From: Selaginella moellendorffii | Taxonomy: Eukaryota > Plantae > Lycopodiophyta | Assembly: GCF_000143415.4 (NCBI RefSeq) | Contig: NW_003314415.1 | Coordinates: 223,407-261,321, forward strand | DNA length: 37,915 nucleotides | Reading direction: 5' to 3' | In this document: piece after piece, positions 1 through 37,915 of the stretch | How positions within the stretch are numbered: position 1 is the stretch's first letter | Layout of the letters: each line of letters starts with the position of its first letter | Position numbers and translations under genes: made by a program | Notes under the pieces: model-generated | Seen by the model: the letters and a program-made list of their open reading frames with translations, nothing else | Told to the model about the DNA's origin: nothing | Databases searched by the model: none

Positions 1-1585
1 ATAACTCAAGTTCTAGCAAGGAAAATGAAGAAGCAACTTGGGTACAATGTTCTTCCTGGCCAACTTATGGTGATCTCATTTGGCCACCTTTTGAGTGTGA
101 TACTACCAGCGATCATCTAAAGCATTGGTTGTGGAGATGTAATGTAAATTGTAACATGGTTAAGGTTGAGTTTTCAGAGCCAACAGATGAGGAGAAGTTT
201 CTTGAGTATCCAAAGCATTTTTAGGGGCAAAAAAACCATGGAATTTATGAGGAACCAACTGTATAGGCAAGGAAGGTAAACAGGTTTATCAAGTCTCTAG
301 TGCTAATGGATTTGGACCTTGGAATTGTGGAAGAGTCTCGACTAGTGAAGATAGGAGTAGAGTTGGAAGGAGAGAATTTACGAAGTTACTATACAAGCAT
401 ATAGATGTTTTTTGTGGAAATATGAAGATATGCAAAGTATTGATCCTATGTTGGTTATCCATCAATTTCCTTTGATTCCTAGAGCTGTTCCTGTTCATCA
501 AAGGCTTTATAGGACCAATCCACATTATTCAAGAGCAGTGCGAGAGGAGATAGAGAAGCTATTGCAAGTGGGATTCATTTTCAAGGTGGAAATTAATGAG
601 TGGCTTTCTCCTATCATCATTATCAAGAAGAAGAGTGAACAGCTTAGGGTCTATGTAGATTATAGAAAGCTGAACAAGTCAACAATTAAGGATGGTTTTT
701 TGTTGTTATTTACTGATACACTATTGTATTTAGTGGCAGGGCATAAGCTCTATTCTTTCCTGGATGGCTTCAGTGGTTATAGTCAAGTGCGAATAGCAAA
801 GGAGGATCAACTAAAGACCACTTTTGTGATGGAGTGGGGGTGTTATGCATATAGGGTTAAGCCTTTTAGCCTATGCAATGCTCTACAGACATTTTAAAAA
901 GTAATTACAACAACTTTTTAGCTATATATGTAGGATTTTATAGAGGTATTTCTGGATGATTTCAGCATATTTATAGATCAATGAAAAGCTAACTTTATGT
1001 TTTAATAGGTGTAGGCAATTTAAGATCTCATTACATCCATTTAAGTGTAGCTTTGGAGTGTTATTAGGTTGGATTGTTTCACATGACGGTTTAGTTATTG
1101 ATCCTAGCAAGACCAGGTTGATACAAGCACTAACAGCTCAAGTGGACATCAAGCAATTGCAATTTGTGAAATTTTGATTGTCCCTCAAGAATGCTTAGAT
1201 TTAGGATTTTGGTTTAAATCTAGCCTTTGCATTGTCTAAATCTCATTTTTTTAACACTTTTTTAATTTCTTCTCTTTTACACTTAGTATAATTGTGTTAT
1301 AAGCAATCTATACCTAGGATGAAGTCAAAATCTTGGCTCAACAACTAAAGCTCAAGTTCAAGATCACCCACAAGCACAATAAGGTCCATCTCATCCCATA
1401 CACATGCATGTGTATGGGTATTGCTATAAAAAATAAAAATTATCATCACAAAGTTCTATGGAGTTATGTGGAAAAAGCTTTACCTTTGACAAAGCTATTA
1501 CCCAAAGATGTAAAGTATGAGTGGACAAACTGCTAATAGCAAGCTTTTGAGGTGTTGAAGTAGGCTCTGGTCATAGCTCCAATTT
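1..1585 (+). mobile_element. Degraded Ty3/Gypsy pol fragment (RT to start of RNaseH), copy A
   Basis: RT motifs WLSPIIIIKKKSEQLRVYVDYRKLN, SFLDGFSGYSQV and FLDDF (~950). It carries stops, frameshifts and an AT-rich insertion at ~1172-1437. It is cut at 1586 by an LTR-like repeat. Confidence 0.9.
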
Positions 1586-2085
1586 TGTAGCACACCTGAA
1601 TTTGGAGTTAAATTCCAAGCCCGTTGCACTACGAAATGAAGGTTCGATACAATCCCACAAGCACCAACTCCCCATATCCAACACTTGCACGCAAAATGGT
1701 GTCAGACGGAGTCTGGCACAATTTTGGCATACTAGTGGCCTAACACAAGGAGGAGGGTACCCCACTAACTAAAGCAGCGTGGAGCTTGGGTTTAGACTCA
1801 AGCCGAATACAGAACAAGGAGTACCCCACCCTAGTGGGAGCCAAACTAATGTCTTAGATGGTTAGACATGCATTTCAACCACTATCCCTATTATACATTT
1901 GGAACCCCCCATCCCCCCCCCCCCCCCTTCCCCCCTTGAGGGACACATGCTTTGGGCTTTCACCCCAAGCCTCCTTTAGTACCAGGAGTTAGTCTTTGGG
2001 ACAAGTCCGAAACTTACTAAATATAGAATGTTTTTAGATTGCAAATTTGGACACGGGACGAACACCATTATGTTCAGCCGACCTT
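1586..2085. repeat. LTR-like repeat (family E), left part, split by the 2086-7116 element
   Basis: Starts TGTAGCAC exactly where homology to copy A' ends. 1686-2085 aligns by eye to ~25610-26010 of the solo LTR. Confidence 0.75.
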
Positions 2086-2197
2086 TGACATGAACCACAG
2101 GAATATTCCAAGAATATTCCATGGCCTGTGGGATTTAAGGCCGTAACGCCTTAAGGGTTGGGAGGTTGGCCTAGGGTTCGCTCTCTTGTTCGTTTCA
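2086..2197 (+). repeat. 5' LTR (112 bp)
   Basis: TGACATGAACC...GTTCGTTTCA. Differs from 7009-7116 by 4 transitions and one 4-bp indel. Confidence 0.95.
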
Positions 2198-2198
2198 T

Positions 2199-2210
2199 TG
2201 GTATCGGAGC
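2199..2210 (+). other. Primer-binding site (tRNA-iMet)
   Basis: TGGTATCGGAGC one base after the LTR end. Canonical form is TGGTATCAGAGC. Confidence 0.9.
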
Positions 2211-2227
2211 AGCACGTTCTTTTGGGG

Positions 2228-5200
2228 ATGGCGGGAGAGCAAGATATTGATCCTGATGAGGAGTATGGCGTTAGTGATGATAGCCATGACGATGCGGAAG
2301 AGACTCTTGATGATGTTGTTCTGCGGCAAGGACGCCAGATTTCTGCGGTTCAGAGCGACATAAAGGAGGTTAAGGATTCCGTCAATCTAATTAAGGATTT
2401 CTTGCTTCACATGGACCCTCAAGGATTGAATCGATCTCATGTCCGTGATTACCATTGGTACATCAAGCATGCCAAGGATTATGGTATTATGGAATGGAAA
2501 TCATCACCGGATGTTTGTGATAGTCAAGAGGTTGATTCTTGGTTGGAATTGTGGGAAAGTTGTTGGTCTCACAATCCTTGTGAGGATAAGGTGAAGATAG
2601 ATTTCTTTGTGACGAAGCTTACGGGCCATGCTTCTTCGTGGTGGAAGAACTACATCAAAGCTAATCCGAAGCTGACTTCTTGGACTGATTTGACAAAGGT
2701 TTTCTGCGCTTCGTTTGTCAAGAAGTTTGAAGAGGTTGATCTCGTGAATCAGTTGTTATAGATCCAGCAAGGGACTTTGTCTTTGGATGTGTATGCTCGC
2801 AAGTTCCGTGATCTTTGCCTTAGTCTCACGGGCACCTACAATGAGCTGCTAAAGGTGCAATGTTTTATCAAAGGATTGAGCTCGGTGGATGTGCAGTAGA
2901 AGGTCAAGAAGGATTTTCCAGCAACATTGACTGATGCTATCACTAAGGCTCAAATCTTTTTGCCCAAACCGTCGGTCAACTCGGTCAACGCTGGTCAAAA
3001 GGATGGTCTCCGGGGTGGTCAACGTGATGACCAACCCACCAATACTTCATTTTCAGGGAAGAAACAGCTGTTGCTTCGTCATAGCTCGAAGAGTGGAGAT
3101 GGCAATGAGGCAAAAAGACATCAGTTAGACCAACAAGAGAAGGACAAGGTGGAGGGCAATTGTTTTCGTTGTCACAAGGCTGGACATCATGGCAAGGATT
3201 GTCCTCTTGTGAAGGGATCAAAGAATGCTAAGGTGAATGTGGTGGAATCCATTGTGGATACAGCTCAGGCATCTGCTGTGGTGGCTCTTCCACACCCTGT
3301 GGCAAAAATTCAAGAATCTAAGTCTCGAGTTCGTATCAACTCTGTAGAGATTAATGGTTCTATGTGCAATCAACTTGTGAAGGCCAAAGGGGACATTCAA
3401 GGACATGCTGTTAGTATTCTTTTCGATCCAGGTGCTACACACAACTTTTTGAGCTTTAAGGTGGTGAAGAAACTTGGTTTGCCTGTGGAAAAGAGTTCAG
3501 TAATCTATGAGGTGGTTATGGCAGATGGACATAGCACTCGTATTTACGGTGAATGGGCTCCGAGTGTTCCTTTGACGGTTCAAGGGATTCTCGACCATCC
3601 TTCGTTTCAGGTTATGGATCTTGGTCGCACAGACGTTATTCTTGGGAAGGAATGGTTTTATGACAGGAAGCCAGGGATCGATTGGGAGTGTAATGTTCTG
3701 CGTATCGAAGTTGGTGGCACTATAAAAGAGATTGTCGGGACAGACAATAGTGATACTCCATTGATTAACGCTTTGGAGTTGGTGACATGCATGCATGAGA
3801 TAGCTAATTCTTTTGTGGTGTACCCATTTCTTTCTAATATGATCATGTCTGATTTGGAGTACGTTCGTGGGCATGAGACACGGTGGATTCCATTCAGGAG
3901 GAGTTCCGTGACGTATTTCCGGATGAGTTACCTGATGGTTTGCCTCCAGAACGTGGAATTCAGCATGAGATTGATTTGGTTCCTGGAGCTACTCCTTTTC
4001 AGCGACAACTGACTCGTACTAGTCCCGCTGAAGATGAAGAGATTAATAGGCAGCTTGCTGAATACCTTCGGAAAGGGTGGTTACGGATTAGCAAGTCTCC
4101 TTGGGCTGCTCCAGTGGTGATGGTCAAAAAGAAAGATGGTACATGGCGTCTTTGCGTGAACTACAAGGGATTAAATGATAGGACAGTGAAGAATATGTTC
4201 CCGATCCCTCGTATCGATGATTTGCTTGATCGTCTTCGTGGAGCTTGATATTTTTCGAAGATTGATTTGAGGCAAGGATATCATCAGATTTGTGTCAAGC
4301 CAGAGGATGTTCCAAAAACTGCATTTCGAACAAGGACAGGTCACTACGAGTTTTTAGTGATGCCGTTTGGTTTGACAAATGCTCCTGCAACTTTTCAGAG
4401 ATTGATGAATCACGTTCTACAACCTTACTTGGGAAAGTTTGCAATTGATTATTTTGATGATATCTTAGTATTCAGCTCTTCCGTGGAGGAACATAAGATG
4501 CATGTACGAAGTGTTTTACAGCTTTTGAGGGACAACAAGCTCTACTCGAAATTATCCAAGTGCGAGTTTTTTTAGAGGAGATTGGATATCTCGGGCATTT
4601 GATTTCGGTACATGGAGTGAGAGCTGATCCCACAAAGATTCAGGCCGTGGTTGATTGGCTTATACCTTCCACAGTGCATGATCTCCGTAGTTTCCTTGGT
4701 ATGGTTGGAGTTTTTTGACGATTTGTGAAGGACTTTTCAGGGATAGCAGCCCCTTTAACTGATCTTCTCTAGAATACATCGAAACATGCTATTATTCATG
4801 GTTGGGATGAGAAGTGTGAAGTGGCATTTCAACGTTTGAAGCAATGTTGTATCTCTGCTCCAGTGTTGAAGATTTTTGATCCTGAAAAGCCTCTTGTGGT
4901 CGAGACAGATGCAAGTGACATTGCTATTGGAGCTGTTTTGCTTCAAGTTGGGCATCCTCTTGCGTACATGAGCCATAAGTTTGATGCCACACAGCGGAAT
5001 TGGCCTACTCGAGACAAGGAGTTGTATGCTGTGATTGCTGCTGTGAAGGAATGGCGACATTATCTTTATGGATCGGACTTCCATATGGATTCAGACCATC
5101 AATCTCTCCAATATTTCAGTTGACAAAAGGATCTTTGAGGCCGCCTTGCTCGTTGGCAAGAGTTCCTGTAGGAAATGTCTGTTAAGATCCGGTACAAGCA

Positions 5201-6760
5201 TGGAGGTGACAATAAGGTGGCTGATGCGTTATCCAGGATGGTAAATTCTATCTCATTCGTGAAGTTATCCAGCGATCTCTTGGATGAGCTTAAGGAGTTT
5301 GTTGACTTCGACTCCTTTATCACTGATATTTGCGTGAAGGTTTTGTTGAGGGACGCCTCTACAGATTTGAAGGGTGACAAGTTTGCGTCATTCGAAATAC
5401 GAGATGGAATCCTGGTGAAGAAGGGAGTGTAGTGGTTCCTCGTGTTGACAAACTCATCAAACGGATTTTGGTTGAGTGTCATTATGTGCCAAGTGCTGGG
5501 CATCCGGGGGTATTGAGAACGTATATGTTGGTGAAGAGGCATTTCTTTTGGCCTGGGATGAAGTCAGATGTTGAGAAGTACGTACGTGGTTGCTTGACCT
5601 ACCAGGCGGTCAAAGTTGATCATTAGAAGCTCGCTGGCCTCTATCATCCTTTACATGTACCTGAGAATAAGTGGGATAGCATCTCGATGGACTTTATCAC
5701 TAGTTTGCCCAAAACCTTTCGAGGAAATGATGCTATTTGGGTTGTTGTGGATCGTTTGACAAAGATGGCTCACTTTTTCCCTATGAAGACAATGATAAAA
5801 GCTTCTGAACTTGCTCAGTTGTTTGTAGACCGGTTATTTAGTCTCTATGGTTTGCCAGGTGACATTGTGAGTGATCGAGATCCTAAGTTCACGTCCAAGT
5901 TTTGGCAAACAGTCTTTGAAAAACTAGAGACTAAACTGAGCATGAGTAGTGGTGAGCATCCACAATCTGATGGGCAGATAGAGCGCATGAATCAGCTATT
6001 AGAAGATATGCTACGGTCTTTTGTGGGAAACTTGACTCGATAGGGAGTATGGGAAAAATACTTGCCTTTGCTTCAGTTTGCTCACAATAGCGCTCATCAA
6101 TCGGCTATTGGCATGTCTCCTTTTATGGCGATGTATGGCTATGAGCCTAGGTCTCCTGTGAGTTTGAATTTAGCTTTGGTTCGGGTTCCTCATGCTTGTG
6201 ATTTCCTGGAGGATATGCAAGACAAGCTTGAGTTGGCAAAATTGAACATGAGGCAAACTCAAGAACGAGACAAAAGATTGGCTGATGAGCATCGTCATCA
6301 TCAAGAGTACAAAGTTGGTGACAAGGTTTTCCTTAAGCTGTCGAATGCACAACAATCTCTAAAAGGAAGTGGTAGTGCTAAGTTGTCCCCATGGTATTGT
6401 GGGCCTTGGACAATTTTACAGCGTGTGGGGGATCTTGCATACACTTTGGATTTGCCAGTTAGTTCGAAGATTCATCCAACATTCCATGTGAGCAAACTTA
6501 AAGTGTGTTTGCACTCTGGTGATATCGTGGATCAGTCCATCATCCAGGTTCCAGAGATTGATGCAGAGAAGGCTGGTCCGGCCAATATTCTTGCTCAAAG
6601 ATTGGTGAAAACACACCGGAAAACAACTAGGGAGTTGTTAGTTCAATGGAATGGTTATTCCATGGACGAAGCTACATGGGAAACTGAGGATGACATGAAG
6701 AGAGTGTTTCCGAGTTTTGGTTATGACTTGGATGACATTCCTGAGGAAGGGGAAAATTGA
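2228..6760 (+). pseudogene. Gag-Pol polyprotein with multiple stops and frameshifts
   Basis: Gag KLTGHASSWW, zinc knuckle CFRCHKAGHHGKDC, protease LFDPGATHNF, RT YFDDIL, RH ETDASDIAIGAVL, INT IVSDRDPKFTS...QSDGQIER, chromodomain LLVQWNGYSMDEATWE. Confidence 0.95.
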
Positions 6761-7008
6761 GTTTTATAGCCGTATTGCTATATGATTTGAGCTGTTTGTT
6801 CTATTCTCATTCTCTTGTTTTCCATGACCATATTGTCATGTGAGAAAGCCGTATTGCTTTCTTTCTTTCGTGACCGTTTGTTGCGACGTTGGTGTTGCCG
6901 TTTGCACATCTTTTCTCCATGGCCATATTGCCTTGGACTCCCTTCATGTGAGGCTCGTTTAGCTTCTCGAGGCTGCCGTATGTGGCTGGGTCATGAGGGA
7001 GGGGAGAA

Positions 7009-7116
7009 TGACACGAACCACAAGAATATTCCAAGAATATTCTATGGCCTGTGGGATTTAAGGCCATAACGCCTTAAGGGTTGGGAGGTTGGCCTATCGC
7101 TCTCTTGTTCGTTTCA
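7009..7116 (+). repeat. 3' LTR (108 bp), preceded by PPT GAGGGAGGGGAGAA
   Basis: Direct repeat of 2086-2197. Confidence 0.95.
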
Positions 7117-7512
7117 ACCTCTAAATTCTATAGATATGCCAAATAAGTGAATTTAGACACTTTTCATAAATAGCATTTGGGACCAAAATGAAACTAACAC
7201 AAAGGGCATGATAGCAAGAGTGTTTGTCAGACACAGTAAACTATCATCTAGCGAATATTGAAGGACTAGTCTCAATATCGCTGGGGTTCCCAACACTAGC
7301 AAGTGCAAGTCAACGAATGAGTTTCTCTAACCAGGTCAAGTATGCTTAACAAATAGCATGTAGAAATTCCGTCTTTAAGCTCATCTGGTCAAGTGCACAT
7401 GCGATGACCAGTTTCTCAATTAGCTTGAGTGGAGATCATAAAAGGAACCAGTAGTACTGACCTCCTACTGTTGTGATAGTAAGGAAAGAGTGTCCATAAG
7501 GACTGGCCGACA
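7117..7512. repeat. LTR-like repeat (family E), right part
   Basis: Aligns to ~26005-26400 and ends ...GGCCGACA at the junction with a minus-strand integrase. Confidence 0.75.
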
Positions 7513-9628
7513 AACTGGAACAGTGTGCCCCAAAACTTCCCCGTAAACCTCGAATTTCTATCCGAGATCATCTCTTCAGGAAGACCATGAACCCATATGA
7601 CTTCATGGAAAAAGAGCTTTGCTGCTTATTTCGCATTCACTATTCCCACAGTTGGAATGAAGTGTGCAATCTTTGACAACCGATCCACAACCACCATCAA
7701 AGTATCATAACCCTTAGATTTCGGCAAACAAGTGACGAAATCAAGTGTCACACTTTGAAATGGCTATGCCGGTGTTGGAATGCACTACAACTTTCCAGCT
7801 TGCTTCTCAGTTCTACACTTACATTGCTGGCATATAGGGCAAGAACGAACATAATCCACTACATCACCTTCCATACTAGACCAGAAAAATTCCTTTTTCA
7901 ATGAAGCTAGAGTCTTTGCCATGGATCACTTCCATATGTCTTATGCCATTTTTGCTTATAAAATATAAGCCTATCCCGAACTGAGAAGTGAAACATCGCA
8001 TTAGTGCGACTAGCAACTTTCGCTGCTTCGCTAGTAGGCTCTGCTTCAACAGCCCCGCATGGCATAAGATTGCCTTTGCCAATGGATCACTTCCATATAA
8101 AGCCTAAACATCCTCTAACCAGTCTAAACTAATTGCCAATATTGCCCGGAATTAAGCTTGACGACTCAACGCATCTGGAAAATATTGTCTTTACCAGGTT
8201 TATATATGATTTCAATATCATATCTAGCAAGCTTCTCTTGCCAACGAGCCTGCTTCAGCGTAAGCTTAGGCTGTGTAGCAAAGTAGCTTAGTGTGTTACT
8301 ATCTGTATAAACCTTGATGTGTCCACCCAAGTAATGTCTGTAGTGTTCCAGGGCCAACACTATAGCAAACATTTCTTTCTCATGCGTTAGCCATCTTCAT
8401 TGAGTTTCATCCAATTTCTTGGAATAGAACACAATAGGACAACCATGTCGTCTTAGTGTAACACCAACCACTTTGTCATAATCTTGCTGTAACATGGCAC
8501 CAATAGCATAACCAAATGCATCACAATGCACTTCGAAGGGTTTATCAAGATCTGGGATCTTGAGAATAAGAACTATAGTCAAGATCTCCTTCAACTGTAC
8601 AAAAGCACATTAACAAGCTAGTGTCCAATGAAATGGAATACTACTCTTCGTTAACTCAGTCAACAGAAGAGCAATTCTTGCAAAATTGTGGATAAACTTG
8701 CAATAGTATCCCACCAAACTGAGAAAAGAACAAACATTTGATATAGTGGTCAGGATTTCCCAGGACTTCACCACTTCCACCTTCTTTGGATCGACCTCAA
8801 TTACGCCACCACCAACTATATGTCTGAGAAAGTTTATGCGCAATTGTCCAAAAGTGCATTTACTTTCCTTGACATACAATTGGTGTTCACGCAATTTTTG
8901 AAACACCAGCTCCAAGTGTTTTAAATGATCCTTCAACGTTTTGCTGAAGACTAGAATATTGGCGATATATAGGACAACAAATGTGTCCAAATAATCTCCA
9001 AATATTCTATCCATCATAGTGCTAAACGTTGCTGGAGCATTGCATAACCCAAACGGCATGACAAGAAACTTATAAGATCCATACCGAGTCTTAAAAGTTG
9101 TCTTCTCCACATCCTAATCTGCCACCCGTATCAAATGATACCCGGATCGCAAATCAAGTTGCATAAAATATTTAGCCTTTAAAAGTTGGTCAAATAAGTC
9201 GTCAATGCGAGGCAAAGGATAACTATTTTTAACCCTGATCTTATTGAGTGCCCGATAGTCAATACACATCCTCATGGTTCCATCCTTTCTCATAACAAAA
9301 AGGACTGGTGCTTTATAAGGTGATTTGTTTAGTTGGATATGACTTTTGTCAAAAAGCTCCGTGAATTGTTTCTTGAATTCAGCCATCTTCTTGATGTTCA
9401 AACGATATGGAGCTTTTGTAGGTGGTTTAGAACCCGAAATAACCTCAATCTGATGATCAACCTCATGGCTGGGAGGTAGCCCTGGTGGCAAATCCTTCAA
9501 GAAGATATCCTGATTCTCCAATATCTTCTTTGGTACAGGATCAACCCTGTTGCCGATTCGAATTGAGTCACCAACACCCTCAGCTTCCATCACTTGAACC
9601 CAAAAGGTTTAACATCCCCTCTTAGCTG
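7513..9628 (-). mobile_element. Degraded Ty3/Gypsy pol fragment (RT-RH-INT), copy B
   Basis: [47 protein letters not shown] and integrase MISDRNSRFTGKFW. Fused directly to the 3' end of RLK1 at ~9628. Confidence 0.92.
7937..8069. mobile_element. ~130-bp insertion with 11-bp terminal inverted repeats (MITE or mini-LTR-like)
   Basis: TCTTATGCCAT (7939-7949) and ATGGCATAAGA (8059-8069). Flanked by a ~23-bp direct repeat TTTGCC(A)ATGGATCACTTCCATAT. Confidence 0.55.
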
Positions 9629-11293
9629 GTCCAGGAGCTTGTCGTCAATAAGCTCAATGACGTTGCCACTGTGAAACATGCTCAACGCGGTTTCGCCCAG
9701 GAAGCACAGTTGTGAGGAGGATGAGGAGGAAGAGGAGGATGGAGGATGGAACTGGATGGTGCGCCTGGAGCTGACGAGCTCGAGCAGCACGATTCCAAAG
9801 CTGTAAACGTCAGTCTTGTCCATGACTTTGGTGTGGAGCCACTCGGGTGCCATGTATCCGGGAGTTCCTCGCATGACAGTCACCACTTGGCTCTTTCCCC
9901 GCTCGGCAAGCTTGCTCAGGCCAAAGTCGGAGATTCTGGCTCGTAAGTTCTCGTCCAGGAGGATGTTTTGAGGTTTGATATCCAGGTGAAGAACTTGCTC
10001 CCAGCATCCTTCATGGAGGTATGTGAGTCCTCGAGCAACATCTATCGCGATTGAGTGTCTCTGATTCCAGTTTAACAGCAGATTTGCTGATTCGCCACCT
10101 TTGTCATCATCGTTCTTGGTGAAGATCCACTTGTCCAGTGATCCATTGGGCATGAACTCGTAGACAAGCAATGCAGCTGGTCCCTGGATGCAAAATCCCC
10201 GGAGCTTTACCAGGTTGAAGTGGTGAATGCTGCCAATGGACATTACCTCGGCCTTGAACTGCGAGTGTCCTTTCGACGAGCCTTGGATCTCTACGTCCAT
10301 CTTCTTCACAGCAACGAGGCTCCCATCCGCAAGCTCTCCTTTGAAGACGGATCCAAATCCTCCAGCTCCAAGCATGAGCTCGGGATCAAAGTTTCTAGTT
10401 GCCATCTTCAAGTCGTGATAGCTAAACTGGTGCAGAAGTATCTCATCGAGCCTCATTCCTTCGATGAGCGCTTGCTTTTCCATGCGCCTCCTCCGAGATC
10501 TTCTCCACTTCCTGGTTGCTACGAAGATTACGACGCTAAGCACCACCCCGGCCACAGCGCTTGCTACCCCAGCGATCACTCCCTCATAATTCTTTTTGCT
10601 TCGAATGGACTGTGGAAGATTACTATCAATGACATTCCAGGTGATATTTCTCAAGATTCCAATGCCTGGATCATACCCAAGCTGCCTCCACACTTGCTCG
10701 TTCACAGCCACAGCGTTTGGAGCACAGGGCTCCGTGAACGAATGATCCCTGAGACACCCGGCTGGGGAGTAGCATTCAGCTACCATTCTAGCGACCGCAG
10801 TCCGTCCGTTTGGAGCTAAAACTTGGATGTTTTTCGAGCACAAGCTTCGGTCTTGGGTATACCATCCAGTGGCCAGCGCTGCCATGGGTTCCATATTCCA
10901 TTGCGAGGACGTGCACGGCCTGAGAGACCCCGGATTTGAGAGGTTGAAGCTTGTGGCATAGAGGACGGCATTGTTGGTCCCTTGTAAATTTGGAGAGCAG
11001 GCGAAAGTCCTGTAAGCCAGGCCTGGGACGCAGCAATTCGGGCAGTCTGGAACGATGGTGTCATTGAAAATGAAGCCGGAGATGGGCTTGCAAACTTCAG
11101 AATCGCTGAGATATGGCTCGGATTGATTGCTCGACAGGTAGCAGGATGAATTGCGGAGTGAACGGTTGCCGCTGAGCATGGGCTCCGGGAAACAAAGAGA
11201 TCCATTCGGGCAGTCGCTTAACGAAGAACATACCTGTTGTTGGGCTTGCGAGTGGAAGCTCCTGGTGCTACATAGCACGATCATGAAGCACAT
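9590..11293 (-). CDS. Kiwellin-ectodomain receptor-like kinase type 1 (RLK1), non-RD, C-terminally truncated
   Basis: Hydrophobic N-terminus. Kiwellin/ripening-related motifs [49 protein letters not shown] and [26 protein letters not shown] followed by RKWRR. Kinase [25 protein letters not shown]. Subdomain XI is replaced by Gypsy sequence after ~9629. The ancestral ATG (11312) is +1 out of frame; in-frame ATGs are at 11353 and 11293. Confidence 0.85.
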
Positions 11294-11349
11294 GAGAATT
11301 CGACACCTCCATAGTTCAGTAAATACCACTGTTCTTGGACACCTGGAAA

Positions 11350-11586
11350 CCATAGAAATCAGAGACTATGAGATCATGTCTCTCTCGTTGTTTCGGCCCA
11401 CAGACTTAAAGTTTGGCAGCTGGCTGCAGCTATCTTTCAGTGTCTTGGTTTTTCTGGGCTGTAGACGAAAAGAGGAATTCCTCCCAGGGACCCGCAATGC
11501 TTTAACAAGCCAAGAGGTTCGATCTTGAGACCGCAAAGACTTCAGACTTTTTATAGAGCTTTTAAACCAGTTTACCCGTGACAGCC
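11350..11586. promoter_or_regulatory. Shared divergent 5' module between type 1 and type 2 RLKs (copy 1 of 3)
   Basis: Direct copy at ~12222-12502 and inverted copy at ~15525-15770. It lies between opposed start codons. Confidence 0.6.
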
Positions 11587-11760
11587 ATGGATCATCGCAG
11601 CACTTTCTTCGCGCTAGAAAGCGACCAATGATGTCTGTGGTGGTGAAGATGCTCGAGGGTCCCATGGATGTGTTCCCTCAGCTGGAGAGACCCGCTGCAC
11701 AGGATTCGTCGCTCCTGGTGAGCATCAGCGAGAGCTCGGAAGTGCAGATAGATATCTGAA
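11587..11760 (+). pseudogene. Internally deleted RLK2 copy (first ~10 codons joined to the last ~45)
   Basis: ATGGATCATCGCAGCACTTTCTTCGCGCT matches 12503 onward. It is joined at ~11619 to sequence matching ~14133-14270 (MSVVVKMLEG...ESS). Confidence 0.88.
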
Positions 11761-12059
11761 GAATTTAATAAGTTATTACATATATATTTAGAATCCTTAA
11801 TGAGAAACGGGAAGGACTCGAGGTGGAAGATCTGGAGGAGTTCAGCAAATGACTCAAGAGATCATCGAAACGGCATATTATAATCCCAACAACTAATGAA
11901 TGAATGACCAAAACATTTGCTTCGTCAGAAACTTCATTTTATTAGCAAGAAAGATCAATGCACGAGTTCAGTTGAAAAACCATTGACAACAGACGCGGTA
12001 TACAAGCACCACACGGCACGGCAATGCCAACCCTAAAAGTGGAAATGACAGCAATGCTG

Positions 12060-12135
12060 GAAGAATTGTACAGCCAGCAGCACTGCATTCAATTCATGGC
12101 TAGAAATCACCAATCTGCCGCTTCTCTTTCTTTTT
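12060..12135 (+). pseudogene. 5' remnant of the 3D-domain gene (MARNHQSAASL); a second remnant is at ~14480-14530
   Basis: Matches the reverse complement of ~15258-15325 (AAGAATTATACAGCCAGCAGCGCTGCATTCATTCATGGCTAAAAATC). Confidence 0.75.
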
Positions 12136-12502
12136 CGCAAAAGACCAATGCTGATGTTGGTATGAGTTCAGTTGAAAAACCATTTGCTGAAATCTTTATG
12201 TTATGACAACAGTCGCGGTTGTCATAGAAAATCAGAGACTATGACATCACGTAAGTCTCATTAGTGTCTCTCTCGTCGTTTCGGCCCACAGACTCAAAGT
12301 TTGCAGCTGGCTGCAGGTATCTTTCAGTGTCATGGTTTTCTGGGCTGGCAGACTAAAAGAAAAATTCCTCCCACGGACCCTCGCAATGCTTTAACAAGTC
12401 AAAAGCTTGACAAGTCTAGCTCCACATGAGACGGCAAAAGACTTCAGACTTTTTCTAGAGCTTTTAAACCATTTTACCCGCGACACGTTTGCAATTCCAG
12501 CC

Positions 12503-14299
12503 ATGGATCATCGCAGCAGCACTTTCTTCGCGCTCGCGATGATCTCACTCGTCAGCGCCACCGCGCAGCATTTCTCCTCCTCTTGCGGCACGAGATGCGA
12601 CTCTAGGCGCGATTGTTCTGGCGGCCTCGTTTGCAATCCTGTTAGCAAGACCTGCGATGGCGATCCAGGAGCTAGCACCCTTTCCTGCCCAATTCCCGGC
12701 TGCGAGCCCGCCCAGAGCTTCATCTACTCGAATGCCACCGCCCACGATCCCGAGTACTGCGTCGACAACAACACCTACCAGTTCTTCAATTGCTCGCCTA
12801 AAGAGCAGTCTCTCAACTTCGCGGCTCTCTACTACACCGAGCTGGAGGGAATCCCCACGGCATGCAATCGGTCCACGCCTTACAAGAACTCGGAGCTCCT
12901 GGCAAACATGGCCACCGGATGGTTTGCCAGTGGATCCTCGTGCTTCAAAGAGATTGTGATCACGGCAGAGAATGGGATGAGCGTCACGGCGACGGTGGTG
13001 GACATTTGTGCATCAACGATCGGGTGTAGCCCATTGACTGGATACTACGAGCCGTGCACGCCCAGATCGCTGGGAGGGACGAGAGGTGTGTGGGAAGCGC
13101 TGGGGCAGACGTATTTTGATAATGTGTTGCAAGTCACTTGGAAGTGGAAGGGCGAGGATTCGAAAAAACGCACTCTTTTCATTGCACTGGTTTCTAGTGG
13201 AGCGCTCGTTGCCTTGGCGCTCTTAGGCATTTTGTGGTGGAAGGTCGTGAGACGGTCCAATGCCGCCAAGAACAAGCTCCATCTGGGGGATCTCACGGAT
13301 GCCCCGCGGCAAATCAGGTACCAAGAGTTGTATCGAGCGACCAAGGGATTCCAGAGCAAGGTGGGAGAGGGAGGGTTTGGGACTGTGTTCAAGGGGACGC
13401 TGCCCAGCGGAGAGATTGTGGCGGTCAAGAGGATTGGCGGTGGATCGCGGCAGGGGGACAAGCAATTTAAAGCGGAGGTGATGTCGATTGGCAGCATCCA
13501 TCACCTCAATCTCGTCAAGCTGGTTGGATTTTGCCTGCATTCTCGCCACAACTTACTCATCTACGAGTTCCTCGCCAATGGCTCGCTGGATAGATGGATT
13601 TTTGCCAAGGACAAGTATCTGCCCTGGGCAACCAGGCTTTCCATCGCGCTCGACGTCGCTCGAGGGCTTGCGTATCTCCACGATGGATGCCGCGAGAAGG
13701 TACTCCATCTAGACATCAAGCCCCAGAACATCCTCCTGGATGAGAAGATGAATGCCAAAATCGCCGACTTTGGATTCTCCAAGCTCATTGACAAGGACAA
13801 AACTCATGTCGTGACAGTCATGCGGGGTACGGTGGGATACATGGCTCCCGAGTGGCTCCACTCTCGTGTGACGGACAAGACGGACGTCTATAGCTTTGGG
13901 ATCGTCCTCCTGGAGCTCGTCTGCTGCATGAAGGCCGTGGAGTATCCCTCGGACTCACAGATGGACGTTGGGTTCCTCGCCCAGACTGCTTTCAACAAGC
14001 TCGACAGTGGAAACGCCATGGACTTGGTGGACGATCGGCTGGTCAAAGCCGAGGACGGTGGTGGTTTATCCTTGAGTGGCTTCGAGAACATCATCCGGAT
14101 CGGGCTATGGTGTGCACAGGAGGATCCTTTGCAGCGACCAACGATGTCTGTGGTGGTGAAGATGCTCGAGGGTGCCATGGATGTGTTGGCGTTCCCTCAG
14201 CTGGAGAGACCCGCTGCACAGGATTCATCGCTCCTGGTGAGCAGCAGCGAGAGCTCGGGATTGCAAATCTCCATCTCGGTCTCGGACTTGGCTCGCTAA
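12503..14299 (+). CDS. Intact kissper-kiwellin receptor-like kinase type 2 (RLK2), non-RD SD-2b-like kinase, 598 aa, intronless
   Basis: Signal peptide MDHRSSTFFALAMISLVSATA. Six-Cys kissper SCGTRCDSRRDCSGGLVC...TCDGDP...SC. Kiwellin core NCSP, MATGWF, CFKEIVITAENGMSVTATVVDIC, GC, EPC, VWEALG, VTW. TM LFIALVSSGALVALALLGILWW. Complete kinase [45 protein letters not shown]. Confidence 0.93.
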   Translation: MDHRSSTFFALAMISLVSATAQHFSSSCGTRCDSRRDCSGGLVCNPVSKTCDGDPGASTLSCPIPGCEPAQSFIYSNATAHDPEYCVDNNTYQFFNCSPKEQSLNFAALYYTELEGIPTACNRSTPYKNSELLANMATGWFASGSSCFKEIVITAENGMSVTATVVDICASTIGCSPLTGYYEPCTPRSLGGTRGVWEALGQTYFDNVLQVTWKWKGEDSKKRTLFIALVSSGALVALALLGILWWKVVRRSNAAKNKLHLGDLTDAPRQIRYQELYRATKGFQSKVGEGGFGTVFKGTLPSGEIVAVKRIGGGSRQGDKQFKAEVMSIGSIHHLNLVKLVGFCLHSRHNLLIYEFLANGSLDRWIFAKDKYLPWATRLSIALDVARGLAYLHDGCREKVLHLDIKPQNILLDEKMNAKIADFGFSKLIDKDKTHVVTVMRGTVGYMAPEWLHSRVTDKTDVYSFGIVLLELVCCMKAVEYPSDSQMDVGFLAQTAFNKLDSGNAMDLVDDRLVKAEDGGGLSLSGFENIIRIGLWCAQEDPLQRPTMSVVVKMLEGAMDVLAFPQLERPAAQDSSLLVSSSESSGLQISISVSDLAR

Positions 14300-14672
14300 G
14301 TAGCTTATTAACTTATTAAGCAGGTCAATCGAACGGCAATTTACATATATTTTTAGAATCCTCGATGAGAAACCAAAAGGTCTTGAGGTGGACGATATTC
14401 ATTCAGTAGTTTATAAGCAGTTTCGATGATCTGTTTTGCTGAACTCCTCCAGATCGCCACACGGCTGCCAAACCTCACAGGAAGAATTGTAATTGTCTAA
14501 AAATCACCAACCTGCTGCTTCTCTTTCTTTTTTGCGAAAGACCAATGCTGATTTCAGAATCAGAACAATGAATTTTAATTATAGAATTCCTGCTGCTAAG
14601 AGATAAAAATAGGTGAGCTGTTTATTAGTCTCAATAGCAAACCAAATCTTATGATATGCAAGCATTTCCAAT

Positions 14673-15290
14673 CTAGCTGCCATAGTCTTGGATCTGGCAG
14701 TTCGGATCAATATTGGCATCCCATGATTCAGCATCCTGTAGCTCATGCTCAATATTATGGTAGTTACTCTCAGATCCCACGTAGAAGTCCATGTTGCATT
14801 CATTGTTCTTCTCCTTGTCTTTCTTGCAGGCATCATCCACCCGAACACATCCATTGTGTTGCCTGCCGTTGGGAAGCGCTAAGCCTTGGAGCAGATCTAT
14901 CTTGAGATGTGATCCAAAGGGATACTTCCCTTCATCTGGAACAGCAATAGACACGTAAAGCTGCAAGTCGTTCTCTCGACTGCCCTTGGGACCATCAGTC
15001 ACGAAGTAGCAGGTGCAATCGTTGTCTTGACAATTCACGTAGCGCCCGTCCTTCAACCTTCCAGCACCCTCAACGTGGATTTTTGAACTGAAACCGCCAC
15101 AGACGGAAGCTATCGCGTTGCCATCGCAATCCTTGATTTCTGTGTTTGAGGCCTCGTTGCCGCATAGAACACTCTCCTCTACAGTCCAGTAGTACGTGAA
15201 ACTCTCTCTGGCTGCCTCCACTGAGAATCCCAGAGCCATGCAAGCGAAAAAGAGCACAAGAGAAGCGGAAGATCGATGATTTTTAGCCAT
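14673..15290 (-). CDS. Secreted Cys-rich 3D-domain (MltA/DPBB-like) protein, 205 aa, intronless
   Basis: Signal peptide LVLFFACMALGFSVEA. Motifs FTYYW..EE, EGAGRLKDG, SIAVPD...PFGS.L.I..L.G..LPNG..HNGCVRVDD and MDFYVG resemble microbial 3D-domain proteins. Ten Cys in the mature chain and a TATA box upstream. Confidence 0.72.
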   Translation of the reverse strand: MAKNHRSSASLVLFFACMALGFSVEAARESFTYYWTVEESVLCGNEASNTEIKDCDGNAIASVCGGFSSKIHVEGAGRLKDGRYVNCQDNDCTCYFVTDGPKGSRENDLQLYVSIAVPDEGKYPFGSHLKIDLLQGLALPNGRQHNGCVRVDDACKKDKEKNNECNMDFYVGSESNYHNIEHELQDAESWDANIDPNCQIQDYGS

Positions 15291-15345
15291 GAATGAATGC
15301 AGCGCTGCTGGCTGTATAATTCTTGCATGACCTCGGAGCACTAGC

Positions 15346-15352
15346 TTTTATA
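15346..15352 (-). promoter_or_regulatory. TATA box of the 3D-domain gene
   Basis: CCTATAAAAG on the minus strand, ~55 bp upstream of the ATG at 15290. Confidence 0.6.
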
Positions 15353-15467
15353 GGAGCCAGGCATCGCCGTGCCATGTGGTGTGTGTATACCGCGTCTGTT
15401 GTGGGACCACCAGCCAGGGCAATCGTTGTTTTCACCCTCGATGTGGCCTCGTTGGTGCTCCTCTGGA

Positions 15468-15524
15468 TACGTGAAACTCTCTCCACTGAGAATCCTCGAA
15501 GAAAGTGCTGCTGCGATGATCCAT
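15468..15524 (-). pseudogene. RLK2 start (MDHRSSTFF) fused to a fragment of the 3D gene 5' coding region
   Basis: 15497-15524 is the reverse complement of the RLK2 start. 15468-15495 matches ~15193-15230 with a small deletion. Confidence 0.7.
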
Positions 15525-15805
15525 GGCTGGAATTGCAAACGTAAACTGGTTTAAAAGCTCTAGAAAGTCTTTTGTGGCATGTGGAGCTAGACTTGTCAGG
15601 CTTTTGACTTGTTCAAGCATTGCGAGGGTCCGGGGAGAAATTGCTCTTTTAGTCTGCCAGCCCAGAAGAACCTTGACACTGAAAGATACCTGCAGCCAGC
15701 TGCCAAACTTGAAGTCTGTGGGCCGAAGAGACACTAATGAGACTTACATGATCTCTGATTTTCTATGGTTTCCAGGTGCCCAAGAACAGTGGTATTTACT
15801 AAACT

Positions 15806-17933
15806 ATGGAGGTGGCGATTCTCATGTGCTTCATGATCGTGCTATGTAGCACCCTCGCAAGCCCAACAACAGGTATGTTCTTCGTTAAGCGACTGCCCGA
15901 ATGGATCTCTTTGTTTCCCGGAGCCCATGCTCAGCGGCAACCATTCACTCCGCAATTCATCCTGCTACCTATCGAGCAATCAATCCGAGCCATATCTCAG
16001 CGATTCCGAAGCCCATCTCCATAGTCAATTTCACTGCCACCATCGCTCCAGATTGCCCGAATTGCTGCGTCCCAGGCCTGGCTTACAGGACTTTCACCTG
16101 CTCTCCAAATTTACAAGGGACCAACAATGTTCTTCAGTAACTCCACTCTCAAGTCGTAAAGGCTGGTTCCTTGGTACTTGGAGCTTCTCCCATCATCTTT
16201 CTGTTGGCTCTACTCAAGACCATGGCTTGAGATAAAAGTCTGCGGCGAGTTTTTCTACAAAGTACCTCCACGTGAAGACCCCCCCTCTTGCTCTTTGTTG
16301 GTTTCGTGCACGACGAAACTTTCTGTCGCGGCTCTTTGCTGGTTTCGTGCCTTAACGAAACTCAGCCCAGTTTTGGTTTTCTGGTGAATAAAAGCCCTGT
16401 TTAACAAGGGACCAACAATGCCGTCCTCTATGTCACAAGCTTCAACCTCTCAAATCCGGGGTTTCTCAGGCCGTGCACGTCCTCGCAATGGAATATGGAA
16501 CCCATGGCAGCGCTGGCCACTGGATGGTATACCCAAGACCGAAGCTTGTGCTCGAAAAACATCCAAGTTTTAGCTCCAAACGGACGGACTGCGGTCGCTA
16601 GAATGGTGGCTGAATGCTACTCCCCAGGCGCGTGTCTCAGGGATCATTCGTTCACGGAGCCCTGTGCTCCAAACGCTGTGGCTGCGAACGAGCAAGTGTG
16701 GAGGCAGCTTGGGTATGATCCAGGCATTGGAATCTTGAGAAATATCACCTGGAATGTCATTGATAGTAATCTTCCACAATCCATTCGAAGCAAAAAGAAT
16801 TATCAGGGAGTGATCTCTGGGGTAGCAAGCGCTGTGGCCGGGGTGGTGCTTAGCGTCGTAATCTTCGTAGCAACCAGGAAGTGGAGAAGATCTCGGAGGA
16901 GGCGCATGGAAAAGCAAGCGCTCATCGAAGGAATGAGGCTCGATGAGATACTTCCGCACCAGTTTAGCTATCACGACTTGAAGATGGCAACTAGAAACTT
17001 TGATCCCGAGCTCACGCTTGGAGCTGGAGGATTTGGATCCGTCTTCAAAGGAGAGCTTGCGGATGGGAGCCTCGTTGCTGTGAAGAAGATGGACGTAGAA
17101 ATCCAAGGCTCGTCGAAAGGACACTCGCAGTTCAAGGCCGAGGTAATGTCCATTGGCAGCATTCACCACTTCAACCTGGTAAAGCTCCGGGGATTTTGCA
17201 TCCAGGGACCAGCTGCATTGCTTGTCTACGAGTTCATACCCAATGGATCACTGGACAAGTGGATCTTCATCAAGAACGATGATGACAAAGGTGGCGGATC
17301 AGCAAACCTGATGTTGAACTGGACCAGAGACACTCAATACCTCCATGAAGGATGCCGGGAGCAAGTTCTTCACCTGGATATCAAACCTCAAAACATCCTC
17401 CTGGACGAGAACTTACGAGCCAGAATCTCCGACTTTGGCCTGAGCAAGCTTGCCGAGCGGGGAAAGAGGCAAGTGGTGACTGTCATGCGAGGAACTCCCG
17501 GATACATGGCACCCGAGTGGCTCCACACCAAAGTCACGGATAAGACCGACGTTTACAGCTTTGGAATCGTGCTGCTCGAGCTCGTCAGCTCCAAGCGCAC
17601 CATCCAGTTCCATCCTCCATCCTCCTCTTCCTCCTCATCCTCCTCACAACCGCGCTTCCTGGGCGAAACCGCGCTGAGCATGTTTCACAGTGCAACGTCG
17701 TCGAGCTTATTGACGACAAGCTCCTGGACAATGATCTCGACAGCACTAGCAGTGGCTTAGAGCTCAAGGATGTCGAGAGGTACGTGAAAATCGGACTGTG
17801 GTGCATCCAACTCGAGGCAGCAATCCGGCCCTCTATGAGAAACGTCTTGGATATGCTCGAAGGTAACACAGACGTTCTTGACTTGCCACCACCTTCAAGT
17901 GATGGTAGCTCCAGAAGCTTGAGCTTGCTGTGA
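15806..17933 (+). pseudogene. Kiwellin-RLK type 1 pseudogene (RLK3), inverted paralog of RLK1
   Basis: Near-identical to the reverse complement of 9629-11312. Lesions: 11-bp deletion in the signal peptide, 274-bp insertion, ~30-bp deletion in kinase VIa (NWTRDTQYLHE) and a -1 frameshift at ~17692. It keeps the original start MEVAILM and the C-terminal tail LWCIQ..RPSM...SLSLL*. Confidence 0.9.
16130..16403. mobile_element. 274-bp insertion in the RLK3 ectodomain
   Basis: Absent from RLK1. Flanked by a 17-bp direct repeat ACAAGGGACCAACAATG (16113-16129 and 16404-16420). Can be read as TGTT...AACA (16128-16406). Contains AATAAA and a duplicated GTTTCG..CGAAAC hairpin. Confidence 0.75.
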
Positions 17934-18140
17934 TGGATCCTACTTGGTTCCTACTTCAGCTCCCTGTGATGTTATCCTCTAGTTCTCACAGTGAGACTAT
18001 GATCATCAAGACTGAGATAGAGTCTCACAAGTGTTGACGTTATATTGACAGAGGGGAGTCACCTTCTTCCAAGTTTTTCTCTCTACTTCTAGCCAGCGGG
18101 AACGAGGAAGCATACCGGAGACAATATACATTTCAAAGAA

Positions 18141-19008
18141 TCAAGGGTCTTCGTCTGCACCACCATCAGCCTCACAAAATCTGAAGTTGGGTTCTACCTT
18201 CATTGCTCACGCTAATTTGGCCAGCAATGACTTATTAAATACCTGTGATCCAAATCTCCTGCCTCAGTAAAAGTACAAAGTGCCTGGTTACCTTCTCAAT
18301 GGGGATTTCATGTTGCTTGCACCAAGCGACTGTTATTCGAGGATCCATGTAGTTAATCTTTGACGTTCCCAGCGCCTGGAGGTTTGCCCTTTTTAACTTT
18401 CCCCAAGTCTGTTGCAAGTTCCTCACGCAGTGTCTACCAATAGCAAAGCGTCAGCCTCAAACAAACCATAAAGAAAAATGGACCTTTAACTCTGCAATCT
18501 TTGCCTCCAATCTTTCCATCTGAGCACTATGGCCCTTGGATACTGTCTGTTGATGATTACATGGAATTGTGACTTGTCAGCAAAGTGCTAACCAAACAGA
18601 ATGTTCTCTTACCTCCTTATTTGCTCAGGAGTATTCTGCAGTTTTCTTGTTAAGAGTCGCACCAAGCGTCTCCTTCAACTGTAACAAGTAAATTGTTAGA
18701 TCATTTTGGCCTTGACAAAGTAAAAGTCACCTACGTTTTCAAAGTATACGATGCATTATACGTTCAAAACACCTTCACTGTTAGACCTTGCATGTACTTC
18801 TTCAGATGGGCATTAAGATTAGAAGTATCTAACTTGTCAAAGAGGTCAGCCCCTTCCTTTTTCCCTGTGTAACAGATAGCTCATCTCAATGAGGAAACAC
18901 ACAAGTCACAACATACCTTTCTTAAAATTGTGTATAGCATCATATACCTCTTTGTTTACAACCACGAAGTTTTGGTACCTTGTGGAGTCTTTACCCAGAA
19001 AATCAAAC
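18141..19008 (-). pseudogene. TOP1: DNA topoisomerase I (type IB) 3' fragment with introns
   Basis: Exons FDFLGKDSTRY, DLFDKLDTSNLNAHL...[39 protein letters not shown] (catalytic Tyr) and [17 protein letters not shown] introns, e.g. 18243-18291 (49 bp). In-frame stops; 5' part missing. Confidence 0.93.
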
Positions 19009-19099
19009 TGCAAATATGTGAACCATAGATCATAAAACAATGGTGATGTTAAAGAAGTTCCCAAAGCTTTTTGTAAACTTTTATGAGGACCTGTGGCAT

Positions 19100-19290
19100 A
19101 ATCATGTCATATATCATCATTTAACTTTTTATAATTAATGCACACTTTCCATTTCCCTCCCTTCTTTAGTGTTACTATAACAAGTGACAACTAATTTGAA
19201 TTCTCCACTTCAAATATGAAGTCAGCTTTGATCAACTTCATTAGCTCAGCAAACTACTCTTACATGGTGGCAATTGCCACTTCTTCCTAA
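19100..19290 (-). mobile_element. Small Gypsy RT remnant
   Basis: Translates LIKADFIFEVENSN*LSLVIVTLKKGGKWKVCINYKK. Confidence 0.7.
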
Positions 19291-19744
19291 ATCAAGATTG
19301 TCAAGATTATAACCTTGAGTGTCAAGGTCATAATCTTGACTATTGTGCTTCATTCTCCCACGACTGAACAGAGCTTCTTCTCAAGGCTTTTATTGCTCCA
19401 TCATGTTGATTAGCTTTATTAGTGCTAGATTTCCTGTGAGTTTGCCCTTGAACTTGTTGAGTTGCTAATGGAATTTCTCATCATCATCATTTTCCTTGTC
19501 ATGCTCGTTCTCATTGTCCATTATTGTAGGCTGCTTTGGCTTGAGAGTGCAGATCTTGTTCAGAGCTCCGTGTTTTCTTTAGCGACCTGGTCGTTAATAC
19601 ATTGTGTCTCCACACATACTGTCCCCTAGAAGGATGTACCTTGAACACTCCTTTTGAGCTGCTGGATGTCACTCTGGATCTTGTTGAGCTTTGTGTCCAG
19701 GGGCTGGAAGACAACAGCGTTAATCATAGTCTGCACTCCAGAAA

Positions 19745-21890
19745 AATGCTGTGATGTCATTTAGGCTCATAAATGCACTAGCAACATTTCAATGACTTAT
19801 GAATAAGATCTTTGAGCCATACCTTGGCAAGTTTATTAGAATGCAGCTTGACAACTTTTACATATATAGCAATTGAGCAACTCATTTGGAAAAAGTACAA
19901 TAACATTTGTAAGACTAAATGAATCAAAAGATTGCCTAAATCTGGATAAATGTTAAATTGCAAGCATATGTTAGGATGAGACTTTCTACATAAACATAAA
20001 CATTGACAAGTATTTTATCACAATGATTCTATTCCAAAAGGGGAGTAGAGGATATATATTTCCCCTCTACTATGCTAGCTGACAACTTTAAGGACTTGAG
20101 TTAAGTTATCCACTTTTGGAGAAGCAAGCTAGAAGTATCATATATGAGGTGGAGAAATTCAAACACTACTTATGGGGAAGATATTTTGTGTTCTTCACAA
20201 ATAATGCTGCATTAAAGTACATTACAAACAAGCCAACATTTGTTAGGAAAATTTCCAGATGGATGATAGCTTTCGCAAAGTATAACTTTAAGTTTCACCA
20301 TGAGAAAAACACTTAAGCAAGATTGGTTAGAGCTTTGGATTATAAAATACCTCTGGAGCAAGAAGAGATCAATTTATGCCAAGAAGAAGATTATGAAGTC
20401 TTAACAATGAGTGTTGACATGGAAGAATATTGGAAAATTTACAATTTTTTGAGAATAGAGAGTTTTCTAGAAGGATATAAAGGCATTGAGAACTGGAAAA
20501 TTATACGTAAGTTAAAACCATTCACACTAATAGGTGATTAACTAATAACATGCTTTAGAGAGCATTTAGACAAAATGAACAAAAAGAGATCATAAAGCAG
20601 TGTCATGAAGGATATTATGGTGGACACTTCTCCCATAATTATACAATCAATAAGATTGTGAATATAGGATATTTTTGGCAAACATTATTCCAGGACGTAA
20701 GGGAATGATGCAAGTCATGTCACACTTGTTAGGCCATCAAAAGAAGAATCCTTCGACTAGGAAGTCTTCATCAAATTTTGCCAATAGGACTATTTAAGAA
20801 ATGGGGGATAGATTTTGTAGGACTAATTCCAATGGCATTAAGTCAAAAAAGATTTATCTTGGTGGCAACAAACCTTATTAAGTGGGTTGAAGCAATAATA
20901 ACTAAAAGCAAAGGTGCCACCACACCTGAATACAATTTTTATATTCACATCCTATTTATAAGGACTGTCTTTACAAATGTTACTTGGAAGCTGACAATGT
21001 GACTTTTGTGGTGGCTCTCAAGGCATGTGGTAGCCTGGGAGCTCTAGCAGCCAGGAAGAACATTGAGGTCGAGATCTAGTGGAGAGCCATTTGGTAAAAA
21101 ACTTCTAAAAAGCTAAATTTATTATTATTGAAAGAGATTTATATAACTTCATATCAAGGAAGTTGTGGTAAGCTTTCTTATCTAGAATATATGTATAAGG
21201 TTTGGTTACCTGTTAGAGATTGTCACTAACTAGGTCTCACACTTCTACAATGAGGTGGTTAAAACACTAATGAGGAAGCTGTCAATAAAACATTGGTAGT
21301 CAACATCATACTATCCATAAATTAATAGTGGTGGAGAGAACAAATGGTGTATTGTGCAACATTCTAGTAAAATTAACCATCGAGAAGAAGAAAGATTGGG
21401 ATAAATAGCTGTTGACAACATTATGGGCTTACAAAACTATATATAAAGTAACAACAAACTTCACTCCTTTCTAGGTAGTTTATAGGACAAAAGTTATGTT
21501 TCCAATTGAATTGAAGATCCCAACTCTACAACTAGCATTGAAGCATGGACTAAGTGACAATGAAGACTTGTAATTAAGGCCTATTTAGCTTGAGGGGATG
21601 GATGAGAATCAACGTCAAGCTCTTCAACATCTGAAAGCAATTCAACAACAAAGAAACCACAGATTTGATAAGAAATTTGTAAAGGCTTTTTAGGTTGGTG
21701 ATTTGGTTATGAAGTATGATAGTAAGATTGATAAAACATTCCTAAAAAAGTTTCGTTTATGATAGGATGACCTATATCAGATTGTTGAGGTCAACAATAA
21801 TGGATTATACTTACTAACAGATCTTGATGGAAAATAACATGACACCTAAGTAAATGGATATAGGTTGAAAATGTCCCATATTCTACTATA
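19745..21890 (+). mobile_element. Heavily degraded Ty3/Gypsy pol (RT-RH-INT), non-chromovirus-like
   Basis: VMSFRLINALATFQ*LMNKIFEPYLGKF, EKFKHYLWGRYF, KWGIDFVGLIP, LWAYKTIYK and a GPY-like region near 21770. Confidence 0.82.
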
Positions 21891-22948
21891 AGACAACACT
21901 ACTATTGGGTTGTAAATAATTTGCATGGATTACAACCATATGGCTTGTTTGGGTGGGATTATATGATGGGAAATTTTTTTAGCTAAAAATGCCATATTCA
22001 AAGTCAAGGTGTACATATATACAAGGTATATATATACAAAATCATCCCTCTATACCTTTACCCTTACCACTTTACTATTCTACCACCACCTTTTCTTTAT
22101 GACCTAATATTTGAAGTCAAAATAAAAAACAAGTCCAATCAAACTTTCCTTTTTATATCCTATTACCCATCCACCTAACTTTATCACAAACCTTATCTTC
22201 CACCACTTTTATAAAATGATTTGGTATATAACTCTTATATTTAAGCATACCCTCCAACCTTGCAAAGTTTTCTACCACCATTTAAAAATATTTTTTTGTG
22301 TAATTTATATATTCAACAATGGTCATCTAAATTTACCACTTTTAATACACCAATATTTTATGAGATTAACAGCAAAACATAAAATATAATCCAAGGACTA
22401 TGTAAAGAAGAGCTTCATGACACCAAGGCATAAGAGCAGAGTGTAAAGTGATTCTAGCCTAACTTTTCTTTTCTAATTTTGCAATGTTCTTTCTTTAAGT
22501 CCTAAATATAAAAACTAAGAATTAATGGAAATCCTCTTCTTTTCTCTTTCTCTCAAGTCATAAAGCGAGTACCCATGAGACCTGTGTAGGGCTGCAGTGT
22601 TCCGAAATGTTGTCTTAGAGTCCTGTATGCTATTAGCCATTAGCTTTCGATATAACAACATCATAATAGTATGAAGAGAGGTTGAAGAGTTAGTGGGATC
22701 TTTATTGACTCCTTCACCAAAAAATTTACTCTCAATCATGTTGCTACTTTGTAAAATCCCTCTAAAGAATCATATAACAAGGATTTCCATATGTGGACAA
22801 TGCTTGGTGATCATGTAGAAAGCACCAATGGATCTTAGAGAGCATTTAATGGAGTATGAGATATGGATTATGGGGGAGATCATTTTGGTGAAGGATCATG
22901 GAAAAATGAAGTCTAGAGTTTTCTTTCCTCCTTTATCATCAAGTATGC

Positions 22949-23181
22949 TATTATAATCTAGCGCAAAAAAATAGAAATCTAACCATCCTAGATTATGCTA
23001 TGCCACCTTTTGAGATTTCTCACCACCCAACCATCCCTGAGCTACCTCAAAAGCTCCACTGTGCCACCGCTTCACTGTGAGCCCTAGGGTAGGTTAAGTC
23101 TCTAACCCTAACATGCCTTAATATACCCTTGAGCCTCCTTTTGACCGACATTGACCATGTGGTCAAAGCTGGTGCTTAACA
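22949..23181 (-). repeat. 3' LTR of the 22949-28965 element
   Basis: Diverged direct repeat of 28709-28965, next to the polypurine tract. Confidence 0.88.
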
Positions 23182-25281
23182 ATTTCCCCCCCCTAACAAA
23201 GTCCTTATCCCAAGGACAAGTTGTACCGGTGATCACCCTTTTTGGGGAACCTTGCTCAAGTTCTTGGTCCACCTTCCACAACTGTATACATCAAGGAGGC
23301 ATTAAGCCCGTCACTCTAAGATAGTACACTTTTCAACTAGCTAATATAAAATACTAGATGAATTTTCACCTTAGTTGGCAGCTGCACCTGATAAACCGCT
23401 TTAGCAATGTGCTCCAGCACTTCATATGGATCAATATATCAATGGGAAAGTTTATCACTCTTCCCTATCCGTAAAGGCACCAAGGTGTTCCACCGTTTAC
23501 TTGATGGAAAGATCATTTGCATAAAGATGAGATCACCCACCTTATATTCCCGGAATTAGCGATGCTTATTAGCAAATTTCTCCTTTCTATCTTGAGTTGC
23601 CTGCAAATTCTGTTTGCACACCACCAGAATCTCATCAAGTTCTGTGGCTAGATCAGTTGCCTCGGAATCAAGCTTATGTTAAATGTCTTACTCAAATGCA
23701 ATCTCAATTCCACCGTTGTTCGGGGATGCCTTCCAAACATGACAAAGTAAGGACTTAACTTAGTTCTATTGTGTTGGCTATTGTTGTAAGAAAATTGCAC
23801 TAATAGAAGATATAGATCCCATTGTCCTTGCCTTTGACCAATGCTACAATGTAACATATCTTCCACCACCTGATCACACGCTTAGTTTGCCCATTTATTT
23901 GAGGATGATCTCCACTTAAGAGTTTCAAAGTCACTTGTATAGCCTTTGCAAAGCTTTTCCAAAATCCACTATTGAACTTTGAATCTCGATCATTAATGAT
24001 GTCCTCCGCCAAACCAAAATCAGGAAAAACCTTCTCCAAATAAACCGTAGCCAAGTCTGAGGTAGTGACAGTCTTCTGAAGAGCCAAAAACTGCACATAC
24101 TTTGTCAACCGATCCACTATGACCTATACTTGCTCCTTTTGCCTTTGTGTTCATAGCAAACAAGTGATGAAGTCTATAAAGATACTACACCAATAGCTCT
24201 GAGGAATAGGTAAAGGTTGCAAAAGTCCCCCTGACTTCTCCCGTGTCACCTTAACCTGCTGACAGAGCTTGCATGATTTACAATACTTGAGGATATCAAC
24301 CTTTATATTCCTCCAATAAAATTTGCACTTAATCAACTCTTCCCCCCAAAATGACTGGCCTTTAGACGATCATAATAGTGGAATAAAACTTGAGTAATTA
24401 ATGCATCCATCTATGGCAAACATACACGGCCATTGTAGTAAAGAATCCCATCCACCAATGAGAAAAAGGCTTCTATTTGATCTCTCAAAGAGGTCACCTC
24501 AGTATTTTGAGCCTAAGCATGCTCAACCAACTGCCCAAACTTGCTAGCCACCTTACTCAAATGATGACAAAATCGTGTTTGTAACATCATCACATGACGA
24601 ACACGAGATAAAGCATCTGCCACCACATTTAATTTTCCCGGATGATGCTCAATAGAAAATTCCCCAAACTCCATAAGTTTGACCATCCAATGAGCTTGCC
24701 TAGTGTTCAACTCCTTTTGTGTGAAAAGATATACAAGCGGTTTGTGATATGTCAACACCACGAACACTACACCATAAAGATAGTGTTGCCACATCCGCAA
24801 AGCATGAACAATAGAGAGTAACTCTTGCTCATATGTGCAATAGCGTTGCTCCGTAGAATTCAAAGTATGACTCTCATATGCAATAGGTTGTCCTTCTTGC
24901 ATGAGAACTCCTCCCAGTGCATAACCACTCGCATTGCATGTCACTTCGTAAGGTTTTGATGGATCAATACTGCAAAGTATTAGAGTTTCACTTAACAATT
25001 GTTTCAGCGCCACAAAACTCTCCTCTTATGGCTTCTTCCACTCGAATGGCACATTCTTGCGTAACAATCACGTCAAAGGAATAGCCACCTTTGCAAAATT
25101 TTGCTGGAAACATCAGTAGTAACTAGCATACCAAGAAAACTATGCAACTCAGCCACTGTATTCGGTGTAGGCCAATTTTCCACCACAGCCACTTTCCTTG
25201 GATCCGTCTTAACACTCTTAGATGTCACAATATACCCTAAATATTCCCCCTCCAACTTTGCAAACTCACATTTGCTCTTCT

Positions 25282-26435
25282 TGTAGTGCACGTGGTTTTG
25301 ACCCTTTATCCTATGGTGATTTACCATAGGATAACACCACGAAGCGGAACCTAAACCCTCTATGTGCCACATGTCATATGCCACGTGTCACATGCCACAT
25401 GTCCATGCCACATGTCCATAGGAACCCGAGGTTCAGGGCCTTGGGCCACTGAACGAAGGAACAGTGCCAAACTCCCAAGCATGGAGCCAAGGAGTGATGG
25501 AACTGAACTACAGAGCAACTCCCAAGCATAAAGCCCAAGGAGCGAAGGGACAGGAGCCCGGAGCGACTTGGAATAGTCCTAGAGTAACCAGCATCCCAAT
25601 GCCAGGACCAGCACGCAAAATGAAGCCAAACGGAGTTTGGCGCTATTTCGGCATACCGGTGGCCTAACGTGAGGATATGGGTACTCCACCAACTAGCATA
25701 GAATGGAACTTGGGCTTAGACCCAAGCCGGACGTAGAACAAGGACAGGCATGCAAGCGGGAGCTAGACTATGCCTCAGGTTGGTCGGCCATGCCTGACCT
25801 ACCCACTATCCCTATTAAACATTTGGAACCCCCCAAAGCCCCCCCCCCCCCCCCCCCCTTGAGGAACACACGCTTTGGGCTTTCACCCCAAGCCTCCCTT
25901 AGTATCAGGAGTTAGTCTCTGGGACAAGCTCGAAACTTATTAAATATGGAATGTCCCTAGATTGTGAATTTGGACACGGGACGAACACCATTGTGTTCAA
26001 GCCGATCTCTACATTCCGTAAATGTGCCAAATGAACAAATCTGGACACTTTCCATAAATAACATTTGGGACCGAAATGAGACTAACACAAAGGGCATGAT
26101 AACGAGGGTGTTTGGCAAACACGGTAAGCTATCATCCAGCGATATTGAGGGACCAATCTCAATATGCGAGGGTTTTTGTCAATCCAGTGCAAGACAAAGC
26201 AAAAGAGAACTAAGAGCCAGGCCGAGTATGCTCAGCTAGTAATACATAGGAGTTCCTACCTTATGTCCATCTGGCTAAGTACAGGTGCTAAACCCAGTAA
26301 ACTAACACTTGAACAAGAGGGGCTGATAAAGGGAACCAGCAATACCGACCTCCTGCCATCGTGGCAGTAAGGTAAGAGTGTCCGTAAGGACTGGTCGACA
26401 GGTAACTTTCGATATCCGAAGTCACATGCACGACA
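25282..26435. mobile_element. 1154-bp solo LTR (family E) inserted into RT
   Basis: TGTAGTGCACGTG...CACATGCACGACA imperfect terminal inverted repeat with perfect 5-bp TSD CTTCT (25277-25281 and 26436-26440). Removing it restores LYVKKSKCEF. Confidence 0.92.
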
Positions 26436-28708
26436 CTTCTTCACATAAAGTTTGTTGTCTCGGAGTAACAAAAAAACCTTGCACAAATGCACCTTATGCT
26501 CCTCTATATTCTTGTTGAGAATAAGAATATTGCCCAAGAAAATCTCCACAAACTCATGAAGATAATGCCCAAATACCTTCGTCATCAACTGAGTAAATGT
26601 GGCTAGTGCATTCGTCAAACTAAACGGCATAACTGTAAACTCAAAATGTTCAAAGCTTTTGTTCAATGCCGTCTTGAAGATAGATGCATCATCCATTGCA
26701 ATCCGATGATATCTACTCCTCAAATCAATCTTGGTAAACACTTGTGCTTCACCAAGTTTGTCTAAGATATCATCCACATGTGGCATCGGCATCTTATCCT
26801 TCACTGTCTTCTTGTTTAAAGCACGGTAGTCAATACACATCTTCATTGAACCGTCCTTCTTCTTCACAAGCAAGACCGGAGCACTAAACAATGACTTACT
26901 TGGCTAAATAAATCCAAAATCAAGTAACTCCTTGACTTGTTGTTGAACTTCTTGCTCCTCTGCATAATTTAACCGAAATGGATGCTAGTAAATTGGCTGC
27001 ATCCCTGGCTCCAATGTAATTTCATGCTCCACACCTCGTAATGAAGGCAACCCATGAGGAAGTTCAGATGGAAAAACATCAAAAAACTTGTCAAGTACAT
27101 CCCATATTGTTGCATCTCCCATACATGTGCCTTGGTCCCCCCAAGTCACGAACGAATAACAAGAAACTTGAAAGTGCTTTTCCATTATGACAAGCCCGCT
27201 TCAAAGATGTAGTAGAGAGCATAATAACTAGTAGTTAAACTCCTTCTCCAAACCACACATCTTTAACGCCACTGTACTCTAGCGAGACATGTTTAATACT
27301 CCATTTTATCTCTAAATCCACCTTCACCAACCATGGCATCCCAAGAATGAGATCCACACGATGGATATCTACGAGATAAAAAGTCTCCACATGTGTGGTT
27401 TTGCCAACCAACACTTCCAGCCCCTTGACATAAGCATTGAAATGTTGAGTAGAAGTAGCTACACCTTCCACCGTATATGGAAGAACTCCTCGTGTGACTA
27501 GGCCATGCTCCACAACAAACTTTGCCGAAACAAAGTTGTCATCGCTCTCACTATCCAGTAAAATCTGCATTGGATTGCCACGGAACACGCCCTCCAGCAT
27601 TAAAGTTGATTCATGAGTATCCTCGAGCTCCATCTTGTTTCACACACAGTTGAGTTGACAAGCAACGATTGAAAATCTCTTCCTCCAACTGGAATGGTCG
27701 TTCTCGTCATCCTCACGCTGCAAAGTTTGCAACTTTTTAGTATTTGATTTACTATAAGTAGAAGATTGGCCATTCTTTTTGTCCTGTTGCTTGTTCTTCA
27801 ACTGTGGACAATCAGCCTTGTAGTATCCAAGTTCGCCGCAATGATAACAACCTTGTCTATAATTCTTGACAAAGAACTTCTGCTTCTTGGACCCCTTTGC
27901 ATCTAAAGTAGTCACCACCGACTTCAACTTGTGATGCTTGTTCCCATCCTTGTGTCCATAGTGATCATCACAACGACAATTCTCGACAGAAAGACTCCAC
28001 GAACACTTGTAAGACTTGTGCTTGTCATTGTCAAGTCAATGAGCCCCATCAAAGAGCTCTTCCAAACTCTTTGTAGGTTGAGAATGACGCAAGTGTTGCC
28101 ACATACTCTCACTATGAAGGCCATCAATGAAGTAGGACTTGTTCTGATCTAGATCCTTCGTTAGAACATGACTTACGAGCATTCTCTACGTCATAATGAG
28201 GGGCAAAACGTAAATGGAAAGCAGCCTCAAACTCATCTATGGTAAACACTGGTGGTTTCTTATCCGCAACACAAAACTCCTCAAGCCAATTCCACCATTG
28301 AAGACCTGCATCACGCAAAACCATTGGAATAGCCACTAAAGCCTCTGCATCTGAAGTTCCTCTAGCAGCCAAGAACTTCATATTGGCTAGTCAAGTAAGA
28401 CACTTGTCCATACCACCATCACCGGAAAAGGTTGGAATCTTGAGTCGATCTACCAAAGAAGGCTTACTTGGAACACTACCATGTCCAGCCTCGAGTGCCT
28501 CAATATGCCCATGCATGGTATACATCATGCCATACATCTCGTTTTGCATCTCTTACTAATTTTGATTAAAGGCTCGCAATTTATGAACCACATCTTGAAT
28601 GGTCCAAATCTCCGCAGCTCTGTCGGCACAATCGTTGGCAACACCATCGACAATAGGATTCTAGTGTTTAGCATGGTCAGCCATCACAACCAACTTCTAT
28701 GATACCAA

Positions 28709-28965
28709 TATTATAATCCAATGTTATTATCGTTATAATCTGTCTTACAAAAAGATAGAGATCTAGCTGCCCTAGACTAAGCTACACCACCTCTTAAAGT
28801 TCCTCACCACCCAACCACCCTCGAGTTACCTCAAAATCTCCACTGCACTGCCGCTCCACTGTAAGCCCTAGGGTAAGTTAGGTCCCTTACCCTAACATGC
28901 CTTAATACACCCTTGAGCCTCCCTTTGACCAATGTTGATCATGTGGTCAAAACTGACACCTAACA
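28709..28965 (-). repeat. 5' LTR of the 22949-28965 element
   Basis: Direct repeat of 22949-23181, next to the PBS. Confidence 0.88.
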
Positions 28966-29167
28966 TATGCTCAGCAAGAAATACATAGGAGTTTCTACTT
29001 TATGTTCATTTGGCTAAATATAGATGCTAAGCCTAGTTTACTAACACTTGAATAAGAGTGACTAAAAAGAGAACCAATAATATTGATCTTTTGCCATCAT
29101 ACAGTAAGAAAAGAACATCTGAAAGGACTAGTTGATAGATAATTTTTTTATAGTCATATTTGTGACA
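28966..29167. repeat. Degraded family-E LTR remnant
   Basis: Aligns to ~26227-26435 and ends ...TGTGACA. Confidence 0.7.
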
Positions 29168-29870
29168 AATCTCTTTAAATTTGACTTGTCATCTAGGGTT
29201 AATATTTCAATATGACATTCTATTCCAAAAACCTTTGATGTCTAGGAGTCCTACTAAAAAGGTGCTGAAGTTGTAAAAAAAGCCATGGAATACTTGCATT
29301 TGCTACCTTCATTATTGTGAAGCCATGGAAAAAATGAGGTGTTGTGATTGGGCGTGGACCATACTTGAGCTCACGTGTTGAGCTCAATTTTTAATTGTAA
29401 TTTAGTACAAACATTATAAATTTTAAAATTTTAAGGTTATGGCGAACCTAATAATTTAATAACTCTCTATATATTATATAGATAAAAATGTTCTAAAGAA
29501 CACTTTTTGTTCTAATAATTTAGATATTTACTACATGCAATGATAGGGACATTTGTTAAAACATAAAATAAAATGTTTGCAAAAAGAGTATTCTTGTCAC
29601 TTCTTTAAATTTGTACTCTATGCTTTCTGGCTAGTAAATGTTAGGTTTGTCAGAATTAAAAAATTATTAAATTTGAAATAAGATTCTATGTGAAGCCATA
29701 TAACTGTTTGAAAGAAAAAAAAATAACTGTTGATGTAAGCTTATTGTATATAAAAGAAAGACTTGGTTCTTTGTAGAATACATTCTTGAAGGGTTTGTCG
29801 TAGCATACTGTCTAGAATTTATAGATCTTCATTCACACTTTCATTTGAAAAAAGGGAAATACACCCACAA

Positions 29871-30323
29871 ATGTCTATGGGTTCTAGTGTTGGTAATTTT
29901 AACTCTCATAATCTTTCTTCCCAGGGCTTAAGGGCTAGGAGATGCAATAACTATCCCATTGCACAACATAACCAAATCACACAAGAGAATGAAAGAGAGG
30001 ATAGTGAGGATAGTGATTATGAGTTGGAGATAAATGCAATGACAAAGGGTACAACAAATTGGGTGAAAAAGAATGCCCTCTTACTTGTTTTAGAAAAGTG
30101 CAATTCTGCCACTTTCAAGAAGTGCCCCATATGTTTTCTAGCGTTTGGTGGAAACAATGGCAATGATCAGTATGATGGTATATATGCTCTTGCGACACAC
30201 TGCAACATCACGCACCCGAAAGACTACCATGAAATCTTTTTTGAGATGGTAAAGACAGAAATGGAGACACACGAGTACTATGGGCAGTATTGCGAGAAGA
30301 ATACTCGGAAGCATATAAAATGA
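29871..30323 (+). CDS. 150-aa protein with an SGS3-like zf-XS zinc finger, no XS domain
   Basis: Acidic patch, then NWVKK...LEKCN..KCPIC..GG..GND.YDGI..LATH......K..H..F.E. This resembles the WFKK...EQIN...WHCPAC...G.IDWY...L..H...H pattern of SGS3. The ORF is open within AT-rich DNA. Confidence 0.5.
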   Translation: MSMGSSVGNFNSHNLSSQGLRARRCNNYPIAQHNQITQENEREDSEDSDYELEINAMTKGTTNWVKKNALLLVLEKCNSATFKKCPICFLAFGGNNGNDQYDGIYALATHCNITHPKDYHEIFFEMVKTEMETHEYYGQYCEKNTRKHIK

Positions 30324-30574
30324 AAAGTGAAATGAAAAAGCACATTTGTATTAATTATATAAAGTATAATAAGTTTTATTGATAGAGAATAAACATATAT
30401 TAGCCCTAGTGAAAGATTTGGATTTGGCTGGGCAATGGATCAAGAATTGTGCATTGGATGGAGGTAGTGGGGTGAATATTATTTCTAACGAGATGGCATA
30501 TTGACTTGACTTAGGAGTGCCAATTCCAGTTCCTTTTCATATTTGTATGCAAGTAACTTGCGCCTCATGGCTAC

Positions 30575-31125
30575 TTTGCACTGGAATGATTGGTTTGGCA
30601 GTGAACTGATCTTCCCAACACACCAGATTCTAGGTTTTTTATTTATTTCTTGTCGTTCCATTGGCATTGAGAAGATCAATTCAACGACGAACCAATCTTC
30701 TCAGCACATCAGATTCTGGGTTTTTTTTGTTTCTTGTCATTAGCACTAAGAAGATGGGTTCAGTGACAAATTGATCTTCCCAATGTCAAAGGAACTTCTT
30801 CTTTTTTTCTTTTTTTTGTTCCCTTAGCATTGAGAAGATCGATTCAGCGATGAACCGATCTTCCTAGTGCCAAGGGAAGTACTTCTTTTTTCCTTTTATT
30901 TGTTCCCTTGGCACTAAAAAAATTGGTTTGCCGACGAACTGATCTTCCTAGTGCCAAGGGAACTGCTTTTCTTCTTTTTTTGTTCCCTTGGCGTTGAGAA
31001 GATTGGTTTGGTGACGAATCAATCTTTCAGCGCCAAGGGAATTGCATCTTTTCTTCTTTTATTTGTTCTTTTGGCATTGAGAAGAATTGTTTGGTGATGA
31101 ACCAATCTTCCTAGTGCCAAGTGAA
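30575..31125. repeat. Tandem array of ~7 palindromic ~60-bp units with T-rich spacers (period ~81 bp)
   Basis: Consensus TTCCCTTGGCAYTGAGAAGATCGGTTC-(5 nt)-GAACCGATCTTCCTAGTGCCAAGGGAA. Units start at ~30575, 30655, 30735, 30819, 30903, 30983 and 31065. Confidence 0.88.
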
Positions 31126-31199
31126 TTACTTCATGGTTTTTTTAATGTTTACTCAAGTTTATTTGTCATTTTCATGTAGATATATAAATCGTGCCACAA

Positions 31200-34100
31200 T
31201 AAAAGAAGCATGCTGGTCAACCCTAATGGACTTGTTCTTCAGGAAAACGACTAGATCGTTATGCTAGATTCACTAGGGACACCTCACAAGTTCAAAGCGC
31301 TGCTTTGGAGGAAGACCATGGTGGGAGTAGTGGTGTCCAGATCTAAGTAATGGTTGATCTTGATATAGGTGTTAGCATGCAAGAGCCAGATGGTTCTAGA
31401 GAGCGTGGAAATGCAAAAGCTAGCTATAGCACAGGAGAAGCTATTGGTGGTAGTGCCATAGGTGGTGGGGCAGAACTTGGTGGCAGAAATGAGGCACCTG
31501 GTGCTATAGGTGGTGGGGCAGATCTTGGTGGTGGAAATGGCAGACATGCTGCTGCTCTTGAAGGTCACAGAAATGAGGTAGTAACTATGCTAGAGGCTAA
31601 CATGATCTTGAATGAGTGAGTACGCAAGACTATTGTCCAGGCTCAAGAATGAACTATCAGCAAGGTGTTAGGTGAAATGGCTTGGAAAGGATCCCAACAT
31701 CTTTAGATTCCACTTTGCCATCTTAAGTAGAGTCATTGGGTGCACTTAGCATACGACCTCAACATAGCTATTTATATCTCTTTCACAGAGGTTGGATTTG
31801 GGCACACTACTGGATTATTTATTGTGTCATCATCATTCCCCGGAACAAATCGCATAGACATAGTTACTCACGAGATCAAGTAGACTTGAGATCAAATATG
31901 GTAAAGGAAATCTCAGAAGTTTGATACTTTGATGTTTGTAGGCCGGATATTCTTCATTATTGATGGAAACCACCGGTGGCTAGTGTTTTGGAGGTGTATC
32001 CAAGAGAAGTTCTAGGATGATGATGAGCAACATATTTGTGTTCTAGTGACACTTGTGGAGCTATAGGATCAAAACCAAGCTATGAGGCTCAACTTGGCAT
32101 GTCACAAAATCAATATGTAAGAATCATTTACTAGTAACCTTTGTTCTCACCAACTATGTTACGGGCTTAATCAGTTTGCTTTCCAAGCACATACCTTGGT
32201 CCATGATATCGAGCACCTTCGATATGTTGGCATGCTTTATCTCAAGGAAATCCAGATGCTATATAGTCGTGAGGTTATAGAAGCAGTTCAAGCAAAGCTT
32301 GTAGCATGTAAAGGCCAAGAGTTGCTTACTTGGTATTAGGTGCCTATGGATTTTTTGGTTGCAGTTTGGGCAAAGGTATCCTTTTCTTACATGAACTTGT
32401 GTTTTCTACTCACAAGTTTTCCTTTTAGCCAATTATCAAAGTGGAGCAAAACTCATATTTGAAGATTATGCAAGTGATGGATGAGGTGCAAAAGAACCTT
32501 AAACTGCGACAAATTGAGCAGCGCATTTTGAACTCAAAGAAATCAAAGGTGAAAAAGCTACTTTGATTGCAAACATTTAACGCGATAAAGATTGGTTGGA
32601 TTGCATTGCAAAGATATGCTCTCGTGGCAGTAAGTTAATCCCTTTTATCTTTCTGATTCCACTTTGAAATCCTTGTCTTTGCAGGAAATGGTAAAGCACC
32701 TGAAGAATTGATCTATAACATTGCAAAAAGCAAGCTTTCTTTCAACGAACAAACCTCTTGCTTGGAGCTCCTCAACACTTAGCATCATAACAATGATAAG
32801 AGGTTGGAGAGTAAATTTGAGAATGTGATGAAGGAGAAGCTCTATATCATTCAGAGTATTGCGGCTACTAAGGAGCTCCTTCAAGTATGGGATACAAAGT
32901 TCCTTACTAGTGCCTGCACTGGAATAACACTTCTAGAATAACACTTCTAGAATATTTTGAGCTTCCCTTCAAGAGCTTGGGGATGGATAGCTTCCTGATG
33001 GCAGCTCAAGCTCTATGGATTTCAAGAACTAGCCGGGCCAACCATTTTTCTCGTGCCACATGGCATATAGGTATATTGCAAGAAACTGACTTGTTTATTT
33101 AATTATGGCTTATGTAAGTATTTAAATCATTGCCTAGGTGCTCTAGTGTACATAGCAAGTGTTTTTCTCAAGCTCTTAATTGGTGGGAAGAAACTTGGTA
33201 TGTATGAGCCAGAGTTCCATTGTTCCACTGCAGAGGAGCAAGAACTTTGTCCATGGTACTTGGAGTTGTGGAAGTAAATGCCATCATCACCTTTTGAGCT
33301 TGATCTCTACCTCAAGTGTCATTTAGGTTTGATGAGTAAAATTTCTTAATAGTAACTTATGTTTCTACTTTATTGTAAAGGCACTTTTGGAGGGAGTGGA
33401 GATGCCTCAAGATAAGGATGAGATTCATATTAAGCAGACTAAAGATGAATGAGTGGAGAACCCAACTGTAAACTCTCTTGCCCCATCTCATCCTATAGCA
33501 GTTGCTCATTCCCCAGATCCTACTACTGCTGCTTGTCCAGCCTTGACTGCTCGAAATGTACAAAGGCAACTCCATAGTGAGGGCGTCCAAAAGAGTAAGA
33601 ACTTGATTTCCAATGACCTTGCTTATTGTAATTTGGTTGTAGATGTTAGAGAAACCAGCCAACACTCTATACGTTGATGTACAAATGCATTCTTTCCATC
33701 CCTCCCTATTGTTACAGAGGATGACCTTCAAGAGTTATCTTCATCGGCTTCACATAAACAGGTATGAAAAAAAACATGTATTAACTTTAATATTTCCTGG
33801 TTTTGAACACTATTCATCACCCTCTTTCTCCTACGGGAAGTGTTGGCAATATGGAAATAGTTATTAGGGACTACTTTCAGCTTTCCAACAACATGAGCCA
33901 AGAGTCTTTTATGTTCTATCGATGGATGCGAGGATTGGGAATGAACAATGCTTTCGGCATTAACCTCGCATTTTTTGACTTTCCTGATGGGTTACCACCT
34001 TTACAAGGTGACACTCCATCCTGGAACATCCTTCGACCGGACCATATTTCTCAAGTGGTGGATGTGACATCCAAGGTGTTGCGATACGAAAGCATTATGC

Positions 34101-34850
34101 TAGTCATTCTTCTCTGTTCTTTATTTTTGGGAGGTCTTCTTGCAACGATGGCGGAGAATGATGACTCTAGATTGGTTGAGTTTGCATCAAGCTGCCTACT
34201 CTCAAACATCCCGGTCAAAACAAAAGGAGTAGGTGGCCAAATCCAAAAGGTTTGCATTTCCTTATTTTTCATATCTTAAATTAATTGCTTCTTTTCATTG
34301 TAGGTTTTAGCATGGAACTACCATGCTCTCTACCACTACTTTTGCCATCACAGTATTACACGAGCTGATGAGTGTGCAGGTTTGGCATTGCCAAGATATG
34401 ATAACTCAACAGATATCATCCTGAATGTCATCGACAAGGACCATCATATAGAGTTCCTTGGCTATCGACACTGTTCACCAAAGGCTATGCAAATCCTCTT
34501 AGAGTTGTTTTGTCCTCCTAAGGGGATTGTGCTTGATGCTACAACAAGTTTTGATTCAATGGTGCTAGTGGCTAAAGAGATTGGGCATGCAGTTTTTGCA
34601 CTAGAGAAGGAGAGTGCATTTGAAGGTGTTCTTGGGACATTTCATAACAAGTGATAATAAAGTATAAATTTCTCATTATAGTAATTCCATCATGGTTGTG
34701 TATATTAGGTGGATCGATGATATGGGCTATAATTTGCCATGTTATGCAAAAGTAATGGCACAAGCTCATATACAACAAGAGCCCATAGTTAGAGAGTATA
34801 ATATTATATGAACTCCTCCTTTTGTGGATGTGGATGCCGAGGAAGACTAA
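31200..34850 (+). pseudogene. Spliced gene with a ParB/Srx-like N-terminal domain and a C-terminal beta-class N4C/N6A DNA methyltransferase-like domain; decayed
   Basis: One frame from ~31200 to 32116, with stops, contains IPLCHL and FFIIDGNHRW (31962-31976). GT donors at 32117 and ~32630. MTase motifs occur in beta order: EIVIRDYFQL, INLAFFDFPDG (33977), KVLRYESIMLVI, then PKAMQILLELFCPPKGIVLDATTSFDSM..AKEIGH.VFALEKE. Confidence 0.7.
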
Positions 34851-34999
34851 GTTTAGTTTTTTTTTAAGTCGAGTTTTTTAGTGGTAATATAAAGTTTCTT
34901 CTTTGACTTAGGTTTTGAATAGAATTGTTGGTTCGTCCCAAACCAATCATTTAAACATCAACTTTTGTATTTAATGGACTATATTGACTTTCATTGACT

Positions 35000-37140
35000 T
35001 GAGCTTAGCTCAAAAACTACCCAGTCCTTACCATATCACCCCTCCTATCCTACATAACTTTAAAATAAGATATTTCAAAGCCTAATGATCCAAATAAAAA
35101 ATAGACTCCTTTCCCAGTAGATAGTGATGATATTGATGCATAGTGAAGATCATTCCAAATCCTTCATGCTCTGTGCTGAACTGCTATTAAGAGCTGCTAG
35201 CTATCATAATTAAGAGGATGATCCCATTCATCCTCTGTAGGTTGGCATAAAACCAAGCCAATTGCCACTGCTAAAGCATCCGCATGAATATGAAAATCTT
35301 GGGACTAATCTAGCATCTTCAAAATTGGAGCTGTGACCAGAGCCTACTTCAACACCTTAAAAGCTTGCTATCGGTAGCCTATCCACTCATACTTTACATC
35401 TTTGAGCAACAGCTCTGTCAAAGCTAAAGCTTTTTCCACATAACTTTACATAAATCTGTAATGATAGTTTTCATTTTTTATAGCAATAGACGTACACATG
35501 CATGTATACGGGATGAGATGAACTTATTGTGCATGTGGGTCCTAGGTATGGATTGTTTATAGCACAATTATACCAAGTGCAAAAGAGAAGAAATTAAAAA
35601 AGCTATAAGGAAAAAAATCTAGACAATGCAAAAGCTAAATTTAAACTAAAATCCTAAATCCAAGCACTCTTGAGGGACAATCAAAATTTCACCAATTGCA
35701 ATTGCCTGATATCCACTAGAGTTGGTAGTGCTTGTATCAACCTAGGATCAATAACTAAACCATCCTGTGAAACAATCTGACCTAATAATACTTCAAAACT
35801 ACACTTAAAAGGATGTAATGAGATCTTGAATTGCCTATACCTATTAAAACATAAAGCTAGTTTTTCCAAGTATTGTCATTGATCTGTAAATATGCTGAAA
35901 TCATCCAGAAATACCTCTATAAAATCCTGTATATATGGCTGAAAAGCTATTATGACTACTCTTTGAAATGTCATTGGAGCATTGGATAGGCCAAAAGGCC
36001 AACCCTATATGCATAACACCCCCACTCCATCACAAAAATGGTCTTTAGTTGGTCCTCTACTATTTGCACTTGACTATAACCACTGAAGCCATCCAGGAAA
36101 GAATAGAGCTTATGCCTTGCCACTAAATACAACATTGTATCAGTAAATGGCAACAAAAAACCATCCTTAAAAACCATTGTTGATTTATTCAACTTTCTAT
36201 AATTTACATAGACCCTAAGCTGTCCACACTTCTTCTTGACAATGACAATAGGAGAAAGCCACTTATTGATTTCCACCTCGAAATTAATCCCAGTTGCAAC
36301 AGCTTCTTTATCTCCTCTTGCCTTGCTCTTGAATAATGTGGATTGGTCCTGTAAAGCCTTTGATGAACAAGAATAACTCCAAGAATCAAAGGAATTTGAT
36401 AGATAACCAGCATAGGATCAATGTCTTGCATATCTTCATATTTCCATATATATACTTGTATAGTAACTTCATAAATTCTCTCCTTCCAACTTTGCTCTTA
36501 TCTTCACTAGTCGAGACTCTTCCACAATTCCAAGGTCCAAATCCACTAGCACTAGAGACTTGATAAACCTATTTGCCTTCCCTGCATGTATAGTTGGTTC
36601 CTCACAAATTCCATGGTTTTTCTGCCCCTAAAAATGCTTTGGATACTCAAGCAACTTCTCCTCATCTGTTGGCTCTGAAAACTCAACCTTAACCATGCTA
36701 TAATTTATATCACCTCTTTACAACCAAAGCTTTAGATGATCACTGGTAGTATCACACTCAAAAGGTGGCAAAATGAGATCACCATAAGTTGGTAAGGAAG
36801 AATATTGTACCCAAGCTACTTCCTCATTTTCCTTGCTAGAACTTGAGATATTTGAAATACTATCCTCGACCTCATCACTTCCAAAAGTAGTATCACTACT
36901 ATCATCCTTATCATCAAGTTCTTTATCCTCAAATCATGCTGATTTTGGAACTCCGACATGAACACTCACTCGGACTTTCCTCTTGACATTTCCATCAGTT
37001 ATCTACATCAATCCTCTTTACTAGTAACTCATAGCATTATCTTGTATTAACCATGGCCGGCCTAGAAGAAGCAGATAAGTCAACTCGCCCATACTCATTT
37101 AGAAAACCACAAAATCTACACAAAATTGGATCTCTACTAT
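35000..37140 (-). mobile_element. Degraded Gypsy PR-RT-RH fragment, copy A' (inverted paralog of 1-1585)
   Basis: LLLGRPWL, SFLDGFSGYSQV and HADALAVAIGLVLCQ. 35321-36850 is the reverse complement of 1-1585. Confidence 0.9.
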
Positions 37141-37500
37141 CACCACCTGAATTCTTGTGAGCACACTTGGTGGCTTGACTCTCCTTTGATCTGCCGAGCT
37201 AGGAGCAAAAGATAGGGAGATGGAAAAGCAGCAAAGAGAGGCATATCTTGATTGAGGAGTGTCTTTTTAGTGTTTTGAAGAGCATCTAGCGTTCCAATTG
37301 AGAAGCATCTTAAAGTATTCAAGCTTTCTTGCTAAAACCCTAGCAGTAAAACCCTAAAAATTAACAGTCATGATCAATGGTCACAATCAATGGTTACGAT
37401 CAATTTTTTAACAGTACTTTGGATATATTTATTGGACAAATCCACTATGAACATAGATTTCATGTGTTCTTTCCAAGGAGACAATCATTCAATGCTTTAG

Positions 37501-37915
37501 ATATTAATTGTATAATTGATTGTGAAAGGAATAATACTATTGAAATAAATGGGGTTATGAGTGAGAGGCACCAATTAATCACAAGAGTTGTAGCATTAAT
37601 TGCTTGTTCTCCCTCTCATCTCCATGTTCTTTTCCCTTCAAAAGAGTTTCATTCTTTTGTGATAAGTGAGAGAGATTCAAGCTCGAAAAGGTTAACCTTT
37701 TTAGGCTTGAGTCTCTCTCACTTATCACAAGAGAATAAAACTCTAGAGATATATCAGAATGTTAAAGAGCTACCCATATTAATTGTATAATTGATTGTGA
37801 GAGGAATAATACTGTTGAATTGAATGGGGTTATGAGCGAGAAGCACCGATTAATCACGAGAATTGTAACATTAATTGTTTGTTCTCCCTCTCATCTCCAT
37901 GTTCTTTTCCCTTCA
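37501..37915. repeat. 275-bp-period tandem repeat running off the window end
   Basis: 37501-37640 is repeated at 37776-37915 with scattered substitutions. Confidence 0.88.

Follow-up and report, generated by a model that had tools for sequence, protein, structure and literature searches.

A palindromic, probably decaying duplicate of a kiwellin receptor kinase block with an MltA-like secreted protein gene in Selaginella moellendorffii

In this study, the gene content and repeat structure of a stretch of 37,915 nucleotides (the window) from the Selaginella moellendorffii scaffold GL377719.1, lying near the end of this 261-kb scaffold, were investigated. We observed that the window harbors an inverted and rearranged duplication of one ancestral block, consisting of a type-1 kiwellin receptor kinase gene (RLK1, minus strand), a spacer of about 280 bp, a second kiwellin receptor kinase gene (RLK2, plus strand) and a gene for a small secreted protein (D3, plus strand). 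Self-BLASTN of the window, the kind of self-comparison that had been proposed as a check on the repeats, displayed both inverted and tandem copies; 9629-10988 matches 17729-16401 in inverted orientation at 95.4%, and 10969-11611 matches 16129-15497, also inverted, at 84.7%. The only intact genes in the window are RLK2 (12503-14299) and D3 (15290-14673). Five loci with these receptor kinases were compared, namely the window, L001 and L005 (GL377594.1 and GL377585.1), L003 (GL377627.1), and the diverged L004 (GL377575.1).

The left-hand unit begins with a retroelement pol fragment (reverse transcriptase; 8397-9628, minus strand), recognized by Pfam RVT_1 in the open reading frames 8610-9110 and 9114-9593, which abuts the first RLK1 copy (RLK1A) and replaces its 3' end, the homology to other RLK1 copies ending at 9629. 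RLK1A (9590-11312, minus strand; Pfam KWL1 and Pkinase) is therefore truncated; alignment to the intact RLK1 of L001 indicates a loss of roughly 75 codons at the 3' end, kinase subdomain XI among them, and its Pkinase match spans only profile positions 6-199 of 263. The start codons at 11312 (minus strand) and 11587 (plus strand) diverge across spacer A of 274 bp (11313-11586; self-BLASTN and sequence reading), as the original prediction had described, and an ATG is indeed present at 11312, but a 1-nt insertion puts it in a different frame from the remainder of RLK1A, whose usable ATG is at 11293. On the other side of the spacer lies an internally deleted RLK2 copy (11587-11749, plus strand; self-BLASTN and sequence reading), which has kept its first 29 nt (11587-11615) and, joined to them, its last ~130 nt (11620-11749), the latter matching 14133-14268 at 90% in self-BLASTN. 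It is followed by a D3 remnant (11986-12155, plus strand) that retains the upstream region and the first ~36-59 nt of the coding sequence and matches 15402-15244 in inverted orientation.

A third spacer copy (12223-12502; self-BLASTN and sequence reading) precedes the intact RLK2 (12503-14299, plus strand; Pfam KWL1 1.9e-19, Pkinase 4.6e-46). The claim that the common spacer stands before the RLK2 start at 12503 was upheld by two self-BLASTN matches, 11351-11615 with 12223-12534 at 78% and 12223-12530 with 15767-15497 at 83%; this RLK2 has only the spacer of ~280 bp upstream and no RLK1 partner alongside. Behind it comes a D3 5' remnant (14494-14552, plus strand; self-BLASTN and alignment), whose derived junction is identical to that of 12097-12155, indicating a tandem duplication of a unit made up of spacer, RLK2 and D3 remnant. 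The intact D3 (14673-15290, minus strand), recognized from homologues, an AF2 model, Foldseek and RNA contigs, is followed by a minus-strand composite (15468-15524; local alignments), in which a 28-nt D3 piece (15495-15468) is joined straight to the first 28 nt of RLK2 (15524-15497). This composite is a deletion scar, left when the right-hand unit lost the body of RLK2, and the same junction also occurs in L003. Spacer B (15525-15805, 281 bp; self-BLASTN and sequence reading) separates this RLK2 remnant from the second RLK1 copy and, as predicted, has divergent ATGs at 15524 (minus strand) and 15806 (plus strand). The RLK1 copy to its right, RLK1B (15806-17933, plus strand; alignment, Pfam KWL1 and Pkinase), is a pseudogene with five frameshifting deletions and a 291-bp insertion at 16113-16404 bounded by a 17-nt duplication. 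Further to the right is a topoisomerase I 3' fragment (18235-19100, minus strand; Pfam Topo_C_assoc) with ~90% nucleotide identity to the topoisomerase I flanks of L001, L003 and L005.

Thus D3 sequence follows each RLK2 copy of the window, at 11986-12155, at 14494-14552, at 15495-15468 and as the full gene at 15290-14673, in agreement with the original prediction. The prediction spoke of co-duplicated copies of the genes, and its placement of the sequences was right; most of them, however, are fragments or pseudogenes rather than genes.

RLK2 is an intronless gene of 598 amino acids, and no frameshift or stop was found within 12503-14299 in the alignment of copies. Its product has the make-up of a receptor-like kinase, with a signal peptide, a kiwellin ectodomain, a single transmembrane segment (224-246) and a Pkinase domain harboring the G-loop, VAxK, HxD, DFG and APE motifs; GYMAPE is among the motifs read in the translation, and HLD makes the kinase non-RD. 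Both RLK1 and RLK2 are non-RD kinases with complete catalytic motifs. The scores against the KWL1 profile (PF24300), whose gathering cut-off is 27 bits, were 80.3 bits for RLK1A, 70.5 bits for RLK2 and 50.1 bits for RLK1B. When the RLK2 ectodomain alone was used in a word-index search, the matches were Selaginella paralogues only, with no secreted kiwellin among them, which left no basis for a deep ectodomain alignment. RLK2 is probably a cell-surface sensor. Paralogues at other loci (P0160 and P0163) are labelled SD2-5 'S-receptor-like' kinases by NCBI.

D3 is an intronless gene, convergent with RLK2, which encodes 205 amino acids with a signal-peptide-like N-terminus and a mature form of 182 amino acids. 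D3 itself gave no Pfam match at E up to 0.1 and no NCBIfam match at E up to 10, and its membership of the 3D domain (PF06725) is transitive only, in that PF06725 is matched by 12 of the 49 relatives found with a profile (best E 2.4e-14); the profile of the D3 family also matches YuiC (E 1.3e-3). The AF2 model built from an alignment of these 49 sequences reached a pLDDT of 94.3, superseding an earlier run on four Selaginella sequences with a pLDDT of 55. With this model, the top 12 Foldseek hits were all MltA-type transglycosylases (prob 1.0, query TM-score up to 0.57), at a sequence identity of 12-16% to MltA. With this fold, which resembles domain A of MltA, all three extracellular domains are of the DPBB type, as the original prediction had supposed. 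Outside Selaginella, the nearest relatives of D3 are found in early-diverging fungi. D3 is a divergent, fungal-type secreted 3D/MltA-like DPBB protein, and it was probably acquired horizontally by Selaginella; a literature search returned nothing relevant on horizontal transfer of a transglycosylase into Selaginella or on a fungal 3D domain or MltA.

Three conserved aspartates, including a catalytic one, are found in MltA (D261/D297/D308) and in YuiC (D129/D151/D162), of which the former binds chitohexaose and the latter cleaves penta-NAG (PMC4499186). Asp119, Asp153 and Asp168 of D3 line up with the 3D motif, their equivalence to the MltA residues being given by the motif pattern and not by residue-level superposition. 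Of the 49 aligned relatives, all have D153, 44 have D168 and about 40 have either D118 or D119. The probable role of D3 is to cleave or bind glycans containing GlcNAc, for example peptidoglycan or chitin. A complex prediction between the RLK2 ectodomain (residues 22-222) and mature D3 gave no answer (score 0.00), which speaks neither for nor against binding.

With regard to transcription, four probable RNA runs have contigs that cover RLK2 with no mismatch, and the contigs at D3, also free of mismatches, span 14603-15212; one of them (14134-15212) crosses the central junction between RLK2 and D3. The contigs lie over the gene bodies of RLK2 and D3 and leave the spacers and promoters uncovered. 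The contigs listed end at 15212, within D3 and 78 nt away from its start codon, and break in the signal-peptide stretch that the paralogues have in common. Exact 31-mers of RLK1A were found at a share of 0.84-1.00 in the probable RNA assemblies and were complete in several runs. The contigs over RLK1B carry mismatches and skip the 291-bp insertion, indicating that they come from a paralogue. The same four probable RNA assemblies contain RLK1A, RLK2 and D3; their contigs carry no expression levels.

The repeated unit, RLK1 diverging from RLK2 with D3 behind, recurs on GL377594.1, GL377585.1 and GL377627.1, and GL377575.1 has a diverged version of it. In L001 the order is topoisomerase I, RLK1 (minus), RLK2 (plus) and D3 (plus), and both L003 and L005 harbor the block with topoisomerase I fragments and flank at 80-91% nucleotide identity; the divergent RLK1/RLK2 arrangement across a short spacer recurs in L001, L005 and L004. 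The co-copied topoisomerase I flank was detected at three of the four other scaffolds carrying the block, and the loci with this flank have flanks and junctions in common. Since the topoisomerase I 3' fragment and further flank were copied alongside the block, the co-duplication follows from physical contiguity, and the linkage of RLK1, RLK2 and D3 is one of common descent. The expectation that the three-gene linkage would be met at other loci was thus right as to its presence on four more scaffolds, but these are not independent instances. No two loci were treated as haplotype alleles; this option was rejected in favor of paralogy, the flank identity being at most ~91% in all pairs.

Intact copies of the three genes are irregularly distributed across these loci. 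Among those examined, intact RLK1 copies occur in L001, L005 and L004 alone, intact RLK2 is restricted to one copy in the window and two in L004, and intact D3 is confined to the window, L001 and L002 (GL377568.1), the last being a paralogue with no kiwellin receptor kinase within 10 kb. Both head-to-head partners are intact only at L004, where D3 is reduced to 5' remnants; in the window both RLK1 copies are broken. Three of the five receptor-linked D3 copies are frameshifted. The frameshifts, among them those of RLK2 in L001 and L005 and of D3 in L003 and L005, are known from one 2010-era assembly. At none of the five loci are RLK1, RLK2 and D3 all intact, and the proposed co-retained, co-regulated and functional three-gene module was not borne out.

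The synonymous divergence of D3 between the window and L001 (dS 0.086) matches that of RLK1 between L001 and L005 (0.085), which fits a single duplication event, and receptor kinase dS at the diverged L004 is about 0.3-0.45. Omega among the receptor-linked D3 copies is 1.11, against ~0.3 in comparison with the solo copy of L002, which is the D3 under purifying selection; the value of 1.11, together with the frameshifts, fits relaxed constraint. Receptor ectodomains show an omega of 0.34-0.70 versus 0.13-0.24 for the kinase domains, and the RLK1 ectodomain value of 0.70 covers the same period as the 1.11 of the linked D3 copies. The near-neutral omega of linked D3 and the raised omega of the ectodomains could also reflect diversifying co-evolution rather than decay.

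Taken together, we consider it probable that an older three-gene block gave rise to this locus as a decaying palindromic duplicate, in which the adjacency of D3 was inherited and is not demonstrably functional. Segmental duplication carried the block to at least four scaffolds along with the topoisomerase I fragment and more of the flank, and the copies were later rearranged by inversion and tandem duplication, shortened by internal deletions and invaded by mobile elements. The family would evolve by birth and death, its intact RLK1, RLK2 and D3 copies lying at different loci. The head-to-head receptor pair may be the ancestral working unit, with D3 most likely a passenger. What weighs against a passenger is that D3 sequence adjoins an RLK2 copy at all five receptor loci, including the diverged L004, so that the adjacency is old and has survived many rearrangements; moreover, the genome does contain intact copies of each of the three genes, which could work together in trans, and this counts against mere decay, as does the occurrence of RLK1A, RLK2 and D3 of the window in one set of four probable RNA assemblies.

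The same adjacency at all five loci could be taken to favor a module of enzyme and receptors, in which D3 cuts microbial wall glycans and a heteromer of RLK1 and RLK2 senses the fragments, or fragments bound to D3. The alignment of its aspartate trio with the 3D motif and its MltA-like fold suit such a role, as MltA binds chitohexaose and YuiC cuts penta-NAG (PMC4499186), and so does the presence of RLK1A, RLK2 and D3 in the same probable RNA assemblies. We nevertheless regard it as unlikely; D3 was lost at the intact L004 pair, the copy under purifying selection is the solo one of L002, all three genes are intact together at no locus, and the five loci, stemming from one ancestral arrangement, count as one observation, in which the topoisomerase I fragment is equally 'linked'. 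Non-RD kinases, as in both receptors, are frequent among pattern-recognition receptors, but kiwellins are, to our knowledge, known as binders of proteins and not of glycans. The further proposal within this module, that linkage is kept for co-regulation while the loci complement each other in trans, has an equally slim prospect. Kiwellins bind fungal effectors and D3 is of fungal type, so D3 might instead be a ligand or guarded bait that binds the kiwellin ectodomain, is monitored by the receptor and co-evolves with the ectodomains; this would be a parallel, at the cell surface, to paired NLRs with a decoy or to the linked SRK and SCR genes of the Brassica S-locus. In line with this are the close linkage between genes for a receptor kinase and a secreted protein and the omega values of 1.11 and 0.70, but omega near 1 with frameshifts in three of five copies fits decay equally well, intact partners are co-retained nowhere, D3 with its 182-residue mature form and 3D-motif aspartates resembles an enzyme rather than a small peptide ligand, and the complex prediction lent no support, though it does not count against binding; this reading is quite improbable. 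The palindrome and fragments might also stem from haplotypes or paralogues mis-joined in a draft assembly, the window being near a scaffold end and the published assembly including both haplotypes. This is very improbable indeed, as contigs assembled independently from four public runs show no mismatch to RLK2 or D3 and one spans their junction, the right-hand RLK2-deletion junction recurs in L003, and exact RLK1A words are complete in several runs. That a fungal-type MltA-like protein, probably horizontally acquired, is coupled to the kiwellin receptor pair as a ligand-generating enzyme or guarded bait is, overall, unlikely; such a system would be the equivalent, at the cell surface, of paired NLRs with a decoy, acting in trans between partly decayed loci.

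Head-to-head gene pairs are typical of sensor/helper NLRs such as RRS1/RPS4 and Pik-1/Pik-2. As in these pairs and in RGA4/RGA5, receptor genes of the same family here diverge from a short spacer (~280 bp) and are inherited as a unit; in contrast, they encode receptor kinases, whose complete catalytic motifs reveal no obvious asymmetry of sensor and helper, neither RLK1 copy is intact in the window, and cooperation of RLK1 with RLK2 is putative. The tight linkage of a receptor kinase gene to a secreted-protein gene recalls SRK and SCR/SP11 of the Brassica S-locus, although the ligand there is a small cysteine-rich peptide and D3 a 182-residue enzyme-like DPBB protein, there is no co-retention of intact partners here, and binding and co-evolution of D3 and receptor are putative as well. 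The RLK1 and RLK2 ectodomains match the same KWL1 profile (PF24300) as the secreted kiwellins maize ZmKWL1 and kiwifruit Act d 5, but are fused to a transmembrane segment and a kinase, a design of which the literature search returned no description. D3 shares with the 3D-domain lytic transglycosylases MltA and YuiC (PF06725) its DPBB fold, the YuiC profile match and the aligned aspartates of the 3D motif, and differs in scoring below the Pfam threshold, in its 12-16% identity to MltA and in being a plant-genome gene with fungal nearest relatives and a putative activity. Tandem, inverted and segmental duplicates, transposon insertions, many pseudogenes and ectodomains evolving faster than kinase domains are likewise displayed by birth-and-death clusters of receptor kinase and resistance genes, from which this locus departs in that an unrelated, probably horizontally acquired secreted gene travels with the receptors.

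What is newly seen here is the linkage of D3 to a kiwellin receptor kinase pair and the decay of that linkage. If D3 and the kiwellin receptors do cooperate, this would be the first case in plants of paired cell-surface receptors with a genetic link to a secreted enzyme or bait, one of apparent fungal origin, and the ligand of kiwellin-type receptors would become experimentally approachable; the copies worth cloning are RLK2 and D3 from the window and RLK1 from GL377594.1 or GL377585.1. Repeated linkage within segmental duplicates is not evidence of function, and on present evidence the locus is mainly a clear case of birth-and-death evolution in a lycophyte receptor cluster.

We observed that the coordinates of the original prediction, in which two types of kiwellin-ectodomain receptor kinases (RLK1 and RLK2) stand head-to-head beside a gene for a secreted 3D-domain protein (D3), were all correct by self-BLASTN and direct sequence reading. 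Facing start codons were read at 11312 (-) and 11587 (+) on the left and at 15524 (-) and 15806 (+) on the right, and the ~280-bp spacer occurs a third time (12223-12502) just before the intact RLK2, which starts at 12503. KWL1 (kiwellin) and protein kinase domains were detected with Pfam in the ORFs 9590-11353 (-), 12407-14299 (+) and 16495-17760 (+). Both RLK types harbor a signal peptide, one TM segment and complete G-loop, VAxK, DFG and APE kinase motifs, and the HLD catalytic loop makes these kinases non-RD.

The region is a palindrome whose two units meet near 14552-14598. The left unit consists of RLK1A (9590-11312, -) and spacer A (11313-11586), followed by an RLK2 copy (11587-11749) of which just the initial 29 nt and the final ~130 nt are left, joined together. 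Next come a D3 remnant at 11986-12155, another copy of the spacer and RLK2 in intact form (12503-14299), and the unit closes with the same D3 remnant once more (14494-14552). The inverted right unit comprises a topoisomerase I (TopoI) fragment (~18235-19100), RLK1B (15806-17933, +), spacer B (15525-15805), 28 nt from the start of RLK2 fused with 28 nt of D3 sequence (15524-15468) and the full D3 gene (15290-14673). Since both D3 remnants have one derived junction in common, the spacer, RLK2 and D3 remnant were duplicated in tandem, after which the first RLK2 was internally deleted. The predicted ancestral order of RLK1(-), spacer, RLK2(+) and D3(+) holds from the layout of both units. The signal peptides of RLK2 and D3 start alike (M-D-H-R-S-S, 12503-12530, and M-A-K-N-H-R-S-S, 15290-15250, -), as does that of a solitary D3 copy on another scaffold (L002); this could reflect shared 5' ancestry, or microhomology favouring the RLK2/D3 deletion junction at 15497.

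Of these genes, only two are intact in the window, RLK2 (598 aa) and D3 (205 aa). The homology of RLK1A breaks off at 9629 against a reverse-transcriptase fragment, and ~75 C-terminal codons, including kinase subdomain XI, are missing; a 1-nt insertion has put its first ATG out of frame, and the following ATG, at 11293, is in frame. RLK1B is frameshifted by five deletions, and 291 bp are inserted at 16113-16404 between the copies of a 17-nt direct duplication. This insertion reaches a word depth of up to ~2,670 in RNA contig sets, where its loose ends lead into other sequence, and is probably a small, abundantly transcribed SINE- or MITE-like repeat. The cluster is located in a transposon-rich stretch, with Ty3/gypsy-type pol ORFs (protease, RT, RNase H, chromodomain) at 2186-6760 (+) and 23800-27000 (-); the interval 23800-29000 likewise belongs to these surroundings, and a 1.6-kb inverted repeat (85%; 1-1590 and 35317-36851) brackets nearly the whole window.

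The same three-gene linkage, sought elsewhere in the genome, recurs on other scaffolds by common descent. The window, on scaffold GL377719.1 of the Selaginella moellendorffii assembly GCA_000143415.2, holds, beside its TopoI fragment, the truncated RLK1A and frameshifted RLK1B, the intact RLK2 with two remnants and the intact D3 with three. L001 (GL377594.1) has an intact TopoI, RLK1 (635 aa) and D3, and an RLK2 with five frameshifts and a stop. L005 (GL377585.1) displays a TopoI fragment, an intact RLK1, two broken RLK2 copies, and two frameshifted D3 copies plus fragments, while L003 (GL377627.1) has TopoI fragments, an RLK1 split by a 4.9-kb insertion, a frameshifted D3, and the same RLK2 deletion as the right unit of the window. 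The diverged L004 (GL377575.1), for which no such flank was found, harbors an intact RLK1, an intact head-to-head RLK2 and a second intact RLK2 adjoined by two short 5' remnants as its only D3 sequence; a peroxidase gene follows the RLK pair. A 1.6-kb repeat (94% identity; L001 17759-19361, L004 4260-5858) adjoins the D3 5' remnant in L004 and is probably a mark of the insertion by which D3 was destroyed at this locus. L002 (GL377568.1) has an intact D3 (58% aa identity) with neither RLK1 nor RLK2; the 10 kb around it are free of kiwellin RLKs, and the nearest kinase is only ~30% identical. The shared flank (window 18235-22900, L001 4170-5225, L003 1-2470, L005 3400-7600) is 80-91% identical across four scaffolds. 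Flank identity of at most ~91% indicates paralogous copies and not haplotype alleles. The flank comprises the TopoI 3' fragment and several kb further, well beyond the receptor genes, and L001 may be the source locus, since the 697-aa TopoI gene is intact there alone. Spacer conservation between the TopoI-flanked loci and L004 is limited to ~30 nt directly 5' of the RLK2 ATG and to the surroundings of the RLK1 ATG.

The '3D-domain, DPBB' call for D3 was supported, with a membership that is transitive and structural, not direct. D3 itself has no direct match in Pfam or NCBIfam, and a word-index search returned three other Selaginella proteins only. With a profile of the four Selaginella D3 sequences, exhaustive HMMER searching retrieved 459 relatives. 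Of the 20 top-ranked hits that were looked up, none was from another plant, and all named relatives outside Selaginella were early-diverging fungi (Entomophthora, Conidiobolus, Neoconidiobolus, Basidiobolus, Dimargaris, Tieghemiomyces and Geosiphon), several annotated as 3D-domain proteins; the groups represented were Entomophthorales, Dimargaritales, Basidiobolus and Geosiphon. This distribution is compatible with a putative fungus-to-lycophyte horizontal transfer. PF06725 was matched by 12 of the 49 aligned relatives (best E 2.4e-14), and the family profile matches YuiC, a B. subtilis 3D-domain enzyme. The AlphaFold2 model from this 49-sequence alignment was confident (pLDDT 94.3); its top 12 Foldseek matches were MltA-type lytic transglycosylases (prob 1.0), followed with weak scores by kiwellin, barwin, expansin and cerato-platanin. 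In the alignment, Asp153 is invariant, 44/49 relatives have Asp168 and ~40/49 have Asp118/119, which resembles the three-aspartate pattern described for MltA and YuiC (PMC4499186), and we infer an enzyme activity for D3.

For expression, Logan contigs of four public runs of four studies, probably RNA by an automatic guess with which the gene-body-only coverage agrees, were aligned to 12000-17950 at >=98% likeness. RLK2 (12560-14398) and D3 (14603-15212) were covered with zero mismatches, and the spacer/promoter stretches 12000-12397 and 15383-15780 had no coverage in these runs. One contig spanning 14134-15212 argues against misassembly at the convergent RLK2-D3 junction. The listed contigs of all four runs end at 15212 or earlier and so miss the 78 nt up to the D3 ATG (15213-15290, -), probably because contigs break in a paralogue-shared stretch. 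RLK1B contigs were mismatched and skip the 291-bp insertion, hence paralogue-derived, and exact RLK1A 31-mers (share 0.84-1.00 in the same runs) indicate that the truncated RLK1A is probably transcribed too. These data speak for the presence of RLK1A, RLK2 and D3 in the same samples, and not for their co-regulation. Because the window RLK2 is intact and transcribed with its spacer and no adjacent RLK1, its expression does not require the pair arrangement.

The order of the three genes is genuine and old, with D3 sequence adjoining RLK2 at 5/5 RLK loci, diverged L004 included. Of the proposed three-gene module, the repeated unit and the folds stood and the functional module did not. All RLK loci descend from one arrangement and so count as a single observation, and the TopoI fragment with several kb of flank is 'co-duplicated' in exactly the same sense as D3. 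No locus examined has RLK1, RLK2 and D3 all intact, and intactness is not co-retained: the sole intact RLK pair (L004) lost D3, and one intact D3 (L002) stands alone. By Nei-Gojobori, omega was 0.24-0.35 for whole RLK genes, 0.34-0.70 for ectodomains and 0.13-0.24 for kinase domains. Linked D3 copies compared with solitary L002 gave ~0.3 (dS ~0.8), and the RLK-linked D3 copies of the window and L001 gave 1.11 (dN 0.096, dS 0.086). RLK1 of L001 and L005 gave 0.32 (dS 0.085), and the equal dS agrees with a putative co-duplication of D3 and RLK1 in one event. The omega near 1 and the frameshifts in 3/5 linked copies suggest relaxed constraint on linked D3; with few substitutions behind this omega, diversifying selection could also apply.

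We therefore consider a birth-and-death receptor cluster, in which D3 would be carried along by descent, the best reading, with somewhat better than even confidence. A true RLK1/RLK2/D3 module acting in trans, summed over its variants, is unlikely; a single complex prediction of the RLK2 ectodomain with mature D3 gave 'no answer' (score 0.00) and points neither way. RLK1/RLK2 resemble paired NLR genes in orientation only, and RLK-D3 resembles the S-locus SRK/SCR receptor-ligand system in linkage only; neither membership holds. A search of the searchable library found no paper on kiwellin-ectodomain receptor kinases or their linkage with a 3D-domain gene. The physical association of kiwellin RLK pairs with a 3D/MltA-like gene is new, as is the evidence of the decay of this block, and a trans-acting module, if true, would be of high interest.

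Follow-up and report, generated by a model that had tools for sequence, protein, structure and literature searches.

By sequence and predicted fold, the ectodomain of a receptor kinase in the lycophyte Selaginella moellendorffii is a complete kissper-kiwellin module, followed in the same reading frame by a transmembrane (TM) helix and a kinase of the SD-2b lineage. Kiwellins are normally free, secreted plant defence proteins. The initial annotation had placed kiwellin outside the known RLK ectodomains and we agree: in our searches, which covered papers on kiwellins from 2022 onward, the review of the family and surveys of RLKs, no receptor kinase with such an ectodomain was described. The gene lies in a window of 37,915 nucleotides, which is the whole stretch of DNA that we analysed and to which all positions below refer.

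An intact and transcribed gene

The open reading frame is uninterrupted over 598 amino acids on S. moellendorffii scaffold GL377719.1, and its features are the following.

12503..14299, + strand: kiwellin-ectodomain receptor kinase, complete single-exon CDS of 598 aa plus stop (ATG at 12503, stop ends at 14299)
12503..12565, + strand: signal peptide, residues 1-21, predicted cleavage after SATA (from the hydrophobic N-terminus of the translation)
12566..12700, + strand: kissper-like six-Cys module, residues 22-66 (translation and alignment to kiwifruit kiwellin)
12701..13147, + strand: kiwellin core, beta-hairpin extension plus double-psi beta-barrel, residues 67-215 (Pfam, Foldseek)
13175..13243, + strand: TM helix, residues 225-247, then a basic stop-transfer stretch (hydropathy, translation)
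13352..14158, + strand: Ser/Thr kinase domain, residues 284-552, RLK/Pelle SD-2b, with all catalytic motifs (Pfam, tree, motifs)
13706..13714, + strand: HLD catalytic-loop triplet (non-RD), residues 402-404 (translation)

The gene has been called on two haplotype scaffolds, GL377719.1 and GL377627.1, with an identical protein product. The two coding sequences differ by one synonymous change in 1797 nt, whereas the haplotype flanks beyond the neighbouring gene diverge by about 8%. In four runs, drawn from four studies, contigs that we guess to be RNA cover about 12512-14512 without joints and leave 11500-12458 and 15336-15600 uncovered; one contig of 1260 nt (again presumed RNA) crosses ectodomain, TM helix and kinase. 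Measured against the paralogue P0001, dN/dS is 0.40 in the ectodomain and 0.15 in the kinase, which shows purifying selection on both halves of the protein. With the runs taken as RNA, these observations confirm that the gene is intact and transcribed.

It could be argued that the gene is a pseudogene, or an artefact of annotation or assembly, in which kiwellin and kinase were joined by chance read-through, since older gene models of the family are indeed kiwellin-only or kinase-only fragments (for example P0123, 213 aa; P0272, 180 aa; P0002 to P0004). However, this is contradicted by the unbroken frame, by the same protein on two scaffolds with differing flanks, by a single contig that bridges the domain junctions, by dN/dS values below 1 in ectodomain and kinase alike, and by at least five more full-length paralogues with the same domain order. 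We thus regard an artefact as extremely improbable.

A kissper-kiwellin ectodomain

The six cysteines of the kissper-like module (C28, C32, C38, C44, C51 and C62) lie in a segment that aligns from residue 2 of kiwifruit kiwellin (4pmk/4x9u) and also with the kissper-kiwellins P0152, P0209 and P0225, and that is modelled by AF2 with a pLDDT of 82-91. Residues 77-214 match Pfam PF24300 KWL1 (E 1.7e-19, 70.6 bits against a cut-off of 27), and phmmer against PDB sequences returned ZmKWL1 (1.5e-20) and kiwellin (2.5e-19). When the AF2 model of the ectodomain (pLDDT 87.7) was searched with Foldseek, kiwellin structures filled the nine best places (E 4e-16 to 7e-14), headed by maize KWL1 6fpg (E 3.8e-16, target-normalised TM 0.87, rmsd 2.1 Å). 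The rmsd over these nine was 1.5-2.4 Å (1.5 Å for 4pmk), except for the full-length 4x9u_A alignment (11.6 Å). The motifs ATGWF, NGMSVTATVVDIC, GC, PC, VWEALG and VTW are all present, and the conserved columns of the kiwellin alignment (CSP, TGW, NG, VVD-C, GC, PC, VW-ALG) are retained. Hydropathy on the Kyte-Doolittle scale peaks at 2.52 over residues 225-244.

Motifs, profile match and modelled fold therefore agree, and confirm the predicted kiwellin fold and the complete kissper-plus-kiwellin composition that had been read from the letters of the sequence. The Kissper-Kwl1 subclass is defined by two features, a Cys-rich N-terminal kissper some 40 aa long and a short beta3'-beta4' loop that holds a single Cys (PMC9813671), and the ectodomain has both the six-Cys N-terminal module and the short single-Cys loop. 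It departs from the picture of a kiwellin as a small free secreted protein, as TM helix and kinase follow in the same ORF and contig. Identity to characterised kiwellins is only 28-34%, and two features that characterised kiwellins conserve, a GGDGGGPSECD-type loop and a paired CC in the hairpin, are missing from the ectodomain in the alignment; binding specificity may for these reasons be unrelated to chorismate mutases.

A kinase of the SD-2b lineage

The kinase domain matches Pfam Pkinase (4.1e-46, 157.9 bits) and has its G-loop at residue 288, VAVK at 306, HLD at 402-404, DFG at 422 and APE at 448, which bears out the earlier reading of a TM helix followed by a full non-RD kinase. Its PDB matches include BAK1, BRI1, FERONIA, CERK1 and IRAK4, and an NCBIfam scan gave just generic bacterial kinase models far under their cut-offs. 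The nearest named relatives are SD2-5-type or At5g20050-like kinases at 50-53% identity. In a kinase tree built from a set without LRK10L-2 reference sequences, the target falls within SD-2b, beside B-lectin kinases of Selaginella and Marchantia (support 88-89) and apart from the outgroups. The S-domain that goes with SD-2b kinases is absent: Pfam found none of PF01453, PF00954 or PF08276 in the ectodomain.

Non-RD RLKs, as the initial annotation noted, are enriched among pattern-recognition receptors. While the HLD triplet is certainly there, it is also carried by 98 of 118 SD-2b-type relatives and is thus the norm of the lineage, so the non-RD status is inherited. We could rule out HLD as a special adaptation, and as a lineage trait it is weak evidence for pattern recognition.

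Neighbouring genes and the Selaginella family

Four further features surround the receptor gene.

9590..11353, - strand: type-A kiwellin receptor kinase, head-to-head neighbour, 3'-truncated in this haplotype (Pfam, allele comparison)
11619..11756, + strand: C-terminal-tail relic of a target-type gene, between genes A and B (tblastn)
14673..15290, - strand: convergent neighbour, secreted 205-aa 3D-domain-like protein (called gene, both haplotypes)
15806..17894, + strand: A', an inverted duplicate of the type-A gene with its frame broken near the 5' end (inverted repeats, tblastn)

The type-A copy matches Pfam KWL1 (1.9e-22), and its Pkinase match reaches only model position 199 of 263; it corresponds to residues 5-540 of the 618-aa allele P0283, with the remainder missing from the window and reverse-transcriptase ORFs at 8613-9593 abutting the truncated gene. 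Its duplicate A' is marked by inverted repeats I1 and I2 that are 97-98% complementary, gives tblastn pieces in different frames, and retains a 421-aa ORF with a partial KWL1 plus Pkinase. Intact type-A genes occur at further loci and on the second haplotype, from where action in trans is possible. The relic is 81% identical to target residues 544-591 by tblastn, and the direct repeat D2 found there is 94% identical to 14191-14268. The 205-aa neighbour has no match in Pfam or NCBIfam; it scores 0.96 by Atlas features to a '3d domain protein' cluster and reaches TM 0.77 to a PF06725 cluster, and contigs (presumed RNA) cover it in two of the four runs. It is tied to the receptor gene by linkage.

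Genome-wide, S. moellendorffii has at least six paralogue clusters of kiwellin receptor kinases, the target among them. Three head-to-head pairs each combine one type-A with one type-B gene (the target window, P0144/P0001 and P0031/P0023); the target is the type-B member of its pair, and in both trees the two types are older than the pair duplications. The Selaginella ectodomains form one clade (100/99) whose internal topology agrees with that of the kinase tree. These trees show that the Selaginella lineage acquired the fusion once and that duplication then produced the two types. The members of this family carry names of lectin, PERK or At5g20050 kinases. Given such names and the older models that split genes into kiwellin-only fragments, the tallies of kiwellins and of RLK types in family surveys may be off.

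A second fusion in angiosperms

Kiwellin-kinases also occur in angiosperms, in Cuscuta campestris (P0316), in cactus-like sequences (P0156, P0299, P0324) and in P0317. A word-based search for long relatives with the target ectodomain returned Selaginella only; the angiosperm fusions surfaced after an exhaustive search had given P0156 and this served as a new query. Like the Selaginella proteins, they run from a signal peptide through kiwellin and TM helix to an SD-2b-type HLD kinase, but they lack the kissper. Their kiwellin domains nest among angiosperm kiwellins, and their kinases lie inside the angiosperm SD2-5 clade. A single clade of Selaginella and angiosperm kiwellin-kinases was rejected by the AU test (p-AU 2e-5), which was run after the tree was known on a hypothesis fixed earlier. 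As kinase tree, kiwellin-domain tree and AU test all go against a single origin of all kiwellin-kinases, we discarded it in favour of a kiwellin-SD-2b fusion that arose twice. The receptor design is hence as the initial annotation described it, but it is no singleton, having its Selaginella relatives and a separate angiosperm counterpart. The recurrence of independent fusions in a lycophyte and in angiosperms suggests that the combination of kiwellin and SD-2b kinase is useful and selected rather than accidental. We also asked whether the short At5g20050-like RLKs might be angiosperm orthologues whose kiwellin had degenerated, and rejected this, as P0120 has no KWL1 match and stands beside a Eucalyptus SD2-5.

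Discussion

What might such a receptor do? Our preferred reading, held with moderate confidence, is that of a single-pass plasma-membrane kinase which carries the kissper-kiwellin module outside the cell and starts defence signalling through its non-RD kinase when a ligand binds. The usual B-lectin ectodomain of its SD-2b-derived kinase has given way to the complete kissper-kiwellin module. In the apoplast, the kiwellin domain would bind an extracellular ligand, most likely a secreted microbial protein if the maize KWL1-Cmu1 pair is a guide, and binding would switch on the non-RD kinase, which would probably act with a partner kinase. By this analogy an effector-sensing role is plausible. The comparison with an integrated decoy, which had been put forward for this gene, is apt as an analogy only, since a kiwellin inhibits effectors and is no effector target. 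A wider proposition is that kiwellin receptor kinases are immune receptors that detect secreted microbial proteins by a built-in effector-inhibitor domain, wired to SD-2b kinases twice, in lycophytes and in angiosperms; this we advance tentatively, and consider it rather doubtful as a whole.

The most substantial competitor to defence signalling is a sensor of the cell wall or of endogenous signals, in which the ligand of the barrel would be a glycan of plant or microbial origin, or else a peptide or protein made by the plant itself, and the receptor would report on wall integrity or on development rather than on a pathogen effector. After the kiwellins, the fold matches continue with proteins that bind polysaccharides or act on them (loosenin, expansins, cerato-platanin, barwin-like proteins and GH45), SD-2b kinases usually have lectin ectodomains (PF01453), and the target lacks the loops that effector-binding angiosperm kiwellins conserve. 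We know of no report of glycan binding by a kiwellin, however, and the faster ectodomain (0.40 against 0.15), the local duplication and the broken copy would suit an arms-race receptor at least equally well. The demonstrated ligands of kiwellins are proteins only (Cmu1; 6fpg, 6ti2). Overall, we judge a wall or endogenous sensor to be possible but unlikely.

Two other explanations concern how the parts of the receptor work together. If the protein were mainly a membrane-tethered inhibitor, blocking a secreted enzyme of a microbe at the cell surface much as free kiwellins inhibit Cmu1 stoichiometrically (PMC9813671), kinase signalling would be secondary or dispensable. Yet constraint is strongest in the kinase (dN/dS 0.15), which keeps all its catalytic motifs and has co-diverged with the ectodomain since the fusion, and a dispensable kinase is for these reasons improbable; we give tethered inhibition very little credence. 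Slightly less remote, though still improbable in our view, is an obligate two-receptor unit in which the type-B target functions only as a heteromer with its divergent type-A neighbour. The three head-to-head A/B pairs and the age of the two types, which predate the pair duplications, speak for such a unit. On the other hand, both adjacent type-A copies are damaged in this haplotype, one being truncated at its 3' end beside a retroelement and the other having frame breaks, and the target is intact, conserved and transcribed (presumed RNA) all the same. A complex prediction for the target ectodomain (residues 22-221) and the type-A ectodomain (residues 40-262) scored 0.00 in a run without controls and carries no weight on either side.

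An important aspect of kiwellin receptor kinases, which add an ectodomain class to the RLK repertoire, is what they could offer to work on kiwellins in general. To our knowledge, a biochemical role is known for two kiwellins only, both inhibitors of a fungal chorismate mutase, with some 900 others beside them. A kiwellin mounted on a signalling kinase could give a direct readout for kiwellin ligands, for instance through chimeric receptors or ectodomain pull-downs. If these proteins were indeed immune receptors that were fused twice, they would mark a general path from apoplastic inhibitor to receptor.

Comparison with known systems

The closest structural likeness is to maize KWL1 and KWL1-b, which bind and inhibit the secreted Ustilago chorismate mutase Cmu1 (6fpg, 6ti2; PMC9813671). 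The target shares with them the fold (target-normalised TM 0.81-0.88, rmsd 2.1-2.4 Å), PF24300, the barrel motifs and the cysteines. However, the maize proteins are free and secreted, about 150-200 aa long and without kissper, whereas the target, at 28-34% identity, includes a kissper, has no GGDGGG-type loop and is joined to a TM helix and a kinase. With a Kissper-Kwl1 protein, kiwifruit kiwellin Act d 5 (4pmk, 4x9u), the alignment takes in kissper and kiwellin core over their full length (query residues 26-214, chain residues 2-187), and the short hairpin loop of the target with its single Cys is like that of kissper-kiwellins (review PMC9813671); unlike the target, Act d 5 is a soluble fruit protein and allergen with neither membrane anchor nor kinase. 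With SD-2b kinases of the SD2-5/At4g32300 type the target shares 50-53% kinase identity and the HLDIKPQN loop, but they have a B-lectin/S-locus/PAN ectodomain (PF01453, PF08276) where the target has kiwellin. Rice Pi-d2 is also placed among the SD-2b kinases.

The principle of a secreted defence protein turned receptor is familiar from RLK/Pelle kinases with other ectodomains, namely PR5K (thaumatin), the CRKs (DUF26/Gnk2-like) and CHRK1 (chitinase-like). The kiwellin receptor kinase parallels these with a different ectodomain fold and from a different kinase subfamily. With the integrated decoys of NLRs it would share the idea of coupling a domain that interacts with the pathogen to immune signalling; but those decoys are intracellular and mimic effector targets, whereas the kiwellin module comes from an effector inhibitor and would bind its putative effector outside the cell, where it is placed.

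Architecture and fold of the target receptor

The target gene, which belongs to type B of the two kinds of Selaginella kiwellin-kinase, reads as an unbroken frame from the first ATG at 12503 to the end of the stop at 14299 (598 aa; ORF listing), and is the sole clearly intact kiwellin-kinase gene within the window. By sequence reading its ectodomain carries 14 cysteines and four N-x-S/T sequons, its Pkinase match in Pfam scores 157.9 bits, and all motifs listed in the initial annotation were found, by translation and hydropathy scan, at the coordinates given there, among them (in residues of the forward-strand product):

Residues 1-21, +, signal peptide (hydrophobic N-terminus; sequence and hydropathy scan)
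Residues 225-247, +, TM helix of 23 residues, followed by basic residues (sequence and hydropathy scan)
Residues 288 (G-loop), 306 (VAVK), 402-404 (HLD), 422 (DFG) and 448 (APE), +, kinase motifs (sequence reading)

The initial proposal of a kissper and kiwellin ectodomain was borne out by a profile search and by Foldseek on a structural model, both of which return kiwellin. The match to Pfam KWL1 (PF24300) scores 70.6 bits (cut-off 27), and PDB sequence matches include maize KWL1 (6fpg, 1.5e-20), KWL1-b (6ti2) and kiwifruit kiwellin (4pmk/4x9u); because the kiwifruit alignment covers chain residues 2-187, it takes in the kissper part. For an AlphaFold2 model made from alignment A2 (n=40 sequences; mean pLDDT 87.7, pTM 0.83), kiwellin structures take the first nine places among the Foldseek PDB matches (E 4e-16 to 7e-14), with an rmsd of 1.5-2.4 Å in eight of the nine alignments and 11.6 Å for full-length 4x9u_A, kissper included; after them come far weaker matches to loosenin, expansins, cerato-platanin and barwin-like proteins. 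The target agrees with the Kissper-Kwl1 class defined by the kiwellin family review (PMC9813671) in its short, single-Cys hairpin loop and its N-terminal six-Cys module, whereas the conserved GGDGGGPSECD-type loop and the hairpin CC pair of angiosperm kiwellins are both absent from it (alignment A2).

The kinase is of the RLK/Pelle type, with PDB matches to BAK1, BRI1, FERONIA, CERK1 and IRAK4, and its closest named relatives, 50-53% identical to it, belong to the SD2-5 type of G-lectin S-domain kinases, whose ectodomain is a B-lectin. As 98 of 118 such relatives share the HLD loop, the non-RD status was inherited from SD-2b: the motif is present as initially described, but the special significance attached to it falls away.

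Probable transcription, constraint and the surrounding locus

An identical protein is called as a gene on two scaffolds of S. moellendorffii assembly GCA_000143415.2, namely GL377719.1, an exact match to the window, and GL377627.1, the other haplotype of the locus. The haplotypes differ by one synonymous nucleotide in 1797 over the target CDS and by ~8% in sequence past the neighbouring gene. When contigs of four runs, each from a different study and only guessed to be RNA, were compared with 11500-15600, they covered ~12512-14512 at ≥99% identity and without joints, a single 1260-nt contig joining ectodomain, TM helix and kinase; none from any run fell in 11500-12458 or 15336-15600. Since coverage ends at gene boundaries and the neighbouring gene is missing from one run's contigs, the pattern fits transcripts rather than genomic DNA, the RNA nature of the runs being a guess. 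In a comparison with the nearest paralogue, P0001, the ectodomain has a dN/dS of 0.40 and the kinase one of 0.15: constraint acts on both halves, with faster evolution in the ectodomain.

The target is surrounded by the following features:

9590-11353, -, type-A kiwellin-kinase, aligning to residues 5-540 only of its 618-aa allele P0283
11366-11756 and 12024-12206 (both in the A/B intergenic region), stretches that include a relic of the C-terminal tail of a target-type gene
14673-15290, -, secreted 205-aa 3D-like protein, convergent to the target
~15806-17894, +, A', inverted type-A duplicate, 97-98% identical, with frame breaks near its 5' end

Reverse-transcriptase (RVT_1) ORFs lie directly after the type-A gene, from 8613, and its last ~78 residues are lost exactly there; given the partial match and the abutting ORFs, the gene is 3'-truncated or broken by a large insertion in the window haplotype, the allele on the other haplotype being intact at 618 aa. 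The frame of A' breaks at ~15853 and ~16010, and the target and the 3D-like gene lie between the arms of a large inverted duplication of the type-A gene (9667-10988 / 16401-17692, 97-98% identical). The intergenic stretches listed above also hold a relic of the N-terminus of a 3D-like gene, and these relics were apparently left by an older B-C unit. The 205-aa protein has no match in Pfam or NCBIfam; Atlas features (0.96) and structure (TM 0.77) suggest the 3D domain (PF06725), and the clusters nearest to it come from fungi (Zoopagomycota, Mucoromycota) and bacteria. Its gene has contigs in two of the four runs and differs by 1 nt between haplotypes. At another locus, a similar gene, fused there into gene model P0003, adjoins a broken target-like copy.

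Two origins of kiwellin-kinases

An exhaustive phmmer search of 1.84 billion representatives with the ectodomain (E ≤1e-3) matched only 176 proteins, mostly kiwellin-sized and very few long. S. moellendorffii has at least six clusters of KWL1+Pkinase proteins at 90% identity (the target; P0001; P0144/P0273; P0023/P0279; P0026/P0281/P0283; P0031/P0287), whose RefSeq names refer to lectin, L-lectin or At5g20050 kinases. In older annotation these genes appear as fragments with the kiwellin or the kinase part only; the 'partial' models P0123, P0272, P0274-P0278, P0280 and P0284-P0286 are such pieces, of 134-216 aa, and could have entered family surveys as free kiwellins.

In the kiwellin-domain tree the Selaginella ectodomains form a single clade (support 100/99) whose branching agrees with the kinase tree, both separating type B (target, P0001, P0023) from type A (P0031, P0026, P0273), which indicates a single fusion after which both halves diverged together. 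Type A and type B stand head to head at each of three loci: the window, P0144/P0001 and P0031/P0023. A class III peroxidase gene (9945-11086) follows P0001 at its locus, where the type-A gene model encloses a basic secretory protein (BSP) gene, and an NADPH oxidase gene with RBOH-type domains (897-4681 of its locus) directly adjoins the P0031/P0023 pair.

One long match of the phmmer search, P0156, lies on a JGI metagenome contig and has a kiwellin domain that shares 86% identity with a protein of Carnegiea gigantea; a re-search with P0156 returned angiosperm kiwellin-kinases: P0316, from the Cuscuta campestris genome (OOIL02002078.1, 6001-8030), with one intron and ordinary plant genes as neighbours, and P0299, P0317 and P0324, from Logan contigs. 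All five combine KWL1 with an HLD kinase; a hydrophobic stretch separates the two in the full-length models P0156, P0299, P0316 and P0317, and of the kiwellin domain P0324 has just the end. The kinase tree unites the five in a clade (100/100) within the angiosperm SD2-5 group (96/98), and places the Selaginella kinases with B-lectin kinases of Selaginella and Marchantia (88-89). Constraining all kiwellin-kinases to one clade costs 60.5 log-likelihood units and is rejected (p-AU 2e-5), and the kiwellin domains of the angiosperm fusions nest in angiosperm kiwellins, apart from the Selaginella clade. Kiwellin was thus fused to an SD-2b kinase at least twice. The angiosperm fusions (loci L003-L006) were seen only in parasitic Cuscuta, with the close relative P0317, and a cactus-like clade, a patchiness for which loss in other lineages, gaps in the databases and transfer between host and parasite are possible causes.

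Proposed function and relation to known receptors

For the target, topology, fold, motif-level kinase competence, selective constraint and transcription-consistent coverage are established. The kiwellin module would be displayed in the apoplast and bind a ligand, and the non-RD kinase would signal, probably with a partner kinase. We tentatively favour a secreted microbial protein as that ligand, because all known kiwellin ligands are proteins (Cmu1), and because local duplication, broken copies and faster ectodomain evolution are typical of immune receptors. The main rival, suggested by relatives of the kiwellin fold, is the sensing of a glycan or an endogenous ligand. Obligate pairing of type A with type B is also possible, but the damage to the type-A copies in the window weakens the case for pairing in cis.

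Full-text searches that took in the kiwellin papers from 2022 onward, the family review, work on S-domain RLK evolution and RLK surveys found no kiwellin ectodomain on a receptor kinase. The review counts 61 larger kiwellin-domain proteins; in about half of these (30) it identified no further domain, and most others are kiwellin-domain duplications. It places kiwellins in land plants and one fungus only (PMC9813671). Among the best ectodomain matches is a kiwellin-like protein of 280 aa (P0126, 3.3e-23) from the zygnematophycean alga Closterium sp. NIES-65. Four long proteins (P0130 of Eragrostis curvula, with 1875 aa; P0318; P0320; P0323) that join KWL1 to F-box/LRR/FBD, PI4-kinase or PP2 domains are probably merged gene models.

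Kiwellin-kinases are already in public databases under misleading names, with both domains displayed by Pfam, so the novelty lies in recognition and interpretation rather than in new sequence. The target kinase is an RLK with an ectodomain derived from a secreted defence protein, a design already known from PR5K and the CRKs.

What the first reader, a model, noticed from the sequence alone, without database searches (positions are those of the whole stretch)
14673..15290. Intact secreted 3D/MltA-like protein of microbial appearance in a plant immune-like cluster (HGT candidate)
Seen: an intronless open ORF with a TATA box, signal peptide, ten Cys and Asp residues at the three 3D-like positions (AVPD, VDD, MDF). 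From recall, the TYYW..E / EG.G.L.DG / G..LP.G..H.GC...DD / DF.V pattern belongs to bacterial and early-diverging fungal 3D-domain proteins related to MltA lytic transglycosylases, and I do not know it from seed plants. Inference: a horizontally acquired peptidoglycan- or glycan-active protein, which could release elicitors for the neighbouring RLKs.
Basis: partly seen in the sequence, partly recalled or inferred. Interest (0 to 1): 0.78.

Follow-up and report, generated by a model that had tools for sequence, protein, structure and literature searches.

The report
Fungal-type MltA-like secreted protein, Selaginella
This spikemoss gene encodes a small secreted protein built like the bacterial cell-wall-cutting enzyme MltA; its nearest relatives are in early-diverging fungi rather than plants, so it was probably gained by horizontal transfer, and it was later duplicated beside receptor-kinase genes.

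Summary
Window 14673-15290 (minus strand) is an intact, intronless 205-aa ORF in Selaginella moellendorffii scaffold GL377719.1. It has a signal-peptide-like N-terminus, 10 Cys in the mature part and a TATA motif about 55 nt upstream.

- **Family.** Pfam and NCBIfam do not hit the protein itself. An exhaustive profile search finds 459 cluster representatives, and 22 of 60 aligned relatives hit PF06725 (3D). The family profile hits YuiC (E 4e-5).
- **Fold.** A pLDDT 91.6 model matches MltA lytic transglycosylases over 155 residues (Z 10). Kiwellin scores only Z 4.1.
- **Residues.** The catalytic Asp (D168 = MltA D308) and the sugar-binding Asp (D153 = D297) are kept. The first canonical Asp column is not.
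- **Relatives.** Named nearest relatives are all early-diverging fungi. Myxococcota form the outgroup. The only other plant hit is the lycophyte Diphasiastrum.
- **Tree.** Lycophytes sit near Entomophthoromycotina. The AU test rejects "fungi excluding plants" only marginally (p 0.046). A single lycophyte clade is not rejected (p 0.44).
- **Copies.** The genome has three intact copies and one pseudogene. Three of the four loci lie next to kiwellin-ectodomain receptor kinases.
- **Untested.** Enzyme activity and any elicitor link to the kinases.

The scan reported paralogues of this gene before, on other pieces of this genome (s1-380557, s1-398862).

The parts
14673..15290 (-). Intronless CDS of a 205-aa secreted compact MltA/3D-like protein (stop codon included)
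   Evidence: called as a gene on GL377719.1; family assignment
15213..15290 (-). Signal-peptide coding part (aa 1-26, predicted cleavage after VEA)
   Evidence: Read from the translation. Helix 8-20 in the AF2 model. Inferred only; no signal-peptide predictor was available.
15346..15353 (-). TATA-like motif TATAAAAG about 55 nt upstream of the ATG
   Evidence: conserved in paralogue loci L002 and L004
14787..14789 (-). Codon of D168 (MDF), equivalent to the catalytic Asp of MltA (D308) and YuiC (D162)
   Evidence: Profile alignment to YuiC. Residue equivalences from PMC4499186. Asp in 152/160 relatives.
14832..14834 (-). [quoted passage not shown]
   Evidence: invariant in 160/160 relatives
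14934..14936 (-). Codon of D119 (AVPD). It lies one column after the canonical first Asp (MltA D261); the canonical column is Pro here.
14796..14828 (-). Cys-bracketed loop C155-C165 between the two conserved Asp. In this copy it carries a Lys-rich insertion that the paralogues lack.
   Evidence: In YuiC and MltA this loop contacts the -1 sugar.
12407..14299 (+). Neighbour: kiwellin-ectodomain receptor kinase, convergent with the gene (context, not part of the gene)
   Evidence: PF24300 1.9e-19, Pkinase 4.6e-46
16495..17760 (+). Neighbour: kinase ORF with a partial kiwellin domain, divergent from the gene (context)
9590..11353 (-). Neighbour: second kiwellin-ectodomain receptor kinase (context)

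Best explanation
The gene encodes a small, disulfide-rich secreted protein. It is a compact homologue of the bacterial lytic transglycosylase MltA: a double-psi beta-barrel '3D' core plus a reduced MltA-type insert. It belongs to a subfamily found in Myxococcota, early-diverging fungi and, among plants, only lycophytes so far.

Most likely a lycophyte ancestor, or Selaginella itself, acquired it from an early-diverging fungus of the Zoopagomycota type. It then became a resident plant gene with a promoter, kept under long-term purifying selection and transcribed. It was duplicated together with kiwellin-ectodomain receptor-kinase genes.

By inference from the conserved catalytic Asp (D168), the sugar-binding Asp (D153) and the MltA-like fold, it most probably binds and cleaves beta-1,4-linked GlcNAc-containing glycans in the apoplast. 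Candidate substrates are bacterial peptidoglycan or fungal chitin, cleaved by the single-Asp lytic-transglycosylase mechanism that yields 1,6-anhydro products. That would give it an antimicrobial or fragment-releasing role.

Shown here: homology, fold, residue conservation, genomic integration and copy history. Inferred: direction of transfer, enzyme activity, substrate and role.
For: Identity and fold
- 459 representatives at E<=1e-3; best non-Selaginella hit 4e-34.
- 22/60 relatives hit PF06725.
- The family profile hits YuiC at 4e-5 across the D2/D3 motifs.
- The Myxococcota-branch profile hits MltA/LtgG at 1.2e-4. Its EGSG..L.DG motif aligns only weakly (far below significance) with MltA's QGSGR..L.DG.
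- AF2 with the 60-sequence alignment gives pLDDT 91.6.
- VIA-align: MltA entries Z 8-10 over 150-158 residues, YuiC Z 7.3, kiwellin Z 4.1.
- Foldseek's top 14 matches are all MltA-family.
- The Atlas look-up agrees.

Residues
- D153 is invariant and D168 is Asp in 152/160. T32, Y34, H145 and G147 are conserved.
- Residue roles come from PMC4499186.

Resident plant gene
- The window is S. moellendorffii GL377719.1.
- Paralogues lie on scaffolds of 1.9 and 4.3 Mb among ordinary plant genes.
- dN/dS against the old paralogue is about 0.3 at dS about 0.8.
- Contigs of four runs from four studies cover the ORF and 3' end with 0 mismatches and leave the upstream intergenic DNA uncovered. That pattern looks like RNA.

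Origin
- All named close relatives are early-diverging fungi.
- The outgroup clade is Myxococcota.
- In the careful ML tree Selaginella (100/100) is sister (81/89) to an Entomophthoromycotina + Diphasiastrum group, inside the eukaryote-type clade (92/94).
- Forcing the fungi to exclude the plants costs 38 lnL units, p-AU 0.046.
Against: - Pfam 3D and NCBIfam models do not hit the protein itself, even at E<=1.
- The canonical first Asp column is Pro.
- The loop after D153 contacts the -1 sugar in MltA and YuiC. Here it is replaced by a Cys-bracketed loop of variable length, so substrate or activity may differ.
- dN/dS between this copy and its closest intact paralogue is about 1.0-1.1, and a fourth copy is already a pseudogene. 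The recent copies may therefore be under relaxed constraint.
- The AU rejection of 'plants outside fungi' is marginal (0.046). Backbone supports are moderate.
- Only about 45 of the relatives could be given an organism name, and only the top 150 of 459 hits were listed. Absence from other plants is not proven.
- The run type 'RNA' is the tool's guess.
Confidence: 0.62

Rival explanations
1. Same family, but no longer an enzyme. The protein would be a glycan-binding or decoy protein, or a gene drifting towards loss, rather than an active lytic transglycosylase.
For: - dN/dS is about 1 between the window copy and P0002.
- The sister copy L004 is a pseudogene.
- The canonical first Asp is missing and the -1-site loop is remodelled.
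- The Diphasiastrum relative has Gln in place of the catalytic Asp.
Against: - All three intact Selaginella copies keep D153, D168, T32, H145 and all ten mature Cys.
- dN/dS is about 0.3 over the deep duplication.
- The ORF is intact and apparently transcribed.
Confidence: 0.22
2. Not a fungus-to-plant transfer. Either the gene is an old eukaryotic gene lost from nearly all plants, or the transfer ran from a lycophyte to fungi, or both lineages acquired it independently from bacteria.
For: - AU rejection of fungi-excluding-plants is only marginal (p 0.046).
- Lycophyte monophyly is not rejected (p 0.44). That allows presence in the lycophyte ancestor more than 350 Myr ago.
- Backbone supports are moderate.
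Against: - The eukaryote-type clade is one clade against Myxococcota (92/94). This argues against independent bacterial acquisitions.
- The fungi hold many divergent paralogues across Zoopagomycota, Mucoromycota and Glomeromycotina. Plants contribute two tips nested among them.
- No other plant appeared in the word-index searches or among the named relatives of the exhaustive search.
Confidence: 0.13
3. A divergent plant-native DPBB protein, derived from the kiwellin domains of the flanking receptor kinases.
For: Kiwellin is also a double-psi beta-barrel, and three kiwellin-RLK genes flank the ORF. Kiwellin appears in the fold lists.
Against: - Kiwellin scores Z 4.1 over 91 residues, against Z 10 over 155 for MltA.
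- The profile-profile comparison with the neighbouring RLK gives probability 0.1%.
- There is no PF24300 hit.
- Sequence relatives at E down to 1e-34 are fungal 3D proteins.
Confidence: 0.02
4. Contaminating fungal or bacterial DNA, or an assembly chimera.
For: Microbial-type gene, intronless.
Against: - It lies 374 bp from a plant RLK on one side and about 1.2 kb from another on the other side, on the same contig.
- There are four loci on scaffolds up to 4.3 Mb among plant genes.
- Independent runs from several studies hold the exact sequence.
Confidence: 0.01

Closest known systems
MltA (membrane-bound lytic murein transglycosylase A, GH102; PDB 2ae0, 2pi8, 2pnw, 7esj)
   Same: Best structural match: Z 8.5-10 with 155-158 aligned residues spanning model residues 24-197. 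Same DPBB core with an inserted sub-domain. The catalytic Asp (D308 = D168) and D297 (= D153) are conserved. The EG.G..L.DG motif resembles MltA's QGSGR..L.DG.
   Different: - About half the size (about 180 aa mature against about 340).
- Not a lipoprotein; it has a eukaryotic signal peptide and 10 Cys.
- The D261 column is not Asp.
- The loop after D297 is replaced.
- No direct sequence hit.
- The host has no sacculus of its own in the secretory space.
YuiC / Sps '3D' domain proteins of Firmicutes (PF06725; PDB 4wjt, 4wli, 4wlk)
   Same: The family profile hits YuiC at E 4e-5 over the D2-D3 segment, with Z 7.3. YuiC is a minimal MltA that converts penta-GlcNAc to a 1,6-anhydro product (PMC4499186). 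This shows that such cores can act on chitin-type chains.
   Different: YuiC lacks the insert sub-domain that this protein retains, and only 90 residues align. YuiC is a domain-swapped dimer and has all three Asp.
Uncharacterised '3D domain-containing proteins' of early-diverging fungi (e.g. Conidiobolus coronatus KXN72822.1, Entomophthora muscae KAJ9077750.1, Dimargaris cristalligena RKP37053.1)
   Same: Closest sequence relatives outside Selaginella: E 4e-34 to 1e-20 and 30-35% identity over the whole mature protein. Same length class, the same HNGC..DD and ND motifs, and secreted.
   Different: They are fungal. None is characterised, and I found no paper on them. Selaginella adds four lineage-specific Cys (C43, C65, C155, C165) and has Pro for the fungal Asn at the first-Asp column.
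Kiwellin / barwin / expansin-type plant DPBB proteins
   Same: Same broad double-psi beta-barrel superfold. Kiwellin domains sit in the neighbouring genes.
   Different: Only Z 3.5-4.1 over about 80-90 residues, and no sequence or profile similarity. Not the same family.

Membership tests
MltA/3D lytic transglycosylase superfamily (PF06725 3D; GH102) | Match to the Pfam 3D model above its threshold | tested here: not met
   No Pfam hit for the window protein even at E<=1. 22 of 60 aligned relatives do hit PF06725, best 1.7e-15, so the link is transitive.
MltA/3D lytic transglycosylase superfamily (PF06725 3D; GH102) | Profile-level sequence homology to solved 3D/MltA proteins | tested here: met
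   Family profile against YuiC, E 4.1e-5. Myxococcota-branch profile against LtgG/MltA, E 1.2e-4 to 0.016.
MltA/3D lytic transglycosylase superfamily (PF06725 3D; GH102) | MltA-type fold: DPBB core with inserted sub-domain | tested here: met
   Model pLDDT 91.6. MltA Z 10.0/9.9/9.1 with 155-158 residues aligned. Foldseek E 7e-5, probability 1.00.
MltA/3D lytic transglycosylase superfamily (PF06725 3D; GH102) | Catalytic Asp (MltA D308 / YuiC D162) | tested here: met
   D168 aligns to it. Asp in 152/160 relatives.
MltA/3D lytic transglycosylase superfamily (PF06725 3D; GH102) | Second Asp (MltA D297 / YuiC D151), ligand of the -2 GlcNAc | tested here: met
   D153, invariant in 160/160.
MltA/3D lytic transglycosylase superfamily (PF06725 3D; GH102) | First Asp (MltA D261 / YuiC D129) | tested here: not met
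   The column is Asp in 58/60 Myxococcota, Asn in 75/96 eukaryote-type relatives and Pro in Selaginella. An Asp follows one column later, and that column is Gly in paralogue P0004.
MltA/3D lytic transglycosylase superfamily (PF06725 3D; GH102) | Thr that orients the catalytic Asp (MltA T99 / YuiC T91) | tested here: inconclusive
   T32 of TYYW is Thr in 136/160 relatives. Its equivalence to T99 was not shown by any alignment printed here.
MltA/3D lytic transglycosylase superfamily (PF06725 3D; GH102) | Lytic transglycosylase activity (1,6-anhydro product) | not testable with these tools
   Needs a biochemical assay.
Kiwellin (PF24300) | Sequence or profile match to kiwellin | tested here: not met
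   No Pfam hit. hhalign against the neighbouring kiwellin-RLK gives probability 0.1%. Structural Z only 4.1.
Horizontally acquired gene (fungus to lycophyte) | Integrated in the recipient genome, not contamination | tested here: met
   Flanked by plant RLKs on the same contig. Four loci lie on large scaffolds among plant genes.
Horizontally acquired gene (fungus to lycophyte) | Recipient sequences nested within the donor clade | tested here: inconclusive
   ML tree: sister to Entomophthoromycotina with 81/89 support. AU test against fungi-excluding-plants gives p 0.046, delta lnL 38, which is marginal.
Horizontally acquired gene (fungus to lycophyte) | Absent from the recipient's other relatives (other land plants and algae) | tested here: inconclusive
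   Only Selaginella and Diphasiastrum were found among the named hits. Only the top 150 of 459 hits are listed, and most are unnamed metagenome or Logan proteins.

The most novel reading that the evidence does not exclude
The secreted MltA-like protein and the kiwellin-ectodomain receptor kinases form a functional unit that has been duplicated together; three of four copies lie beside such kinases. In this reading the foreign enzyme either generates peptidoglycan or chitin fragments that the kinases (or their partners) sense, or it is itself guarded or bound by the kiwellin ectodomains. That would be a horizontally acquired enzyme wired into a lycophyte-specific immune receptor module.
Probability: 0.1. 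Interest if true: 0.85.

Novelty: new member of a known kind. Interest (0 to 1): 0.55.

Why it matters
Lytic transglycosylases of the MltA type are considered bacterial enzymes. An intact copy, conserved over a deep duplication and apparently transcribed, in a vascular plant, with fungal nearest kin, adds a clean candidate to the short list of fungus-to-plant gene transfers.

It also points to an uncharacterised eukaryotic branch of the MltA family, present in many insect-pathogenic and mycoparasitic early-diverging fungi, whose substrate is unknown. The candidates are peptidoglycan and chitin.

Its repeated placement beside kiwellin-ectodomain receptor kinases gives a testable link between an acquired wall-degrading enzyme and surface immune receptors in an early-diverging vascular plant lineage.

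I found no paper that mentions these genes. In NCBI they are only 'hypothetical protein' models.

Tried and rejected
- **Direct family scans.** Pfam and NCBIfam gave nothing at E<=1. A single-sequence PDB search gave only noise.
- **Shallow-alignment fold.** The first AF2 run on a 4-sequence alignment failed (pLDDT 37) and was discarded. The 60-sequence alignment gave the model used.
- **Genome scan.** It was redone with a Myxococcota-only alignment.
- **More lycophyte kin.** A word-index search with the Diphasiastrum protein returned only itself.
- **Diphasiastrum contig.** It has few ORFs and only a weak copia-type Gag trace, so its plant origin is plausible but unproven.
- **Kiwellin-paralogue idea.** Rejected.
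- **Contamination.** Rejected for Selaginella.
- **Plastid peptidoglycan remodelling.** Considered, but set aside on inference alone. The protein has a secretory-type N-terminus and ten Cys, not a transit peptide.
- **Contig end at 15212.** All laid contigs stop there, 78 nt short of the ATG. This is best explained as a de Bruijn branch point. The first paralogue-distinguishing bases are at CDS nt 109-110, and 109-30 = 79 corresponds to 15212. It is not evidence for a different 5' end.
- **Literature.** Searches for fungal 3D proteins, the SELMODRAFT ids and Selaginella lytic transglycosylases found nothing relevant. PMC10378081 concerns PF03330 hevein chimeras, not this gene.
- **Complex prediction.** Not run. 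I make no binding claim, and gene adjacency alone is not reason enough.
- **Operator rules.** No spliced model was needed.

Full report
**What is there**

The minus strand of window 14673-15290 carries an uninterrupted 205-codon ORF that starts at the ATG at 15290. The product begins with a basic stretch, a hydrophobic core and ...VEA|AR, which reads as a secretory signal. The mature part has ten Cys. A TATAAAAG motif lies on the same strand at 15346-15353 and is conserved in two paralogue loci.

The window is Selaginella moellendorffii assembly GCA_000143415.2, scaffold GL377719.1, where this ORF is a called gene. The flanking ORFs at 9590-11353 (-), 12407-14299 (+) and 16495-17760 (+) are protein kinases with kiwellin (PF24300) ectodomains. 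The rest of the window holds LTR-retroelement pieces.

**What family it belongs to**

Pfam-A and NCBIfam give no hit for the protein, even at E<=1. The word-index search found only S. moellendorffii paralogues.

An exhaustive profile search of 1.84 billion representatives found 459 proteins at E<=1e-3 and 115 at E<=1e-10. The best hit outside Selaginella scored 4e-34.
- Of 60 aligned relatives, 22 hit PF06725 (3D domain), best 1.7e-15.
- The family profile hits the solved 3D protein YuiC at E 4e-5 across the segment that holds the second and third Asp.
- A profile of the bacterial branch hits MltA-family structures at 1.2e-4 to 0.016. It also aligns the family's EGSG..L.DG motif with MltA's QGSGR..L.DG, but that stretch is far below significance.

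With the 60-sequence alignment, AlphaFold2 gives a confident model (pLDDT 91.6, pTM 0.82). The earlier 4-sequence run had failed.
- The exhaustive structural comparison ranks six MltA-family entries first, Z 7.5-10.0 with 150-158 residues aligned over model residues 23-197.
- YuiC follows at Z 7.3 over 90 residues.
- Generic DPBB proteins follow at Z about 4, including kiwellin at 4.1.
- Foldseek agrees: its top 14 matches are all MltA-family, best E 7e-5.
- The ESM Atlas look-up had pointed the same way.

So the protein is a compact, two-part MltA homologue, not only a bare 3D core.

**Active-site residues**

The YuiC paper equates YuiC D162 with MltA D308 (catalytic) and D151 with D297 (binds the N-acetyl nitrogen of the -2 sugar). 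It also equates D129 with D261 and names a Thr (T91/T99) that orients the catalytic Asp (PMC4499186).

From the HMMER alignment to YuiC and column counts over 160 relatives:
- D168 (MDF) is the catalytic position. It is Asp in 152/160.
- D153 is the D297 position. It is invariant.
- The D261 column is Asp in 58/60 of the bacterial branch and Asn in 75/96 of the eukaryote-type relatives. It is Pro in Selaginella. The Asp of AVPD lies one column later, and that column is Gly in paralogue P0004.
- T32 of TYYW is strongly conserved, but I could not show that it corresponds to T99.
- The loop after D153 contacts the -1 sugar in YuiC and MltA. In Selaginella it is a Cys-bracketed loop of variable length, and the window copy has a Lys-rich insertion there.

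The core catalytic machinery is therefore kept, while part of the substrate site has been remodelled.

**Who else has it**

Every close relative that carries an organism name is an early-diverging fungus:
- Entomophthora muscae
- Conidiobolus coronatus
- Neoconidiobolus thromboides
- Basidiobolus meristosporus
- three Dimargaris species
- Tieghemiomyces parasiticus
- Geosiphon pyriformis
- Parasitella parasitica
- Spinellus fusiger
- Bifiguratus adelaidae

A second clade of 60 unnamed metagenome proteins belongs to Myxococcota (Kofleriaceae, Nannocystaceae, Polyangiaceae, Haliangiales). A genome scan with an alignment of 11 of its members returned 180 confirmed loci, and nearly all of the 80 kept are labelled that way.

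The only other plant is the lycophyte Diphasiastrum complanatum (O6H91_Y164800).
- Its homologous part is a single exon on an unplaced 65-kb contig.
- A degenerate second copy lies 3 kb upstream.
- It has Gln in place of the catalytic Asp.
- Whether that contig is truly plant DNA could not be settled.

**Phylogeny**

A careful ML tree (63 rows, LG+C20 PMSF) separates Myxococcota from a single eukaryote-type clade (92/94).
- Selaginella (100/100) is sister, at 81/89, to a group of Entomophthoromycotina sequences that also contains Diphasiastrum. The 160-row quick tree is compatible with this.
- AU test 1: holding the four lycophyte rows together costs 3.8 lnL units, p 0.44. One acquisition in a lycophyte ancestor is therefore allowed.
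- AU test 2: holding the 21 named fungi together, with plants and Myxococcota outside, costs 38 lnL units, p 0.046. That is a marginal rejection.

The data favour a fungus-to-lycophyte transfer without proving it.

**History inside Selaginella**

There are four loci.
- The window copy is intact.
- SELMODRAFT_416208 (79% identical) is intact. It lies next to a head-to-head pair of kinases, one of which has a recorded kiwellin hit.
- SELMODRAFT_405120 (58% identical) is intact and lies among ordinary plant genes on a 4.3-Mb scaffold.
- SELMODRAFT_423500 lies next to a kiwellin kinase. It is a pseudogene with a frameshift near residue 100, an in-frame stop and a 7-residue deletion. The annotated 132-aa model hides these behind a false intron.

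Nei-Gojobori dN/dS is about 0.3 (dS about 0.8) between the old paralogue and the others. It is about 1.0-1.1 (dS 0.09) between the window copy and 416208. That means long-term constraint, followed by either relaxed or diversifying evolution in the recently duplicated kinase-linked copies.

**Expression**

Contigs of four public runs from four studies match the ORF and its 3' side exactly. In one run the matching pieces cover only 14603-15212. None of the four covers 15217-15822, so the pattern is that of transcripts, although the run type is the tool's guess.

All contigs stop at 15212. That position is exactly 30 nt before the first bases that distinguish this copy from 416208. It is therefore an assembly-graph break, which also implies that a paralogue is present in the same runs. 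The 5' end of the transcript remains unconfirmed.

**Most likely mechanism**

The protein is probably secreted to the apoplast and folded with up to five disulfides. There it would bind beta-1,4 GlcNAc-containing chains and cleave them by the single-Asp lytic-transglycosylase route.
- MltA cleaves peptidoglycan and binds chitohexaose (PDB entry 2pi8).
- YuiC turned penta-GlcNAc into a 1,6-anhydro product.

Both bacterial peptidoglycan and fungal chitin are therefore plausible substrates. All of this is inference. The main rival is a non-catalytic binder or a decaying copy.

**Novelty**

The genes exist only as 'hypothetical protein' models. No paper in the searchable library mentions them or the fungal subfamily. 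Two earlier follow-ups of this scan, on other pieces of the same genome, reached the same reading for paralogues. I confirmed the main points independently here. I file the gene as a new member of a known enzyme family with an unusual host and a probable horizontal origin.

Noticed in passing
L004:6001-6577 (S. moellendorffii GL377627.1, SELMODRAFT_423500): The near-identical sister copy is a pseudogene: frameshift near residue 100, an in-frame stop and a 7-residue deletion. The public 132-aa gene model skips the damage with a false intron. It also lies next to a kiwellin-RLK.
   Followed up: yes
L002:5421-10594 (GL377594.1): The paralogue SELMODRAFT_416208 sits beside a head-to-head pair of kinases, one with a recorded kiwellin hit, as in the window. 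However, the MltA-like gene has the opposite orientation relative to the pair, so the block was duplicated and then rearranged.
   Followed up: partly
window 15468-15495: A short remnant of the gene's own 5' coding segment lies about 180-200 bp upstream of its ATG: two exact pieces of 16 and 15 nt, copies of 15193-15208 and 15216-15230. It is also visible upstream of the L004 copy and is probably a scar of an earlier tandem duplication.
   Followed up: partly
L001:7007-7388 and 10001-10588 (Diphasiastrum complanatum MU832886.1): Diphasiastrum has a single-exon homologue plus a fragmentary second copy 3 kb upstream (about 63% identity). The annotated gene model adds two tiny exons 4 and 15 kb downstream that look spurious. 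The catalytic Asp is replaced by Gln.
   Followed up: partly
window 2927-4012, 6062-6760, 8610-9593, 24513-26891: Pieces of Ty3/gypsy-type (chromodomain) LTR retroelements flank the kinase cluster: aspartyl protease, chromo/SH3, reverse transcriptase and RNase H.
   Followed up: no
window 16112-16404: Contigs of two runs join 16112 to 16404, skipping 291 nt with ends AC..TA, just upstream of the third kinase ORF. Depth here is very high in one run, which suggests a repeat or an abundant transcript.
   Followed up: no
Relatives P0017 (1212 aa), P0038 (697 aa), P0112 (687 aa): Some eukaryote-type relatives carry the MltA-like module inside much longer proteins. These fusions were not examined.
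   Followed up: no
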